Positions 1 to 64,000 of a DNA stretch of 64,000 nucleotides are shown one piece after another (position 1 is the first letter of the stretch; the number at the start of each line of letters is the position of its first letter). The translations under genes were made by a program, and so were the position numbers. The stretch covers positions 25,925 to 89,924 of the forward strand of contig JARCRU010000133.1 in assembly GCA_029850535.1 (NCBI GenBank). The letters run 5' to 3'. This DNA is from Actinomycetota bacterium. Lineage in GTDB: Bacteria; Actinomycetota; Acidimicrobiia; Acidimicrobiales; RAAP-2. The notes beneath the pieces were generated by a model that saw nothing but the letters and a program-made list of their open reading frames with translations, had not been told where the DNA came from and made no database searches.

Positions 1-190
1 AGAAGATCACGTCGGTCACGTCGTCCTCGTGGAGACCGAGCGCGTGCAACGGGTCCAGAATCACGTCACGGCGCGCCACCATGCCCGGATCGACGACGAT
101 GACCGCGTCATTCTCGCGCACGAGCACCACGCTCGAAGCCACGCGCTCGTTGGCGTAGCCGTTGGTCAAGATGTCGACGGTGGCCGTCAT
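1..190 (-). CDS. MBL-fold metallo-hydrolase, N-terminal part (runs off the window edge)
   Basis: Manual translation MTATVDILTNGYANERVASSVVLVRENDAVIVVDPGMVARRDVILDPLHALGLHEDDVTDVIF. The VVDPG...DVTDVI pattern precedes the HxHxDH motif in MBL proteins. GGAG RBS upstream. Not in the ORF track. Confidence 0.7.
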   Translation of the reverse strand, partial: MTATVDILTNGYANERVASSVVLVRENDAVIVVDPGMVARRDVILDPLHALGLHEDDVTDVIF

Positions 191-363
191 GGTGAACTCC
201 TCACTCGTTCTGGGGTGATGCTATCGCCCGTGGGGCCCCGTCCCTGTTGGCGAGACCTAGGTGACGCCCGACCTCGACCCCGCGCCAGTGCCGATTATCA
301 ACGACGTAGACTGGAGCGACGCCGTACGGAGACGTTCGTCTCGAAGGCACAAAGGGGTAGTGC

Positions 364-1857
364 ATGAACGTGACGTCCTCCCCAGCGATTACTCCTCCGT
401 GGCTCATCCAAGGCGGCATGGGAATCGCCATTTCGAACTGGCGACTCGCGCGCGCCGTGTCCAGTGCCGGTCAACTGGGCGTGGTCTCGGGCACCGCCAT
501 CGATAGCGTGTTCGCCCGCCGCCTCCAAGATCACGGGGTCGACGACGAACTCCGTCGCGTACTCGACCGATTCCCCGTGCCGGCCATCGTCGAAGACGCC
601 CTGCACCGCTTCGGCGACGTGCGCCGGCGCGCCGGCACCCCCTACAAGAGTCTGACGATGCTGACCGAGCGCAGTCCCCGTCGCGCCTTCGACCTCGTGG
701 TGCTCGCCAGTTTCGTCGAAGTGGCCCTCGCCAAGTTGGGCCACGGGGGCCTCGTGGGCATCAATCTGCTCACCAAGGTCCAGATCCCCACCGCCGCGTC
801 CTTGTGTGGGGCCATCTTGGCGGGGGTCGACTACGTCATGATGGGCGCGGGTGTACCCACCCATATCCCGGGCGTCATCGACGACCTCTGCCACGGTCGG
901 CGCACCACGCTCCCCTTCGCCGTCACGGGAGCCGCGAGTGACCACCCCGCCTCCTCGCTCACCTTCGACCCCACCACGTACCTCGGCGACACCTCGTCAC
1001 TGCAACGTCCCCAGTTCGTGGGCATCGTCTCCTCGCACGTGCTGGCCACCGCCCTCTTCAAGCGCAGCAACGGACCGGTGGACGGTTTCGTCGTCGAGCG
1101 CCCGAGCGCCGGCGGTCACAACGCCCCGCCGCGCGGCACCTACCCCCTCGACGAGAAGGGCTCGCCCGTGTACGGCCCGCGCGACGAGATCGACTTCGAC
1201 GTCGTCGCGGGACTCGGAGTGCCGTTCTGGATCGGTGGCGGCGTAACCTCGTCGGCCGACGTCACCGATGCCCTGGCCCTGGGCGCCGCCGGAGTCCAAG
1301 TGGGCACGATGTTCGCCTACTGCCAGGAGTCAGGCATGGAGCCAGGGTTGCGTCACCGCATCTTGGAGGACCTCCAGCACCATTCCCTGACGGTGTCGAC
1401 CTCGGTCACGGCCTCCTCGACGGGCTATCCCTTCAAGGTGGTCGACGAGTCGGACACGATCGGTGACCCCGAGGTGTACGCCGCGCGCACGCGAAAGTGC
1501 GACTTGGGGTACCTGCGTGAGGCCTACCTCGACGAGAACGGCGCCACGGCGTACCGCTGCTCGGCCGAACCGATGACCATCTACTTGCGCAAGGGCGGAC
1601 ACGCCGAGGACGCCGAATCGACGACGTGCCTGTGCAATGGGCTCATGGCCACCTGCGGCCTGGCCCAAGTGCGACCCGACGGCTACGTCGAACCCGCAAT
1701 CGTGACCAGTGGCGACCGGATAGAGGACGTCACGGTGATGCTCGAAGGTCGCGACGACTTCAGCGCCCAGGACGTGATCGACTGGCTGAACCCGGCGAAC
1801 GCCCCCGACGGCGTCGATTCGCTCGTCACCCCGACCAGCACCGCCGGTGCGTCCTAG
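364..1857 (+). CDS. Nitronate monooxygenase/FabK-like FMN-dependent oxidoreductase with Cys-containing C-terminus
   Basis: LIQGGMGIAIS, GVVSGT, AGGHNAP, GAAGVQVGTMF; C-terminal RKCDLGYL..RCSAEP..CLCNGL. Confidence 0.8.
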   Translation: MNVTSSPAITPPWLIQGGMGIAISNWRLARAVSSAGQLGVVSGTAIDSVFARRLQDHGVDDELRRVLDRFPVPAIVEDALHRFGDVRRRAGTPYKSLTMLTERSPRRAFDLVVLASFVEVALAKLGHGGLVGINLLTKVQIPTAASLCGAILAGVDYVMMGAGVPTHIPGVIDDLCHGRRTTLPFAVTGAASDHPASSLTFDPTTYLGDTSSLQRPQFVGIVSSHVLATALFKRSNGPVDGFVVERPSAGGHNAPPRGTYPLDEKGSPVYGPRDEIDFDVVAGLGVPFWIGGGVTSSADVTDALALGAAGVQVGTMFAYCQESGMEPGLRHRILEDLQHHSLTVSTSVTASSTGYPFKVVDESDTIGDPEVYAARTRKCDLGYLREAYLDENGATAYRCSAEPMTIYLRKGGHAEDAESTTCLCNGLMATCGLAQVRPDGYVEPAIVTSGDRIEDVTVMLEGRDDFSAQDVIDWLNPANAPDGVDSLVTPTSTAGAS

Positions 1858-1879
1858 CCAATCGCGGGCGACACGAATG

Positions 1880-1898
1880 ATACCCCTACGGGTATAGT
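1880..1898 (+). promoter_or_regulatory. CsoR/RcnR-family-like operator overlapping a -10 element (TATAGT, 1893-1898)
   Basis: ATACCC-CTAC-GGGTAT inverted repeat (1880-1895) about 50 bp upstream of the thioredoxin start. Confidence 0.55.
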
Positions 1899-1947
1899 GT
1901 TAACAGCGTTCCCGATACGCTAGGACGTACACAGCGAGGAGGCCGTT

Positions 1948-2328
1948 ATGGCGACAAAAGAGATCACCACCGAGAACTTCGAGGAGGTCGTTGCGAACAA
2001 TGACCTCGTGTTGATCGACTTCTGGGCGGCGTGGTGCGGTCCTTGTCGCAGTTTCGCGCCGACCTACGAGAAGGTCTCCGCGCTCTACCCCGACGCGGTC
2101 TTCGCCAAGGTGGACACCGAGGCCCAGCAGGCCCTCGCCGCGTCCTTCAACATCATGTCGATTCCCACGCTCATGATCATCCGCGATCAGGTCGTCATCT
2201 TCAGTCAGGCCGGCGCGTTGCCGGAGTCCGCGTTGGTGGACCTCGTGCAGAAGGCGGCCGCCCTCGACATGCAAGAGGTGCATCGTCAAGTAGCCGAGGA
2301 GCAGGCCGCGCAGACGACGACGGCCTGA
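1948..2328 (+). CDS. trxA: Thioredoxin
   Basis: DFWAAWCGPCR active site, SIPTL cis-Pro motif, GAGGAGG RBS. Confidence 0.95.
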   Translation: MATKEITTENFEEVVANNDLVLIDFWAAWCGPCRSFAPTYEKVSALYPDAVFAKVDTEAQQALAASFNIMSIPTLMIIRDQVVIFSQAGALPESALVDLVQKAAALDMQEVHRQVAEEQAAQTTTA

Positions 2329-2442
2329 TTCTCTCCCGCAGATAGCTTCCATCACCGCTAGGCCCAAGTACCCATATCGTCGATTTTCGCGTCGTCGCAC
2401 CTTTCGCACCTGCGACACTGGAATCACGAGAAAGGTGTTGTC

Positions 2443-3681
2443 ATGGAAGTTGTGTCGCAAGCGATCGTGGCGGAGCGTCTCGAGGCCCTGGCCCCCAACG
2501 AGCCGCGCATCGTCGTCTCGGGCAATTTCGCCACCCCCTGGGAGCTCGTGCACCTCGCCGCCGCCACCATCCCCGTCTTTCGCTTCTTCGTCTTGAACCC
2601 CCAAGCCGGCTGGCCTCGTCGCGAAGGGATCATCACTGAAACGCCCTTCGTCGGCGAGGGGGTCCGTTCCGACGACGACCTCAAGTACCTCCCCATGAGA
2701 CTGTCCCTGGTACCGAGGCTCTTCGCCACCAGTCGCCCCCCGGACGTCGTGATGATTCAGACCTCGACGCCGCGCAATGGCAAGGTCTCCCTCGGCATCG
2801 AGACGAACCTGCTACCCGCCGCCATCGAGGAGGTGCGTCGCCGGGGCGGCCTCGTGATCGCCCAGCTCAATCGTCACATGCCCTACACCTTCGGCGACTC
2901 CGAAATCGTCATCGATGACGTCGACCTCGCCCTCGAGGTCGACGTCGCCCTCCCCTCGCCCGCCCAGCGCCGACCCGACGAGGCGGCGCTCATCATCGGC
3001 GAGAACGTCGCGTCGCTCTCGAACGACGGGTCGACCTTGCAGTTGGGGATCGGTCAACTCCCCGACGCGGCCCTGGACTGTATGCACCACCGCCGCCATC
3101 TGGGCGTCTGGTCCGAGATGGTCAGTGACGGCATCATGAAACTCGACCGTGCCGGCGCCATCGACGTGAATCGGGTCATGACCAGCACGTTCCTCTTCGG
3201 TAGTCCCGAGATGTACCAGTGGGCCGACGAGAACCCTCGCCTGGTGATGCGCCGCACCGAGGTGGCCAACAATCCCGCTCGCATCGCCGAACAGCCCGGC
3301 ATGCTCTCGATCAACACCGCCCTGCAGGTCGACCTCTACGCCCAGTCCAACGCCAGCTTCGTGCGCGGACGGATCTACTCGGGCTTCGGGGGACAGCCCG
3401 ACTTCGTGTCGGGAGCCCTGCACTCGCGCGGCGGACAGGCCGTCTTGGCGTTGCGCAGTTGGCACGACAAGTCCGACGCCTCCAACATCATTCCGCTCCT
3501 CACGAATCCGGTGTGTTCCTTCCAACACTCGGTCATCGTCACCGAGCAGGGCATCGCCCCCATCTTCGGATTCTCCCAGCAGTCCCAGGCTCGCTCACTC
3601 ATCGATCACGCGGCACACCCGCGGGCGCGCGAAGAATTGTCGCGCGCGGCCCAGGAGATGTTCCTGCTCGGTTCGGACTGA
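2443..3681 (+). CDS. Acetyl-CoA hydrolase/4-hydroxybutyrate CoA-transferase family
   Basis: TLQLGIGQLP, HLGVWSEM, SINTALQVDLYAQ, SGFGGQPDF, IVTEQGIA. Confidence 0.9.
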   Translation: MEVVSQAIVAERLEALAPNEPRIVVSGNFATPWELVHLAAATIPVFRFFVLNPQAGWPRREGIITETPFVGEGVRSDDDLKYLPMRLSLVPRLFATSRPPDVVMIQTSTPRNGKVSLGIETNLLPAAIEEVRRRGGLVIAQLNRHMPYTFGDSEIVIDDVDLALEVDVALPSPAQRRPDEAALIIGENVASLSNDGSTLQLGIGQLPDAALDCMHHRRHLGVWSEMVSDGIMKLDRAGAIDVNRVMTSTFLFGSPEMYQWADENPRLVMRRTEVANNPARIAEQPGMLSINTALQVDLYAQSNASFVRGRIYSGFGGQPDFVSGALHSRGGQAVLALRSWHDKSDASNIIPLLTNPVCSFQHSVIVTEQGIAPIFGFSQQSQARSLIDHAAHPRAREELSRAAQEMFLLGSD

Positions 3682-3682
3682 G

Positions 3683-4567
3683 CTACCAGGCGTCGACCTC
3701 ACGAGCTCCCTGGACGCAGATGCGTTCGAAGAGGTCCTCGTCGTAGGCGTAGGGCGATTCACTCACCGGCCAGTGCACCACGACTTCGTCGAAGCCGAGC
3801 GCGCGGTAACGCCCCGCCCAGTCGAGGAAAGATTCGTAGGAGACCATGGGTGACTCGTCGCCCTCGAAGTTCAGTAGCACGCGGTGCAGCGACCGCTCGT
3901 CGCGGCCGCGCCTCTCCATCTCAGAATTCAACCTCGTGACCTGCGCGCTCACCGCGTCGAAGGTGGGCGAGTCCGCGCGAGCGGCGGGGTCGCCGAAACT
4001 CACCCACCCGTCGGCCAACTCGGCGGTCAACGCCAGGGAACGCGGACCGAGCGCGCTGAGATAGAGCGGCGGTCGTGGCTGCTGCACGGGGCCGGGAATC
4101 TGTCGCGAATCGACCACCGGGTAGTGCGGACCGGCGAGGTTCGATCGAGGCTCGCGCAGCAAGTGTTCCAGCGCCCGGGCAAACTCCTCGAACCGCTCGT
4201 GTCGCTCGAGCGGCGACCACGGCTCGCGCGCCAACACGGTCGCGTCGAAGCCCGTGCCCCCCGCTCCGACTCCCACGATGAGGCGCCCACGCGAGATGTC
4301 GTCGAGGGCGATCAGGTCCTTCGCCAGTACCAGGGGGTGACGAAAATTCGGTGACGTGACGAGCGGTCCGAGTCGCAATCGTGAGGTCACGGTGGCCGCG
4401 GCCACCAGCGTCGGCACCATCGAGAACCAGGGTTTCTCCCGAAAGCTCCGCCACGACAGGTGGTCGTAGGTGTAGCCCGCGTGCAGGCCCCATTCGTCGG
4501 CGCGTCGCCAGTCCTCGCGCGCCAACTCCCAACGCTGGCTGGGCAGGATCACGACACTCAGTTTCAC
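3683..4567 (-). CDS. LLM-class flavin-dependent oxidoreductase
   Basis: YTYDHL, RLGPLVTSPNFRHP, LDDISRGRLIVGVGAG, PVQQPRPPL; leaderless-type TAGCAT 6 nt before GTG. Confidence 0.88.
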   Translation of the reverse strand: MKLSVVILPSQRWELAREDWRRADEWGLHAGYTYDHLSWRSFREKPWFSMVPTLVAAATVTSRLRLGPLVTSPNFRHPLVLAKDLIALDDISRGRLIVGVGAGGTGFDATVLAREPWSPLERHERFEEFARALEHLLREPRSNLAGPHYPVVDSRQIPGPVQQPRPPLYLSALGPRSLALTAELADGWVSFGDPAARADSPTFDAVSAQVTRLNSEMERRGRDERSLHRVLLNFEGDESPMVSYESFLDWAGRYRALGFDEVVVHWPVSESPYAYDEDLFERICVQGAREVDAW

Positions 4568-4603
4568 ACTGCGATGCTAGGTCCCGCGTGGGACCCCTCG
4601 GAT

Positions 4604-5614
4604 CTAGCGCGCCGAGAGCGTCACGAAGTCGCGCGAGTACCGTGTCTCGAAGAATCGCCCGGGGGTCTGCACCATCGTCGGAGTGAGGTCGCGTCCGTTG
4701 CCCGGTGTCGCGTAACCGGTCGCGGTGGCGGGTTGGTAGGTGGCGAAGACCGGCCAGAGCGGATTCATGTCGAGCACCATCGCGCGCACGGCTCCCGCGC
4801 GCACGAGGATTCGCGCCAGGTCCACGATATTCATCTCTCCTTCGACGTAGACCAGGGCCCCACTGGCGGTCACTCCGAGGGCCGAGCGCGGGGTGTCGAT
4901 CATGTTGTTGAGCGAATACCCCCAACGCGCGACGTCATTGGCCTGCAGTCCGGCGACGGGCGCCCCGTAGTCCACCAGCAGCGTGAGGTTCTGGCGCACC
5001 GCGACCACGTTGGCGTTCATGCCGACGTCGCGCCCCCACTGTCCGACGGTCATAGAGCCGTCGCGGTAGATGACCAGTGAGGCGGCGCCGTTGAGTAGCG
5101 GCGCGACGAGATGACCCTCGCTCAAGTAGCCGCCGTGAGAGTCCTTCAAGAGGAATCCGCCGCTGAAGGCGGCCACCAGGGTCTGCGCGGCCGAGTGCGA
5201 CACGGGGGCGGTGTACTTCCAGAAGAAACCGCCAGGACTGAGGCTGCCCGAATAGAGTCGCGCGTTCAAGAGACGTGGGTCGATCCACGCCACACCCGCG
5301 ACCGTCGTCGGATTGTTGGGGGGTCGAATCGTCGTCGTGAAGATCGCGCTGTGACCCTGCACCGTGCGTCCCGCGGGGCGGTACACGCCCTCACCCGCGA
5401 CGGCGGGCGCGATGAAGGGGATCAGGTTCGTGGGACTGCGCAGTGGCGTCAGCGCCACCGTGGACTGAGCGGTCGTTGGGGAACTCGTCGTGGGCACCGA
5501 GGACACGGTCGTGGTCGAGGAATTCGCCCTCGTGGCTCCGCTGGTCCCCCCGAGCGCCACGGCCACGACGCCGGCCGTGGCCAGCGTGGCGACGGTGAAG
5601 AGGCGGAGCTTCAT
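4604..5614 (-). CDS. Secreted phosphodiester glycosidase (NAGPA/DUF2233-like) family protein
   Basis: Signal peptide, Thr/Ser-rich linker, AAFSGGF, RSALGVT, AMVLDMN. Confidence 0.7.
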   Translation of the reverse strand: MKLRLFTVATLATAGVVAVALGGTSGATRANSSTTTVSSVPTTSSPTTAQSTVALTPLRSPTNLIPFIAPAVAGEGVYRPAGRTVQGHSAIFTTTIRPPNNPTTVAGVAWIDPRLLNARLYSGSLSPGGFFWKYTAPVSHSAAQTLVAAFSGGFLLKDSHGGYLSEGHLVAPLLNGAASLVIYRDGSMTVGQWGRDVGMNANVVAVRQNLTLLVDYGAPVAGLQANDVARWGYSLNNMIDTPRSALGVTASGALVYVEGEMNIVDLARILVRAGAVRAMVLDMNPLWPVFATYQPATATGYATPGNGRDLTPTMVQTPGRFFETRYSRDFVTLSAR

Positions 5615-5997
5615 CGCGTCGTCTCGTGGGCATCGCCCAGTGCGAGGTCGTGAGAGGTGAAATCAAATTGACGATCGAAGGGTGGAGGAAAGTTCACCGA
5701 GCATGTTTAGTTCGGGGCCCTAAGAACGAACTAAGACCCGTACGAAGATTTGTTGACAATCGGCGTGGGCACTCCGGAGTGCACGAATGTTTCGTCAGAA
5801 AATAGTCGCAACTATGAATTTTTATGCAACTCAGACTTCCACGTTCGCGGGACCGAACACGGCTCGAACTCCGCGGCGCGTGTCGTCATTTATGTCCCGG
5901 TGCGAACCGACCAATTCGACCATTCAGGCCGAGATATATCTCGAGATTTCCCAGTAATTCTCCCGATTCACTCCCCGTCGCTGGGTAGAATTCGAGA

Positions 5998-6780
5998 GTG
6001 CTGGCCACGTCCGTCCCACTCGTGTGGAAGATCGTCATCATTTTCGTCGCCGGGTGCGCCGCGGGCATCTCCAACGGCATCGCCGGTGGTGGAACTTTCC
6101 TCAGTTTTCCGACACTCCTCGCGCTGGGCATTCCTTCGCTCACGGCCAATATGTCGTCGTCGGTCGGCATCTTGCCCAGTACGTTCGGCGGCATTCGCGG
6201 ATTTCGCCACGAACTCAAAGTTCACCGCACCTTGTTGAAGGAGCTCGTTCCCACGTGCGTCCTGGGTTCAGTGGCCGGTACGGTGCTCTTGCTGATCGGC
6301 AGCAATCACACTTTCTCCCAAGTCATACCCTGGCTGATCGGCATGGCCACGATCCTCTTCGCGGTCTCGCCGAAAGTGACCAAGCTCCTCGCGAAAATGG
6401 ATCGCGCGAATGATCCCCACGCGGTGCGACGGCGTTCGCTCTTCGTGGGAATCTTCATCGCGTCGGTCTACGGCGGATACTTCGGTGCGGGGCTCGGGAT
6501 CGTCTTGTTGGCGGTGATGGCCCTCACCCTGCCCTACGACATCAACGTCCTCCAGGGACTGCGCGTCGCGTTGTCACTGCTCATCAACCTCATCGCCGGG
6601 GTCGTCTTCATCATTCGCGGCCACCTCGCGTTGCAGGCGGTCCTCGTGCTTCTCGCGGGCGCGCTCGTCGGCGGTTGGCTCGGCACGATCCTGATCCGAC
6701 GACTCCCACCCCGGTTCGTTCGCGCCCTGGTGATCACCATCGGCACTCTCACCACGGTGAAGCTGGCCCTCGGGGCGTAG
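5998..6780 (+). CDS. Sulfite exporter TauE/SafE family membrane protein
   Basis: AGISNGIAGGGTFLSFP and VYGGYFGAGLG motifs, about 8 hydrophobic segments; TAGAAT 6 nt before GTG. Confidence 0.9.
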   Translation: MLATSVPLVWKIVIIFVAGCAAGISNGIAGGGTFLSFPTLLALGIPSLTANMSSSVGILPSTFGGIRGFRHELKVHRTLLKELVPTCVLGSVAGTVLLLIGSNHTFSQVIPWLIGMATILFAVSPKVTKLLAKMDRANDPHAVRRRSLFVGIFIASVYGGYFGAGLGIVLLAVMALTLPYDINVLQGLRVALSLLINLIAGVVFIIRGHLALQAVLVLLAGALVGGWLGTILIRRLPPRFVRALVITIGTLTTVKLALGA

Positions 6781-6788
6781 GCTCGCGA

Positions 6789-7874
6789 CTACTTCGAGTC
6801 GCGCAGTCGCCCGATCACGTCGTCGACCACGCCGCTGGTCGTGGAGTCGCCTCCCAAGTCGAAGGTACGAATGCCCTCGGCCGCCCCTTCGAGGGTGGCG
6901 TTGCGCAGTCGCGTACCGGCATCGCGGAAAGAGGTGTCGCCCAGGCGCGCGGCGGCCTGGTCGAGCAGGGCCGCGCTCGCTAGCAGCATGGCCATCGGGT
7001 TCGCCACGTTCTTACCCTGTAGCGACGGCGCGGTGCCGTGCGGCGCCTCAGCCATCGCGACCGTCGGACGCAGGTCCTCGTCGAGTGACAGCAACACCGA
7101 TTCAGCACCCGCGATTGATCCGAACATCGCCAGCACGAGGTCGCTCAGGCAGTCGCCATCGCGGTTCAGCGCCGGGATCACCAACGTGCGATCGTGGATC
7201 TCGGTCATGAGGCCGGCGTAGGTGGTGTCGATCAACGCCGGGCGGTACGTTACGAGAGGGTGTCGTGCGGCCGCCGCGTCCATCTCCTCCTTGAGCATCC
7301 CCTCGTAGGTCGGCGACACGGTCCACTTAGGTCCGCCGTACACGAGACCGCCGCTGGCCTCAGCCGCCACGAAGGCGTATTCGGCCACGCTGCGACACAC
7401 CGAGCGCTCGATCTTCTCGGTACGCCATGCGGTCTCACTGGCGAGGCCGGCGTCGCCATCGCGACCCTCGGCGGCTCCGTACGCATCTCCCACGGCCATG
7501 CGCACGACGATGATCGGGGTGTTGGTACCGACGACCGGCGGCGTCACGCCGGGAATTCGACGTCCCGTTCGCACGATGACCGAACCACCGATTCCCTCGC
7601 GCAGCAGTCGGTTGGGCGATCCCACCCCGCCGATCTCTGGCGGGGTGACGGTGGCGGCTTTGAGTCCCAGGCCGGCCTCCACCATCGCCGCGGCCGCTTC
7701 GCGCACGACGTCATTATTGGTCCGGCGACGACTCTCGAGCGAGAGGTCGTAGTTCACGAAGTGCAAGTTGACACCGAGTAGTTCAGGGGTCATGACGCGC
7801 AAGGACTCGACGAGGAGTTCCTGGCCGGTTTCGTCGCCGTCGCATACAACAATGGTGGCAGTGGGTTTGGTCAC
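6789..7874 (-). CDS. Isocitrate/isopropylmalate (beta-decarboxylating) dehydrogenase family
   Basis: GDETGQEL, LKAATVTP, SPNRLLRE, NRDGDCLSDL, EAPHGTAPSLQGKNVANPMAMLLA. Confidence 0.88.
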   Translation of the reverse strand: MTKPTATIVVCDGDETGQELLVESLRVMTPELLGVNLHFVNYDLSLESRRRTNNDVVREAAAAMVEAGLGLKAATVTPPEIGGVGSPNRLLREGIGGSVIVRTGRRIPGVTPPVVGTNTPIIVVRMAVGDAYGAAEGRDGDAGLASETAWRTEKIERSVCRSVAEYAFVAAEASGGLVYGGPKWTVSPTYEGMLKEEMDAAAARHPLVTYRPALIDTTYAGLMTEIHDRTLVIPALNRDGDCLSDLVLAMFGSIAGAESVLLSLDEDLRPTVAMAEAPHGTAPSLQGKNVANPMAMLLASAALLDQAAARLGDTSFRDAGTRLRNATLEGAAEGIRTFDLGGDSTTSGVVDDVIGRLRDSK

Positions 7875-7916
7875 GAGGAGAAGTCTACGCGAGGAGTTTG
7901 CGGGGCTAGAGATCCG

Positions 7917-8675
7917 CTATTCCTTAGGCCGAGCCGCCGCGCCGCCACCCAAGAACGATTCGACGAAGATCGGATTGTTCTCCAGGTCGCTGGGCGCCCC
8001 TTCGAGAACGACACGCCCACCCCCGAGCACGTAGGTGTGATCCGAGATTCGCAGGGCTGCCTTGGCCCGTTGTTCCACCAACAACACCGTCGATCCGAAA
8101 TTGGCGAAGCCGCGGATGTATTCCTCGAGCAATTGCGTCGCGACCATCGGGGCCAGGTTGGCCGTCGGCTCGTCGAGCACCAATACCGAAGGCGAGAGCA
8201 TGAGCACGCGACCCATCGCGAGCATCTTGCGCTCGCCGCCGGAGAGTTTGCCGGCCTTACGCGTCATCATGACCTTGAGCCTCGGGAAGAACTCGAGCAC
8301 GGCATCGATCCGCTCGTGGATCTCGCTGCGCTTGAGCAGGTAGCCGCCGATTTCGAGATTCTCCTTGACCGACAGCGGAGGAAAGACGTCGTCGATCTGG
8401 GGCACGTACCCCACGCCGATCTTGGCCACCTCTTCGGGCGGCATGTTGGTGATCGACGTGTCGCCCACCTTCACCGATCCTTCGAGGACCTTGACGACGC
8501 CGACGAGCGATTTGAGCAGCGTCGACTTGCCTGAACCGTTGGGCCCCACGATGGAAAAGACCTTGCCCGGGGTGGCCTCGATCGTGATGCCGCTGACGAT
8601 GGCGCGACCGTCGTAGCCCGCCGCCAGACCGGTGGCCGTGAGAACCAGTCCCTTCTTTGAGAGTTCAACCGACAA
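7917..8675 (-). CDS. livF: Branched-chain amino-acid-type ABC transporter ATPase (LivF-like)
   Basis: GPNGSGKST, LSGGERKML, LDEPTANLAP, VEQ. Confidence 0.9.
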   Translation of the reverse strand: MSVELSKKGLVLTATGLAAGYDGRAIVSGITIEATPGKVFSIVGPNGSGKSTLLKSLVGVVKVLEGSVKVGDTSITNMPPEEVAKIGVGYVPQIDDVFPPLSVKENLEIGGYLLKRSEIHERIDAVLEFFPRLKVMMTRKAGKLSGGERKMLAMGRVLMLSPSVLVLDEPTANLAPMVATQLLEEYIRGFANFGSTVLLVEQRAKAALRISDHTYVLGGGRVVLEGAPSDLENNPIFVESFLGGGAAARPKE

Positions 8676-10503
8676 GGTACGCCTCCACTACTTCTTGCTT
8701 CTGACGAAGTTCCGACATGGTGCCTTGAGCCAGGACTTTGCCCTCGGCGAGAACGATCACCGGATCGCAGAACGCGTCCATGATCGAGAGTTCGTGTTCG
8801 ACCATCACGATGGTCATACCACCGCGGCACAGGTTGGTCAACTGGTCACCGATCCGGTGCGCCAGATTCGGATGCACGCCGGCCATGGGCTCGTCCAATA
8901 ATAAAATCTTGGGCTCGGCGAGCAGTGCTCGCATAATCTCGACCAGTCGGCGCTGCCCACCCGAGAGTCCGCCGGCGTAGGAGTCGGCGTACTGGGTCAG
9001 ACCGAATCCCTCGAGCAGTTCCTGAGCGCGCTCGATGTTCGCGCGGTCTTCCGCTCCCCAGTAGCGCTTACCGCGCATCGAGCCCACGAAAGTGTCCCCC
9101 GACTGGCGCGGGATGGCGCTGACGAGATTCTCGAGCACGGTGAGCTTCTTGAACTCACTCGCCAACTGGAAGGTTCGCACGATACCATTCAGGGCACGCT
9201 TGTTCGAGGGCATCGACGTAATGTCCTGGCCCTCGTAGAAGATCTGCCCCGACGAGGGAGGCAAGGTCCCCGCCAGCATCGCCAGCGTGGTGGATTTACC
9301 GGCGCCGTTAGGGCCAATCATGCCCGTCAGTCGACCTTGTTGGATGTCGATCGAGACGTCGGAGACGACGGTCACGCCATTGAAGACCTTGGTCAATCCC
9401 TTCGTCGAGAAGATCACGTGGTGATCATTGCCCGTCGGCTCGAGGTGCAACAACTTGTGCAGGTCGAGCTTGTGCAGGTCCCCGATCTTGATCAGGGCGT
9501 CGGATTCGTCGTCGGCCGCGGTCGGTACCGGCGCCGGCGCGTTCTTGTTGCCACTCAGGATCTGGCGCCTCTCGGGCAAGATGCCGTCGGGTCGGAACCA
9601 CAAGAACAAGACGATGAGTAGACCTATTGCCACCCACTCGAGAGCGGGCACCAGTGCAGGGTTGCCCACCGGGGGCAAGTAGCGAGTGACCTCCTCGAAG
9701 CCCACCGGCACCAGAATTGCGCCGAGCACGGCGCCCTTGTGGTTGCCGGCACCGCCGATGATGATGGCGGCGAACAGGACAATGGTTTCGGCATACCCCC
9801 AGGCACCGGGCGCCCACAAGGTGATGAACTCAACCAGAATGGCCCCCGAGAGCCCCGCGATCATGCCACCCACGACCAACACGCTCATGCGCTGCATGCG
9901 CAGGTCCTTGCCGAGAGAGTCGGCCACGATGTCGTTGTCGCGCATCGCACGCAATGAACGACCGTAGGGCGACTCGGTGATGCGCTTGACGAGGAAGTAG
10001 GCGCCCACGGTGAGGATGACGGCGACGAGTCCATAGGCGAATTGGTAGCTCAGACCCTGGGGATTGAAGTGACTCTGGAACGGGGCGGGCACCAGTGAGA
10101 TTCCCGCGGCGCCGTTAAAGAGGGGCACGTAGTTGGTCGCCAACAAGTTGAGCAGGACCGCCGACACCAAGAGTCCCACCGCGGCGAAGTCGCCGCGCAG
10201 ACGCTTACCCACGATGAAGACGAAGGGCAACGCGAGCAGACCGCCCGCCAGAGCCGCCCCGATCCAGGGGAACGGCCACGGTAGGTGCCAACCCAATATG
10301 TACTTCTGAAACCCACCGTTGGAGGTGGAGGCGTTGGGCATCGAGAGAACGGCGGCGACGTAGGCACCCACCGACTGGAAAATAATGAAGCCGAAATTCG
10401 AGACGCCGGCCACGCCGAACTGCAGGCTGAGCCCCAAACACGCCATGGCGTCGACTGACGCGTACACCAGGATGATTGCTATGTAGTAGCCGTAGCTGGA
10501 CAT
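8665..10503 (-). CDS. Fused ABC permease (LivM-like) and ATPase (LivG-like)
   Basis: N-terminal TM domain with SPYGRSLRAMRDN; C-terminal GPNGAGKST, LSGGQRRLVE, LDEPMAGV, VEH. Start placed at MSSYGYY (10503), abutting the livH stop. Confidence 0.88.
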   Translation of the reverse strand: MSSYGYYIAIILVYASVDAMACLGLSLQFGVAGVSNFGFIIFQSVGAYVAAVLSMPNASTSNGGFQKYILGWHLPWPFPWIGAALAGGLLALPFVFIVGKRLRGDFAAVGLLVSAVLLNLLATNYVPLFNGAAGISLVPAPFQSHFNPQGLSYQFAYGLVAVILTVGAYFLVKRITESPYGRSLRAMRDNDIVADSLGKDLRMQRMSVLVVGGMIAGLSGAILVEFITLWAPGAWGYAETIVLFAAIIIGGAGNHKGAVLGAILVPVGFEEVTRYLPPVGNPALVPALEWVAIGLLIVLFLWFRPDGILPERRQILSGNKNAPAPVPTAADDESDALIKIGDLHKLDLHKLLHLEPTGNDHHVIFSTKGLTKVFNGVTVVSDVSIDIQQGRLTGMIGPNGAGKSTTLAMLAGTLPPSSGQIFYEGQDITSMPSNKRALNGIVRTFQLASEFKKLTVLENLVSAIPRQSGDTFVGSMRGKRYWGAEDRANIERAQELLEGFGLTQYADSYAGGLSGGQRRLVEIMRALLAEPKILLLDEPMAGVHPNLAHRIGDQLTNLCRGGMTIVMVEHELSIMDAFCDPVIVLAEGKVLAQGTMSELRQKQEVVEAYLVG

Positions 10504-11375
10504 TAGTTCGTCTTCTCGCTTCCGAAGATTCCAAAGGGGCGGAACATCAACATCACAATCAGGGCAATGAACGCGATCACGTCCTTGTAGTCCGGATTGA
10601 TGTAGGCGGCACTGACTTCGGTCGCGAGACCGATGGTGAGCGCACCGAACATGGCACCGTAGGGCTCGCCCGGGCCGCCCAGGAACATCGCCGCGAGGAG
10701 CAGCACGATATAGAGCTGAGCACTCGTGGCCTCGAAGACGCCCGCGTTCATAGCGAAGACCGTGCCCGCCAATCCGCACAGGGCACCGGAGATGAGCCAG
10801 GTGGTCGAAATGATGAACTGCGTCTTGATCCCAGAATTGCGGGCCAAGTTCTTATTGGCCGAGGTGGCCCGCATGGCCTTACCGAGGCGCGTGTACTTGA
10901 GCAGCCCATGCACACCCACTAGCACCGCGACGCAGATTCCCATCACGATGAGCTGAAGGCTCGACAGTAACAGCCCGGCGAAGTGATACTCCCGGCCCTG
11001 ATTCTGGGTGAAGGAGACGTAACCGCCCCCGACGATCGCCTGAAGTCCGAAGGTTCCGATCAAGTCGATGCCCAACGAAACAATGACCACCGTGATCGGC
11101 GCGAGATTGCGCTTCTGGAACGGCGTGTAGACGAACCGATTGAGGAGCCAGGAGGCAATGGCCCCGGTGAGGACACCCCCGACGAGCGCGACCCAGGCGT
11201 TGACGCCGTGCTCGTTGACGTAGTAGGTCACGAACGCGCTGTTGATCATGATGGACCCGTACGCCAGGTTCAACACGTTGGTGACCGCGAACTGCATGGT
11301 GAAGCCGACCGTGGCGATCGCGAGAACCGCCGCCGATATCAGGCCGAACCCGAATGATGACATGAAGACACTCAA
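10503..11375 (-). CDS. livH: Branched-chain amino-acid-type ABC permease (LivH-like)
   Basis: VLNLAYGS, TRLGKAMRATSAN, GALCGLAG, FRPFGIFG. Confidence 0.9.
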   Translation of the reverse strand: MSVFMSSFGFGLISAAVLAIATVGFTMQFAVTNVLNLAYGSIMINSAFVTYYVNEHGVNAWVALVGGVLTGAIASWLLNRFVYTPFQKRNLAPITVVIVSLGIDLIGTFGLQAIVGGGYVSFTQNQGREYHFAGLLLSSLQLIVMGICVAVLVGVHGLLKYTRLGKAMRATSANKNLARNSGIKTQFIISTTWLISGALCGLAGTVFAMNAGVFEATSAQLYIVLLLAAMFLGGPGEPYGAMFGALTIGLATEVSAAYINPDYKDVIAFIALIVMLMFRPFGIFGSEKTN

Positions 11376-11479
11376 GGAGAATCAATGTTCCTTTACGAAT
11401 CGAGAGTTATTCCTATGAACCAGTGCTGCGACAAGGAACGTCGAACTTGAAACCCACGCGGACTGGCGCCTTAGCGACG

Positions 11480-11517
11480 CGACGCCCACGACAACGTCGT
11501 TGTTGTCGTGGGCGTCG
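11480..11517 (-). terminator. Strong stem-loop directly downstream of the solute-binding protein gene (terminator/attenuator or mRNA stabiliser)
   Basis: Perfect 16-bp arms cgacgcccacgacaac / gttgtcgtgggcgtcg with 6-nt loop. Confidence 0.7.
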
Positions 11518-11527
11518 TCGCCCCCTA

Positions 11528-12886
11528 CTAGAACGCCTTCAGGCTATTGAGGAGTGCTGGGTTCAAGGTGCCCGCGTTCACCGTGGTGCCCGCCGCCGTG
11601 TAGTGCATGTCCTCGAAGGCTCCGAACGAGGTGTGGAACGCATCGAAGTGATACGTGCCGCCCACACCCAGGTACTGAATCTTCTTGTGGGCCTTGAGCG
11701 CCGCCAAGCCGGCTGCGAAGGACGACACCACCTTGGCACCCGGCGCACCGGCCGTGATCGCCAAAATGTCGTTCTTGTAGACCGAGCCCGATGTCGAACC
11801 CGACATCACCATCGCCAGCGACGCGATGTTGATCGCGTCGTAGAGGTGGACCATGCCGGGCGCCTGCAGGAGTGTCGCCACGTTGCCGATTCCCTTGACT
11901 TTGCCCTTCTGCGCCAAGACCAACTTGGAGAACAGCGGGTACGCCGGCGTGTTACCGGTAGAAACCTGATTGTCCGCGTCGAAGTTCTTGATGAAGTTCT
12001 GGGTGCCCACGGCCTTGGTGATGCCCGCGAAGAACGTCGGGTCGATCATCGCCGAGGTGCCAATGATTGGAATCATCTTTTTACCGTTGAGCTGGTAGAC
12101 CTCGCTCAACAGCGCCACGCCGGCCGCGCCCAGAGCCTCCATCATGATGACCTGAGGCTTGGCCGCGACGATGGCCTGAGCTTCGGACTGGAACGTGGTG
12201 GCGTTAATGTCGAGCGTCTGGTTCGAGACGATCTTCATGTTGCCGGCCTTGGCGATCGCCGCCTCGGCGGGAGCCACGAAGGTCTGCGAGCCTGCGTCGT
12301 TACCGAAAGCCAACGCGATCTTCTTGTACCCCTTGTTCTTCGCGATCGCGACCATCGCCACCGCGTCAGCGGCGTCCGGGGGCACGAGACGGAAGAAATA
12401 CGGGAACTTGACCGCGTCGAACTCCGACTCGCCGGTCATGCAGAACGACACTGTCTTGTTCGAACCGAAGACCGGTACGACCGTCGAGGCCTCGTCCGAA
12501 GTGCAGCCAATGACGAACGCGATGTTCTTGGTAGTCGCGTACATCTGACCCACGGCGGGAACTGCGTCGGCGGGGTCACCACGGGTGTCCACCGTCTTGC
12601 AGTTGATCTGGTGGCCGAGCACCCCACCCACCAGGTTGATCTCCTGAGTCGCGGCAAGACACGCGGTCTCGTAGATCGGTCCGAGCGCGGCGTCGACTCC
12701 GGTGAACGGCGCGACGACCGGAATCGTCAAAGCCACTCCGGACGAGTGCGGTTGCGCGCTAGCGTGCGCCGTTCCCGGCAGTCCGACCGTGGCGCCAATG
12801 AGAGCCACTACGGCCACCAACAGCGTCAGCCTCTTGCGCATTCGCACGGCCGGAGAACCCGACCACGTCAAAGTCTTTCCATTCAT
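11528..12886 (-). CDS. ABC transporter solute-binding protein, LivJ/K (type I periplasmic) family
   Basis: VVAPFTG..A..EINLVGGVLG, VDTRGDP, FFRLVPPD, YDAINIASLA; AGGGGGG RBS before MNGKTL; signal peptide. Confidence 0.85.
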   Translation of the reverse strand: MNGKTLTWSGSPAVRMRKRLTLLVAVVALIGATVGLPGTAHASAQPHSSGVALTIPVVAPFTGVDAALGPIYETACLAATQEINLVGGVLGHQINCKTVDTRGDPADAVPAVGQMYATTKNIAFVIGCTSDEASTVVPVFGSNKTVSFCMTGESEFDAVKFPYFFRLVPPDAADAVAMVAIAKNKGYKKIALAFGNDAGSQTFVAPAEAAIAKAGNMKIVSNQTLDINATTFQSEAQAIVAAKPQVIMMEALGAAGVALLSEVYQLNGKKMIPIIGTSAMIDPTFFAGITKAVGTQNFIKNFDADNQVSTGNTPAYPLFSKLVLAQKGKVKGIGNVATLLQAPGMVHLYDAINIASLAMVMSGSTSGSVYKNDILAITAGAPGAKVVSSFAAGLAALKAHKKIQYLGVGGTYHFDAFHTSFGAFEDMHYTAAGTTVNAGTLNPALLNSLKAF

Positions 12887-12933
12887 GTATTCCCCCCTAG
12901 TTGTTTTGGTACTACTCACTGCACACAGCAGAC

Positions 12934-13839
12934 TTAGAACGTCGACGTGTCCGCCTTCAACGGCATCCACGGCCAGTCCTCAGGAGCTCCCTCCTCAGCG
13001 ACGATTTTGTTCGAGATGGCTCCTACCCCTTCGATGACCACCTCGATGGTGTCGCCCGGGTTAAGCCACACCGGCGGCGTGCGCGCGAAGCCCACACCCC
13101 CCGGCGTCCCACTCGCGATCACGTCGCCCGGACGTAACGTGGTGAACGAAGAGAAGTACTCGACGGCCCGCTGGACGCTGACGATCATGTCCGACGTGCG
13201 CGCGTCCTGCATCACCGTGCCGTTGAGGATAGAGCGGATAGCCACGTCGTTGACGTTGACCTCATCATTGGTCACCAATTCGGGTCCGATGGGCATGGTC
13301 CCCTCGAAGTTCTTGCCCGGCGTCCACTGCGTGGCGGCGCGCTGCCACTCGCGTGCGGAGCCGTCGTTCATCACCGAGTAGCCCAGAATCGCGTCGAAGG
13401 CGTTCTCGGCCTTGATGTAGCGGCCGCCCTTACCAATGATGATGGCGAGTTCGGCTTCGTAGTCCATCCGCACGCTCAAGGCGGGCTTGACGAAGTCGTC
13501 GAAGGCCCCAATGACGCTGCCCGCACCGCGCACGAATGACTCGGGCCAGGTCGGCACCGCTCGTCCACCCTCGATCGCGTGGTCGGCGTAGTTCACCCCG
13601 AGGCACAGGATGCGCGGAGGGTTCGGCGTGAGCGGCCCGAAATCGGTGCCCTCGTACTGCTGTCCCGCGAGTGACGTGACAGCGCGCGCGGCGTCGAGCG
13701 CGGCGTCGCCACCCTCGGCCAGACCGTTCAACGTCGCGAGCGACTCGTCGCCCGTCGCATCGGCGAGGTCCACGTACCCCTCACTGCCCTTGACGTGGAG
13801 TCGTAGGCCTCGCGAGGTCCTGATCGTCGCAAACCTCAT
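12934..13839 (-). CDS. Fumarylacetoacetate hydrolase family protein
   Basis: ILCLGVNYADH, DYEAELA, YSVMNDGSAREWQ, GKNFEGTMPIGP, GDVIASGTPGGVG. Confidence 0.92.
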   Translation of the reverse strand: MRFATIRTSRGLRLHVKGSEGYVDLADATGDESLATLNGLAEGGDAALDAARAVTSLAGQQYEGTDFGPLTPNPPRILCLGVNYADHAIEGGRAVPTWPESFVRGAGSVIGAFDDFVKPALSVRMDYEAELAIIIGKGGRYIKAENAFDAILGYSVMNDGSAREWQRAATQWTPGKNFEGTMPIGPELVTNDEVNVNDVAIRSILNGTVMQDARTSDMIVSVQRAVEYFSSFTTLRPGDVIASGTPGGVGFARTPPVWLNPGDTIEVVIEGVGAISNKIVAEEGAPEDWPWMPLKADTSTF

Positions 13840-13855
13840 TGGTTCCCCCCTGAAT

Positions 13856-13880
13856 ATTCAACCAAATTGGTTGAATTGGT
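13856..13880. promoter_or_regulatory. Candidate FadR/GntR operator, site 1
   Basis: Perfect palindrome ATTCAACCAA-A-TTGGTTGAAT (13856-13876) containing ATTGGT-N3-ATTGGT (13866-13880). Confidence 0.7.
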
Positions 13881-13897
13881 CCTAACTACTTTCGCGA

Positions 13898-13926
13898 ACT
13901 ATAAGACGTATCGCAGGGATTGTCAA
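13898..13926 (-). promoter_or_regulatory. Near-consensus primary-sigma promoter for the FAH-ABC operon
   Basis: TTGACA (13926-13921), N17, TATAGT (13903-13898) on the minus strand. Confidence 0.8.
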
Positions 13927-13972
13927 ACACATCGCAAGAAAATTTTTGGATATTTCGTAATGTATTCGTCAT

Positions 13973-13996
13973 ATTGGTAGGATTGGTTGATATAGT
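13973..13996 (+). promoter_or_regulatory. Candidate FadR/GntR operator site 2 and -10 of the regulator gene
   Basis: ATTGGT-agg-ATTGGT (13973-13987) followed by TATAGT (13991-13996). Confidence 0.6.
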
Positions 13997-14063
13997 GTCC
14001 CAATTACGCACCATTTCCACGGTGCGCGCCACGAGTGATTCATAACTTCACGGGAGGAAGACC

Positions 14064-14771
14064 ATGACGACGGTGTCCAACGTTCAGATGCGCGGTGTGG
14101 CCGACGACATCTTGATGTCCGCCACACACACGGGACTGCGCAGTGGCCACCGTCTCCCCACGGAACGTGATCTCGCCCAGGCCCTCAAACTCTCGCGTAC
14201 CACGATACGCAACGCCATGGCCCTCCTCGAAAGCGAAGGAGTGGTGTCGCGTGAGGTCGGTCGCGGCACGTTCCTGCGACGCGACCCTGACGTGGTGCTG
14301 GGCGTCGAGGTGAGGCACTCGCCCGCTCATTCGGTGGTGGGTAACGTCAGTCCGGCCGACGTGATGAACGCGCGTCTGCTGATCGAACCCGCGGCCCTCG
14401 CCGCCACCGTCGAGAACGCCACGGCGAGTGACTTCGACGAAATCAACCGCTGCCTCGCCGGTGGGGACAACGCCGCCGACTTTGAGGAATTCGAACGCTG
14501 GGATCTTGCGCTGCACCAAGCCTTCGTGCACGCGTCGCACAACCCCCTGATCGAAAACATGTACCACTTCATCGCCGAGGCGAGGCTCTCGGTGACGTGG
14601 GGCAGCTTGAAGCGTCGCAGCGACTCGCCCGAACGTCGCGACTTCTACCGTCAACAGCACCGCGAGATCGCCCAAGCGCTCGCCAATCGTGACGGTCGCG
14701 CCGCGCGTGAAGCGATGTTACGTCACCTCGGCGCGGTGGAGTCCAACCTGCAGCGGGCCGCGCAGAGCTAG
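14064..14771 (+). CDS. GntR family (FadR subfamily, FCD domain) transcriptional regulator
   Basis: RLPTERDLAQALKLSRTTIRNAM..GRGTF wHTH; DLALHQAFVHASHNPL FCD domain. Confidence 0.92.
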   Translation: MTTVSNVQMRGVADDILMSATHTGLRSGHRLPTERDLAQALKLSRTTIRNAMALLESEGVVSREVGRGTFLRRDPDVVLGVEVRHSPAHSVVGNVSPADVMNARLLIEPAALAATVENATASDFDEINRCLAGGDNAADFEEFERWDLALHQAFVHASHNPLIENMYHFIAEARLSVTWGSLKRRSDSPERRDFYRQQHREIAQALANRDGRAAREAMLRHLGAVESNLQRAAQS

Positions 14772-15796
14772 AGGTGTGCGCCGAGATAGATCGAGTCGCG
14801 CACGTGCACGAAGTGCTCCACGGCGTGACTGCGGTGCACTGACGCCGCGAGCGACAACGTGAGGGCGACGCGGGCCTTGCGGGCGTCAAGGACGCCGCCC
14901 GAGATCAACCCTCGCGACAAGAGATCGCTCTCGGAGCCAACGAAACCGTAGGTGTGCTCGTGCACCTCGCCCGCGCCCGTGCGCGAGCACAAGACGACGG
15001 GCATCTGCTTCACCAGGGACTCGAGGAGGGGCACCATGGCCCCCGGCACGTGTCCCGCGCCGAAACCGTCGATGATCGCGCCGCGGTAACCCGACGAATC
15101 GAGCGTCGAGAGAGCTCGCCCGTCGTCACCCAGGGCACAGGTCACGAGGGCGACGGGGGGTGTCTCGCGAAGAACGTCGAGTGCGATGTGGGCCAGAGGA
15201 GTGGGCCGCAGCACCACGCGCACCCGCTCCTCCGCCACCCAGCCCAGGGGACCGCCCGTGTTCGATTGGAACGTGTCGAGGCTCGAGCTGTGCGACTTGC
15301 GCACGAATCGCGCGGCGTGCACCTCGTCATTCATCACCACCACGCACCCCAGTCCTCGGCTGAGCGGCGACGCGGCCACCTTCACCGCCGCGAGGACGTT
15401 ACCCGGCCCGTCGGAACTCGCCAGCGTGGGATTGCGCATCGCGCCGGTAACGACGACCGGCACCGGCAGTTCGAGCAGAACGTCGAGGGCGAAGGAGGTC
15501 TCCTCGATCGTGTCGGTTCCCTGGGTCACCACGACGCCATCGAGGCCACCCTCGACGCGTTGCTTGATCGTTGAAGCCAGCGCGACCACGTCAGCCAGGG
15601 TGAGGTCCCCCGAGGGCAACTGTCGAAATGACAACGTCTCGACGTCGGCCACGTCACGAAGCCCCGGTATCGCGTCCACGAGGTCAGAGGCGGTGAGTTG
15701 CGGCACCACCCCCTGCGCGCCGTGAGAGTTCGTGGAGGCAATCGTGCCTCCCAGAGAGACGACGAGGACCCGGGCCCGCGAAATTGAAGTGTTCAT
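14768..15796 (-). CDS. Asparaginase/glutaminase family amidohydrolase
   Basis: SLGGTIAS, VVTQGTDTIEET, VTGAMRNP, FGAGHVP, SRTGAG; start MNTSIS with GGGGG RBS. Confidence 0.9.
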   Translation of the reverse strand: MNTSISRARVLVVSLGGTIASTNSHGAQGVVPQLTASDLVDAIPGLRDVADVETLSFRQLPSGDLTLADVVALASTIKQRVEGGLDGVVVTQGTDTIEETSFALDVLLELPVPVVVTGAMRNPTLASSDGPGNVLAAVKVAASPLSRGLGCVVVMNDEVHAARFVRKSHSSSLDTFQSNTGGPLGWVAEERVRVVLRPTPLAHIALDVLRETPPVALVTCALGDDGRALSTLDSSGYRGAIIDGFGAGHVPGAMVPLLESLVKQMPVVLCSRTGAGEVHEHTYGFVGSESDLLSRGLISGGVLDARKARVALTLSLAASVHRSHAVEHFVHVRDSIYLGAHL

Positions 15797-15933
15797 CACA
15801 TATCCCCCACGGCACTTCACACTAGATGCGCCGCGGGGGGCGAGAGTCCCTGGGCTACTATCGCAATCACTACCGCCTGGCGTCGCGCGACGCGTCATCG
15901 CACGATCACTCCTCCAGGCGAGGAGGGAGCGTC

Positions 15934-16611
15934 GTGGCTGTCGTCGATCGCACCACCGAGCGCGCTGACCCGTCGCACGTCCTCACGCTGTCGACCTTCG
16001 GCGTCGCGACCATCCACGAAGCCCAGGACCGCACCGGGCTCTTGGCGTCTCGTCTGCGACCGCTCTCTCACGGCACCCGCGTCGCGGGTACCGCTCTGAC
16101 CTGTGAGGTGACGCCGGGTGACAATTCCTCGATCCACCTGGCCGGTGACGTGGCGCGCCGTGGCGACTTCTTGATCGTCTCACCCACGAGCGCGTGCGAC
16201 GACGGTTACTTCGGCGAGCTGCTGGCGACGCACATGGTGGCGCGCGGGGTCGTGGGCCTGGTCATCGACGCCGGCGTGCGCGACGTCGCCGATCTGCGCG
16301 AGATGGGTTTTCCGGTGTGGTCGAGCGCCATCAGTGCACGTGGCACGGTCAAGGAGACCCCGGGCAACGTCCAGGTCCCCCTCGTTTGCGCCGGAGTCGC
16401 CATCGCGCCGGGTGACGTCGTCGTCGCCGACGACGACGGTGTGGTGGTCGTGGCGCGCGAAGACGCGCTCGACGTCATCGCCGAATGCCGACTTCGCGAG
16501 GCCAAGGAATCCGCCTACCGCAAGGCCCTCGCCGCCGGCGAGGGCACCCTCGACTTGTTCGGCCTGCGCCAGAAGTTCCTCGACGCGGGACTGCGCGACA
16601 TCGTCGAGTAG
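15934..16611 (+). CDS. RraA/HMG aldolase family (LigK-like 4-carboxy-4-hydroxy-2-oxoadipate aldolase/oxaloacetate decarboxylase)
   Basis: GVATIHEAQ, GDNSSIH, GYFGELLA, IDAGVRD, PGDVVVADDDGVVVV; AGGAGG RBS before GTG 15934. Confidence 0.85.
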   Translation: MAVVDRTTERADPSHVLTLSTFGVATIHEAQDRTGLLASRLRPLSHGTRVAGTALTCEVTPGDNSSIHLAGDVARRGDFLIVSPTSACDDGYFGELLATHMVARGVVGLVIDAGVRDVADLREMGFPVWSSAISARGTVKETPGNVQVPLVCAGVAIAPGDVVVADDDGVVVVAREDALDVIAECRLREAKESAYRKALAAGEGTLDLFGLRQKFLDAGLRDIVE

Positions 16612-16670
16612 CCGGTGTCGCGTCGCCCGGCGAAGCCGTTAGCGTGAAGTACGAGCACTCCAGGAGGACG

Positions 16671-16952
16671 ATGAACGATCGAACGAGCATCGAAGAATCC
16701 ATTTCTGACGAGGAGCTCACTCGCCTCGCCCTCAGCGCTGACCGCTATCCCGTCATTGACGCGAACACGATGCCGTGGCGGCCCGGTGGCGACGCCGTGA
16801 CGGGACTCCTGCCCGATTGGTACATGCCCGCGCCCTCGGGACGACGCCGTGGCAGGGGCGCCCAGGTGGCCATAGGGGTCATCATCGCGAGTTTCGTGAT
16901 CATCAACGCGCTGGGGTTGTGCATCACCTACGGGTTCTTGACTCTGGCCTAA
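16671..16952 (+). CDS. Small hypothetical membrane protein (93 aa)
   Basis: AGGAGG RBS; MNDRTS...LLPDWYMP...; hydrophobic C-terminal helix. Confidence 0.65.
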   Translation: MNDRTSIEESISDEELTRLALSADRYPVIDANTMPWRPGGDAVTGLLPDWYMPAPSGRRRGRGAQVAIGVIIASFVIINALGLCITYGFLTLA

Positions 16953-17992
16953 TTCGTCTGAGTCGCCCGACGTACCACCGGCAGGACCTCGCTGGCCAGC
17001 AACTCGATCGAGCGGGCCGTCTCCTTGAAGGGCAGTCCGCCGAGGCCGACCTGCGCCAAAAAACGTGTGTGGCCCAACAACTCGTACTCCCAGAGGATCT
17101 TGTCGACGATCTCTTGGGGGCTGCCACAGAATAAAGCGCCGTGCGGGGACGCCCAGTCCTCGAAGGCGTCGCGCGCCAGGGGCACCCCGCGCGCGTGCGG
17201 CATGTTCTCACCGATGTAGCGCGAGTAGTAGGGATAAAAGGCGTCGCGCGCGCCCTGGGACGTCTCGTCGACGAAGAAGTGACTCGTGACGCCTACGCGC
17301 AGGTCCTCGTGGGCCACCGCGTTCTCGCGACCGCTGCGACGATAGATCGCCGCGAGGTCGACGAATCGCTCGGGCTGGCTCAGGATGGCGAAGTAGACGC
17401 CCAAGCCGTGTCGACCGGCGCGCGCCGCGCTCTCGGGAGTCCCCCCGACGGCGATCCACACCGGGATCTCGCCCTCCCACGCACGAGGGTACACGCCCGC
17501 CGCGCGTAAGGGTGGTCGAAAACGACCCGACCAGGTGACGCGCTCGTTGCGATTGATCCGCACGAACAACTCGAGCTTCTCCTCGAACAGGTCGTCGTAG
17601 TCCCCGAGGTCGAATCCGTACAGGGGGAAGGACTCCACGTAGGCGCCGCGACCCGCGGTGATCTCGGCGCGTCCTCGAGAGATCAGGTCCAGGGTCGAGA
17701 AGTCCTCGTAGACGCGTACCGGATCCGACGTCGAGAGAACGGTCACCGCGCTGGTGAGCCGGATGCGCGACGTCGATTCGGCGATAGCGGCCAACACGAC
17801 GGCCGGCGACGAGATCGCGAAGTCGCGGCGGTGGTGCTCGCCCACGCCGAAGACGTCGAGTCCCGCGTCGTCGGCGATCCTGGCGAGCTCGATGAACTCG
17901 CGCAACCGCACGGCGGGACTCACCTCCTCGCCGGTGGGCGAACGCGTCACCTCGCCGAAGGTGAACAGGCCGATTTCCATTCCCGCACTCAT
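16949..17992 (-). CDS. LLM-class flavin-dependent oxidoreductase
   Basis: EIGLFTFGE, FGVGEHHR, SAVTVLSTSDPVRVYEDFSTLD, GRGAYVESF; ATGA overlap with upstream gene. Confidence 0.92.
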   Translation of the reverse strand: MSAGMEIGLFTFGEVTRSPTGEEVSPAVRLREFIELARIADDAGLDVFGVGEHHRRDFAISSPAVVLAAIAESTSRIRLTSAVTVLSTSDPVRVYEDFSTLDLISRGRAEITAGRGAYVESFPLYGFDLGDYDDLFEEKLELFVRINRNERVTWSGRFRPPLRAAGVYPRAWEGEIPVWIAVGGTPESAARAGRHGLGVYFAILSQPERFVDLAAIYRRSGRENAVAHEDLRVGVTSHFFVDETSQGARDAFYPYYSRYIGENMPHARGVPLARDAFEDWASPHGALFCGSPQEIVDKILWEYELLGHTRFLAQVGLGGLPFKETARSIELLASEVLPVVRRATQTN

Positions 17993-18612
17993 CGAGCGAG
18001 CACCCCCTCGAGCCACGGCGACAGGGCTGACGTCACCTCCGGGGACATCGCGTGACCCCCACGTGTGCGATAGGCCTCGAGGTTCGCGCCGGAGTCCTCG
18101 TGGAGGTACTCCCACGTCGCCTCCATCAAGTCGCTCGGCATCACCGGATCATCGATTCCCTGGGCGTGCAGGATGTTGACCCCGGCGAGTCGCTGCGACG
18201 TCGTCGCCACCCCCGCGTCGAAGGGGATCGTCCCGTAGAGCAGGGCCGCCCCCGCGAAACGAGCGGGGTCATCGAGCACCAACGCGCCGGCGAAGGCGGT
18301 GCCGCCGCTGAAGCCCACGAGCACCACCGGTCTCGTGGGCGCCACGGAGTCGAGCCACTCGCGGAACCAGTCGATCGACACACGCAACGACTCGGGCAGG
18401 GGACGGCCAATACCTCGATTCTCGAACCAGGTGAAGGCGGCCTCACCGAGGACGACCCGGCCCCGCACGCAAGCGAGGGCGACGTGCTGGGGGAGCTGGG
18501 TCGCCAACGAGCTGATCTCGAGCTCATTGGAACCACGTCCGTGTAGCAGCACCACCAAGGGGTCTCGCTCGTCCGAGGAACCACTCCACAACACCGTGGG
18601 CGTCGTCACCAC
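17989..18612 (-). CDS. Phospholipase/carboxylesterase family alpha/beta hydrolase
   Basis: LLHGRGSNE, GFSGG nucleophile motif, DPV (Asp), GGH (His). Confidence 0.88.
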   Translation of the reverse strand: MVTTPTVLWSGSSDERDPLVVLLHGRGSNELEISSLATQLPQHVALACVRGRVVLGEAAFTWFENRGIGRPLPESLRVSIDWFREWLDSVAPTRPVVLVGFSGGTAFAGALVLDDPARFAGAALLYGTIPFDAGVATTSQRLAGVNILHAQGIDDPVMPSDLMEATWEYLHEDSGANLEAYRTRGGHAMSPEVTSALSPWLEGVLAR

Positions 18613-18632
18613 GTCACCTGCTCTCCGTCAAT

Positions 18633-18678
18633 TAGTTGATATGTCTACCATTATATCGACAGTTCGATGAAACATCAA
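18633..18678 (-). promoter_or_regulatory. Promoter with a possible repressor site for the esterase-LLM operon
   Basis: TTGATG (18678-18673), N17, TATAAT (18655-18650); imperfect IR GTTGA-tatg-TCTAC (18635-18648) over the predicted start site. Confidence 0.6.
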
Positions 18679-18739
18679 CAAATCTGTGGTGGGATCCCTT
18701 CGCTCGCGACGCACTCATGACTCCTCAGGGACCCCGTCC

Positions 18740-19507
18740 CTAGATCACCGGCGACATTCCCCCGTCCACGCTGAGACCCACCCCCGTGACGAAACTCGCC
18801 CTCGGCGAGAGGAGGAACGCGGCGACGTCGGCGAACTCCTCGGCGCGCCCGTAGCGACCGAGGGGGATGCGCGCCTTCCTCGCCGCCTCGAGGTAGTAGT
18901 CCTCGGTCGACTGCTGGGCCTGGGCCGCGCGACGCACCCACTGCCCCGACTCGATCAAACCAATCAACACCGCGTTCACTCGGATACCCCGGGGCGCCAC
19001 CTCATTGGCCAGTGCCTTCGTGAACGCCAGTCCCGCCGCACGCGAGGCCGACGTGGGGGTCGAGCCCATCGAGGGTGCGCGCGCAGAGATAGCGAGTACG
19101 TTGAGGATCGCGCCACCACGCCCTTCGAGGTGCTCCAGCGAGGCGCGCGCTATTCGTAGTGCCGCCAACACCTTGAGTTCGTAGTCACTACGCCACTCGT
19201 CGTCGGAGGACGTGGCCACCGGCGTCGCCACCGCCGCCCCGGCATTGTTGACCACGCCATCGAGCCGCGAGAACCTCTCCAACGTCACCTGCAGGAACAT
19301 GTCGCAGTCACTGGCCCGGGTCACGTCCGCTTGCACGCACAGGGCTCGCGATCCCAGGGTCGCCTGGGCAACCTCGAGGCGTTGCTCGTCTCGCCCACAG
19401 ACCGCTACGTTCGCCCCCTCGGCGAGAAGGCGTTGCGCGAGGGCGAGGCCGAGGCCGTCGGTCCCCCCGGTGATCAGTACGGTGCGATCGTTGAGTTCTA
19501 GGTCCAT
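18740..19507 (-). CDS. Short-chain dehydrogenase/reductase
   Basis: TGGTDGLG, VNNAG, IRVNAVLIG, VDGG; the YxxxK position reads TSASR (atypical). Confidence 0.88.
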   Translation of the reverse strand: MDLELNDRTVLITGGTDGLGLALAQRLLAEGANVAVCGRDEQRLEVAQATLGSRALCVQADVTRASDCDMFLQVTLERFSRLDGVVNNAGAAVATPVATSSDDEWRSDYELKVLAALRIARASLEHLEGRGGAILNVLAISARAPSMGSTPTSASRAAGLAFTKALANEVAPRGIRVNAVLIGLIESGQWVRRAAQAQQSTEDYYLEAARKARIPLGRYGRAEEFADVAAFLLSPRASFVTGVGLSVDGGMSPVI

Positions 19508-19541
19508 GGCGCCATCCTAGAAAATCGTGGCGCGACGGGGA

Positions 19542-20387
19542 CTAGTGGGTGCGACGTATCTCGACGAGGACGCCCAATTGCGTGGACTCGGGTCCCTGAT
19601 AAATACCCTTGAGGGGCGCGACGTCGTCGTAGTCTCGTCCGTGCCCGACGATGATGTGACGTTGCGTCTCTCGCACGCCGTTCGTCGGGTCGATCCCGGT
19701 CCACGTGCCCGAGAAGTACTCGACCCAGGCGTGGCTCTGACCCTCGACCACGTCGCCGACCTCCGGCTCGGTCGCCGGGTAGAGGTAGCCCGACACGTAA
19801 CGCGCGGGGATGCCCATGGCCCGCAACAGGCCGATGGTGACGTGGGTGATGTCTTGGCAGACGCCCTTGCGTCGGTCCCAGGCCTCCTGGGCCGTGGCCG
19901 ACACCGTGGTGGCCCCGGGCACGTAGGAGACCTCGCCGCGGATAAAGTTCGACGCCGTCTCCACGCACTCGTGCACGTCCGACAGCTTTTGCCACGTCGC
20001 GATCTCGTCCGTGATCGCGCCCACGAGAGCGGTGCGGTGCGTCGGCAGCAAGAACTCCGAGAAGCGGTCGCTCAGGCGTTCGCTGCGCAAGGCGCGCCAG
20101 TCCAGGGGCGTCTCCAGTGTCGCCGCCCAACTCTCCACTTGCGAGGTCGCCTCGACTTCGAGCTGCGGATGGGTCTCTTGGATGTCGAAGGCCGTCACCA
20201 GCGTACCGAAGTAGTCGACGTGGCTCGACAAGGGAACGCTGGGCCGCACGGTGATCCTGGAGGACTGCACCTGCTGGGTGCCCAGGGACCGTGGGGTCAT
20301 GCGGGCCTCGTTATAGGAGGCCTTGGCGAGTCCGTCGTACGTGAACCCCGTGTGATGGCGGATCGCGAGGCCGAGACGTTCGCTCAC
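19542..20387 (-). CDS. Transglutaminase-like protein (Bact_transglu_N plus core domain)
   Basis: IRHHTGFTY..SYNEARMTP; catalytic triad GVCQD, HAWVE, IDPTN; GTGA overlap with alpha-E gene. Confidence 0.9.
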   Translation of the reverse strand: MSERLGLAIRHHTGFTYDGLAKASYNEARMTPRSLGTQQVQSSRITVRPSVPLSSHVDYFGTLVTAFDIQETHPQLEVEATSQVESWAATLETPLDWRALRSERLSDRFSEFLLPTHRTALVGAITDEIATWQKLSDVHECVETASNFIRGEVSYVPGATTVSATAQEAWDRRKGVCQDITHVTIGLLRAMGIPARYVSGYLYPATEPEVGDVVEGQSHAWVEYFSGTWTGIDPTNGVRETQRHIIVGHGRDYDDVAPLKGIYQGPESTQLGVLVEIRRTH

Positions 20388-21337
20388 AGACCCTCCTCGA
20401 TATTCCACACGACGGCGTCCTCGTGACGGAAGTAGCGGTCGGTCACGGCGTCGGTGACGCGAAAGCACGTGGCCTCGAGCATCTCCAAGAGTTCGGGCAG
20501 CTGGTCGATCAGTTGTCGAGGGTCGATGAATTCGAGCGTACCGCGAGCGCGCGCCAGCGCCTGGCGCGCGGCGTCGCCGGAACTGATCCGTTGACCGACG
20601 GGCTGGATCTCGACCAGGCACTCGTCGGCCAGATTGAGCGAGTAGAGCACCGAGCGCGGAAAGAGGCGGTCCAGCATCAAGAAGGCCGCGACGCCGTTGG
20701 CGTCGTTGATCTCGCGGGTGTTGCGCATGAAGGCCTCCATCGCTCCCGACGCGCGCAGGAACGCCATCCAGTCGGGGGCGTTCTCCTCGCTCACCACGCG
20801 TCCGCGCAGCAGTCGCGCGGTCATGTCGATCCTCTCGAGATTGCGACCCAGCACGAGGAACCGCCAGCCGTCGTCGTGACTCAAGGTCGCGTCGGTGAGA
20901 CCGGCCAGGAGCGAGGTGCGTTCGCGCACGTAGGACAGATACGTCGCCGGTCCGAAGTCGCGTGATCGCTTCTCGCGCTTGGGCAATTCGTTGCGCGTCG
21001 TATTGAGCGCCACCCACATCTCAGAGGAGATGTAGTCGCGACTGCGACGCGCATTCTCGTAGGCCCCGTTGAGGGCTCCGGCGATGGAGTTGGGGTTCTC
21101 GATGTCGTAGACGATGGTCTGCAACGTCTCGCCCGTGCGCAGTCGTTGGTTCTCGACCTCGATGCCCAGGATCGAGAAGAGTGACCGACACGTCGCACTC
21201 TCGTCGTTGAAGGGGTCCTCCACCATACGATGCACGTAGGAGTCCACGATGCGCGCGGTGTCGTCCGCGCGTTCGATGTAGCGACCGATCCAGAACAGCG
21301 ACTCGGCGAGTCGCGAGAGCATGCCGCGCTCGCTCAC
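20384..21337 (-). CDS. Alpha-E domain protein (DUF403)
   Basis: MLSRLAESLFWIGRYIERADDTARI and LGRNLERIDMTARLL (two ER motifs), FPRSV. Confidence 0.92.
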   Translation of the reverse strand: MSERGMLSRLAESLFWIGRYIERADDTARIVDSYVHRMVEDPFNDESATCRSLFSILGIEVENQRLRTGETLQTIVYDIENPNSIAGALNGAYENARRSRDYISSEMWVALNTTRNELPKREKRSRDFGPATYLSYVRERTSLLAGLTDATLSHDDGWRFLVLGRNLERIDMTARLLRGRVVSEENAPDWMAFLRASGAMEAFMRNTREINDANGVAAFLMLDRLFPRSVLYSLNLADECLVEIQPVGQRISSGDAARQALARARGTLEFIDPRQLIDQLPELLEMLEATCFRVTDAVTDRYFRHEDAVVWNIEEGL

Positions 21338-22869
21338 TGCTCGCCCTGCTCAAAGATGTACTCGTCGTTCTGGCGCGGCGGGCCCGCGTAACGGCGCGAA
21401 CGCGCGCTCGCGGGCGGTACCGCGCCCCGAAAGGGGATCGATTCGTCATTGAGCACCCAGGTGTCCTTCGAACCCCCGCCGCGCGAGGAGTTGACGATGA
21501 GCTCGCCCTCTCCCAGGGCCACTCGGGTCAGCCCACCGGGCAGGACCCACACGTCCTCGCCATCGTTGACCGCGAAGGGCCGCAGGTCGATGTGACGCGG
21601 CGCGATGCCCTCACCCACGAACGTCGGGTGCGTCGAGAGTGCGACGGGCCGCTGGGCGATGAAATTACGCGGCGCGGCGCTGATCGCCTTGTGCAGGGCC
21701 TTGAGCTCGGTCGTGGTGGCCCGAGGGCCGATGACGATGCCCTTGCCACCCGAACCGTCCACCGGCTTGATCACGTAGCGAGCCAGTTGACCCAGGACCT
21801 CGGCGCGCACCTCGTCGTCGTCGAGGCGATGGGTCTCGACGTTGTCGAGCAGCGGCTTCTCGCCCAGGTAGAAGCGGATGAACTCGGGCACGTAGGTGTA
21901 GATCAATTTGTCGTCGGCCACGCCGTTGCCGATCCCGTTGGAGATGACCACGTTGCCCGCTCGCGCCGCGTTCACGAGACCGGCGACTCCGATCACGGTG
22001 TCGGGTCGAAATTGTAGGGGGTCGAGCCAGTCATCATCGACGCGCCGGTAGATCACGTGCACCGCTCGCTCACCGTTGGTGGTGCGCATGTAGACGTGAT
22101 TGCTCCGACACACCAAGTCGCGGCCCTCGACCAGTTCAACGCCCATCATCCGCGCGAGCAACACGTGCTCGAAGTACGCCGCGTTGAACACGCCCGGGCT
22201 CAGCACCACGATGACCGGCTCCAACGCTTTCGCGGGAGCGGCGGCCAGCAACGCCGCGAAGAGGCGCGAGGGGTAGGAGTCGACCGGGTGCACCCGGTGA
22301 TCCGAGAACAGCGCCGAGAACGCCTGGGTCATGGCCCGACGGTTCTCGATGACGTAACTCACCCCGGAGGGGATTCGTACGTTGTCCTCGAGGACGCAGA
22401 AGTTCCCGTGCTCGTCGCGGATCAGGTCAATGCCCGCGACCGCGATGCGCACCCCGTTGGGGGGCGTGATGCCGAAGGCCGCGCGGCAGTAGTGCGGGCT
22501 CGAGGTGATGACCCGTCGCGGCATGAGGGCCTCGTCGAAGATCCTCCCCTCGCCGTAGACGTCGGCGAGAAACGCCTCGAGCGCGCGCACCCGCTGCGCG
22601 ATGCCCCGGGCGAGGCGGTCCCACTCCAACGCCCCGAGGATCCGCGGCACCAGGTCCAACGGGAATGGTCGCTCCTCGCCACTGTGCGCGAAGGTGACGC
22701 CGCGATCGATGAAGGTGCGCGCGAGTTGCTCGGAGCGTAGGCGCAGTTCCTGGGGCTGATAGGCGTTGATGTCGGCGAGGAGACGTTCGTAGATGGGGCG
22801 GGGCTGACCAGGTGAGGAGAACATCTCGTTCCAGGCCCCCGACGCATCCTCCTCAAAGACGACTCCCAT
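21334..22869 (-). CDS. Circularly permuted type-2 ATP-grasp protein (DUF404/407)
   Basis: FPLDLVPRI, VLEDNVRIPSGVSYVIENR, PGVFNAAYFEH, GNGVADDK, KPVDGSGGKG, NSSRGGGSKDTWV. Confidence 0.93.
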   Translation of the reverse strand: MGVVFEEDASGAWNEMFSSPGQPRPIYERLLADINAYQPQELRLRSEQLARTFIDRGVTFAHSGEERPFPLDLVPRILGALEWDRLARGIAQRVRALEAFLADVYGEGRIFDEALMPRRVITSSPHYCRAAFGITPPNGVRIAVAGIDLIRDEHGNFCVLEDNVRIPSGVSYVIENRRAMTQAFSALFSDHRVHPVDSYPSRLFAALLAAAPAKALEPVIVVLSPGVFNAAYFEHVLLARMMGVELVEGRDLVCRSNHVYMRTTNGERAVHVIYRRVDDDWLDPLQFRPDTVIGVAGLVNAARAGNVVISNGIGNGVADDKLIYTYVPEFIRFYLGEKPLLDNVETHRLDDDEVRAEVLGQLARYVIKPVDGSGGKGIVIGPRATTTELKALHKAISAAPRNFIAQRPVALSTHPTFVGEGIAPRHIDLRPFAVNDGEDVWVLPGGLTRVALGEGELIVNSSRGGGSKDTWVLNDESIPFRGAVPPASARSRRYAGPPRQNDEYIFEQGEQ

Positions 22870-22875
22870 TGTCAC

Positions 22876-22929
22876 AACCTAGGTCGGCTATGTGTACGGA
22901 GTATTTCTAAGTGGTAACGGCGATGTAAC
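22876..22929 (-). promoter_or_regulatory. GlnR-like boxes and leaderless -10 of the ATP-grasp operon
   Basis: Minus strand GTTAC-n6-GTTAC-n6-GAAAT-n6-TACAC (22929-22892); TAGGTT (22881-22876) 6 nt before ATG 22869. Confidence 0.65.
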
Positions 22930-22994
22930 CGCCGACGCCCAGCACGCACCCTTGGCGCACGGGCCGACCCCGGTCGCGCGAACACGTCGGCGGT
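22928..22994 (-). terminator. Possible terminator hairpin after the FGGY gene
   Basis: 10-bp inverted repeat accgccgacg / cgtcggcggt with a long GC-rich loop. Confidence 0.35.
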
Positions 22995-22998
22995 GGCC

Positions 22999-24522
22999 TC
23001 ACTCGGGGTCGCGGGCGAGCGAGTGCGAGATGGACGTACTGGCCAGGCTCAGTTGGAGGAACTGCTGATAGCGCTCCTGATAGACAGCGACGTTCTCGGG
23101 GTGCGGCGAGATCACTTCACTGTTAGCGCGTGCTCCTTGGACGTAGGCCCAGTCCGAGATGAGTCCGACGCCGATTCCCGCGACCACCGCCGCGCCGTAG
23201 GAGGCACCCGGGTGATCGACCAGGGAGACGAGATCGCGGTGCAAGACGTCGGCCAGGATTTCGCGCCACAGGCGCGACCACGGGCCGCTGCTCGTGACGC
23301 GCACGTCTCCCAGCACCAGACCGCCCTCGGCCAGCACGTCCACGTGGACCTTGAATCCGTAGGCGATGCCCTCGAGTAAAGAGCGGTGCAGGTCCCCGCG
23401 CGTCGTGCCTAGGTGCAGGCCGGCGATGAGCCCGCGTAAGTCCGGGTCGTGCCGTGGCGTCCTCTCGCCGAGGAAATACGGCAGCGTCACCAGCGCACCG
23501 GGACGCGAGGCGCGCGCCGCCGCGTCCAGGCCCTCGAGCGGGGCCCCTTCGAAGAGGGTCTGCTCCCACCGCAGAAGTGAACCACTGGTGGCCATGGAGC
23601 CGTGGGGCAACCACGCTCCGGGCATCGGGTGCGCGTCGAGATAGAGCCGATGATCGAAGAACACCGTCGGCGAGACCGCGATGATGTCCCCCGCCTCCGC
23701 GAGCGTGATGAGTGCGTCGCCCGCCCGGACCAGGCCCGCGCCGTAGGCCGAGAGGACGTGGCTCGCTCCACCGACCACGATGGGTGTTCCCGCGCGAAGT
23801 CCGCTCGAACGCGCGGCCCCCCGCGTGACCTCGCCGACCACGGTGCCCGATCGCCGGACCGGTGACATCGCTGGCCACGCGACCTCGGTAGTGGCCAGCA
23901 CCGCCGTGAGCGGGTGCAGTTCCAGGTCGTAGAGTCCGCTCTCGAGCGCCCAGTTCTGCTCCACGTGCAGCGAAGCGCCGAACTGGCGAGCGAGCCAGTC
24001 GTAGGAACCCTGCACGCTGGCCGCGCGCGCCCACAACGCCGGTTCATTCCTCGCCACCCACAGAATCGTCGGGGCGACCGATTGCTGCGAGAGGACCGAG
24101 CCCGTGAGTTGCAGGAGATCCAGGTGCTCCAGGGTCCGTTGGAGTTCTCGGACCTCGTGGGTGGCGCGCACGTCGCTTTCGAGGATGGCGCGTCGCAGCG
24201 GGACTCCTCGCGCGTCGCAGATGACGACCGCGGGCGCGCCGCCCGACACCGCGAGCGCGGCCACGTCAGCGTTACTCGCACCCGCGTTCGCGAGTAGACG
24301 GGCAATCACCTCGCTGCTCGCTCGCCACCACTCGCCCGGATCGACCTCGGCCCATCCGAGGACGTCGCGATGGAGGGTGACCTCGCGCGAGGTTCGCGCC
24401 ACGATGCCGCGTGCGGGACTGACCAACGTGGCCGCCACGGTGGTCGCCCCCAGGTCGATGCCCAGGAGTAGTGGACCGGTCTCAGGCACGTCGTCCGTCG
24501 TCCTCACCCCGTGAGAGGTCAT
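22999..24522 (-). CDS. FGGY-family carbohydrate kinase homologue (motifs degenerate)
   Basis: GIDLGATT, LSQQSVAP, SYDWL, LPYFLGERTP, LLEGIAY, GAAVVAGIG; start uncertain (24522 or later). Confidence 0.82.
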   Translation of the reverse strand: MTSHGVRTTDDVPETGPLLLGIDLGATTVAATLVSPARGIVARTSREVTLHRDVLGWAEVDPGEWWRASSEVIARLLANAGASNADVAALAVSGGAPAVVICDARGVPLRRAILESDVRATHEVRELQRTLEHLDLLQLTGSVLSQQSVAPTILWVARNEPALWARAASVQGSYDWLARQFGASLHVEQNWALESGLYDLELHPLTAVLATTEVAWPAMSPVRRSGTVVGEVTRGAARSSGLRAGTPIVVGGASHVLSAYGAGLVRAGDALITLAEAGDIIAVSPTVFFDHRLYLDAHPMPGAWLPHGSMATSGSLLRWEQTLFEGAPLEGLDAAARASRPGALVTLPYFLGERTPRHDPDLRGLIAGLHLGTTRGDLHRSLLEGIAYGFKVHVDVLAEGGLVLGDVRVTSSGPWSRLWREILADVLHRDLVSLVDHPGASYGAAVVAGIGVGLISDWAYVQGARANSEVISPHPENVAVYQERYQQFLQLSLASTSISHSLARDPE

Positions 24523-24703
24523 CGCCGTCAACGTGATCGCGCACAATGCGGTCCCCGCGCGGAGGCGAATCTCGGTCGGCTCGCGACGAGCTTCCTCCCA
24601 GGACCGCCCCAGCGCAAGTTGTCATGTCGAGACCTCGACTCAATGGTAAATCCCGGCGATACGTCCGAAGCGTAGTGGTCGACCACGAAGGGTTCGGACG
24701 AAC

Positions 24704-25468
24704 TCAGCGACGCGCAAAGAGTCGCGCGGCGCCGCGCAGGGTCCCCTCGTTGTCGTTGAATTCCACCGGGCACCCGATGGTCGAGAAATCGTCCTCGCGC
24801 AGGTGACGAGCGTTACCCCCGCCCACGTGCACCAGGTCCGCGCGGAACTCGTGGACGAACTGCGCGAACGCGTCGGTCAGCCGGGTCCGCCACATCACCG
24901 GGTCCCTCACCCGCGACGGTTCGCCGAAGACTTCGTCGTAGGTGCCAATATCGCGGTACATCTCGGCACCGACGTCGCGGATCTTCTGACCCTCGCCGTC
25001 CACCACCAGTGAGATGCCCAGTCCCGTCCCCAGCGTGAAGACGAGTTCGCGCCCCCGACCCTGGGCGTATCCGTGGGCCGCCAGGGTCGCGTCGTTCACC
25101 ACGCGCACCCGCGCGCGACATCGCTGCTGGAGTTCGCCCTCCACGTCGTACCCCAGCCACTGCTGATGGATGGCCGGGTCGATGGGCGTCGCGATGCCAC
25201 CGGCACGCGACAGGTTGCCCGGTTCGATGACGCGCCCGTCGGCCATGTCACCGGGGAACCCCACGCCCGCGACGTCGCATCCGCTTTCGTTGACCAACCG
25301 GGCAACCACTTCGATCAACCGCGAGGGCACACAGGGATAGGGCGTGGCGATGCGCGCCACGCCTCCTCGCAGGTGACCGTCGCGATCAACCAGGCAGTAC
25401 TTGATGGACGTGGCCCCGATGTCGACCGCGAACACCGGGCCGTCGCCCGAGATCGCCGATTCCGCCAT
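24704..25468 (-). CDS. ROK-family sugar kinase (polyphosphate glucokinase-like)
   Basis: AVDIGATSIK, GVGFPG, VVNDATLA, TLGTGLG, HVGGGNA. Confidence 0.82.
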   Translation of the reverse strand: MAESAISGDGPVFAVDIGATSIKYCLVDRDGHLRGGVARIATPYPCVPSRLIEVVARLVNESGCDVAGVGFPGDMADGRVIEPGNLSRAGGIATPIDPAIHQQWLGYDVEGELQQRCRARVRVVNDATLAAHGYAQGRGRELVFTLGTGLGISLVVDGEGQKIRDVGAEMYRDIGTYDEVFGEPSRVRDPVMWRTRLTDAFAQFVHEFRADLVHVGGGNARHLREDDFSTIGCPVEFNDNEGTLRGAARLFARR

Positions 25469-25539
25469 GGGCGAAGTGTAGTGAGGACGAGGCGAGCGAT
25501 ACCATCGAGAGCCGCCCCGTCAGCACCCAAGGAGGGTTC

Positions 25540-26718
25540 GTGTCATCTTCGTCCACGTCGCGCGAGGCCTCCACCCAGGTGGAGCTCACCACCGTGGCCC
25601 TGGGCAACCTCACGGGCGTCTTCATCCTCATCGGCGCGACCTCGTCGCTCTTCGGCCCCTTGCTGGTGACGTTCTCGCACCACTTCTCGATCTCGCTCCC
25701 GCGCGCCGGCGAGGTGCTGAGCGTCTATTTCGTCGGTGCCCTCATCGGGGTGGTACCGGGCTGGTGGGGGCTCAAGCACACCACTGGGCGCCGGGTCTTG
25801 ACGGTCTCACTCCTCACGGTCGCGCTGGGAACCCTCTGCACGGGGCTCGCGCACTCGTGGATCCTCTTCCTGGCCAGTATCTCGCTACTGGGGTTGGGTT
25901 TCGGATCACTCGATATGAGTCTCAACGTACTGCTCGCGCGCACCGCCGTCGCCGGTCGCGCGCACCGCTTGAGTTTCGTCAACGCCGGTTACGGTCTGGG
26001 CGCGGTGATCTGTCCGCTGCTGCTCGTCCTGGTGCACCCCAGGAACTTTCCGGCCGTCTTCGCGGGCATCTCGCTCCTCGCCGTGCTCCTCACCAGTTTC
26101 AACGCGGGCGTGCACGCCCCGGCGCTCAAGACCGAGGCGCTCCAGGGCGAGATCAACGCCCACAAGTCCCAGCGCTGGCCGATCCTGCTCTCCTTCGTGG
26201 CGGCGTACATCTTCTACGTCGCCATGGAGACGAGCGCGTCGGGGTGGATTTCGTCTCAACTCCAGCGTGGTGGCTACTCGACGACGACGGGTAGCTTGGT
26301 GACCGCAGCCTTCTGGATGGGTATGACCATCGGCCGCAGCCTGGGTGGTCCCCTGCACCGGATCTTCAACGACCGCCGGCTCATTCTCGGCGGTCTGAGC
26401 CTGGCGGTCCTGGCCGACCTCGCGGCGACCTCCAACCACCTGGCTCTGGCGACCTATCCGCTCCTCGGTCTCATCTTGGCGTCGGTCTTTCCCATGGGTC
26501 TGGTCTGGTACACCCGCCTGCTGCCCCACGACAGCGACGGCGTCACCCTCATCTTGTTCGCGATGATGGCGGGCGGCGTGATCGGTCCGGGCGGCGTGAG
26601 CCTCTTGGTGTCGCACTTCGGCGTACGCGCGATCCCCTTCGCCTTCGCGGGCTTCGCCGCCCTCGACCTGGCGATCTTCGCGAGCATCGTGCGATTCACC
26701 CCCGTCGAACTGTCCTGA
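25540..26718 (+). CDS. MFS transporter (sugar permease-like)
   Basis: About 12 hydrophobic segments, GFGSLDMSLN, YGLGAVICP, YVAMETSASGW; GGAGG RBS. Confidence 0.85.
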   Translation: MSSSSTSREASTQVELTTVALGNLTGVFILIGATSSLFGPLLVTFSHHFSISLPRAGEVLSVYFVGALIGVVPGWWGLKHTTGRRVLTVSLLTVALGTLCTGLAHSWILFLASISLLGLGFGSLDMSLNVLLARTAVAGRAHRLSFVNAGYGLGAVICPLLLVLVHPRNFPAVFAGISLLAVLLTSFNAGVHAPALKTEALQGEINAHKSQRWPILLSFVAAYIFYVAMETSASGWISSQLQRGGYSTTTGSLVTAAFWMGMTIGRSLGGPLHRIFNDRRLILGGLSLAVLADLAATSNHLALATYPLLGLILASVFPMGLVWYTRLLPHDSDGVTLILFAMMAGGVIGPGGVSLLVSHFGVRAIPFAFAGFAALDLAIFASIVRFTPVELS

Positions 26719-26746
26719 CGCGGCGCGCCCGCAGGCGCGCCGCGTC
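26717..26746. terminator. Bidirectional terminator hairpin between convergent MFS and APC genes
   Basis: Perfect 13-bp stem gacgcggcgcgcc-cgca-ggcgcgccgcgtc. Confidence 0.75.
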
Positions 26747-26751
26747 CAGCG

Positions 26752-28245
26752 TTAGAGGTTCTGCTGAATCTCCATCAAGATGGCGTGGCGATCCTCCTTG
26801 GAGGGCATCTCGAAATACGGCGCCTTCTTGTACCAGTACCACGCCATCGGCACGAGCCCGAGCGCCATCGAGCCCAGTCCCACGATCTTCGTGGTGCCAT
26901 TGAGTCCCGGGATGACCTTGAAGAAGACGACGGTCATGAAGATGGCGCCGAGCAGTGGCCACAGTCCCATGAAGATGAAGTTCTTGACCGACTTGAAGAG
27001 TTGGCGACGGTAGAGCACGATGACCGAGAATCCCGCGAGCGCGTAGTAGATACAGATCTGGATGCCAATGGCCGAGTACCCGTCCTGGAGGATGTTGTAC
27101 ACCGACCCGATGTACTGCGAGCCCACGAACAGCGCCAGTGAGATGACGGTAACCACCACCGTGGCGACCAGGGGCGTGCGGCGCGTGGAGTGCACGTGAC
27201 CGAGCGCCGCCGGCAGCGTCTTGTCACGTCCCATCGAGAACATCGTGCGCGTCACCTGGATCAGCGTCGTCTCCAGGGTCGCGATCGTCGAGAGGAGCAC
27301 CGCGACCACGATGAGCTTGCCGAACCAGCCCGGCGCGACGAGCTGACCGAGGCGCGCCAGGATGTCGGCCGAGTAGGGCGAGTTCGCACCCATGTCCTTG
27401 GCCGGGATCACCATGGTCGAGCCCACGGTGAAGACCTCGAACAACAAGAACACCACGATGGTCCCCAAGATGCCACCCATGCCCGACGTCGACGTGGGCG
27501 CCGTGGTCGTGGTCGCGGCGTCACCCACCCTGGTCTCCTCGTTCAGATTGGCCGTCACGTCCCAACCCCAGTAGTAGAAGGCCGAGAGCAGTGCTCCGGC
27601 GAAGAACGTGTTGCCCGAGGAGGTCTTGAACACGTTGGGCGAGAACCAGCTCCACGAGAAGGGCGCGCCCAACTTGTGCGAGTGAAAGATGGCCAGGCCG
27701 GCGAAGAGCAGCAGGAACGCGATCTCGATGCAGGACATGATGATCTGCACCTTGACCGTGACGGTCACGCCCGCCGCCACCGCCCAGACCATCGCCAGGA
27801 AGAAGACCGCCCCGAGGATGGTGATGAGGGCCTTGTTGGACGCCAGTGACGGACGGAAGATGTCCAGCACGTTCGAGCCAGCCGGGAAGGTGGCGATCAC
27901 CATGAAGATCAGCGCGGAGACGATGAGCGCCCAGCCCGCCATGTAGCCGAGGAAGGGGTGCAGCGCCCGGCGCACCCACGAGTAGGTCGCCCCCGCGGTG
28001 GAGTCGGACTTCGAGAGGTAGTTGAAGGCGAAGACGATACCGAACATGAAGAACCCGCAGTAGAGCAACGACGCCGCCCCGCCGACGCCGACGGCGGCGA
28101 AGAGGAAGAGGGTCGTGGCCGAGATCGAATACGCGGGCGCCGAACCCGCAATACCCATGATCGCGGAGTCGAAGAGCCCGAGGACCCCCGATTTGAGGGA
28201 GTGCTCGGGCGAACCCGATTGGCTGGGGACAACGGTGTCGGTCAC
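26752..28245 (-). CDS. APC-family amino acid/amine permease
   Basis: GIAGSAPAYSI, YSWVRR, YWGWDVTANLNEE, RTMFSMGRD, RRTP; GTG start with AGAGG RBS. Confidence 0.9.
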   Translation of the reverse strand: MTDTVVPSQSGSPEHSLKSGVLGLFDSAIMGIAGSAPAYSISATTLFLFAAVGVGGAASLLYCGFFMFGIVFAFNYLSKSDSTAGATYSWVRRALHPFLGYMAGWALIVSALIFMVIATFPAGSNVLDIFRPSLASNKALITILGAVFFLAMVWAVAAGVTVTVKVQIIMSCIEIAFLLLFAGLAIFHSHKLGAPFSWSWFSPNVFKTSSGNTFFAGALLSAFYYWGWDVTANLNEETRVGDAATTTTAPTSTSGMGGILGTIVVFLLFEVFTVGSTMVIPAKDMGANSPYSADILARLGQLVAPGWFGKLIVVAVLLSTIATLETTLIQVTRTMFSMGRDKTLPAALGHVHSTRRTPLVATVVVTVISLALFVGSQYIGSVYNILQDGYSAIGIQICIYYALAGFSVIVLYRRQLFKSVKNFIFMGLWPLLGAIFMTVVFFKVIPGLNGTTKIVGLGSMALGLVPMAWYWYKKAPYFEMPSKEDRHAILMEIQQNL

Positions 28246-28303
28246 GACAACCTCTTTCTTGTGGGTATCACCTTCAATTGGAAACTTCTCAAATGTGGAA
28301 CTC

Positions 28304-28357
28304 AACATAGCCGCCGCCACGACCCCGCACGGGTCATCAAGGTTTCGGCGTCGTGAA
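28304..28357 (-). promoter_or_regulatory. GlnR-like box and -10 upstream of the APC permease
   Basis: Minus strand TTCAC-n6-GAAAC-n6-GACCC (28357-28331), 21 nt, then TATGTT (28309-28304). Confidence 0.55.
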
Positions 28358-28444
28358 GTACGCCGCTGGGTCGGAGGCCTCGCCGGGGTGAAGTAAATTC
28401 GTCATCATTCGGACCGTGGCCGAACCGTTCAGCGAAAGGTCGTC

Positions 28445-30085
28445 GTGTCAGCATTCGAACGCTTCGACCTCAACGGACGAGCCGCCACGCCGGGCGAGGT
28501 CGCGCGGCGTTGGCGCGACTTTCACGCCGAGGTTCGCCGCGTGTCCTCCTCGCGCCTCGCGCGCGTCGTGGGCCCGTTGCTCGGCGATGACACCCGGCGC
28601 CGGCGTATCGCCGAACGGCTCCGGTCCGCCGGTCACGACCCGGTCGCGGTCACCGAAGGAACGGTACGAACCTTTCCGACCAACTACGTCCCCACCGCCG
28701 TAGCTTCGGGTGAATGCTCGGGCGACGGCTCCGGCCGGATCGAATTCGTCGTGCTGCACTCCACCGAGCCCGCCGAACTCTTCGAGAAGTTCCACCAAGC
28801 CCTGACGTCGGACAAGGAGTGGCTCATGATCACTCACGACGTCGATGAGACGTCGCGGGCGGCGGCCGGCGCCGTCCTCTACGCCCACCGCGGCGACGCC
28901 GACGTCGTCTACGCCGACGAGGTCGGCGACACCAACACGATCCCGATATTGAAGCCGCGAGAGATTGGCCCGCACACGCTACTGAGTTACAACGTCATCG
29001 GTCGGCCGGCCCTCCTGCGACGCGAGGCGGTGAGCGAGGTGCGAGGACTGCGTGACGTGGCGGGTCGCGCGGCTGAACACGACCTCTACTTGCGCCTGGT
29101 GGAGGCTCGCGCGAGATTCCGCCACGTCGCGGTCGTCTTGGCCGGTCGAACCGCACTCGAGCGCCACCACGACGACCTGTCGGCCGACACCCAACGCGTC
29201 GTCACCGATGCCCTCCTTCGCCGGGGCGTCAGCGCCCGCGTGTCGGCGAGCGCTCAAGCGTCGGTCGTGACGTGGTCTCCCCTCCTTGACCCGTGGCCCT
29301 CGATCGACATCGTCATCCCCACCCGCGACCGCGTCGAACTGTTGCGCCAGTGCATCGAGTCCGTCGAGTCGAGTTCGTATCCGAACTTTGCCATCACCAT
29401 CTTGGACAATGATTCGCTCGAACCCGCCACGCGCGAGTACTTCGCGAGGACCCCGCACCGCGTGGTCGAGTGTCCCGGTCCCTTCAATTACGCCGCCATC
29501 ATCAATCGTGGTGTGGCCCACTGCGGCGCGGACTACGTCGTGACGTTGAACAACGACACCATCGTGCGCTCGAGTGACTGGCTCGAACAGCTGGTGGGCG
29601 TGGCCTCGCTCGAGGACGTGGGCATCGTGGGCGCGACGCTGCTCGATCGCCAGGGGGTTCACGAGCACGACGGGATCGTCATCGCCCCCTACCCCCAGCA
29701 CCTACGTCGAGGCGTCAACTACCTCGTCGAGGACGAGGCGGTGCTCGCCCGCCGTGACGTCGCCGCGGTGACCGGAGCGGTCCAGATCTTCTCGCGCACG
29801 TTCTACCTCGAACTCGGGGGCATGGACGAGGACCTGGCCGTCGTCATGAATGACGTCGACCTCTGTCTGCGCAGCCAGCTCGAGGGACACCACGTCGTGA
29901 TGTTGCCCGACGTCGAGCTCTCACACTTCGCCGGCTCGAGCCGCGGGCGACTGGACCCCTGGAGCGACCGGAACCGCTTCGTGCGGCGCTGGGACGTCTT
30001 CGGTTCCCTCGTGGACCCGTATTTCCCCGAATCGCTGCGCCTGCTCGGCACCACCGTGCAGTATCGTCCGGCAGTGCCAAACTGA
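28445..30085 (+). CDS. Glycosyltransferase family 2 (partial N-terminal GT2-like domain plus complete C-terminal GT2 domain)
   Basis: VYADE..KP, HDLYLRL; IVIPTRDR, ILDNDS, FNYAAIIN, LNNDT, AVTGA, MNDVDLCLR. Confidence 0.88.
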   Translation: MSAFERFDLNGRAATPGEVARRWRDFHAEVRRVSSSRLARVVGPLLGDDTRRRRIAERLRSAGHDPVAVTEGTVRTFPTNYVPTAVASGECSGDGSGRIEFVVLHSTEPAELFEKFHQALTSDKEWLMITHDVDETSRAAAGAVLYAHRGDADVVYADEVGDTNTIPILKPREIGPHTLLSYNVIGRPALLRREAVSEVRGLRDVAGRAAEHDLYLRLVEARARFRHVAVVLAGRTALERHHDDLSADTQRVVTDALLRRGVSARVSASAQASVVTWSPLLDPWPSIDIVIPTRDRVELLRQCIESVESSSYPNFAITILDNDSLEPATREYFARTPHRVVECPGPFNYAAIINRGVAHCGADYVVTLNNDTIVRSSDWLEQLVGVASLEDVGIVGATLLDRQGVHEHDGIVIAPYPQHLRRGVNYLVEDEAVLARRDVAAVTGAVQIFSRTFYLELGGMDEDLAVVMNDVDLCLRSQLEGHHVVMLPDVELSHFAGSSRGRLDPWSDRNRFVRRWDVFGSLVDPYFPESLRLLGTTVQYRPAVPN

Positions 30086-30090
30086 GGAAC

Positions 30091-30873
30091 ATGAGCAGCC
30101 GCCTCGACGATCTCGACCTGTCGCAATCGCTGTCCGCCGCCGAATCCGAGAAGCGCGTCCTCGCGGCGCAGAAGCGCCTCCTGCACTTGCGCCTCTTCAG
30201 CGCCGGACTACTCGGTCCCGCGCCCCACGCGCCAGGTCTCGTGGTCCTCTTCGAGGGCTTCGACGCGGCGGGCAAGGGCGGCGCCATTCGACGATTGACG
30301 TCCGGACTCGACCCGCGCCACGTTCGCGTGGTCCCCGTCTCCACGCCCACCGCCGAGGAACTGCGCCACCACTTCCTCTGGCGCTTCTCACCCTCGTTGC
30401 CGGGGCGGGGCGCCATGACCGTCTACGACCGTTCCTGGTACGGGCGCCTCCTCGTCGAACGCGTCGACCAACTCATCGACGACGACGTCGTCTCTCGGTC
30501 GGCGAAGGAGATCAACAATTTTGAGGACGCGTTGGTCAACGACGGCGTGACCCTCGTCAAATTCTGGATGCACATCTCGGCCGAGGAGCAACTGCGTCGT
30601 TTCAACGACCGCGCTAGCACTCCCTCCAAACAGTGGAAGCTCACCGAGGAAGATTGGCACAATCGCTCGCTGCGCCCCCAGTACCTGCACGCGCTCAAGG
30701 ACATGATCAACTGGACCGACCACTCGCACGCCCACTGGGACCTGGTCGCCGGAGAGGACAAGCGTTTCGCCCGCGTCTACGTGCTCGAAACTCTCATCAA
30801 ACGCTGGGAGCACGACCTCGAGCGTCGTGGTTTCGAGGTCCCGCCCTCGCACGGGACCAATTACCTCGCGTGA
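30091..30873 (+). CDS. ppk2: Polyphosphate kinase 2 family
   Basis: FEGFDAAGKGG (Walker A), YDRSWYGR (Walker B), KFWMHIS.EEQ..RF, WKLTEEDW. Confidence 0.92.
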   Translation: MSSRLDDLDLSQSLSAAESEKRVLAAQKRLLHLRLFSAGLLGPAPHAPGLVVLFEGFDAAGKGGAIRRLTSGLDPRHVRVVPVSTPTAEELRHHFLWRFSPSLPGRGAMTVYDRSWYGRLLVERVDQLIDDDVVSRSAKEINNFEDALVNDGVTLVKFWMHISAEEQLRRFNDRASTPSKQWKLTEEDWHNRSLRPQYLHALKDMINWTDHSHAHWDLVAGEDKRFARVYVLETLIKRWEHDLERRGFEVPPSHGTNYLA

Positions 30874-30910
30874 GGCCCCATCTCTCTAGACTGACGTCAG
30901 TGATGGGAGC

Positions 30911-31501
30911 GTGATGGCGAAGAAGAATTCCGACAAGAAGAGCGCGGACAAGAAGAATTCCGACAAGAAGAGCGCGGACAAGGGTTCGAAGAACGCCAAG
31001 GCGACGAACCCGAAGGCGAAAAAGGTGCGCATCGGCGTGGTCGACACGACGTTCGCCCGTTACGACATGGGTCAAGCGGCCTGCGACGAACTCGCCATCT
31101 GCCCCGGCTACAACAAGACCTTCAAGGTGATCACGAAGACGGTGCCCGGCTTCAAGGACCTCGCCGTCGCCGCCTTGAACATGATCGAGGAGGACGGTTG
31201 CTCGATCGTGATCGCCCTGGGCATGCCCGGTTCGGCGCCGATCGACAAGCAGTGCGCCCACGAAGCCGCCCAGGGCATCATGCAGGCCCAACTCTTCACC
31301 GGGACGCCTATCCTCGAGGTCTTCGTGCACGAGGACGAGGCCAGCGACCCCAAGATCCTGGCGAGCGTCTTCGAGAACCGATCGCGCAAGCACGCCCGCA
31401 ACGCCTACTGGATGCTCTTCGAGCCCGAACAATTGCGCCGACGCGCCGGACAGGGTATCCGGCAAGGATTCGATGACGCCGGCCCGCTGCAGTTGAAGTA
31501 G
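30911..31501 (+). CDS. ribC: Archaeal-type riboflavin synthase (lumazine-synthase fold) with Lys-rich N-terminal extension
   Basis: IGVVDTTFARYDM, TVPGFKDLAVA, ALGMPG, CAHEA, EVFVHEDEA, AGQGIRQGFDDAGP match the Methanocaldococcus-type RibC signature as I recall it. Confidence 0.88.
   Translation: MMAKKNSDKKSADKKNSDKKSADKGSKNAKATNPKAKKVRIGVVDTTFARYDMGQAACDELAICPGYNKTFKVITKTVPGFKDLAVAALNMIEEDGCSIVIALGMPGSAPIDKQCAHEAAQGIMQAQLFTGTPILEVFVHEDEASDPKILASVFENRSRKHARNAYWMLFEPEQLRRRAGQGIRQGFDDAGPLQLK
30920..30979 (+). repeat. Perfect 30-bp tandem duplication (2 copies) encoding KKNSDKKSAD twice
   Basis: aagaagaattccgacaagaagagcgcggac at 30920-30949 and 30950-30979. Confidence 0.95.
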
Positions 31502-31511
31502 GTAGGACAAC

Positions 31512-32720
31512 ATGGCTGAAGCCGTCCTCGTCGCCGCCGGTCGCACACCGATCGGTCGGGCCTTCAAGGGGTCACTCGTCGACGAGCGGCCCGATGACCT
31601 CACGGCCCACGTCGTGAGTCAGGTGCTCGAGCAAGTGCCCGAACTCGATCCCCACATGGTCGAGGACCTGCTGGTGGGCTGCGGCCAACCGGCGGGAGAG
31701 GGCGGGTTCAACCTGGCGCGCGTCGTCGCGGTGCTGGCCGGACTCGACGACGTCCCCGGCGTCACCGTGAATCGCTACTGCTCATCGTCCCTGCAGACGA
31801 TCCGCATGGCCGCGCACGCCATTCGCGCGGGTGAGGGTGACGTGTTCGTCGCGGCCGGGGTCGAGACCATCTCGCGTTTCGGAGCGGGCATGTCCGACGT
31901 GGACGCCGCCGCCAATCCTCGTTTCGCCGAGGCGCGCGAACGCAGCGTGCGACGCTCCTTCGAGGGGGCCGACCCCTGGACGCCGCCCGCCGGTCTACCC
32001 GACATCTACATCGCCATGGGTCAAACCGCGGAGAACGTGGCTCAACTCGAGGGCGTGAGCCGCTCGGAGATGGACGAATTCGCCCTGCGCTCCCAGGAAC
32101 TCGCCGTCGCGCACCAGCGAAGTGGTTTCTTCGCGCGCGAGATCGTGCCGGTGACACGCCGCGACGGGAGCCTCGTCGACACCGACGACGGGCCTCGCGC
32201 CGACACCTCGATGCAGCGGCTCTCGTCGCTCGCACCCGTCTTTCGCGCCGACGGCACCGTCACAGCGGGGAACGCCTGCCCACTCAACGACGGCGCCGCG
32301 GCCGTGATCGTGATGAGTGACGTACGCGCACGTGAACTCGGCATCCGACCCCGGGCGCGCATCGTCGCCTCGGGACTGAGCGGACTCAATCCCGAGATCA
32401 TGGGACTCGGCCCCATCGAGGCGAGTCGACAGGCCCTAGCTCGTGCGCACCTCACCATGAAGGACATCGACCTCGTCGAGATCAACGAGGCCTTCGCCGC
32501 GCAGGTCCTGCCGAGCGCTCGGCACTTGGGCGTACCACTCGAGAAACTCAACATCCGTGGCGGGGCCATCGCCCTCGGCCACCCCTTCGGCATGACGGGG
32601 GCGCGGATTATGACCACCCTGTTGCACTCGCTCGAGGAATCGGGTCTGCGCTACGGGCTCGAGACCATGTGCGTCGGCGGCGGACAGGGAATGGCCATGA
32701 TCATCGAACGACTCGACTGA
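31512..32720 (+). CDS. Acetyl-CoA C-acyltransferase (thiolase)
   Basis: NRYCSSS, NDGAAA, EINEAFA, GHPFGMTG, MCVGGGQG. Confidence 0.95.
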   Translation: MAEAVLVAAGRTPIGRAFKGSLVDERPDDLTAHVVSQVLEQVPELDPHMVEDLLVGCGQPAGEGGFNLARVVAVLAGLDDVPGVTVNRYCSSSLQTIRMAAHAIRAGEGDVFVAAGVETISRFGAGMSDVDAAANPRFAEARERSVRRSFEGADPWTPPAGLPDIYIAMGQTAENVAQLEGVSRSEMDEFALRSQELAVAHQRSGFFAREIVPVTRRDGSLVDTDDGPRADTSMQRLSSLAPVFRADGTVTAGNACPLNDGAAAVIVMSDVRARELGIRPRARIVASGLSGLNPEIMGLGPIEASRQALARAHLTMKDIDLVEINEAFAAQVLPSARHLGVPLEKLNIRGGAIALGHPFGMTGARIMTTLLHSLEESGLRYGLETMCVGGGQGMAMIIERLD

Positions 32721-32810
32721 AGCTTCGAGCATTCTCTCGCGACCAGGAAAATAGATTAGGTGTCCGCGAGCGGAGTGCCGTCATCGTGGTCGTCTCGTAG
32801 ATTGGGCGCC

Positions 32811-33863
32811 ATGGAAGACCTTGACGAGCAGCGCTGGAGTGCAGTGCTACGGCGGGACGCGAGTTTCGACGGCCACTTCGTCTACGCCGTGGCGAGCACC
32901 GGCGTGGTCTGTCGACCCGGGTGCGCCTCGCGCGCGCCGCGGCGCGAGAACGTCGAATTCTTTGTCGCCCTGCGCGACGCCGAGATCGCCGGGTACCGGG
33001 CGTGTCGGCGCTGTCGTCCCGACCAGGACGCTCCGCGCGACGCCGCCCTCGACGCGGTGATCACCCTGTGTCGTCGACTCGAGGACGACACCACCACCGA
33101 CCTCGCCTCGTTCGCCGCGGAGGTCGGCTACAGCGAGCGCCACCTGCGCCGTCGCTTCCGCGAGGTGACGGGAGTCACCGTCGGCGCCTACGTGCGCACG
33201 ATCCTCGCCCAGCGCGCTCGCGAGTCGCTCCCGACGAGCACCGCGGTGACCGACGTCGTGTACGAATCGGGTTTCGGCTCGAACCGGGCGTTCTACGAGC
33301 ACGGAGCCCATCGACTGGGCATGACGCCGCGCAACTACCGCGCGGGCGCCGAGGGCGAGCGTATCGCCCTGACGTCACTGCTGACGTCACTGGGCGTGGT
33401 GGTCGTGGCGGCGACCGCGCGCGGCGTGTGCGCTATTCGCATCGGCGAGGACCTGGCCCAGCTCGAGGAGGAAGTGGCCCGGGAGTTCCCCCACGCGACC
33501 CTCGAGCGCGACGACGAGGGGCTGAGTCACGTGGTCGCGCTCGTCGCGCACGTCGCGCGGGGCCGCGGCGTGGCGACCTCGCTGCCACTGGACCTGAGGG
33601 GAACGGCGTTCCAGGTCCGGGTCTGGGAGGAGCTCCGCGGCGTGGCGCGCAGCACGACGCTCACCTACTCCGAACTCGCCGAACGAGTCGGCGCGCCCAC
33701 GGCGGTGCGCGCCACCGGGTCGGCCTGCGGGGCCAACCCGGTGGCCCTCGTGGTGCCGTGTCACCGCGTGGTGCGTCGCGACGGGTCCCTCGGCGGATAC
33801 CGCTGGGGACTCGAGGTGAAGCAAGCCCTGCTCAGCGCCGAGCGCGAGTGCCCGAGTCCGTGA
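32811..33863 (+). CDS. ada: Bifunctional Ada transcriptional activator/O6-methylguanine-DNA methyltransferase
   Basis: CRPGC..CRRC Zn-binding domain, AraC-type HTH, GTAFQVRVW, PCHRVV. Confidence 0.93.
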   Translation: MEDLDEQRWSAVLRRDASFDGHFVYAVASTGVVCRPGCASRAPRRENVEFFVALRDAEIAGYRACRRCRPDQDAPRDAALDAVITLCRRLEDDTTTDLASFAAEVGYSERHLRRRFREVTGVTVGAYVRTILAQRARESLPTSTAVTDVVYESGFGSNRAFYEHGAHRLGMTPRNYRAGAEGERIALTSLLTSLGVVVVAATARGVCAIRIGEDLAQLEEEVAREFPHATLERDDEGLSHVVALVAHVARGRGVATSLPLDLRGTAFQVRVWEELRGVARSTTLTYSELAERVGAPTAVRATGSACGANPVALVVPCHRVVRRDGSLGGYRWGLEVKQALLSAERECPSP

Positions 33864-34798
33864 GCGCCCTCGCCACGACCTCGACCAACCCACGGCGCCC
33901 CCGCGTTGCCTGGCAGGTCTGGTTCGTCATTCTCGGCGCGATTTGGGGCTGTTCGTTCTGGTGGATCAAACTGGGCCTGCGGTGGATGTCGCCGATCGAC
34001 GTGGCCTTCGCGCGCCTCGCGGCGGGTGCGGGGACGCTGCTCGTCATCTCCGCCCTCTCGCGCACGCCCCTGCCGCGACGGGCCTCGACGTGGCGACACC
34101 TCTTCGTGTTAGCCGTCCTACTCAACAGTGTGCCCTTCACGCTCTTCTCCTACGGCGAGACCCACGTGTCGGCGGTACTCGCGGGACTCATCAACGCCTT
34201 CACCCCACTCGCGACGTTGATCGTCGTCTTGTTCGTCCTGCGTCAAGAACAGCCGAACCCTACGGTGCTGGCCGGACTCGGCGTCGGGCTCGTCGGCGTC
34301 GTGGTCCTGATCGGCGTCTGGCGGGGCTTCGGCGCGAATCAGTGGCTGGGTATTGGCGCCTGTCTGGGCGCGGTGGCCTGTTACGGCTTCGGCTTCGCGT
34401 ACGCGCGCGCGCACCTCAGCGCGCTCCCGCACTCGCCGGTCGCCCTCGCGACCGGTCAGGTGATCTGCGGTGCGGGCCAGTTGCTCCCCTTCGCCCTGGT
34501 CCTGGGCCACGTGCACGCCCATGCGCCCCTCTCGTCGATCCTGGGGCTCGGGGCGCTGGGCGTGCTGGGCACGGGCATCGCCTACATCATCAACTTCCAC
34601 CTCGTGCGTCACGCTCGCGCCAGTGTCGTCAGCAGTGTGACCTACCTCACGCCGGTCTTCGCCGCGGTGGTGGGTGTCGCGTTCCTCGGCGAGTCGCTCA
34701 CCTGGAACGAACCAGCGGGAGCGATCCTGATCCTGTCGGGCGCGGCCCTCGCCCAGGGGCGCGGGCGCTGGCGGCGACGAGCGCGTCGCGCGAACTAG
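33860..34798 (+). CDS. DMT/EamA family transporter
   Basis: IWGCSFWWIK, YGETHVSA, GTGIAY, VTYLTPVFA, LGESL; GTGA overlap with ada. Confidence 0.9.
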   Translation: MSALATTSTNPRRPRVAWQVWFVILGAIWGCSFWWIKLGLRWMSPIDVAFARLAAGAGTLLVISALSRTPLPRRASTWRHLFVLAVLLNSVPFTLFSYGETHVSAVLAGLINAFTPLATLIVVLFVLRQEQPNPTVLAGLGVGLVGVVVLIGVWRGFGANQWLGIGACLGAVACYGFGFAYARAHLSALPHSPVALATGQVICGAGQLLPFALVLGHVHAHAPLSSILGLGALGVLGTGIAYIINFHLVRHARASVVSSVTYLTPVFAAVVGVAFLGESLTWNEPAGAILILSGAALAQGRGRWRRRARRAN

Positions 34799-35022
34799 GG
34801 GCGACCGGTGTCGCGACCCGAGGCGTCGCCCATGATCGCCTCGTGTTCGCTCGCCTCAACGGCGCGTGCTTCTTCGCTGAGAAGGACGGGAATGTCGTCG
34901 CGCACCTCGTAGGCCCGGCGCGTCCTGGGGTTGTAGAGCACGTCGCGCGACGCGACGTAGCGCAGGGGGCCGTGATCGACGGGGTCCACGAGGAGGTCCA
35001 GTAGGAAGGGGTCGAGGGCCAC
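34795..35022 (-). CDS. Trm112-like (UPF0434) protein
   Basis: LLDLLVDP..GPL..YEVRDDIPVLLSEEA; directly downstream of manB. Confidence 0.85.
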   Translation of the reverse strand: MALDPFLLDLLVDPVDHGPLRYVASRDVLYNPRTRRAYEVRDDIPVLLSEEARAVEASEHEAIMGDASGRDTGRP

Positions 35023-35024
35023 CG

Positions 35025-36371
35025 CTAATTGGCCTTGATCATCTCAACGACTTCGGCCACGTGACGCGCGCAGTCCTCGTCGCTGCTGGCCTCAACGTTG
35101 AGTCGCAGTAACGGCTCGGTGTTGGACGGGCGCAGGTTGAACCACCAGTCGCCGAAATCCGCGGTGAGTCCGTCGAGCTCGTCGATCACCGCTCCCGAGG
35201 TGCGAAGGTGCTGCGTGATCGACGCGACGGTGGCGCCGGGGTTGGCGACGACGGTGTTGATCTCCCCCGAGACCGCGTAGCGATTGAAGGGGTCCACCAG
35301 TTGCGACAGGGGGCCGTCGAAGTTGCTCAGGAGTTCCAACACCAGCATCGCGGTGATGATGCCGGAGTCCGCGCGGTAGTTGTCGCGGTAGTAGTAGTGA
35401 CCCGAGTGCTCGCCCCCGAAGATGGCGTTGGTCTCGGCCATGGTCTGCTTGATGTAGCTATGTCCCACCCGGGTGCGCACGCCCACTCCCCCGTGCTCGG
35501 CGATCACCGCCGGTACCGACTTCGAGCAGATCACGTTGTAGAGGATGGTGGCGCCGGGGTTCTTGTCGAGCAGGCTCGCCGCGACCATGGCGGTCGTCGT
35601 CGAACCGCTGATGCCCTGCGCCCTCTCGTCGATCAAGAAGACGCGATCGGCGTCGCCGTCGAAGGCTAGGCCGATGTCGGCACCGCTCTCGAGGACGCGC
35701 CGCTGCAGGTCCACGATGTTGGCCGGGTTGAGCGGGTCGGCCGGGTGGTTCGGGAAGGTGCCGTCGAGTTCGGGGTACATGATCTCGACCTCGAAGGGCA
35801 GACCGGCGAAGACGAGGGGGGCCACGTAGCCCCCCATGCCGTTGGCCGTGTCCGCCACGATCTTGAGGGGCCGCAGCGCCGTCGTGTCGATGAAGGAGTG
35901 CACGTGAGCGACCCAGGCGCCCACGACGTCTCGCTCACTCATCGCCGCCAGTTCCCCCTGCGCCGGGGCGGCCAGGAACTCGTTGGTCATGCGCTCGATC
36001 TCGGCGAGCCCGGTCTCGAGCCCGATGGGCTTGGCCTCGGCCAAGCACATCTTGATCCCGTTGTACTGGGCGGGGTTGTGCGACGCGGTGAACATGGCGC
36101 CGGGCGAATTGAGATATCCCGAAGCGAAGTACAAGAGGTCCGTCGAGGCGAGGCCGATGTCCACCACTTCGACTCCGACGCGGCGCACGCCCTCGGCGAA
36201 GGCCGACACCAGGCTCGGACCCGAGGGCCGCATGTCGCGCGCCACGACGATCGAGGGACCGCCGACGAAGGTGGCGAAGGCGGAGCCGGTGGCCCGCGCG
36301 ACGTCCTCATTGAGTTGATCGGGGTACGTGCCGCGAACGTCGTAGGCCTTGAAAATCAGCGATGTGTCCAT
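35025..36371 (-). CDS. manB: Phosphomannomutase/phosphoglucomutase
   Basis: FKAYDVRG, TASHNP, FDGDADR, GGEHSGH, RPSNTEP. Confidence 0.95.
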   Translation of the reverse strand: MDTSLIFKAYDVRGTYPDQLNEDVARATGSAFATFVGGPSIVVARDMRPSGPSLVSAFAEGVRRVGVEVVDIGLASTDLLYFASGYLNSPGAMFTASHNPAQYNGIKMCLAEAKPIGLETGLAEIERMTNEFLAAPAQGELAAMSERDVVGAWVAHVHSFIDTTALRPLKIVADTANGMGGYVAPLVFAGLPFEVEIMYPELDGTFPNHPADPLNPANIVDLQRRVLESGADIGLAFDGDADRVFLIDERAQGISGSTTTAMVAASLLDKNPGATILYNVICSKSVPAVIAEHGGVGVRTRVGHSYIKQTMAETNAIFGGEHSGHYYYRDNYRADSGIITAMLVLELLSNFDGPLSQLVDPFNRYAVSGEINTVVANPGATVASITQHLRTSGAVIDELDGLTADFGDWWFNLRPSNTEPLLRLNVEASSDEDCARHVAEVVEMIKAN

Positions 36372-36382
36372 ACTCGCCAATC

Positions 36383-38740
36383 CTACTGTCGGGTCTGGCG
36401 CCGCCTCCGCAGACTCACCACGGTGACCGCGAGGCCGAGTAACACCGTGAGTTCGGTGAGGACGTTGCCCCACGCGACGGCCGCACCCGCTCCGTACTTC
36501 AAGGACACGTGGCGCGACGTCGGCACCACCACCATCAAGTTGGGGCTCACCCGATAGGGTCCCGCCGCGCCGCTGGCGAGCCAGCGTGGGTAGTAGGAGA
36601 TCTTGACCAGGATCGGCACCCCGACGCGCGACACGTCAAAGGAGATCGACTGCGTCGTCTGGGCCACGTGAGTGACGACGACCTTGGGCAGCGTCACTCG
36701 ATTGGCGACGAGGTTCGCCGCGTTCACGTGGGGCCACGTGGCGGGACCGCTGCTGGCGAGGGGGACGCCCCACGCCGTCGGGTCCAACCACCAGGTCTCG
36801 TTGGCGTCGAGCCACGCGACGCGGCTCGAGAGCCCCGACACCACCACCGGGGTGTGCGTCAACGCGGTGACGAGGGGGCTGTTCTTGATCAGGTAGACGT
36901 ACCACTTCACCCCCGGGGCGGGCCAGGCCCTGGTCGTGGCGACCAGTCGAAGGGCCGGGTCGATGTTCGCCTGGGCGACGGCCGCCGGGGAGAAGGCGAT
37001 GTAGTACTTCACGCCGAGCATCTGGAGGTGCGCGACCCCCTCGGACACGTTCAACATCCCGTAGTTGAGGCCCACCTGGGGATTGCTCGGGTTGAGGCTC
37101 AGCTCGGCCTGGTCGAGGAAATGGTACGGCGTGGTCGCCGACGACTCGAAGTAGAGGCCCTCCATGGAGTCCACGCAGTTGTTCGTCCAGTACGGCAGCA
37201 GCATGAGTGCCATGGGAGTGCCGAAGCGCGACTCACCCGCGCCGTACTCCCACATCGCGCGCCCGCAGCCGTAGGTGTCGCCGACGCGGCCCATGGTGCT
37301 CATGAGGTCGTGGTACTCGGGCCAGGCGGCTTGCCCCTGGTACCCCGCGTAGTTGAAGGCCGCCCAGTTGGTCACTTGATTACCCGTGGTGTTGAGGTGC
37401 AGCGCGCTGGCGACGCCGGGAATCAGACCGGGCACCACCGAGAGCACCCCCAGCAGTATCACCACCGACGTGGCGTTGACGAGGCGAGAACGGTGCAGGT
37501 TCTCGATCCACTCGTGGCGCCACGTGACGGGCGCCACCGTCGCGTCGTACTCGTGCGCGTCCTCGGCCCCGTCGGCGTACTGCAGCACGAGGTCGATCCG
37601 ACGCTGTCGCTCCACCCAGCGCCACGCGCCGTAGCCGACCACCCAGCCGCCGAGGAGGTGAATGCCGAGGTACCAAAAGGGGATGAGGCGCTCGTTCCAG
37701 ATGGCGTCCTGGGGGTCCACGACGAAGGCGACGAGCGACGCCACCGTGATCAAGGTCAGGACCACCCCCAGGCGATGACGCGTCACCGCCGCCACCAGCG
37801 CCCCGACGGCGGCCAGGACGATGACCCAGCGGTACCCCGAGGCTCCCCCGTTCTGCGTCCACCAGCCCAATGTGGTGAAGATGGCGTGCAAGGAATTCGT
37901 GTTCAAGTTGGTGTACCCCATCGAATTGGTGAGGTTCTGGGTGCTGGCGAAGGCAATGAGCCACCACGCCGAGAAACCGAAGGAGATCAGGCCCGCCCCC
38001 ACGGCGAAGCGGAAGGGGCGGGCGTAGTCACCGGGCACCCGTTGCTCGAGTGGGTCGCCGTGTCCGCGGCGCTGGAAGATCTCGACCACGACCAAGATCG
38101 CGATGGCGCCGAGTGCGAACATCCAGGGCAACACGTGCGCGGCCAGGGTGAGGCTCAGGGCCAGACCCGACCACCAGTAACCGCTACCAGTGCGCACGCC
38201 GCGCGCGAAGAGCCCAATGGTGATCAGACTCAGCGCCAGCGAGAACGAGAACGCGTACTCCCCAGCCATGGTGGAGAAGAGATTGCCGCCGTCGATGGTG
38301 AAACTGGCGTCGAAGAGGAACGGCAGGGTGGCCAGAGCCAGCGCCGCCGGCACCGGACGCGGCGCGCGAAAGAGGCGCGCCATCGCGTAGGCCCCGATCG
38401 GCATGAGGACCGATCCCAGGATCGTGGCCAATTTGAATGCGAGGGCGAAGTTGACGACGTAGCTGGCGAGGACGGCCAAGTAGTCGGGCAGCACGAAGTA
38501 GTAGGTGTAGGCGGGCATGCCGTCGAACCAGCCGGGGTACCAAGGGGTCAGGTGAAAGAGGTCGCCCTGGCTACGTAGGAACGCCGGCAAGACCACGTGC
38601 GCGCCCGTGTCGCCGCCGGTGATGAGCGTCGAGGAGAAGATGAGGTTGGGGTGCATCGACCAGACGGTGACCACGATGACGATCGCCACCGCGACCACGT
38701 CCATCCACCACAGCACCCCACGCTGTCGGAGCCAGCGCAT
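36383..38740 (-). CDS. Large multi-pass membrane protein, 6-pyruvoyl-tetrahydropterin-synthase-related/YfhO-like (probable GT-C fold)
   Basis: GGDTGAH in first loop, WYPGWFDGMP, many TM segments, large C-terminal extracytoplasmic domain; TGATG overlap with CPBP gene. Confidence 0.72.
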   Translation of the reverse strand: MRWLRQRGVLWWMDVVAVAIVIVVTVWSMHPNLIFSSTLITGGDTGAHVVLPAFLRSQGDLFHLTPWYPGWFDGMPAYTYYFVLPDYLAVLASYVVNFALAFKLATILGSVLMPIGAYAMARLFRAPRPVPAALALATLPFLFDASFTIDGGNLFSTMAGEYAFSFSLALSLITIGLFARGVRTGSGYWWSGLALSLTLAAHVLPWMFALGAIAILVVVEIFQRRGHGDPLEQRVPGDYARPFRFAVGAGLISFGFSAWWLIAFASTQNLTNSMGYTNLNTNSLHAIFTTLGWWTQNGGASGYRWVIVLAAVGALVAAVTRHRLGVVLTLITVASLVAFVVDPQDAIWNERLIPFWYLGIHLLGGWVVGYGAWRWVERQRRIDLVLQYADGAEDAHEYDATVAPVTWRHEWIENLHRSRLVNATSVVILLGVLSVVPGLIPGVASALHLNTTGNQVTNWAAFNYAGYQGQAAWPEYHDLMSTMGRVGDTYGCGRAMWEYGAGESRFGTPMALMLLPYWTNNCVDSMEGLYFESSATTPYHFLDQAELSLNPSNPQVGLNYGMLNVSEGVAHLQMLGVKYYIAFSPAAVAQANIDPALRLVATTRAWPAPGVKWYVYLIKNSPLVTALTHTPVVVSGLSSRVAWLDANETWWLDPTAWGVPLASSGPATWPHVNAANLVANRVTLPKVVVTHVAQTTQSISFDVSRVGVPILVKISYYPRWLASGAAGPYRVSPNLMVVVPTSRHVSLKYGAGAAVAWGNVLTELTVLLGLAVTVVSLRRRRQTRQ

Positions 38741-39483
38741 CAGTGGTGCAGTCTCTGCGAGATCAACGACGCCATCGTGAGGGCGTTGAAACCCACGTGC
38801 GTCAACACCGCCGGCAGCAGTCGTTGCGTACGCACCACCACCACGGCCAGCACCACGCCGAGGAAGAACAGCCCGGGCAGTTGCAACCACTCCGCGTGCG
38901 CCAGCGCGAAGATGAGCGCACTCACCACCACCGCCAGCACCGTGCCGGGTCGACCCCACCGCGAGGTCCACCCCGCGTCCAGGGCGCGAAAGACGACGCC
39001 GCGAAACAGCCACTCCTCCACTATCGGCGCACCCACCACGGTCATCACCGCGAGGAGTGCGAACGTGGCGCCGTGAGCCGCGCCGAAGAGGTGGTCGACG
39101 GGTTTGTTCATATTCTTAAAATGGAAGGGTAGGTAGGCCAGTCCCACCACGATTTGCAGCGCGACCCCCACGACGAGGAAGGCGGCGTCGTAGCGGCGCG
39201 GTCGCCACGCGTTCGCCAGCGCCTCGAGTCCACCCCGATGATGAGCGAGATAGATCGCGACGGCGAAACCCAGCCAAAGTCCGGCTAATCCGGCCAAATT
39301 GGCCCACCAGGGCGGCTCACTCGCCGCCGCCAGCGAAGTCATGCCACCGGGATAATGAGTGCTCGACACGAAGAGGGCGTCGAGCAGGGACGCCGCGACT
39401 TGGCCCAGCACGAATCCCACGAGGGCCATGACGATGATGGCCACCACCCGGGGCCGATTCTTAAGTTTCACGTCCGTCACCAC
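38740..39483 (-). CDS. CPBP/Abi (CAAX protease-like) intramembrane metalloprotease
   Basis: PIVEEWLFRG, FALAH, THVGFN motifs. Confidence 0.9.
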   Translation of the reverse strand: MVTDVKLKNRPRVVAIIVMALVGFVLGQVAASLLDALFVSSTHYPGGMTSLAAASEPPWWANLAGLAGLWLGFAVAIYLAHHRGGLEALANAWRPRRYDAAFLVVGVALQIVVGLAYLPFHFKNMNKPVDHLFGAAHGATFALLAVMTVVGAPIVEEWLFRGVVFRALDAGWTSRWGRPGTVLAVVVSALIFALAHAEWLQLPGLFFLGVVLAVVVVRTQRLLPAVLTHVGFNALTMASLISQRLHH

Positions 39484-39559
39484 CCCTCACGCTAACAACT
39501 CAAAGGTTTTGCACAGGCGAGCAGAAACAACCGCCGCTCACCACCTCTAGATTGGAGAA

Positions 39560-41572
<2,013 letters not shown>

Positions 41573-41587
<15 letters not shown>

Positions 41588-42922
41588 CGGCGCCGCCAAC
41601 GTCACCCCCATGGGGGACGTGGGGAGGATCGCATTGACGACGAGCACCGGTGTCGCGCTGGTGAGCACCAACGTGGCGCCCTGGAGTTTCGCGCGTCCGC
41701 CCACCACCTGACCGAGCGAGACCGCGGCACCGGCGCCGAGTGGCGTGAGTCCAGTGGAGGTGATCGCTCCGTGTCGCACCAGCGCCCACGTCATCGTCGT
41801 CGCCGCACTGGCGTCATTGCTCACTGTGGCCCGAGCGAATCCCGCCCCCGTCACGTCCGAGAGGATTGCGCGCGACACGCCGCTGCCCAGGGGGCTCAGA
41901 TTCACACCGTACGTGGTGCCGGTCGCGAGAGTGGCGTTCACCGGTTGGGTCGAACTCATCAACAGCGACGCCTCACCCGCCGAGGGAATCGCCGTATTGG
42001 GCGTGATGGAGACCATGGCGCTCGAGTACGGCGCCACCGACGTCGCTTGCGGCGCGACGCTGAACGTGCCGATTCGCACCTTGATCGTCACCACCGCCGG
42101 GGCCGGACCCGGATTGGCGATACGCACCTGGGCCACCGATCCCCGCGCGGTGGTGACCAGGGGGAAGAGGCCGCCCCTCGCCAGTTGCGCCGTGCCGTAA
42201 TTGAGCGACGAGGTCTCGCGCGAGACCTGGTCGCCCACGACGACCAGCGAGCCGCGCAGCACGCTCACCTGAGCGCCGAAGTTCTGCGTGGCGACGATCT
42301 CGCTGCCCAGGTTCAGGGTCGCCACGGCGTGGGGCCCCACGCTCACCCCCTGGAGCGGGGCCGGCGAGAGGAACCCGCCGGGCGAGAAAGTGGTGACGTT
42401 GAACACCGCCGCGGTGGCCGTGGGGTTGTAGACGCTGAGGGTGGCCAGGGATCCCACCGTCGTGTCGAAGCCCGAGCCGTACCAATTGGTCACCCCCGCA
42501 TTCACGCAGGGCGCCTGCGTGCCGTAGCGCGACACCACCTGCTCCGCGCTGACCCCCCCACCATCGATCTGGGCGGCCAACGCGTAGGTGTCACCGACCA
42601 GCAGGTGGGTGGGAGTCACCACCTGGCGGGCGTAGGGCCCCAGGGTGAAGGCGGTAGCCACCGCCGACACCGCGTTGGTGGCCACCGCGTGGACGATGAC
42701 GTGACGCGTGACGCCGGTGGTGTTGATGAAGGTGACGAAGCCGCGTAGGCCACCCTTGGCGTTGGTGAGCCCCGTGCAGTAGAGGGCGCTCGACTTCGCC
42801 GAGGGACCCGTGGCGCCGGGGTGGGGCGCGGAGTTCTCGACCGAACCCTTCGCGCTGAGAACGCCGGCCAGCGCGAGACCCGCCACGATGGCGACGACGA
42901 GAGGCAACCCCGACCTACGCAT
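41573..42922 (-). CDS. Secreted hypothetical protein (DUF5719-like)
   Basis: Signal/TM segment, two Cys, VYNP and IANPG beta-rich repeats; follows the large GT2 gene as DUF5719 genes do in actinobacteria. Confidence 0.6.
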
Positions 42923-45900
42923 CGAAGTCCTCACGAGCGCGGACCATGCGCACCGCACGCGAATGGCGCCCGGTGCGACGACGACCGGTGAAGAGCCACT
43001 CCAAACGCTGAACCCACCCGAAACCGAGCCAGATGATCGACCACATCGACAGGGTGAAGATGGCGAGCAGCCCGTTCCATGGGAACTCGTGCAGGGTCAG
43101 GGTTCCCACCACCGACTTGGGGCTCGGGGCCAGGAGATAGGACCCCGCCCAGCCGTCGAGGGGGGTGGGCGACAAGGCGTGGCCGTTCACCACGAGCGAG
43201 AAGGAGCCGGCGGGGGCGGTTCCGGATTCGACTTGTTGACCCCCCGTCAACGAACCGCTGTGGGTGATGGGCGAGAGCACCGAGACCCACGGCGAGGACT
43301 TAGTGGCCCGGGCTCGCACGATGCCCGAGAACTGCGCGTTGGCGTAGACCTGGACACTGGCGGTCGTCAGTTCCAGGGCGAGGTCGGTCTGAGCATTGAG
43401 TGAGGGAATCAGCGTGGCCGGCACCGGTCGCACCGGCGAGGAATCGACCCCCGCGAGCTGCGGCGTCGATGCGTCCATCACCACGATGGCCGAGATACCG
43501 GCGGGGGCCAAGAGTTGACCCAGATTCACCGTGCGCCCCTCGAGAGCGGTCCGGACCGCGGTGATGACCGCGGCGGTCGCCCCCGAACCCGGGGGGGTGA
43601 AGAGGGTGTTGCCACCGGGGAGTCCGTTCATCGACGTGGCCGCGGCCAGTCCCGGAGCCACCGACCAACCGGGTACCGGCAAGATGGAGGGATCGCCCAG
43701 CCACAACACACGATATTGCGTGGCCGTCGGCGGCGCGAGGGTGGAGAGCGACTCCGCCACCGACGTGGTCGGCAAATCGAAGCGGCCACTGCTCAGGGTG
43801 ACCACCCACGCCAACGGTGCGAGCACCAACGCGGTCACCGTCAACCCCGCGGTGATCTGTCGCCAACCAAAACCCGCGGAACGTACGTCGTTCTCGACCG
43901 CTCCCACGCCCACCCCCACCAAGACCGCGATCATCACGCCGTAGAGCACGAGCAGCACGTCCAGGTCGGGCGCGAAGGTTCCGAGCCAGTGGTGATCGCT
44001 CAACGTCATCAACAGCACCGTCAGCGTCGCCACCACGGCCACCTTGGAGGCGATGACCCGTCGAGGTCCACGCGACAACAACAGCGCCGCCAGGGCGATC
44101 GCGGGCCAGAACCAGCTCCACCAGTTGTTGCCCAGACTGCCGTCGACGCCGCGTAGGAGTCCCGTGAAGCTCGGCGCGCTCCAGGGCCCGCGCACGGCGC
44201 CAAACACTTCCCACGCGCGCCGTCCCGCGATCAGGGTGTCGACCGTCATGGGCAGCAAGAAGATGGCCACGTTGCCGAGGATCGAGCCCAGCAGTCGCCA
44301 GGGGGTCGAACGATTCTCGTCGGGTTCGATCAGGCGCGCCAGCGTGACGCCGACGATCACCAGGGCGACCACGACCAGGGTGGCGGGCGCCAGGGCCGAC
44401 ACCAGAGCGATCACCATGATGGCGCTCATGCGTTGTCCGGCCTCGCTGGCGCGCCACCCCCGATGCCCGAAGGGCACCGGCTCAGCGAAGGGCGTCGAGC
44501 GAAATCCCGGAACGTTCAGCAGATCGAAGAGACGGCGCACGATGAAGGGCAGGCCCGCCACGACCGCGAGCACGTCGACGCGACCCTGGCTGATCATGTT
44601 GAGTCCCGTGGGTAGCGCCAGGTACGCCACCGAGGCCACCACGCGCGCCCGATTCGAGACGCGACCCTTCAAGAGCCGGGCCACCCCGATGGCGCCGATG
44701 GGCACGGCGGCGATGAGGGCGAGGCGCGGCAGGATCCCCATGCGACCGAGCACGAAGGTTCCCGCGAAGGCGATGATCCCGTAGCCCGGCATGCCCGGTG
44801 CACCGGTACCCACTCCGTTAGGCGACCAGGACGCGAAGAAGTGCCGCCAGGTTGACCACCACGAGTCGAGCGGGGCCAAGCGGCCCACCAGCGGCAGGTG
44901 CATCGCGACCAGATTGCGCGCACCGATGGCCCACAGGAGGGCGACGATGGTCACGGCCATGGCCTGAGCCCGAAACGACGTCAAGAACCTCGAGGGTCGA
45001 ACGCTGGGCGCGATGACGCCAACGCCTTCGTCGAAGGACTCGTCCTCGGCGAAGGCCGCCGCGAAACCGACTCCGTCGGGCGTCTCGCCACTGGGACCGT
45101 CCATCTCCGCCATGGGCTCGGGCAGAATGCCGCGAGCGCTCTCGAGGCCTTCGCGGACCAGCACGAGAAAGAAACGCTGGAGGCGACTCGCCCCGGCGTC
45201 TTGGAGCCGCAACAAGTCGGCGTCCTTCAGTACCCGGTTCTCACGTCGCTGTCGGCGGCGTTCGCCCACGCGCTGGCGTTGACGTAGGAACCACGTCCAC
45301 GAGCCCACGATGGCACCCGCGCGGTCGCCGTCGCGACCCACCAAGGCCAGGGCCAGTTCCATGAAGTCCATCACCAGGATCGTGATCACCGCGAGGCGAG
45401 AACGCCACCACCCCCATCCCGTGGCGGCGACCAGGAGTTGGTGTCGCCGCTGCAGGAGTTGGCGTGACGCGTCGCGCGTGCCGCGGGCGGCGACGACGCG
45501 TTCACCCGTGACGATGGTCTCACGGTGCGCCACGCGGGCCTGCGGCGCCACGATGACCCGCGCACCGGCGACCTGAGCGCGCCAACACAGGTCCAGGTCC
45601 TCGCCCAAGACGGGGATCATCGGGTCGAAGCCGCGCAGCGATCGAAAGAGGTCGGTGCGTACGAGCGTCACGCCGCCGGGCGCGACGAAGACGTCGCGCT
45701 CGAGGTCCTGTTGCCCGTGGTCGATCTCACCGGGTTCGACGCGCTCGCGCACCACGCCGAAACGGTCGCAGATCTGACCCACGTGCAGCAAAACGAGCGG
45801 ATCCTCGTAGCTGACGACCTTGGGACTCACGACGCCGGCGTTGGCGCGAAAGGCCGCCTCCACCATGAGCCCCACGCAGTCCGGGTCCAGACGCACGTCG

Positions 45901-46178
45901 TCGTGACAGAACAAGAAGAACGCCGAACCCTCGACCATCAAGGAGGCTTCGTTGCACGCCGCGGCGAAGCCACGATTCTGGTCCAGCACCTTGACGAAGG
46001 CCAGGGGCGCTACGGTCGCGACGCGTTCAGCGACGTGTTCGTGCGACCCGTTCGCCATGACGAGCAGGCTGAGTTCCTCATAGTCCTGAGCGACGATCGA
46101 GGCCAGGGTGGCTTCGAGGCCGGGGCCCGGACCAGTGGTAACGACGACGGCCACGACGGCCGGAGCGCGGGATTCCAT
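42915..46178 (-). CDS. Large GT2 glycosyltransferase with C-terminal multi-TM/extracytoplasmic region
   Basis: NRGFAAACN, FCHDDV, GEDLDLCWRAQ, then many TM segments; start uncertain (46178). Confidence 0.85.
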   Translation of the reverse strand: MESRAPAVVAVVVTTGPGPGLEATLASIVAQDYEELSLLVMANGSHEHVAERVATVAPLAFVKVLDQNRGFAAACNEASLMVEGSAFFLFCHDDVRLDPDCVGLMVEAAFRANAGVVSPKVVSYEDPLVLLHVGQICDRFGVVRERVEPGEIDHGQQDLERDVFVAPGGVTLVRTDLFRSLRGFDPMIPVLGEDLDLCWRAQVAGARVIVAPQARVAHRETIVTGERVVAARGTRDASRQLLQRRHQLLVAATGWGWWRSRLAVITILVMDFMELALALVGRDGDRAGAIVGSWTWFLRQRQRVGERRRQRRENRVLKDADLLRLQDAGASRLQRFFLVLVREGLESARGILPEPMAEMDGPSGETPDGVGFAAAFAEDESFDEGVGVIAPSVRPSRFLTSFRAQAMAVTIVALLWAIGARNLVAMHLPLVGRLAPLDSWWSTWRHFFASWSPNGVGTGAPGMPGYGIIAFAGTFVLGRMGILPRLALIAAVPIGAIGVARLLKGRVSNRARVVASVAYLALPTGLNMISQGRVDVLAVVAGLPFIVRRLFDLLNVPGFRSTPFAEPVPFGHRGWRASEAGQRMSAIMVIALVSALAPATLVVVALVIVGVTLARLIEPDENRSTPWRLLGSILGNVAIFLLPMTVDTLIAGRRAWEVFGAVRGPWSAPSFTGLLRGVDGSLGNNWWSWFWPAIALAALLLSRGPRRVIASKVAVVATLTVLLMTLSDHHWLGTFAPDLDVLLVLYGVMIAVLVGVGVGAVENDVRSAGFGWRQITAGLTVTALVLAPLAWVVTLSSGRFDLPTTSVAESLSTLAPPTATQYRVLWLGDPSILPVPGWSVAPGLAAATSMNGLPGGNTLFTPPGSGATAAVITAVRTALEGRTVNLGQLLAPAGISAIVVMDASTPQLAGVDSSPVRPVPATLIPSLNAQTDLALELTTASVQVYANAQFSGIVRARATKSSPWVSVLSPITHSGSLTGGQQVESGTAPAGSFSLVVNGHALSPTPLDGWAGSYLLAPSPKSVVGTLTLHEFPWNGLLAIFTLSMWSIIWLGFGWVQRLEWLFTGRRRTGRHSRAVRMVRAREDFDA

Positions 46179-46270
46179 CAGAACGTCAAGGCTAGTTCGC
46201 TTCGCCTCGTCGGGCACGCCAGCGACGTGAACCGCCGCCGGCGAAGCACTCACTCACGGGCTCGACGCGC

Positions 46271-47161
46271 CTATCTCGATCGCTGCGCGGCGATCACGTC
46301 GTCCAGGGATTGCGAGAGCGAGATGGTCGGTTCCCAACCGGTGGCGTCGTGGAGCTTCTCAAAACTCCCGCGGCTGACGGGAACCTCCACCGGGCGCAGC
46401 AGGTTCGGGTCCACCAACAATTCGAGGTTCGGATTGATGCGCCGACGCAAGTCGTCGACCAGGTCGGACAATGCGATGTCGTGCCCCGAGGCCACGTTGT
46501 AGGCCTCGCCCGCACGCCCCCATTCGCCCAGCAAACGGTAGGCGCGCACGACGTCGCGCACGTCGCTGAAGTCGCGACGGGTGCTGAGGTCGCCGACCGT
46601 GATGAAGTGGCGGCCCTCGGCGGTGGCCTCGATCATGCGGTGCACCAGCGCGGGCACCACGAAGGCCGTCGATTGGCCGGGCCCGATGTGGTTGAAGGGC
46701 CGCGCGATGACCACGCCCTGGTGACGCGAACGCACCGCGTCGCGCGCCACGAGTTCTGCTTCGAGTTTGCTGGTCGAATAGGGATTGGCCGGTACGGTGG
46801 GCGAACTCTCAGTGAGGGGGAGGTCCTGCTCGCGCACGATCCCGTAGACCTCGGCGGAACTCACGAGCACCACGCGCGCCTGGGGCACCACTTCGTGGGC
46901 CACGTCGAGGATCTGCGCGGTTCCCAGCACGTTGACGCGGGTGTACTCGGCGGGACGCGACCACGACTCCGCCACGCTGGTCATGGCGGCCAAGTGGTAG
47001 ACCACGTCGGGGGTGGCGCTCGTCATGGCCGAAAGGAGCGCCGCGCGATTGGTCACGTCCACCTCACGGTCGGCGACGGTGACGTCGTCGCCCGCCTCAG
47101 CCAAGTGCCGAGCCAAGTGGCGACCGACGAAGCCCTGACCCCCTGTTATCAATGCGCGCAC
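46271..47161 (-). CDS. rmd: NDP-sugar extended SDR, most like GDP-4-keto-6-deoxy-D-mannose reductase (Rmd)
   Basis: ITGGQGFVG, YHLAA, SSAEVYG, YSTSK, RPFNHIGPGQ, RDFSDVRDVVRAY. Confidence 0.7.
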   Translation of the reverse strand: MRALITGGQGFVGRHLARHLAEAGDDVTVADREVDVTNRAALLSAMTSATPDVVYHLAAMTSVAESWSRPAEYTRVNVLGTAQILDVAHEVVPQARVVLVSSAEVYGIVREQDLPLTESSPTVPANPYSTSKLEAELVARDAVRSRHQGVVIARPFNHIGPGQSTAFVVPALVHRMIEATAEGRHFITVGDLSTRRDFSDVRDVVRAYRLLGEWGRAGEAYNVASGHDIALSDLVDDLRRRINPNLELLVDPNLLRPVEVPVSRGSFEKLHDATGWEPTISLSQSLDDVIAAQRSR

Positions 47162-47162
47162 G

Positions 47163-48281
47163 TCATTCTCCTCGTGCAAGATGGTACGCGACGAGGTGCT
47201 GATCCACACATCGAGCCCAGGTGAACTGCTCGGCGCGCTCGCGGCCCCGCTGCGCGCTCTGGACGCGCTGGAGGGTCGACTGCGAGAGCAGTTCGAGCAT
47301 GGCGCGCGACAGATCAGTGGCGGAACCGGCGGCGGTGAGCGTGGCGCAGGATCCGGCGACTTCTTCCATCACGGTGTCGCGCGAGGTCACGACCGGCACG
47401 CCGCAGGCCAACGCCTCGAGGACCGGTAGACCGAAGCCCTCGCCGCGCGAGGGATACACCGCCGCACGCGAGGCCCGCAGCAGCGGGGCGAGCGCACCGT
47501 CGGGGACGAAACCGAGTCGACGGATTCGAGCCGACGCCGGGTGGGTCGCTAGGCGACCCTCCACCTCGCTGACGCCCCAGCCGTGCTGACCGGCCAACCA
47601 GAGTTCGACCAGTGGGTGCTCGGTGGCGACCGTTGTGAAGGCGTCGAGTAGTACGTCAATGCCCTTGCGCGGTTCGAAGGTTCCCACGAAGAGGAAGTAG
47701 TCGACCTGGGTGTCGAGTCCGTGCTCACGCAGGACCCGCTCGTCGTCCGCTCCCTCGATCGTGAAACGATCGAGGTCCACCCCGAGGGGGGCGACGACGA
47801 CGGGGGCGTGGCCCTCGAGGAGTTCGTCGATCAGACGCGCGGTGTACTCACTGACCGACACGATGGCGCGAGCGTGGACGGCGGCGTAGGTAATCGCTCG
47901 ACGGAAGAAGGCGACCTTGGCGCGCTCGTGCCACTCGGGATTGGTGAAGAACGTCATATCGTGGATCGTCACGACACTCGGGGTCGTTCCGCGTCGGGGC
48001 ATGGTGTAGTGGGGGCCGTGCCACACGTCGGCCGCGCGCGCCACGTCCGACGTGCCCAGTCGCGTGGCCTCGTAGAACAGTCGCGCCACTCGCGCACTGG
48101 GTACCCGCGGTGCGACTGTCGCCTGGGGCGAGTACTCGCGCCATCGCGCGTCGTCGCCCTTGCGCGTGACCAGTGTGGTGTCCAGTCCACGGCCCGGCAG
48201 TCGCCGCGCCAATTCCACGACGTAGCGTCCCGCGCCCGCGGGCTGGTCCGGGACCGCCGAGGTGTCGAGGGCGAGTTTCAC
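47163..48281 (-). CDS. Glycosyltransferase family 4
   Basis: VTIHD, GTFEPRKG, YPSRGEGFGLPVLEALACG. Confidence 0.92.
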   Translation of the reverse strand: MKLALDTSAVPDQPAGAGRYVVELARRLPGRGLDTTLVTRKGDDARWREYSPQATVAPRVPSARVARLFYEATRLGTSDVARAADVWHGPHYTMPRRGTTPSVVTIHDMTFFTNPEWHERAKVAFFRRAITYAAVHARAIVSVSEYTARLIDELLEGHAPVVVAPLGVDLDRFTIEGADDERVLREHGLDTQVDYFLFVGTFEPRKGIDVLLDAFTTVATEHPLVELWLAGQHGWGVSEVEGRLATHPASARIRRLGFVPDGALAPLLRASRAAVYPSRGEGFGLPVLEALACGVPVVTSRDTVMEEVAGSCATLTAAGSATDLSRAMLELLSQSTLQRVQSAQRGRERAEQFTWARCVDQHLVAYHLARGE

Positions 48282-49354
48282 AGCCACGCCTTGAGGTGGT
48301 CGAGGGCGCAATTGTGCCAGGTCATGTCCGCTACCGACTCACGGCGGCGCTCTCGGCTGAGCACGTCGTCGCCCTGGGCCAGCGCGGCCACCAGACCCTC
48401 CCCGATCGACGACTCGTCGAGCGGGTCGACCAGGACGACTTCCTTGTTGCCCTCGACGCTGGGGCAGTTGCGCGACGCCACCACCCGCGAGCCGGCGTGC
48501 AGGGCCTCCACCGGGGGTAGTCCCCACCCCTCGGCGCGCGGCACGTACACGCACACCGCGGCGTCGCGATAGAGGCCCAGGAGCAGCGCGCGATCCACCA
48601 GGCCCAACACCACTGCGTCACCGGTGTCCACTTGACCCCACCCGATGGGACCGGCGAGCACCAGGGGACCAAGGTCGGGACACTCGCGGTGCGCGTCGCG
48701 GTGCGCGCGCACCAGGCGCTCGACGTTCTTGCGCGGCTCTCGCGTTCCGGCGTAGAAGGTGTAGGGGCCCACGACGCCGTGCGCGAGGAGCGAGTCGCGC
48801 ACCTCCTCACGGTCCGCGGCCGCGACCGCGGTGTCATCCACGCCGAGTCGCGCGAAGCGAATACGGTCGGGATCGATGCCGATTTGAAAGAGCCGCACGC
48901 CCAGTCGTGGCGAGGTGGTGATGATGCGGAGGTGCTCGGCGCGCAGCAGGAACTGAAGCCTCGACTCGTGGAAACGGATGCCGTTGGGCGTCGAGGATCC
49001 GGGTTCGTCGCGCCACAGCAGATCGTGCATGGTCACGGAGTGCACCGCACGTTTCGTCCCACCACCGAAGGGCCCGGCCACCGAGGTGGCGTGAACGACG
49101 TCGGCGTCGTGGGGCACCCCGAAGGGGTAGCTCGGCCACAGTTGCGTCAGGAGCCGCAACGGCAACAAGGTCGATGCCACTTCTATACCCAATTGACGAA
49201 CGGCGGCGGGTCGAGAACGAGGTCCCACCCCGACGATCTCGAGCCCCTCGCCCACGCTCACGAGCCCCTCGACGAGACCGCGGACGTAACTGCCGATCCC
49301 CCCGGGCTGGGGGCGATAGAGCTGGTCCACGCTCAAGGCAATGCGTCGGGTCAT
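48278..49354 (-). CDS. Glycosyltransferase family 4
   Basis: VTMHD, GTREPRKN, EGWGLPPVEAL. Confidence 0.9.
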   Translation of the reverse strand: MTRRIALSVDQLYRPQPGGIGSYVRGLVEGLVSVGEGLEIVGVGPRSRPAAVRQLGIEVASTLLPLRLLTQLWPSYPFGVPHDADVVHATSVAGPFGGGTKRAVHSVTMHDLLWRDEPGSSTPNGIRFHESRLQFLLRAEHLRIITTSPRLGVRLFQIGIDPDRIRFARLGVDDTAVAAADREEVRDSLLAHGVVGPYTFYAGTREPRKNVERLVRAHRDAHRECPDLGPLVLAGPIGWGQVDTGDAVVLGLVDRALLLGLYRDAAVCVYVPRAEGWGLPPVEALHAGSRVVASRNCPSVEGNKEVVLVDPLDESSIGEGLVAALAQGDDVLSRERRRESVADMTWHNCALDHLKAWL

Positions 49355-50358
49355 ACTCGGCTCCGCTGGGCCACGTCGGCGTAGAGAGTGGCGTACGCCG
49401 AGGCCACGTTCCAGGGCGAGAAGTCCGCGGCGCGCGCTCGACCGGCGGCCACGAGGATGGCGCGTCGTGACTCGTTGGTCCACAGATCCTCGAGGGCCTC
49501 CATGGACTCAGCCTCGAGGTGGATCAGCGCGGCCGCGCCGCTGAGCAACTCACGATTGATCTCGGTGGCGCGCGCCAGCGCGGGCACGCCGGCGGCCAGC
49601 GCCGCGATGGTGAAGGAGGGGAAGCGTGCGCCGTCGGAGATCGAGAGCACGCAGCGTGCGCGCACGAGTGCCTCGTCGCCGTGACGGCGCTCCACGAAGG
49701 TGGCCTGTACTCCCGAGGACTGCAGTCGCTGCACCACGGCGGCACTGGCCACCACGATGAGCGACGTGTCGTGTCGCGCCACGAAGGCTTGCAATTCCGC
49801 GGCGAGGGTGACGAAGCGCTCGGTGTTGCCCGTGACGCTCACCACCAGTGCATCCCCGTTCGTCGTGGGTGCGACGTGACCGACCGGTGGTCGCACCACG
49901 ACGATCTCGGGCCGCTCCAGGCCCATCACCTCCATCACCTCGTGACGCGCGGTGCGACTCGACACGACGAGCACCGCGCCGCGCGACACCGCGCGGCGCA
50001 GTTGGCCCACGCGCTGGTGCAAGTGCTCCTCGCGAAGGGGTCGAAGGTCGTCGACCGAGATCAGGAGTGGCACGTCGCGCGTGGGCGGCGTGGCCCGGCC
50101 GGCCACGTGGATGACGTCCAGTGGCGGCAACATCGTGTCGATCGCGCGGCCACGACCGTGACGCCACCACGGGGACCAGAAGGCCCGCAGCGACAGCCGC
50201 ACCTCGTCGTGTGACTGGCGCGGAGAAATCGTGCGCAGCCGACACAGTTGCAGGTCACCGCGCTCATCGAGCGCGGTCGCGAGGTCGAACATGGAATTGC
50301 TCATGGACTCGAGTGACCCGTCGAGGTCCAGTCCCACGCGCAACCGCGACGAACTCAC
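49351..50358 (-). CDS. Degenerate GT4-like protein
   Basis: GT-B layout (DVIH, ISVDDL, VSSRTARHE, ALAAGVP, FSPW) but ARFPSFTIAA replaces EGFGxxxxEA; coupled by GTGA/ATGA overlaps. Confidence 0.65.
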   Translation of the reverse strand: MSSSRLRVGLDLDGSLESMSNSMFDLATALDERGDLQLCRLRTISPRQSHDEVRLSLRAFWSPWWRHGRGRAIDTMLPPLDVIHVAGRATPPTRDVPLLISVDDLRPLREEHLHQRVGQLRRAVSRGAVLVVSSRTARHEVMEVMGLERPEIVVVRPPVGHVAPTTNGDALVVSVTGNTERFVTLAAELQAFVARHDTSLIVVASAAVVQRLQSSGVQATFVERRHGDEALVRARCVLSISDGARFPSFTIAALAAGVPALARATEINRELLSGAAALIHLEAESMEALEDLWTNESRRAILVAAGRARAADFSPWNVASAYATLYADVAQRSRV

Positions 50359-51167
50359 GAGGCGAGTACCGCGTGCCGGACCTTCGAGGTCCACGCGGGC
50401 CAGAGGTCGCGCGCCCACGGTCCGAAGTCGACGGTGCTGGTGGCCACGAGGCAAATGCCCTCATCCACGTTCGCGAGCAACATCGCGCCACTGCGGCCAA
50501 AGTGTCCAAAGGACGAGGGGGGCCAATCACCCATCCAGTGCAGCTTGTCGCCGCGCAGCTCGACGCCCAGGCCCCAGGGGCACGGGGCGAAACGCCCGAA
50601 ACCCGGCACGACGCCCGCGAGCTCCGGCAAGAAGGCCGTCGTCGTCGCGTCGCGGCGCTGCGTCGTCGTCAACGTGGGCTGGACCCACTCGCGCGCGAAG
50701 TCCGCGAGGTCCCTGGTCGAACCGACGGCCCCCTCGGCGGCACGACCCCGCAGACTCGTGGTCGAGAGCCCCAGGGGAGTGAGCACTCGCTCATCGAGCC
50801 ACTCGCCGACGCGCTCGCCCTGCGCCAGGTGGGCCGCGGCCAGATCGATCCCGACGTTGGAATAGACCCGTCGGACGCCGGGCGCCACCACCGGGTCGCC
50901 GCTCTCCAGCCCCAGTCCGCTCGCGTGGGCTAACAAGTGTGCCAAGGTCGAGCCCTCGGGACCGAGCGCTTCGTCGAGGCGAGCGCGCGCCTCGTGAAGT
51001 TCGATGGCCCCCGCCCACGCCGTGAGGAGTTTGCTGACCGACGCCCACGCCCGCGGAGCGTCGAGGTCACCGTGCGCCGCCACGGTCTGCCAGGTGCCTG
51101 AGCGCCGGGCCGAGACGATGACCGCCGGCTCACCCGGCCATCCGACTGCGAGCAACGACGGGTCCAC
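50355..51167 (-). CDS. Serine hydrolase (beta-lactamase family)
   Basis: ASVSK (SxxK), LLAHASGL, YSN, FGHFGRSG. Confidence 0.88.
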   Translation of the reverse strand: MDPSLLAVGWPGEPAVIVSARRSGTWQTVAAHGDLDAPRAWASVSKLLTAWAGAIELHEARARLDEALGPEGSTLAHLLAHASGLGLESGDPVVAPGVRRVYSNVGIDLAAAHLAQGERVGEWLDERVLTPLGLSTTSLRGRAAEGAVGSTRDLADFAREWVQPTLTTTQRRDATTTAFLPELAGVVPGFGRFAPCPWGLGVELRGDKLHWMGDWPPSSFGHFGRSGAMLLANVDEGICLVATSTVDFGPWARDLWPAWTSKVRHAVLAS

Positions 51168-51204
51168 GTCCTCCAATCTACCGGGACGACCTAAAGTCTC
51201 CGGG

Positions 51205-52119
51205 GTGATCACTGTGCTCAGCGGAGGCGTCGGGGCGGCGCGGCTACTGCGCGCCCTGCGTCGACACGACGCCGACGTCGAACTCAGCGCCGTGGTGAAC
51301 GTGGGCGATGACCTCGTGATGCACGGACTCACCATCTGTCCCGACCTCGATACCATCATGTACACCCTCGCCGGGGCCCATAACGACGAGCTCGGCTGGG
51401 GACTCGCGAACGAGACGTGGCGCGTGATGCAGCGTCTGGGCGAACTCGGGGGCGAGAACTGGTTCGCCCTGGGTGACCTCGACCTCGCCACGCACCTCTA
51501 TCGCAGCCAGCGCCTCGCCCAGGGCGCCACCAAGACCGACGTCAGTCGCGAGCTCGCCGCGAGGTTCGGTCTCGACGTGGCGCTCCTGCCCGTGAGTGAT
51601 GACCCCATCGCCACCGAATTCGATACGGCGCTGGGGCCGCTGAGCTTCCAGGAATATTTCGTGCGCCATCGCCACGACGTTGTCGTCAACGCGGTGCGAG
51701 TGCGCGGCGCGGCGGCCGCGGTCCTGAGCGACCCGGCGCGCGACGCCCTCGAGCGCTCGTCGCGCATCGTCATCGCGCCGTCGAATCCGCTGATCTCGAT
51801 CGACCCTATCCTGCGGGTCCCCGGCGTCGCCGACATCCTGACTCGCCGTCGCGATGACGTCGTCGCGGTCTCCCCCCTGGTGGGGGGCGCGGCGATCAAG
51901 GGCCCCGCGGACCGACTCATGCGAGAACTCGGCCACGAGGTCAACGCCGTGGGCGTCGCGCGCTTCTACCAGGGAATGGTGGGCACGATGATCATCGACG
52001 TCGTCGACGCCGATCAGGCCGACGCGGTGGCGAACACTGGCTGCGACGTTCGCGTCACCACCACGGTGATGTCCCGCGACGACCACGCCCTGGCCCTGGC
52101 CGACGCGGTGCGCTCGTGA
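51205..52119 (+). CDS. cofD: 2-phospho-L-lactate transferase (F420 biosynthesis)
   Basis: LSGGVGAAR, NVGDD, ICPDLDT, WFALGDLDLATH, APSNPLISI, IKGPA. Confidence 0.94.
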   Translation: MITVLSGGVGAARLLRALRRHDADVELSAVVNVGDDLVMHGLTICPDLDTIMYTLAGAHNDELGWGLANETWRVMQRLGELGGENWFALGDLDLATHLYRSQRLAQGATKTDVSRELAARFGLDVALLPVSDDPIATEFDTALGPLSFQEYFVRHRHDVVVNAVRVRGAAAAVLSDPARDALERSSRIVIAPSNPLISIDPILRVPGVADILTRRRDDVVAVSPLVGGAAIKGPADRLMRELGHEVNAVGVARFYQGMVGTMIIDVVDADQADAVANTGCDVRVTTTVMSRDDHALALADAVRS

Positions 52120-52826
52120 ACCAGTTGCTCCTCTTCGCCCTCGACGGCGTCGGTGAGATCACCGCTGGTGACGACCTGGTGGGCGCCTTCCTCGACGCCC
52201 TGGACGCGGGCGCCCACGAACTCGCGCACCACGACGTCGTCGTCGTCACCTCCAAGGTGGTCTCGAAGTCCGAGGGCCGGGTCGTGGCCTTCGACGGTAC
52301 CGCCGAACACCGAGAACGACTCATCGTCCAGGAGTCGACACGCATCCTGCGCCGCCGCGGCCCCCTGCGCATCACCGAGACGCCCCACGGCTTCGTCAAC
52401 GCCAACGCCGGCATCGACCACTCCAACACCGCCGAGGGGACCGCGGTGCTGCTGCCCAAGGATCCCGACCGTTCCGCGCGGCGATTCCGGGCCGAGATCG
52501 CGCGTCGCCGCGGCGTCGAGGTCGGGGTCATCGTAACCGACACGTTTGGTCGCACGTGGCGCAACGGGGTCGTCGACGTGGCGTTGGGCTGCGCCGGGCT
52601 GCGCCCGATCCTGGACCTGCGCGGCACGGTGGACGCCCTCGGACGCACCCTGGAGGTGACCGAGGTCGCCCTCGTCGACGAAGTGGCCGCGGCCGCCAAT
52701 CTGGTGCTCGCCAAGGATGCCGGTACGCCCTTCGCCGTGGTGCGAGGGCTCTCCGAGCGCTACTTCGGCGAGGGGTCCGTGGGCGAACACGTCGTGCGCG
52801 CTGCCCACGGTGACCTGTTTCGCTAG
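52116..52826 (+). CDS. cofE: Coenzyme F420-0:L-glutamate ligase (single domain)
   Basis: VVTSKVVSKSEGR, ANAGIDHSN, LLPKDPD, TDTFGRTWRNG, DEVAAAANL. Confidence 0.94.
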   Translation: MNQLLLFALDGVGEITAGDDLVGAFLDALDAGAHELAHHDVVVVTSKVVSKSEGRVVAFDGTAEHRERLIVQESTRILRRRGPLRITETPHGFVNANAGIDHSNTAEGTAVLLPKDPDRSARRFRAEIARRRGVEVGVIVTDTFGRTWRNGVVDVALGCAGLRPILDLRGTVDALGRTLEVTEVALVDEVAAAANLVLAKDAGTPFAVVRGLSERYFGEGSVGEHVVRAAHGDLFR

Positions 52827-52827
52827 G

Positions 52828-53868
52828 TCAGATCCCGCCCGATTGGCCCGCACCCAATTGGACATCACCCGAGAATTGCGATCCCTCGGCCACACTGACC
52901 TCCGCCCCCACGACGCACGTGGGACCGAGCACCGACGTCGTGCCGATGACCGCGCGTGGGCCAATGATGGAGGAGCGGATCTGCACGTTGTCCTGCACCA
53001 CCGCTCCCGGCATCAAGATCACGTCCTCGAGGACGACGTTCTCGCCCACCACGCAGTTGCGGTCCACGACCGCGTTGACCAAGCGTGCGCTGTCGGCCAC
53101 CCGACTGGTGCTGTGGCACCAGGTGGTGCCCACCAGACCCTGCGCCAGGCGCGTGGCGTCGCGGCCGTTGAGAACGTCGATGTTGGCCTGCAGGAAGGTG
53201 GCCGGCGTTCCGGTGTCGAGCCAGTAGGCGTCGTCGGCCATGGCGAAGAGGGTTCCGGCGGCGGCCAGGGCGGGAAAGACCTCGCGCTCCACGCTCACCC
53301 GGCGCCCGGCGTCGATGCGCGCCAGGACCGAGGGTTCCAAGACGTAGGTGCCCGCGTTGATCAGATTAGTGGGCGCCTCCTCGCGCGGCGGCTTCTCGAT
53401 GAAGGCCTCCACCCGACCGTCGTCGTTGGTCACCACCACGCCGAAGCGTGAAGGGTCCTGCACCGGATGCAGAGCGATGGTGCCCTCGGCGCCGTGAGCG
53501 CGGTGGAACGCCACCAGGGCCGTGACGTCAAGGTCGGTGAGCACGTCGCCGTTCACCACCAAGAATGTCTCATCGATTCCGGCGTACTCCGCGGCGAAGC
53601 GGATGGCGCCCGCGGTATCGAGGGGCTCGGGTTCGACGGCGTAGGAGATCTTCACTCCAGCGATGGACCCGTCGGGGTAGGCCGAGATGAAGTGGTTGGG
53701 CAAGTAGCCCAGGGACAGCACGACCTCACTAATACCGTGCTGGGCCAGCATCTCAAAGACGCACTCGATCATCGGCACGCCCACCAAGGGCAGCATCTGC
53801 TTGGGCATCTCGTACGTCAGGGGACGCAGTCGAGTTCCCATCCCGCCGACCAGGATGATCGACTTCAA
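52828..53868 (-). CDS. manC: Mannose-1-phosphate guanylyltransferase-like NDP-sugar pyrophosphorylase
   Basis: LVGGMGTRLRPLT, EPEPLDTAG, NGDVL, FIEKP, INAGTY, WLDTGTP, hexapeptide tail. Confidence 0.85.
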   Translation of the reverse strand: MKSIILVGGMGTRLRPLTYEMPKQMLPLVGVPMIECVFEMLAQHGISEVVLSLGYLPNHFISAYPDGSIAGVKISYAVEPEPLDTAGAIRFAAEYAGIDETFLVVNGDVLTDLDVTALVAFHRAHGAEGTIALHPVQDPSRFGVVVTNDDGRVEAFIEKPPREEAPTNLINAGTYVLEPSVLARIDAGRRVSVEREVFPALAAAGTLFAMADDAYWLDTGTPATFLQANIDVLNGRDATRLAQGLVGTTWCHSTSRVADSARLVNAVVDRNCVVGENVVLEDVILMPGAVVQDNVQIRSSIIGPRAVIGTTSVLGPTCVVGAEVSVAEGSQFSGDVQLGAGQSGGI

Positions 53869-53870
53869 AT

Positions 53871-54665
53871 TTAACCCTTCGCGGTCGTCGTGGTCGCAGC
53901 CTTCGTCGCCGTCGTGGTGGTCGTCGTGGGAGCGGTCGTCGTGGCGACGCCCGCCGTCGTCGTCGTGGTCGTCGCGCTACTGGCCTGGTAGGAGACCATG
54001 GCGTTCACCGTGGCGGCGCTCGGGGGCGTGGGCGTGACGCCCTTAGGCACGAACGCCATGGTGACGCGCATGTCCTGGGCGAACTTGATCGAGGAGGGAT
54101 TCGTCGTGAGGGTCGGCTTGGTCTGGCTGAATGACGTCCAGTAGGCGTACACCACCTGGCCGGCTTTCTTGGGGTACTTCGACGTCGTCGGGCACAGCTG
54201 GCCGTTGCGATAGGTCGTCGCGGCGTTGGCGACGCCCGCCGCCGACGGGATACCGAGTTCGGTCGAACTCGCCACGAGTCCGGGGAACTCCACCGCGAAC
54301 TGACCCAGGGTGGCGTGATTGCCCGAGTCGGCGGCCGACACCGGCGAGATCTGAATGACGTTGTTGGCCTGGACCTTCAAGCCGTAGATACTGCTCGGAT
54401 CGGCCTTGAGGTAGGGCAGCGACTCTCCGCACACGTCCACGTTGAGCGCCGCGAACCAAGTGGTGCCAATTGTGGGGGGCGTTCCGCTGGCCGCACTGGC
54501 CGGGTGCTGGTAGTCGTAGCGCGCGAAGACGGTCGAGGCTAGGCCGAGAACCACGACCAGGACCAGGACCGCGTAGTAGTTGGTCGGTCGCGTCTTCTTA
54601 TAGGCCTTGCTACCGCCCGAGGCTCCGACTTTGCTGACCCATTTACCTGCTGCGCTCTTAGCCAC
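53871..54665 (-). CDS. Hypothetical membrane-anchored protein with Thr-rich C-terminal tail
   Basis: Basic N-terminus, single TM helix, two Cys, tail SSATTTTTTAGVATTTAPTTTTTTATKAATTTTAKG; TAGCGT 7 nt before GTG 54665. Confidence 0.7.
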   Translation of the reverse strand: MAKSAAGKWVSKVGASGGSKAYKKTRPTNYYAVLVLVVVLGLASTVFARYDYQHPASAASGTPPTIGTTWFAALNVDVCGESLPYLKADPSSIYGLKVQANNVIQISPVSAADSGNHATLGQFAVEFPGLVASSTELGIPSAAGVANAATTYRNGQLCPTTSKYPKKAGQVVYAYWTSFSQTKPTLTTNPSSIKFAQDMRVTMAFVPKGVTPTPPSAATVNAMVSYQASSATTTTTTAGVATTTAPTTTTTTATKAATTTTAKG

Positions 54666-54785
54666 GGAGACAACGCTACTAAAAATTCGCTCTCCCCTCG
54701 TCGAGAGGGCTCGTGGACGCTGAAGAGTCGGGCCTTTCGCGGGCAATCTCGCGGGGGTGGCGAGCGCCACTCGTTACCATGTCGT

Positions 54786-55583
54786 ATGCGTTTGGTCTCG
54801 TGGAACATCAATGGAATACGTGCGGTGCAGCGAAAGGGGCTGTTCGTACCCTTCGTGGAGTCCCTCTCACCCGACGTGATATGCCTCCAGGAGACCAAGG
54901 CCGAACAGCACCAGTCCGAGCACGTCATCGAGGGCTACCAGGAATACTGGCATTCCGCGCAGAAGAAGGGGTACTCCGGCACCGCCATTTTTTCTCGGCC
55001 CACGCCACTGAGCGTCGTGTCAGGCATGCCGAGCGCTCTCGTCAATAAGTACTCCCTCCACAATGACGCTTTCGGCAACCCTAACGACGAGGGCCGCACC
55101 GTGACCGCGGAGTACGACGACTTCTACCTGGTCACCGTCTACACCCCTAACGCCAAGGGCGACCTCAGCCGACTGCGCCAGCGTCACGAGCAGTGGGACC
55201 CGGCGTTCCTCGCCTACCTCAAGAGACTCGAGAAGAAGAAGCCCGTCGTGGTCTGTGGTGACCTCAACGTGGCGCACACTCCCGATGACCTCGCCAATCC
55301 CAAGGCCAACGTGGGCAAGGCGGGCTACACCAACGAAGAACGCCAACGATTCGAGGAGCTGTTGGGGGCGGGCTTCGTCGACTCCTTTCGGCTCTTCACC
55401 CAGGGCAACGGTCACTACACGTGGTGGTCGAACTTCTCGGCGGCGCGCGCGCGTAACGTGGGATGGCGCATTGACTACTTCTTGGTGTCGCGCAGCTTCG
55501 TGCCTCGCGTGATCGCCGCGGAGATCCACGCCGACGTGATGGGTTCGGACCACTGCCCGGTATCGCTCACCCTCGACATCTGA
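54786..55583 (+). CDS. xth: Exodeoxyribonuclease III
   Basis: SWNINGIRA, CLQETK, GYSGTA, VYTPN, GDLNVAH, GWRIDYF, SDHCP. Confidence 0.96.
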   Translation: MRLVSWNINGIRAVQRKGLFVPFVESLSPDVICLQETKAEQHQSEHVIEGYQEYWHSAQKKGYSGTAIFSRPTPLSVVSGMPSALVNKYSLHNDAFGNPNDEGRTVTAEYDDFYLVTVYTPNAKGDLSRLRQRHEQWDPAFLAYLKRLEKKKPVVVCGDLNVAHTPDDLANPKANVGKAGYTNEERQRFEELLGAGFVDSFRLFTQGNGHYTWWSNFSAARARNVGWRIDYFLVSRSFVPRVIAAEIHADVMGSDHCPVSLTLDI

Positions 55584-55610
55584 CCGCTACCCCGGGCGCA
55601 GCGACGCCGG

Positions 55611-55637
55611 GACGCGGGCCCTCAGCGCGCCCGCGTC
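55611..55637. terminator. Hairpin between convergent xth and tRNA genes
   Basis: gacgcgggc / gcccgcgtc 9-bp stem, extendable by flanking acgccg/cggcgt. Confidence 0.6.
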
Positions 55638-55643
55638 GCGGCG

Positions 55644-55717
55644 TAGGGGCGAAGGGATTCGAACCCTCACTGGAGGCGGTTTAAGCGCCCTGCCTCTGCC
55701 AATTGGGCTACGCCCCC
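55644..55717 (-). tRNA. tRNA-Leu(TAA), 74 nt, short variable loop, CCA not encoded
   Basis: Cloverleaf read manually: acceptor GGGGGCG/CGCCCCT+A; D arm GCC-CAATTGGCAGA-GGC; anticodon arm GGGCG-CTTAAAC-CGCCT; variable CCAGT; T arm GAGGG-TTCGAAT-CCCTT. Confidence 0.93.
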
Positions 55718-55802
55718 ACGCGCGCTCGGCGAACTAACGCTAACGCATCAATTCGCCCACAAATCTCCCGGCCCCACGAAATGGGGTCACTAGGATTGAG
55801 CC

Positions 55803-56993
55803 ATGAAGTCCGTGCAATGTCGGGGCACGTCGCCGCTCACCACGCTCGTCGCGAGCGCTGCTTTCGTGGTGCTCGCGACGCTCGTCCCCGTCAGCGCGAC
55901 GCCGAGCGGCGCGCAGACGATCGCCCAGACCAAGGCCGAGATCGCGAATCTCTCCGCGCAATTGGCGCGCCAGCAGAAATCCAGCGAAGTGACGGCCAAC
56001 GCCTACGACGCGACCAAGGCCCAACTCGCCAGCCTGTCGGCCAGCATCGTCGCGCTCCAGGCGCGCGAGCGCGCCGAAGAAGCGGTGGTGACGACGACGA
56101 CCCACCACCTCGTCGGCGCCGTCGTGCAGTCCTACGTCTTTGGCACCTCGACCTCCCAAGCCGTCGCGCTCTTCAACCAGAACGTCAACTCCTCGGGGGC
56201 CCGCGAGGTCTTCGACGCCCTCGTGGTGGGCGACCTCAACGCGCTACGGGCCAAACTCGACGCCCAGCGCGCCAAGCTGGCCCGCGAGATCACTCAGGTC
56301 GCCGCCCAACGCGCGCGCGCCAGCGTCGAGACGGTGAATCTACAGAATCTCCTCTCCCAGAACATCGCCGCCGCCGACCAGACCCGTCAGACGCTCACCG
56401 TCGTCACCGCCGCCCTGCGATCACAGATCATCCAGTACGAGGTCGCCGCCGGCGCCGCCGCGGCGCGCACGCGCGACACCAGTGCCGAGGCCTCCGCCGT
56501 CGCGGCCGCCTCCTCCATCGGTGGTCAACCCGCGGCGAACCTCGTACTCGCCGCCATTGCCGCCAACACCCCGCCCGTCGTGACCCAGCAGATCTCGGGC
56601 TCGCCGGCTGGTTCCGCCGCGGGTGAGGCCGCCGTCACCTACGCCGAGAAGCAGGTCGGGGTTCCCTACGTCTGGGGTGGCGAGACGTCCGGTCTGGGTT
56701 TCGACTGCTCGGGCCTGGTCCAGTGGGCCTGGTCCCAGGCGGGCTACTCCATGCCGCGCACCACCGAACAGCAGTGGACCGCGCTGCCGCACGTGCCGCT
56801 CAACCAACTCCAGCCCGGCGACCTGCTCTACTACTACAACCTCGACGGCGACAACGCGGTCGACCACGTCGTGATGTACGTGGGTTCGGGTCCCTGGGGC
56901 GCCAACACGATCATCGCCGCCGCCTACACCGGAACCAATATCTCCCTCGCCCCGATGTTCACCGGCGGGCTCATCGGCGCGGCTCGACCCTAG
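55803..56993 (+). CDS. Secreted NlpC/P60 peptidoglycan endopeptidase with coiled-coil N-terminus
   Basis: Signal peptide, coiled coil, PYVWGG, FDCSGL, PGDL, HVVMY. Confidence 0.92.
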   Translation: MKSVQCRGTSPLTTLVASAAFVVLATLVPVSATPSGAQTIAQTKAEIANLSAQLARQQKSSEVTANAYDATKAQLASLSASIVALQARERAEEAVVTTTTHHLVGAVVQSYVFGTSTSQAVALFNQNVNSSGAREVFDALVVGDLNALRAKLDAQRAKLAREITQVAAQRARASVETVNLQNLLSQNIAAADQTRQTLTVVTAALRSQIIQYEVAAGAAAARTRDTSAEASAVAAASSIGGQPAANLVLAAIAANTPPVVTQQISGSPAGSAAGEAAVTYAEKQVGVPYVWGGETSGLGFDCSGLVQWAWSQAGYSMPRTTEQQWTALPHVPLNQLQPGDLLYYYNLDGDNAVDHVVMYVGSGPWGANTIIAAAYTGTNISLAPMFTGGLIGAARP

Positions 56994-56997
56994 CTCC

Positions 56998-57933
56998 ATG
57001 GCCTCACCCACGCAGTCGCTGGTGATACCGGCCTACAACGAAGCGGCGCGACTCGCCGCGGCGTTCCAACGACTGCGGCCCACCCTGGACATCATTGGTC
57101 CCGACCGCACCGAGATCATCATGGTCGACGACGGTTCCGGCGACGACACGATGCGGGTCGCCCACCGGGTCTACGGGCACCTCGAACACTTCCGCCTGGT
57201 CCAACACCCGCACAACATGGGCAAGGGGGCCGCGGTGCGCACCGGCATGGCGCACGCGCGATACCCCAAGGTCATCGTCGCCGACGCCGACATGTCGATT
57301 CGACCCGAACATTTCGTGAATATCCTCGACACCCTCGAGCGGGTCCCCTTCGCCCCGGGTTCGCGCGCACTCGACGGCCGTATCCTCTACGAGGCCCTGC
57401 ACCGCACGATCTCGGGCACCGCCTTTCACCTGCTGGTTCGCCACTACACCAAGATCACCGTGCGCGACACGCAGTGCGGCTGCAAGGGCTTCGCCCTCGC
57501 CCCGGGCCGGCTCCTCGCTCAATTGGGTTTCGTCTCGGGTTTCGCCTACGACGTCGAACTGTTCTACTTAGCGCAACAACTCGAGCTCGCGACCGTGCCC
57601 GTGGCCGTCACCTGGGACGACATCGGAGGTTCCACCGTCAACATCGCCCACGGCAAGCGTCAACTCCTGAGCGACCTGCGCGGAATACCACGCACCAACT
57701 ACCAGTGTCCCGCCATTGAAGTCCCCGCGCGGGTCAAACTCGACGACGTGCGCCGAGCGGCCCTCGACGCGCGCTGCGCCGGACTCGTCGTGGCGCGCGC
57801 CGAGGCGAACGACCTGATCGTGGTGCCGCGTGACGCGGCGGTCGCGGCGATCGGCATCGCGCACGCCCTCGGCGGCTCTCTACGCACCACCACGATCGCG
57901 GAACTTCGCGGGCGTACCCTCGACGCGGTCTAA
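56998..57933 (+). CDS. GT2 polyprenol/dolichol-phosphate glycosyltransferase-like protein with C-terminal extension
   Basis: VIPAYNEA, VDDGSGD, NMGKGAAVRTG, DADMS, DTQCGCKGF, FAYDVE. Confidence 0.88.
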   Translation: MASPTQSLVIPAYNEAARLAAAFQRLRPTLDIIGPDRTEIIMVDDGSGDDTMRVAHRVYGHLEHFRLVQHPHNMGKGAAVRTGMAHARYPKVIVADADMSIRPEHFVNILDTLERVPFAPGSRALDGRILYEALHRTISGTAFHLLVRHYTKITVRDTQCGCKGFALAPGRLLAQLGFVSGFAYDVELFYLAQQLELATVPVAVTWDDIGGSTVNIAHGKRQLLSDLRGIPRTNYQCPAIEVPARVKLDDVRRAALDARCAGLVVARAEANDLIVVPRDAAVAAIGIAHALGGSLRTTTIAELRGRTLDAV

Positions 57934-58563
57934 TCAGTCGCTGCGCGGCAGGAGCCAGTCGGCCACCAGTTGGGGTGCGCGATCGGCCCACTCCTCGGAA
58001 GTGATGGCGTAGTGCGCGTGGTCCTCCCAGGCCCCATCGATCTCCAGGTATCGCTCGGCGATCCCCTCGAAGCGCAGTCCCAGCTTCTCCACGACGCGCC
58101 GTGAGGCGGCGTTGCGCGGAATGATGTTGATCTCCACGCGGTGCAGACGCAACGTGTCGAAGGCGTACTGCAGGACGGTCACCACCGATTCGGGCATGAG
58201 GCCGTTGCCCGCGACCGCTTCGTCGATCCAGTAGCCCACGAAGGCCGACTGCAGAGGGCCGCGTTGGATCGACGAGAGGGTGATCTCGCCCACGAAGCGC
58301 CCCTCGAAGAAGATGCCGAACCCGAATCCAGTCCCCATCTGGCGCTCGCGCTCACGGATCGCGCAACGACTGGAGAAGCTGCGCTCGTCCTCGGCGAGGT
58401 GCGCGGCGTGCGCCGAACGGGGCTCCCACTTCACCAGCCACTCGTGGCAGCGTCGACGGACGTCGAACCAGCCCTCGTAGTCGACGTCGCTGAGCGTACG
58501 CAACACCACGCGCCGACCATGGAGATTGATCGGCGAATGCACGCCGCTGCGGGTGCTCACCAC
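57934..58563 (-). CDS. GNAT acetyltransferase (RimJ/RimL type)
   Basis: WEP, VGYWID..AGNGLM, LHRVEINI..RNAASRRVVEKLG, WEDH. Confidence 0.9.
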   Translation of the reverse strand: MVSTRSGVHSPINLHGRRVVLRTLSDVDYEGWFDVRRRCHEWLVKWEPRSAHAAHLAEDERSFSSRCAIRERERQMGTGFGFGIFFEGRFVGEITLSSIQRGPLQSAFVGYWIDEAVAGNGLMPESVVTVLQYAFDTLRLHRVEINIIPRNAASRRVVEKLGLRFEGIAERYLEIDGAWEDHAHYAITSEEWADRAPQLVADWLLPRSD

Positions 58564-58613
58564 GCGTCCTTCTTCACCTTTCTATCGTTGCAGGTTCGTC
58601 GAGAACGCGCACG

Positions 58614-59528
58614 TCAGAGCAGCGATGCGGCGACGCCGTCCAAGATGTCGTCCTCAGAACTGAGGAGTTCGTGCGCCGCGAACCGGTCCATAACGGCCTC
58701 GAGGATGAAGAGACCAGCCACCAGCACGTCCTCGCGGCCGCGCACCATTCCGGGCAACTCCAGACGCTGCGCGGGACTCAAGGCGCCGAGGCGTTCGCGC
58801 CAGCTCCGCACGTCCTCGCGCGAGAGACGGCGAAGGTGCACGGCCGCGCGGTCGTACACGCTCGAGCCCGCGTCGAGTTGCGCGAGGGTCGCCACCGTGC
58901 CCGCCAGACCGACCAGTCGAGCCGCGCCGACGAGGTCCCTGAATTGCGGCACGGCCTCGAACGCCCGGTCGAGCTCGGCCTCGATCATCGCCTGCGCCGC
59001 GCGCGTCCCCTCGGGCTCGACGACGCCCGCCCCCAGCGCGCGCTCGGTCACCCGCACGCACCCCAACTGCATCGAATAACTCCGGACCTCCCCGTTCAGG
59101 CTCACCGCCAACTCGGTCGACCCACCCCCGATGTCGACGATCAACGTCGCGCGCGAGTCGGGGGCCAACCCCCTCGTCGCCCCGGCGTAGGAGAAGGCGG
59201 CCTCTTCGGTGCCCTTGAGCACGCGAGCCTCGACCCCGGTGATCTGCGCGGCTCGAGCCAGGAACTGCGCACCGTTGATCGCGTCGCGCACCGCCGAGGT
59301 CGCCACCAGTAGTCCGCGAGTGACCCCGTGCGCATCCATCATCTGGCGGTACTCGCTCAACGTCGCGTAACTGCGCTCGAGCGCCTCGGGCGAGAGATTG
59401 CCCGAGGCGTCCACGCCCGCCGACAAGCGGGTGATGCGCATCTCGCGCTGCAGCGTCGTGGCGTCGTCGGCGACGATCAAGAGGCGCGTGGAATTCGAAC
59501 CGCAGTCGAGGACGGCGACGCTAGCCAC
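58614..59528 (-). CDS. ppx: Ppx/GppA exopolyphosphatase family
   Basis: LDCGSNSTRL, ATSAVRDA, EEA, VDIGGGSTE, GCVR, SEDDILDG. Confidence 0.93.
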   Translation of the reverse strand: MASVAVLDCGSNSTRLLIVADDATTLQREMRITRLSAGVDASGNLSPEALERSYATLSEYRQMMDAHGVTRGLLVATSAVRDAINGAQFLARAAQITGVEARVLKGTEEAAFSYAGATRGLAPDSRATLIVDIGGGSTELAVSLNGEVRSYSMQLGCVRVTERALGAGVVEPEGTRAAQAMIEAELDRAFEAVPQFRDLVGAARLVGLAGTVATLAQLDAGSSVYDRAAVHLRRLSREDVRSWRERLGALSPAQRLELPGMVRGREDVLVAGLFILEAVMDRFAAHELLSSEDDILDGVAASLL

Positions 59529-59999
59529 GCGCGTCGACGATCTCGAGGTCGGGCACGGCCAGTTCGCGGGCCACGAGTTGGCCCACGGGGTCGTCGTGGC
59601 CCGCCAGGTAGTTCGCCAGGTGCGCGTGCAGGCACTTCACCCCGACGCGCGTGCCCCCCACTCCCCCGCTGGGCGCGATGGCGTCGTGACGGACCGTGGC
59701 CGCCTCTCGGCGGCGGCGGTAGTCGTCGTGGGCTCGGGCCAAGTCCTGCTCGTCGACGAGTTCCTCGTAGCGGTGCACCCCGCTCTCGCCCTCGAGACGG
59801 CTGACCGCCTCGTGCAGTTCCCCGTCCACCAGCCAGTACAGCGTCGGCATCGGCGTACCGTCACGCAGGTGCGGCTCATTCTCGATCACCACTGGCCGTC
59901 CGTCGCGACGGCGCACGACGACGGCGCAGCGCCCGTTGAGTGGTCGCCCCACCAAGTCTTCGATGGTGGCGAGATCCTCCGCCGTGGCGTCGCGGAAGG

Positions 60000-60003
<4 letters not shown>
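59521..60003 (-). CDS. DUF501 family protein
   Basis: GTPMPTLYWL, GGVGG..VKCLHAH; conserved position between divIC and ppx; TTGA overlap. Confidence 0.88.
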
Positions 60004-63163
<3,160 letters not shown>

Positions 63164-63167
<4 letters not shown>

Positions 63168-64000
63168 TGGTAGGGAGTGCTCGACGCCGTGGTCAACTGC
63201 GTCGCGGTCGCCGGCCCCGTCTCAGCGGGTAACGCCGGCGCGAACACCGAGGGGCCGCTAGTGGAGACGCCCCAGCGCCCGAAGGCCGGGTCGATCGTCA
63301 CAGCGGCATTCGCGAGGATACCGGACTTGACGCTGTTGGCCGCGGTCGCGTTCAGCGTCTGGATGTCACTGATGACCGTGCCCTGCGCCGTGGCGAGCGG
63401 CGTGGGGGTCTTGGAGGTGGCGGCGACGTAGAGTCCGTAGGTGGGACCGCCCGCGGTGGGGGTGTAGGGCAGCGCCGTCGTCGGGAAGTGGCCCACCGCC
63501 GTGGTGCCGACGTCGCTGCGGACGCTGGCGTAGGCCGAGGAGTTGGGCGAGAAGCAGCCGTACGCGCCACCCTTGGCCGCCGAGGTGGGGTCAGCCGAGT
63601 ACTTCTTGGCCAGGGCCGGCACCGACATGCCCTGGGCCTGGGAGGCCGCGAAGGCGCTCAGGCTCGCCTGGGGGACGATGGCGACCGCGATGCACAACGT
63701 GTCGTAGTTCGATCGATGGGCCAGGTAGTACGTCTTGATGTTGGCCGGCGTGAGCGCGATGGTGGCGTTGAGCTTGCTCAACAGGTACGCCGAGGACGCC
63801 TGGTCCTCGATCTGGGCGGTGCGCATCGCCGCGGGCATGTCGGCCAACGCCTGGACCGCGGTGCCCGCGCAATTCTGCGAGGCGTGCGCGGCGGCCTGGG
63901 TCAACTCACCCTCGAGCGCCACCCGAGCACTCGCCAGTTCACTCGCGCTCGGCACGTGGTGCAGCGTCGTGGCCACGTAGCGATCGATGGCGACACCCTC
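63164..64000 (-). CDS. PpiC/parvulin-type peptidyl-prolyl isomerase (PrsA/SurA-like), C-terminal part; start lies beyond the window
   Basis: LAKKYSADPTSAAKGGAYGC rotamase motif; position upstream of mazG. Confidence 0.65.

Follow-up and report, generated by a model that had tools for sequence, protein, structure and literature searches.

A COG2308/2307/1305 ligase operon with predicted GlnR control and a glutamine-ended ligase tail in a peat Acidimicrobiaceae genome

What does the triad of a circularly permuted (CP) ATP-grasp ligase, an Alpha-E protein and a transglutaminase-like thiol enzyme make, and from what? Few bacterial operons of evident enzymatic make-up but without a known product are as widespread as this triad; its ligase family comprises 11,566 cluster representatives (E <= 0.001), and M. 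tuberculosis has two versions of it. The copy considered here belongs to the MAG of an uncultured peat member of the Acidimicrobiaceae and lies in the window, the whole 64,000-nucleotide stretch of DNA that was analysed. Its three genes are on the (-) strand: the ligase at 22869-21334 (511 aa, ATG start), Alpha-E at 21337-20384 (317 aa, counted from the GTG within a GTGA overlap) and the transglutaminase-like enzyme at 20387-19542 (281 aa). A GTG upstream of the ligase, at 22875, is not conserved in relatives and the ATG was taken as the start; for Alpha-E, an alternative start, the ATG at 21322, directly precedes the conserved MLSRLAES. A sequence-only reading of the window had described three (-) strand ORFs coupled by GTGA overlaps, and reading of the sequence confirmed it, with the overlaps at 21337-21334 (ligase/Alpha-E) and 20387-20384 (Alpha-E/transglutaminase-like). 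Essentially all of 80 related loci have the order ligase, Alpha-E, transglutaminase-like enzyme. With the genes adjacent, on a single strand and in the conserved order, the locus is a COG2308/2307/1305 triad of the Rv2411c-Rv2409c type, long known and functionally uncharacterised. It had likewise been correctly identified beforehand as an amide-ligase triad predicted by comparative genomics, with a substrate not established: we found no characterisation of the triad's function in the literature, two papers on Anbu from 2017 describe the published hypotheses on function as unconfirmed (PMC6376114, PMC5666114), and Rv2411c and Rv2567 still count as uncharacterised in a preprint of 2026 (10.64898/2026.04.15.718621). 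The copy at this locus is itself ordinary, and it is the comparison around it that yields two handles, one on regulation and one on substrate. The triad type being already known, what is new in this analysis is the GlnR-type control, the glutamine-ended tail and the structural relatives of the ligase.

The ligase, the sole copy in the genome, carries the conserved core residues and matched PF14403 (CP_ATPgrasp_2, 1.6e-152, model positions 1-374 of 374) and PF04174 (CP_ATPgrasp_1, 2.4e-144, full length). Its best PDB match was 3N6X (1e-141). The name of that entry, 'putative glutathionylspermidine synthase', is the depositor's label only. When the AF2 model of the ligase (pTM 0.83) was compared with solved structures, 3N6X again came first, followed by glutathione synthetases, homoglutathione synthetase, GspS, YgiC/YjfC and trypanothione synthetase; the glutathione synthetase/GspS-type fold is shared at Foldseek E values of 4e-14 to 4e-8, a query-normalised TM of 0.4-0.6 and 11-15% identity. 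The characterised enzymes among these fold relatives, the glutathione and glutathionylspermidine synthetases, activate the C-terminal carboxylate of a peptide, and phosphate release from ATP has been shown for a homologous ATP-grasp protein (PMC6376114). On the model of its fold relatives, the ligase would convert the C-terminal carboxylate of a peptide to an acyl phosphate and join an amine to it.

Alpha-E matched PF04168 (9.9e-76) and has both ER motifs, IGRYIERADDTAR and LGRNLERIDMTAR, in which E22, R23, E168 and R169 are invariant across 37 homologues; the protein is present in 16% of sampled Actinomycetota genomes. Its AF2 model is all-helical (pLDDT 86.9, pTM 0.88). We found no sequence match to it in the PDB and no fold relative among solved structures (best E 0.15, TM 0.31). 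A natural ligase-Alpha-E fusion of 845 aa occurs at one locus (L022), and Alpha-E, being fused to the ligase in other genomes, would be an obligatory partner subunit. The third protein matched PF08379 (Bact_transglu_N, 4.5e-21), PF01841 (Transglut_core, 1.5e-18) and, in the PDB, 3ISR (1.8e-12). Its Cys-His-Asp triad, C177 (19857-19859), H219 (19731-19733) and D233 (19689-19691), all (-), is invariant across 22 homologues. The motifs are intact in all three proteins, as had been claimed. The thiol enzyme would deamidate, cleave or transfer a glutamine/amide end, and together with the ligase it could form a make-and-break pair, analogous to the synthetase and amidase halves of GspSA.

The surroundings of the operon bear on what kind of system this is. 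A RiPP (graspetide-type) cluster was rejected, a conserved precursor-peptide gene being absent at the locus and in the 80 related loci; in the 130-nt upstream spacer the ORFs, 31-37 aa long and overlapping the regulator boxes, are all attributable to chance, and small ORFs near the triad showed no conservation across the 80 loci. The earlier statement that there was no precursor-peptide ORF nearby is thereby borne out, and the one that there was no Anbu peptidase nearby extends to the entire 2.48-Mb genome, in which the only proteasome-family (PF00227) matches are one adjacent pair, on contig C45. Because this pair reads as the PrcB/PrcA genes, within a complete Pup-proteasome cluster, Anbu is absent from the genome. 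The 80 related loci likewise yielded none, and the four-gene Anbu operon subtype was rejected for this reason. None of the three operon proteins matched any PADLOC model for anti-phage defence. Besides the triad genes there was no further conserved neighbour in the 80 loci. An SDR oxidoreductase gene (18740-19507, (-), Pfam adh_short) lies 34 nt downstream of the operon with no terminator-like site in between, and may be co-transcribed with it. Its adjacency to the operon is confined to close relatives within the Acidimicrobiaceae, and that it is part of the triad system is doubtful.

The first handle is the promoter. Upstream of the ligase, at 22892-22929 (-), are four GlnR-type pentamers with 11-bp phasing (GTTAC-n6-GTTAC-n6-GAAAT-n6-TACAC), the last of which, TACAC, overlies the -35 position. 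A -10-like hexamer, TAGGTT (22876-22881, (-)), stands 6 nt ahead of the ligase ATG, and relatives retain TAGGTT, TAGGGT or TAGCGT at its position; from this spacing we infer the transcription start, and therefore an operon mRNA that is leaderless or near-leaderless. The boxes are conserved among relatives whereas the spacers vary. Of 43 non-redundant orthologous promoters (among them those of Acidimicrobiia, Frankia and Pseudofrankia), 22 had an a-n6-b box between -38 and -54 relative to the start. The box occurred in 0.6% of random windows of 120 nt and in 1.5% of this genome's other promoters, an enrichment whose statistics are inflated because the pattern was chosen after examples had been seen; a strict match is missing in about half of the upstream clusters. 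Boxes of this type precede amtB (TTCAC-n6-GAAAC-n6-CTAAC-n6-GAAAT) and glnII/nadE (TTTAC-n6-TTAAC) in this genome, and the operon boxes fit the M. smegmatis consensus Gn2AC-n6-GnAACA (PMC3662644). A candidate regulator is also encoded: the best PDB match of the OmpR-type gene directly after glnII-glnA is GlnR 8HIH (2.4e-34, vs 1.9e-27 for RegX3), an M. tuberculosis complex in which four GlnR protomers sit around the -35 (PMC10235972).

The operon thus appears, from its promoter sequence, to be switched on by nitrogen starvation through GlnR, with the product of the gene next to glnA acting when nitrogen is scarce. Such activation would match the role of NtrC for the homologous operon in Proteobacteria, which is induced under nitrogen limitation in Pseudomonas putida and is NtrC/sigma-54-dependent in Burkholderia cenocepacia (PMC3235984, PMC5666114, PMC5491218). 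That unrelated regulators in different phyla, predicted GlnR here and published NtrC/sigma-54 there, appear to converge in this way argues for a conserved role in the response to nitrogen starvation. Papers that describe the GlnR regulon in M. smegmatis and M. tuberculosis make no mention of triad orthologues, and GlnR control is therefore not universal in the phylum. The nitrogen link that had been drawn from GlnR-like boxes gains support from both the conservation of the predicted sites in orthologous promoters and the parallel with published data, but the 'nitrogen storage' reading attached to it fits poorly with induction by nitrogen starvation. Our preferred reading, which we hold tentatively and at somewhat less than an even chance, is that the three-gene operon encodes an ATP-dependent amide ligase together with a thiol amidase/transferase and that nitrogen limitation probably activates it.

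The same predicted induction by nitrogen limitation would also suit a metabolic route, in which the use of an imported amine or amino acid as a nitrogen source begins with its ligation, by the ATP-grasp enzyme, to a carboxylate metabolite and the resulting amide is afterwards hydrolysed by the transglutaminase-like enzyme. Parallels would be the gamma-glutamylation of polyamines or ethanolamine, or the glutathionylspermidine synthetase/amidase cycle, and the characterised fold relatives of the ligase all act on small peptides and amines. An APC-family amino acid/amine permease (26752-28357, (-), Pfam AA_permease_2) carries a GlnR-type box of its own (TTCAC-n6-GAAAC, 28342-28357); it adjoins the operon in several relatives (L026, L031-L033, L040, L041), in L031 on the same strand and directly upstream, and is possibly a member of the same regulon. 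However, its specificity is not assignable (no specific match to an NCBIfam subtype), its position is variable, and the 80 loci show no metabolic gene conserved alongside the triad. GABA-trehalose is not made by Rv2411c and Rv2567, which excludes that one product only. We regard a small-molecule route as rather unlikely, and the tail of the ligase, described below, bears on it from both sides.

The second handle is this tail, which occupies 21337-21444 (-) (residues 476-511, ~36 aa, ...PPRQNDEYIFEQGEQ) and is made up of a variable linker followed by a conserved RQ element, with [D/E]-Gln at its end. It extends past the end of the 3N6X match, is predicted to be disordered (AF2 pLDDT 26-32) and is left undocked on the enzyme by AF2. 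The ligase ends in Q at 44 of 61 loci (3.9% of this genome's proteins do so) and in [D/E/Q]Q at 43 of 61 (0.8%), counts that are of non-independent events since the 61 tail loci share ancestry. At the 43 loci the last codon is CAG or CAA, the stop codon is TGA in every case, and the penultimate codon is acidic in 36, with all four GAN codons used. These endings are confounded by the gene junction: GGN-GAR-CAR-TGA can double as a Shine-Dalgarno sequence and an overlapping Alpha-E start. It could be, then, that the terminal Gln is an inherited by-product of translational coupling that carries no information on what the triad, itself functional, does. The invariable TGA accords with this, and the terminal Cys of Frankia-type ligases arises in exactly this way, from an ATGCTGA overlap with the Met-Leu-Ser start of Alpha-E. 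Yet the Q and the acidic residue before it are kept in 9 loci in which ligase stop and Alpha-E start do not overlap, the latter lying 8-133 nt downstream; half of the tails read CCN-GAN-CAG, unlike a Shine-Dalgarno sequence; overlap with a start codon constrains just the third base of the last codon; and Frankia-type tails keep internal glutamine runs. Moreover, at two tail-less loci (L102 and L103) it is the transglutaminase-like protein that ends in QQAQQ. A coupling by-product is, in our judgement, distinctly improbable.

A distant tail-less operon (L121) has a transglutaminase-like protein that ends in VQQQ, while in two other sampled distant operons (L123 and L125) no component has a C-terminal Gln. 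Because most ligases of the family are tail-less and these two operons have no Gln-ended component, the tail cannot be a general substrate. Its absence from most of the family favours the small-molecule route, for which the tail would be incidental or regulatory, but that route leaves unexplained both the [D/E]-Gln end and its switch to the transglutaminase-like protein in tail-less loci. Nor does anything point to Alpha-E as an acceptor of ligation, as had been proposed, the conserved Gln-ended tail belonging to the ligase itself. Where only blind substrate screening was possible before, the tail offers a specific candidate peptide substrate.

To return to the amide ligase and thiol enzyme that we favour, the most speculative step of the proposed mechanism is that, in this clade, the substrate or primer would be the ligase's own disordered [D/E]-Gln tail. 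The transglutaminase-like enzyme may process this end, by conversion of Gln to Glu or by thioester capture, and the ligase could then extend it or conjugate it, in loose likeness to the action of Dop and PafA on the Gly-Gly-Gln end of Pup. More broadly, the Gln-ended flexible tail (on the ligase in this clade, elsewhere carried by the transglutaminase-like protein or by an Alpha-E that is shortened) might be the mobile working part of the enzyme family, in a self-contained cycle that nitrogen starvation induces and that modifies the C-terminus of one of the system's components: the thiol enzyme would deamidate or capture the terminal Gln, and the ATP-grasp/Alpha-E ligase would restore the amide or else extend or conjugate the end. 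We consider such a cycle unlikely; if true, it would be Pup-like chemistry from unrelated folds.

The resemblance of the flexible, Gln-ended tail to the end of Pup also speaks for protein tagging (Iyer; Valas and Bourne), in which the ligase sets a mark on cellular proteins that the transglutaminase-like enzyme can remove or trim, and amino acids are recycled in nitrogen starvation by a protease, which would be Anbu in other bacteria and the 20S proteasome or a different one here. The triad and Anbu are associated in many bacteria, nitrogen limitation induces the triad, and this genome has its complete Pup-proteasome cluster. But this genome lacks Anbu, a linked protease gene was found in none of the 80 loci, and there is no separate small tag protein, the tail being part of a 511-aa enzyme. 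The organism is, besides, already equipped with Pup, Dop and PafA for the task. Published attempts detected no peptidase activity for Anbu, and pull-downs in Yersinia with Anbu as bait gave no stable complex between it and the other operon proteins, a result that also counts against our preferred reading. We consider tagging distinctly improbable.

Among known systems, the closest is the core triad of the Anbu operon (M. tuberculosis Rv2411c-Rv2409c, B. cenocepacia I35_5080-5083), which matches the copy here in its three Pfam families, in gene order and in how tightly the genes are coupled, and for which the published NtrC/nitrogen-limitation data match the response predicted here. It differs in its Anbu peptidase, missing here, and in its sigma-54/NtrC promoter, where we find apparent GlnR boxes; most members of the COG2308-2307-1305 family also lack the extra disordered [D/E]-Gln ligase tail. 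The boxes themselves resemble GlnR regulon promoters such as that of amtB (8HIH) in having four 5-bp sites with 6-bp spacing around -35 and site types gTnAc and GnAAC, a motif that also precedes amtB and glnII in this genome; the order is a-b-a-b there and a-a-b-a here, where binding is predicted from sequence.

Pupylation has been linked to nutrient recycling in mycobacteria, and the Pup-Dop-PafA system, encoded on another contig of the same genome, combines a disordered Gln-ended segment, an amide ligase and an enzyme capable of deamidation or cleavage, as proposed for the triad. The resemblance is in logic only: the Pup ligase has a glutamine-synthetase-like fold rather than ATP-grasp, Pup is a free 64-aa protein ending in Gly-Gly-Gln whereas the tail is part of the ligase and ends in [D/E]-Gln, and the triad has no linked proteasome genes. 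Membership of the triad in Pup-Dop-PafA was rejected, given its ATP-grasp ligase, the absence of a free small GGQ/GGE-ended tag and the genuine Pup system elsewhere.

Finally, E. coli GspSA (PDB 2IO7, 3O98), the glutathione synthetases and YgiC/YjfC share the ATP-grasp fold and lie in the same structural neighbourhood as the ligase, although sequence identity to GspSA and the glutathione synthetases, enzymes that act on the C-terminal carboxylate of a small peptide, is only 11-15%. We found no glutathione or polyamine link of the triad here. In GspSA the thiol enzyme is a fused CHAP domain and there is no Alpha-E partner, unlike in the triad, in which it is a separate transglutaminase-fold protein. 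Nevertheless, in GspSA the bond made by a ligase is undone by a partner thiol amidase, and this is the logic that we propose for the triad.

The three genes lie on the minus strand and code for a circularly permuted ATP-grasp ligase of 511 residues (22869-21334; Pfam CP_ATPgrasp_2, 1.6e-152, and CP_ATPgrasp_1, 2.4e-144, both matched end to end), an Alpha-E protein of 317 residues (21337-20384; PF04168, 9.9e-76) and a transglutaminase-like protein of 281 residues (20387-19542; Bact_transglu_N, 4.5e-21, and Transglut_core, 1.5e-18). Both gene junctions read as GTGA overlaps. E22/R23 and E168/R169, the two Alpha-E ER motifs, do not vary across 37 homologues, nor does the transglutaminase-like triad C177/H219/D233 across 22. 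All this bears out an earlier, sequence-only reading of three coupled genes with intact motifs. Relatives lack the GTG found at 22875, so that the ligase start is the conserved ATG at 22869; Alpha-E may start either at the overlap GTG or at ATG 21322, just 5' of the conserved MLSRLAES. Since a hydrophobic N-terminus was absent from all three proteins, they should all be cytoplasmic. No NCBIfam model matched any of the three, and searches with PADLOC and Rfam gave no match. Downstream, a gap of 34 nt that holds no terminator-like site separates the transglutaminase-like gene from an SDR oxidoreductase gene (18740-19507, minus strand), which adjoins the operon solely in close Acidimicrobiaceae relatives. 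Further downstream (14768-18612), an asparaginase, an RraA-like aldolase, a luciferase-like monooxygenase and an alpha/beta hydrolase are not kept with the operon in relatives.

The host genome is a 2.48-Mb MAG, about 94% complete, and the closest public relatives by ligase (87-94% identity) are Acidimicrobiaceae/Acidimicrobiales MAGs from palsa, bog and other soils. The operon is accessory, being found in 10 of 25 same-genus genomes, and Alpha-E occurs in 49 of 301 sampled Actinomycetota genomes; the ligase family counts 11,566 cluster representatives at E <= 0.001. We compared 80 related loci from Acidimicrobiia, Trebonia, Frankia, Pseudofrankia and others. In essentially all of those long enough to tell, the ligase gene comes first, then Alpha-E, then the transglutaminase-like gene, and clustering of the 763 ORFs of the set revealed no fourth conserved gene. 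The fourth-largest ORF cluster was rejected as an antisense artefact of high-GC DNA. Nor is any conserved small ORF found with the operon, in agreement with the earlier statement that no precursor-peptide ORF lies nearby. Two loci (L095:4116-5893 and L096:4177-5975, minus strand) carry two extra transglutaminase-like paralogues upstream of the triad on the opposite strand. A natural ligase-Alpha-E fusion of 845 residues, present in a genome of the same order (locus L022), argues that both proteins act as one unit.

The operon is an ordinary member of the known, uncharacterised COG2308/COG2307/COG1305 system, which the sequence-only reading had named correctly. Iyer et al. in 2009 reportedly read the triad as an amide-ligase or peptide-tagging system. 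In many Proteobacteria and Cyanobacteria the Anbu peptidase is added to it. The triad was noticed by Valas and Bourne (2008; PMC3235984), and the 2017 Anbu papers describe the hypotheses about it as unconfirmed; they report release of phosphate from ATP by the Yersinia ATP-grasp protein, no peptidase activity for Anbu, and no stable complex with other operon proteins in pull-downs with Anbu as bait (PMC6376114, PMC5666114). In a 2026 preprint, expression of Rv2411c and Rv2567 did not yield GABA-trehalose (10.64898/2026.04.15.718621). We found no characterisation of the triad in the literature searched, later work included. Under nitrogen limitation, no gene set of P. putida is reported to be induced more strongly than the homologous operon, and that of B. 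cenocepacia depends strongly on NtrC/sigma-54 (PMC3235984, PMC5666114, PMC5491218).

The present copy carries GlnR-type boxes. The spacer 5' of the ligase ATG is 130 nt long and contains GTTAC-n6-GTTAC-n6-GAAAT-n6-TACAC at 22929-22892, followed by TAGGTT at 22881-22876, with the ATG six bases further. This geometry, four 5-bp sites with 6-bp spacers, is that of actinobacterial GlnR promoters, in which four protomers occupy 5-bp sites with 6-bp spacers around -35 (PMC10235972). Similar boxes precede nitrogen genes of the same genome: TTCAC-n6-GAAAC-n6-CTAAC-n6-GAAAT lies upstream of amtB, and TTTAC-n6-TTAAC lies in the spacer between the divergent glnII and nadE, the latter coding for glutamine-dependent NAD synthetase. 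Within that cluster (contig C51, 8942-14054), glnII and glnA are directly followed by an OmpR-type gene whose product has GlnR as its best match among solved response regulators. In relatives of the operon promoter the boxes are kept while the spacer sequences vary. Of 43 non-redundant upstream clusters, 22 have the pattern [GT]TNA[CT]-n6-GNAA[CT] between -38 and -54 relative to the start; its frequency is 0.6% among random 120-nt windows and 1.5% among 1,083 other promoter regions in the genome. The probability of such an enrichment is overstated, because the pattern was picked after examples had been seen; even so, its size and fixed position are hard to account for without GlnR-type control, which, judged by sequence, we regard as probable for this operon. 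The orthologues go unmentioned in the mycobacterial GlnR regulon papers, main text and supplements alike (the M. smegmatis gene numbers looked for may be wrong), so that GlnR control is not universal in the phylum.

An APC-family permease gene in the window (26752-28320, minus strand) has a GlnR-type box of its own, TTCAC-n6-GAAAC at 28342-28357; no substrate subtype could be assigned to the permease. Members of the same family adjoin the operon in several relatives, and in one locus (L031) the permease gene is directly upstream on the same strand. That this GlnR-boxed permease travels with the operon in some relatives would suit a rival explanation, namely that the operon serves to assimilate amines by a small-molecule route, which the permease would perhaps supply.

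A second rival is the classical model of tagging for degradation. The whole genome holds only one adjacent pair of proteasome-family genes, PrcB and PrcA, on a contig other than that of the operon (C45). By ORF reading the pair sits in a canonical Pup-proteasome cluster (30974-37269) comprising Mpa/ARC, Dop, Pup, PrcB, PrcA and PafA, and therefore there is no Anbu gene; the sequence-only reading had seen none nearby. The cluster is complete and its Pup ends in KGGQ, so that the organism already owns a glutamine-ended tagging system.

A glutamine end is also found on the ligase itself. The conserved core ends at about residue 475, the same point at which the chain of 3N6X, its closest PDB match, ends; the 36 residues beyond it end in ...PPRQNDEYIFEQGEQ, and AF2 predicts them as disordered and does not place them on the enzyme. 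Tail length and sequence differ among 61 related ligases, and an RQ element is kept; 44 of the 61 end in Q and 43 in [D/E/Q]Q, compared with 3.9% and 0.8%, respectively, of the proteins of the genome. Glutamine ends are found in none of 57 Alpha-E proteins and in 2 of 56 transglutaminase-like proteins. A third rival is that the glutamine tail is a coding by-product, as the last ligase codons double as the ribosome-binding site and the overlapping Alpha-E start. The terminal Cys of Frankia-type ligases is a clear case of this kind and was rejected as a feature: there the ligase frame runs into the Alpha-E start ATG-CTG-AGC and reads it as A-TGC-TGA, giving the ATGCTGA overlap (L064, L075, L083-L086, L088 and L095). 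For the glutamine, however, the start-codon overlap leaves all but the third position of the final codon free. The residue before it is acidic, is written with all four GAN codons and is preceded in half of the cases by a proline codon, unlike a ribosome-binding site. Moreover, the terminal Q is kept in nine loci whose Alpha-E start lies 8-133 nt downstream, and Frankia-type tails contain internal runs of six to seventeen glutamines. All four observations speak against the overlap as the cause of the glutamine. In a further locus (L058:7000-7070), CAG repeats just past the ligase stop, each ended by TGA and in other frames (cagcagcagcagTGAgcagcagcagcagTGA), look like what is left of a poly-glutamine tract or like the result of slippage within one. 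The only two complete operons of the set with tail-less ligases (L102 and L103) code for transglutaminase-like proteins that end in QQAQQ, and in a distant tail-less operon (L121) this protein ends in VQQQ. A rule that one component is always glutamine-ended was rejected, as no component has such an end in two distant operons (L123 and L125); the glutamine end is thus common, not universal.

The AF2 model of Alpha-E is confident and all-helical (pLDDT 86.9, pTM 0.88), and no relative was found among solved structures by sequence or by fold; the best fold neighbour, the NIT domain of NasR (E 0.15, TM 0.31), was not counted as evidence. The last 12 residues of Alpha-E (20384-20420) are disordered, and part of this end overlaps the start of the next gene; its W-x-x-E/D-G motif is kept in most Actinomycetota homologues. 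The W-x-x-E-G end resembles a LysW-type carrier tail, a likeness that was set aside, the more distant homologues having lost this end. Among solved structures the transglutaminase-like protein comes closest to 3ISR, which a structural-genomics project labelled a "putative cysteine protease".

The best-supported reading is that nitrogen limitation induces the operon and that its products are an ATP-dependent amide ligase, acting with Alpha-E, and, as the counterpart of these two, a thiol amidase or transferase. In this clade the leading candidate for substrate or primer would be the ligase's own glutamine-ended tail. The value of this copy lies in the surrounding regulatory and tail evidence, which sharpens the experiments to come. 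The AF2 model of the ligase (pTM 0.83) matched 3N6X first, and then glutathione and homoglutathione synthetases of the eukaryotic type (circularly permuted ATP-grasp enzymes as well), the E. coli glutathionylspermidine synthetase/amidase (GspSA), YgiC/YjfC and trypanothione synthetase. With all characterised fold relatives, a small peptide is activated at its C-terminal carboxylate and joined to an amine. GspSA unites the synthetase with a thiol amidase by which this bond is undone, and it is in the manner of this synthetase/amidase pair that the ligase with Alpha-E, on the one hand, and the thiol enzyme, on the other, may operate.

Follow-up and report, generated by a model that had tools for sequence, protein, structure and literature searches.

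It is very probable that ribC, a gene in the 64,000-nucleotide stretch of DNA analysed here (the window; C133:25925-89924), encodes a functional archaeal-type riboflavin synthase, that this is the only riboflavin synthase of its bacterial host, and that the gene was acquired once, displacing the bacterial ribE. We infer its activity, pentameric state, stereochemistry and donor; the gene itself is native to the host, and its family membership, its neighbourhood and the closed ribE slot elsewhere in the genome can be read directly (Table 1).

Table 1. Features of the window and of the contigs carrying the riboflavin and F420 genes (window positions unless a contig is named)
Feature	Location	Strand	Evidence and remarks
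ribC, archaeal-type (lumazine-synthase-fold) riboflavin synthase CDS (predicted)	30914..31501	+	195 aa from ATG; TIGR01506, 2b98 identity
Shine-Dalgarno GGGAG	30903..30907	+	6 nt 5' of ATG 30914; direct sequence reading
Lysine-rich N-terminal tail, ~37 aa, MAKKNSDKKSADKKNSDKKSADKGSKNAKATNPKAKK	30914..31024	+	Predicted disordered; absent from archaeal enzyme
Perfect 30-bp tandem repeat, 2.1 copies, 15-bp sub-period	30920..30982	+	Tandem Repeats Finder: 100% matches, score 126
Catalytic lumazine-synthase-fold domain	31031..31489	+	Residues 41-193 of 196-aa frame; TIGR01506 match C133:56955-57413
PPK2-family polyphosphate kinase or polyphosphate:AMP phosphotransferase	30091..30873	+	TIGR03708 292 bits, TIGR03709 195 bits, both under cut-offs
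Acetyl-CoA C-acetyltransferase (thiolase)	31512..32720	+	NF005890, 664 bits vs cut-off 580
ORF, 875 aa	36383..39013	-	No NCBIfam match
cofD	51004..52119	+	TIGR01819, 297 bits, over cut-off
cofE, short form	52116..52826	+	TIGR01916, 228 bits, over cut-off
ROK-family polyphosphate-glucokinase-like gene	24704..25468	-	
Exopolyphosphatase gene	58614..59528	-	
rpe	C22		TIGR01163, 226 bits, over cut-off
ribD, bacterial type	C22		TIGR00326, 323 bits, over cut-off
ribBA	C22		NF006803, 652 bits, over cut-off
ribH (genuine lumazine synthase)	C22:10712-11251		TIGR00114, 147 bits, over cut-off
fbiC	G000:C45:23114-24517		427 bits; fused CofG/CofH, 768-aa frame

Identity and predicted structure of RibC

The likely start of ribC is the ATG at 30914, and a GATCGGAGC-type (GGAG) box precedes the homologous ATG or GTG start in most relatives. 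An in-frame GTG at 30911 is an alternative start that would add one residue (196 aa).

The NCBIfam model TIGR01506 (ribC_arch), an equivalog model with a curated cut-off of 100.55 bits, matches the ORF with 180.1 bits (E = 2.4e-53) over profile positions 2-151 of 151, and ribC scores 180.4 bits in a profile search of the whole genome. The lumazine synthase model TIGR00114 reaches 28.2 bits, below its cut-off of 84.6, and covers profile positions 2-100 of 138 only. Pfam recovers just the shared DMRL_synthase fold (PF00885, 54 bits). Neither TIGR00187 nor Lum_binding matches the protein in NCBIfam and Pfam searches, and its sequence does not resemble that of bacterial RibE enzymes. The closest sequence match in the PDB is the riboflavin synthase of M. 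jannaschii (2b98; E = 7e-51, residues 40-193), with 54-55% identity across the catalytic domain.

The original prediction had described an archaeal RibC pattern running through the whole frame, unlike RibE or ordinary lumazine synthase, and the motifs that it quoted are all found: IGVVDTTFARYDM, TVPGFKDLAVA, ALGMPG, CAHEA, EVFVHEDEA and AGQGIRQGFDDAGP. The profile comparison proposed with it was run, and the archaeal model wins, far above the lumazine synthase model. By these sequence criteria the assignment of the ORF to the archaeal pentameric-type riboflavin synthase family, and to neither RibE nor lumazine synthase, is confirmed. We also checked the residues that are conserved family-wide (DTxF, TVPGxKDL, G..G..D, E, R..H..N, AG.G.RQG). 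Of 29 family columns with a conservation of at least 85% among 35 diverse members, RibC keeps 28; the lone exception is T75, which replaces M. jannaschii R36 at a position that is variable across the clade.

The AlphaFold2 model of RibC (28 homologues), which represents the monomer, has pLDDT values of 85-96 over residues 38-178. Foldseek places 2b98/2b99 at the top of its list, with TM scores of 0.90-0.95 (target-normalised 0.90-0.94) and an rmsd of 1.1-2.5 Å. The top 17 matches are all chains with the M. jannaschii enzyme or a design derived from it, and lumazine synthases rank next, with 16-25% identity. The modelled fold is the lumazine-synthase-like α/β fold, and the archaeal enzyme is the nearest solved structure. 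RibC is presumably a pentamer. By homology to M. jannaschii RibC, its active sites would be situated at the subunit interfaces, and the stereochemistry of its pentacyclic intermediate would be opposite to that of trimeric RibE.

The riboflavin pathway of the host

The host genome is a 2.48-Mb Acidimicrobiales MAG in 146 contigs, with 93.6% completeness and 3.9% contamination. Its contig C22 has the gene order metK-priA-def-fmt-rpe-ribD-ribBA-ribH. Actinobacteria normally carry ribE between ribD and ribBA, and other Acidimicrobiia have it about 1.4 kb 5' of ribH (e.g., G003, G134 and G276). On C22, the stop codon of ribD overlaps the ATG of ribBA; the ribE slot is closed and holds no remnant. 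TIGR00187, the model for bacterial ribE, gives neither a match nor a first-pass candidate in the whole MAG. Because the MAG is only 93.6% complete, the absence of ribE rests on the closed operon junction and on closed relatives (see below). The original prediction had suggested looking for the trimeric enzyme in this genome, and both the profile search and the closed slot indicate that it is missing.

Riboflavin synthesis is the sole use of RibB and RibH, and a riboflavin synthase is therefore required. Homology and genomic context suggest that RibC catalyses this step and is, in all likelihood, the only riboflavin synthase of the host. The predicted pathway is a mosaic in which bacterial steps 1-4 are followed by an archaeal-type last step. 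RibC would convert two molecules of 6,7-dimethyl-8-ribityllumazine, supplied by the bacterial-type RibH, into riboflavin and 5-amino-6-ribitylaminouracil. The latter would go back to RibH and could also feed FbiC for F420 synthesis.

Genes for flavin transporters are usually marked by an FMN riboswitch. Searches of the rib operon, the window and the whole genome gave none, and riboswitch control of the rib genes was rejected on this basis. In this clade, RibH carries a conserved N-terminal extension (about 30 residues) that begins with MTSSDET.(F/L)D and overlaps the end of ribBA (C22:10712-11251; loci L088-L115). The subgroup whose RibC lacks the tail has MAGSD at the start of this extension.

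A protein with a riboflavin synthase fold might have diverged to bind lumazine or flavin, or to catalyse another reaction, with the host taking up its riboflavin. We consider this very unlikely. Although Thr at the R36 position, itself variable in the clade, and a lineage-specific polybasic tail absent from the archaeal enzyme would both be compatible with a new function, the other 28 conserved positions are kept, the dN/dS of the RibC core against seven relatives is 0.06-0.25, and the TIGR01506 score is far above a cut-off set at equivalog level. Moreover, RibB and RibH are intact, and lumazine would lead nowhere if the host had no riboflavin synthase; the genome-wide lack of an FMN riboswitch also speaks against uptake.

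Distribution of ribC and ribE

We searched 301 evenly sampled Acidimicrobiia genomes for TIGR01506 and TIGR00187. Fifteen of them pass the TIGR01506 cut-off: each of the 14 members sampled from the window's family, which belong to three genera, and a single genome of a different family in the same order. None of the 15 ribC carriers has ribE, versus 263 of the 286 other Acidimicrobiia (Fisher p = 2e-15, uncorrected for phylogeny, the pattern reflecting one or few events). In a sample of the whole phylum (401 genomes), ribC occurs only in the window's genome and one congener.

Twenty further carriers were reached via their loci, and 18 of these, including three closed chromosomes, are without ribE. 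The genomes G683 and G686 (those of loci L068 and L072) have, in addition to ribC, a ribE-like match of 147-150 bits, slightly under the cut-off (G683:C3:433069-433593 and G686:C2:30543-31100), in frames of 411-412 aa. Both are Acidimicrobiales with larger genomes (4.2-4.3 Mb). They may be intermediates in which the two enzymes coexist, or their ribE may be fused or diverged.

Of the 301 Acidimicrobiia, 23 lack both types of riboflavin synthase, bacterial and archaeal (e.g., G014, G024, G051, G055, G095 and G131; family f3), and some of these 23 are closed single-contig genomes. These organisms may be riboflavin auxotrophs or may have a third solution.

The distribution also bears on whether RibC is an accessory second riboflavin synthase, raising the flavin supply for a special purpose (for example, F420 or a flavin-derived metabolite), with ribE hidden in the unassembled ~6% of the genome. 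Such a role would have a precedent in RibE2, an additional enzyme of a roseoflavin cluster (PMC11039241), and both the incompleteness of the MAG and the two genomes with a ribE-like match leave some room for it. It is nevertheless less likely still than a diverged function: the ribD stop overlaps the ribBA start where ribE would be, 14 of 14 sampled family genomes and three closed chromosomes have no ribE, and the neighbours of ribC are PPK2 and a thiolase rather than a secondary-metabolite cluster.

Host genome and gene neighbourhood

ribC lies in the middle of C133, a contig of 114 kb. A scan of 185,579 species genomes gave more than 587 relatives, and synteny was counted in the best 80. Nearly all of these 80 bear the label Acidimicrobiales or Acidimicrobiaceae and are MAGs of peat, palsa, fen or soil origin; the closed chromosomes OY970319, OY969907 and OY970152 are among them. 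The synteny of the contig with over 50 genomes of Acidimicrobiales, of which three are closed chromosomes, shows that the host is a bacterium. ribC is native to it. Its neighbours are ordinary bacterial genes for a GT2 glycosyltransferase, a PPK2-family polyphosphate kinase, a thiolase, Ada, phosphomannomutase and FtsH. The GC3 of the ribC ORF is 0.89 and that of neighbouring genes 0.82-0.90, in agreement with the earlier remark that the codon style matches that of host genes.

The gap between PPK2 and ribC is 41 bp, and PPK2 is found 5' of ribC in 43 of the 80 best relatives (of more than 587). The thiolase gene starts 10 bp past the ribC stop, and a thiolase lies 10-70 bp 3' of ribC in 50 of the same best 80. 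There is no terminator-like site on the + strand between ribC and the thiolase gene, and a scan for promoters and terminators gave nothing above chance; the two genes are probably co-transcribed. None of the best 80 relatives has a rib gene within 6 kb of ribC, which is a stand-alone gene. The 875-aa ORF on the opposite strand (Table 1) recurs a few kilobases downstream of ribC in 30 of these 80 relatives, with 51-65% identity.

A subgroup with about 72% identity, named 'MDL' (L065-L083, L086), has ribC in a second conserved context that is likewise without a link to rib genes: a divergent class-III aminotransferase gene, ribC, and genes for an acyl-CoA dehydrogenase and an AMP-dependent ligase. 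An FMN_bind_2 protein is encoded near ribC in L065.

That ribC is an artefact, from an archaeal contig or a chimeric assembly binned into a bacterial MAG, has next to no probability despite the contamination estimate of 3.9% and a family otherwise typical of archaea, as the gene sits mid-contig among bacterial genes (FtsH, Ada, thiolase and PPK2), shares the GC3 of its neighbours and is syntenic in 50 of 80 independent assemblies (the best 80 of more than 587 relatives), closed chromosomes included; synteny, composition and closed relatives led us to reject contamination and misassembly.

Phylogeny and origin of ribC

The TIGR01506 family is small, with 247 clusters at 50% identity (1.84 billion representatives) and 4,780 at 90%. 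Among the control genomes, only those of M. jannaschii, S. acidocaldarius and M. acetivorans pass the cut-off, and the gene of the 57% identical protein P0127 belongs to a ribB-ribL-ribC-ribH cluster whose contig also bears the archaeal markers S17e and Rpb4. Because only archaeal controls pass and P0127 sits on an archaeal contig, the affinity of the family is archaeal.

We computed a maximum-likelihood tree of 30 Acidimicrobiales sequences, 36 diverse representatives and the M. jannaschii enzyme, rooted with the genome's own RibH. Acidimicrobiales RibC forms one clade (ultrafast bootstrap 98, SH-aLRT 95), and the deeper nodes are not resolved. The clade also takes in P0135, and P0131 is its sister; both come from high-GC (66-73%) metagenome contigs that are probably bacterial. 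The phylogeny called for by the original prediction thus yields one well-supported Acidimicrobiales clade, but its deep nodes leave the donor lineage unplaced. The nearest outgroups are P0131 and P0135. Most probably, the donor was an archaeon.

Within the clade, ribC is under purifying selection and vertically inherited. The original prediction had held that any transfer is old; ameliorated composition, presence of the gene across the family, a single Acidimicrobiales clade and purifying selection all bear this out. Several members of the TIGR01506 family are fusions of 316-408 aa (P0128, P0130 (L119:772-1998), P0168 (L121:561-1511) and P0137), in which an extension of 150-250 aa is N-terminal to the riboflavin synthase domain. 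P0130 comes after a RibL-like (CTP_transf_like) gene, and P0168 lies beside a MerR regulator.

The lysine-rich N-terminal tail

The archaeal enzyme starts 2-4 residues before the first β-strand, whereas 37 residues precede this strand in RibC. The AlphaFold2 model has pLDDT values below 50 for residues 1-33. Within the tail, which it enlarges, the 30-bp repeat codes for KKNSDKKSAD twice. Since P0001, a metagenomic protein with 99% identity, has exactly one repeat unit (10 aa) fewer, the copy number of the repeat is polymorphic.

In 45 of 76 relatives, a GGAG box precedes a shorter K-rich tail that follows the MAKKxKxxKKVK pattern. In the MDL subgroup, RibC has no lysine-rich tail and begins with Met-Asp-Leu at the core; the tails of a few syntenic relatives are not basic. 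Genome-wide, K-dense segments occur in seven ORFs, RibC among them; the others resemble the AKKA-type tails of nucleoid or topoisomerase-like proteins. The translation-initiation region of ribC has a folding energy (dG) of -10.0 kcal/mol, compared with -17.2 ± 4.4 kcal/mol for 35 window genes, of which two are less structured. It is unusually unstructured because the lysine codons are A-rich.

The tail is most likely a slippage-prone, weakly selected extension, and it is possibly favoured for translation initiation, a role at the nucleotide level. A functional polylysine tether, five per pentamer, that binds a polyanion (polyphosphate, nucleic acid or the acidic extension of RibH) seems to us unlikely. 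The tail composition is kept in 45 of 76 relatives and rare in the proteome, the upstream neighbour PPK2 is conserved, and the window includes Ppx and a polyphosphate-glucokinase-like gene, all of which would suit a tether; the non-basic tails of some syntenic relatives would not, and the unstructured initiation region provides a simpler, nucleotide-level explanation. We found no co-variation between the RibH extension and the lysine tail of RibC, as the extension occurs with and without the tail, and electrostatic pairing of RibH and RibC was rejected for this reason. Bacillus has a 'heavy riboflavin synthase' complex that channels substrate; a tether to RibH, if it existed, would recreate this complex by other means.

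F420 and polyphosphate genes

The original prediction had also pointed to F420 genes in the window that draw on the same ribityl-pyrimidine precursor. cofD and cofE are indeed present, but they are 20 kb from ribC, and, to our knowledge, ribityl-pyrimidine is not a substrate of CofD or CofE. The enzyme that consumes 5-amino-6-ribitylaminouracil is FbiC, and fbiC is on contig C45. From its gene content, the host is predicted to make F420 and to share a precursor pool between this pathway and that of riboflavin. Linkage of ribC to F420 or riboflavin genes was rejected, given the 20-kb distance to cofD and cofE, the location of fbiC and the stand-alone position of ribC.

The cofE product is an archaeal-like single-domain form of 236 aa that is missing the C-terminal nitroreductase-like domain and matches the N-terminal half only of the 449-aa actinobacterial FbiB model. 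The cofD match starts at residue 69 of its ORF. Three polyphosphate-related genes are found in the one window, those for the glucokinase-like protein, PPK2 and exopolyphosphatase.

Discussion

The replacement of ribE by ribC has the signature of non-orthologous gene displacement after an old transfer, as judged from gene content and phylogeny. We propose that an ancestor of the Acidimicrobiales clade acquired ribC in a single old event from an archaeon. The composition of the gene would then have ameliorated, and ribC would have settled in two stand-alone contexts, PPK2-ribC-thiolase or aminotransferase-ribC-acyl-CoA dehydrogenase/AMP ligase. Finally, the ancestral ribE would have been deleted from the ribD-ribE-ribBA-ribH operon.

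This would be a clean natural case of non-orthologous displacement in a core vitamin pathway, fixed across an abundant family of peat and soil Acidimicrobiales, with three bacterial-type steps feeding an archaeal-type last step. A lineage that depends wholly on the archaeal type implies that the two enzyme types, with their opposite stereochemistry, are interchangeable in vivo. The clade is also a source of mesophilic bacterial versions for enzymology and for nanocage engineering; the M. jannaschii pentamer is already a design scaffold (PDB 5im5). Metabolic reconstructions that seek ribE alone would wrongly call ribC carriers riboflavin auxotrophs.

The sole published bacterial case of a pentameric-type enzyme that we know of is an accessory copy in Streptomyces. 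This enzyme, RibE2 of Streptomyces davaonensis and S. berlinensis, is an archaeal-like riboflavin synthase encoded in the rosB roseoflavin cluster and attributed to horizontal transfer; it is additional to the canonical bacterial enzyme and boosts the supply of antibiotic precursor (PMC11039241). Reviews still show the pentameric enzyme as archaeal, and one from 2026 gives pentameric riboflavin synthases only for M. jannaschii and M. thermautotrophicus, noting the opposite stereochemistry of the pentacyclic intermediate in pentameric and trimeric enzymes (PMC13151069). Our literature search found no paper that ties Acidimicrobiia to riboflavin synthase, nor the phrase 'archaeal-type riboflavin synthase'.

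The novelty implied by the original prediction was overstated, given that RibE2 is published (PMC11039241) and that JGI already names the Acidimicrobiales RibC proteins riboflavin synthase. Novelty is limited: the enzyme type is known in bacteria, the gene can be annotated automatically, and there is no new chemistry or protein family. The case is that of a bacterial family that, by its gene content, relies solely on an archaeal-type riboflavin synthase.

RibC resembles M. jannaschii RibC (2B98/2B99) in fold, in motifs and in sequence (55% identity over the catalytic domain), and presumably catalyses the same reaction with the same stereochemistry. Unlike the archaeal enzyme, it has a bacterial host, and its gene is situated beside PPK2 and thiolase genes instead of in an archaeal ribB-ribL-ribC-ribH cluster. 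It also differs in its 37-residue disordered lysine-rich tail and in the exchange of R36 for Thr, and it would act downstream of bacterial-type RibD, RibBA and RibH. With Streptomyces RibE2 it shares the occurrence of an archaeal-type riboflavin synthase in an actinobacterium; RibE2 is an accessory copy, whereas Acidimicrobiales RibC appears to serve an entire family as its only riboflavin synthase.

The trimeric enzyme (RibE/RibC-alpha of E. coli and B. subtilis; TIGR00187) catalyses the same overall reaction at the same position in the pathway, but it has an unrelated two-barrel fold, a trimeric assembly, the opposite stereochemistry (PMC13151069) and no sequence similarity to RibC. RibH (TIGR00114, PF00885) has a homologous flavodoxin-like fold. 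In contrast to RibC, the true RibH of this genome passes the lumazine synthase model with 147 bits and is encoded by a separate gene on C22.
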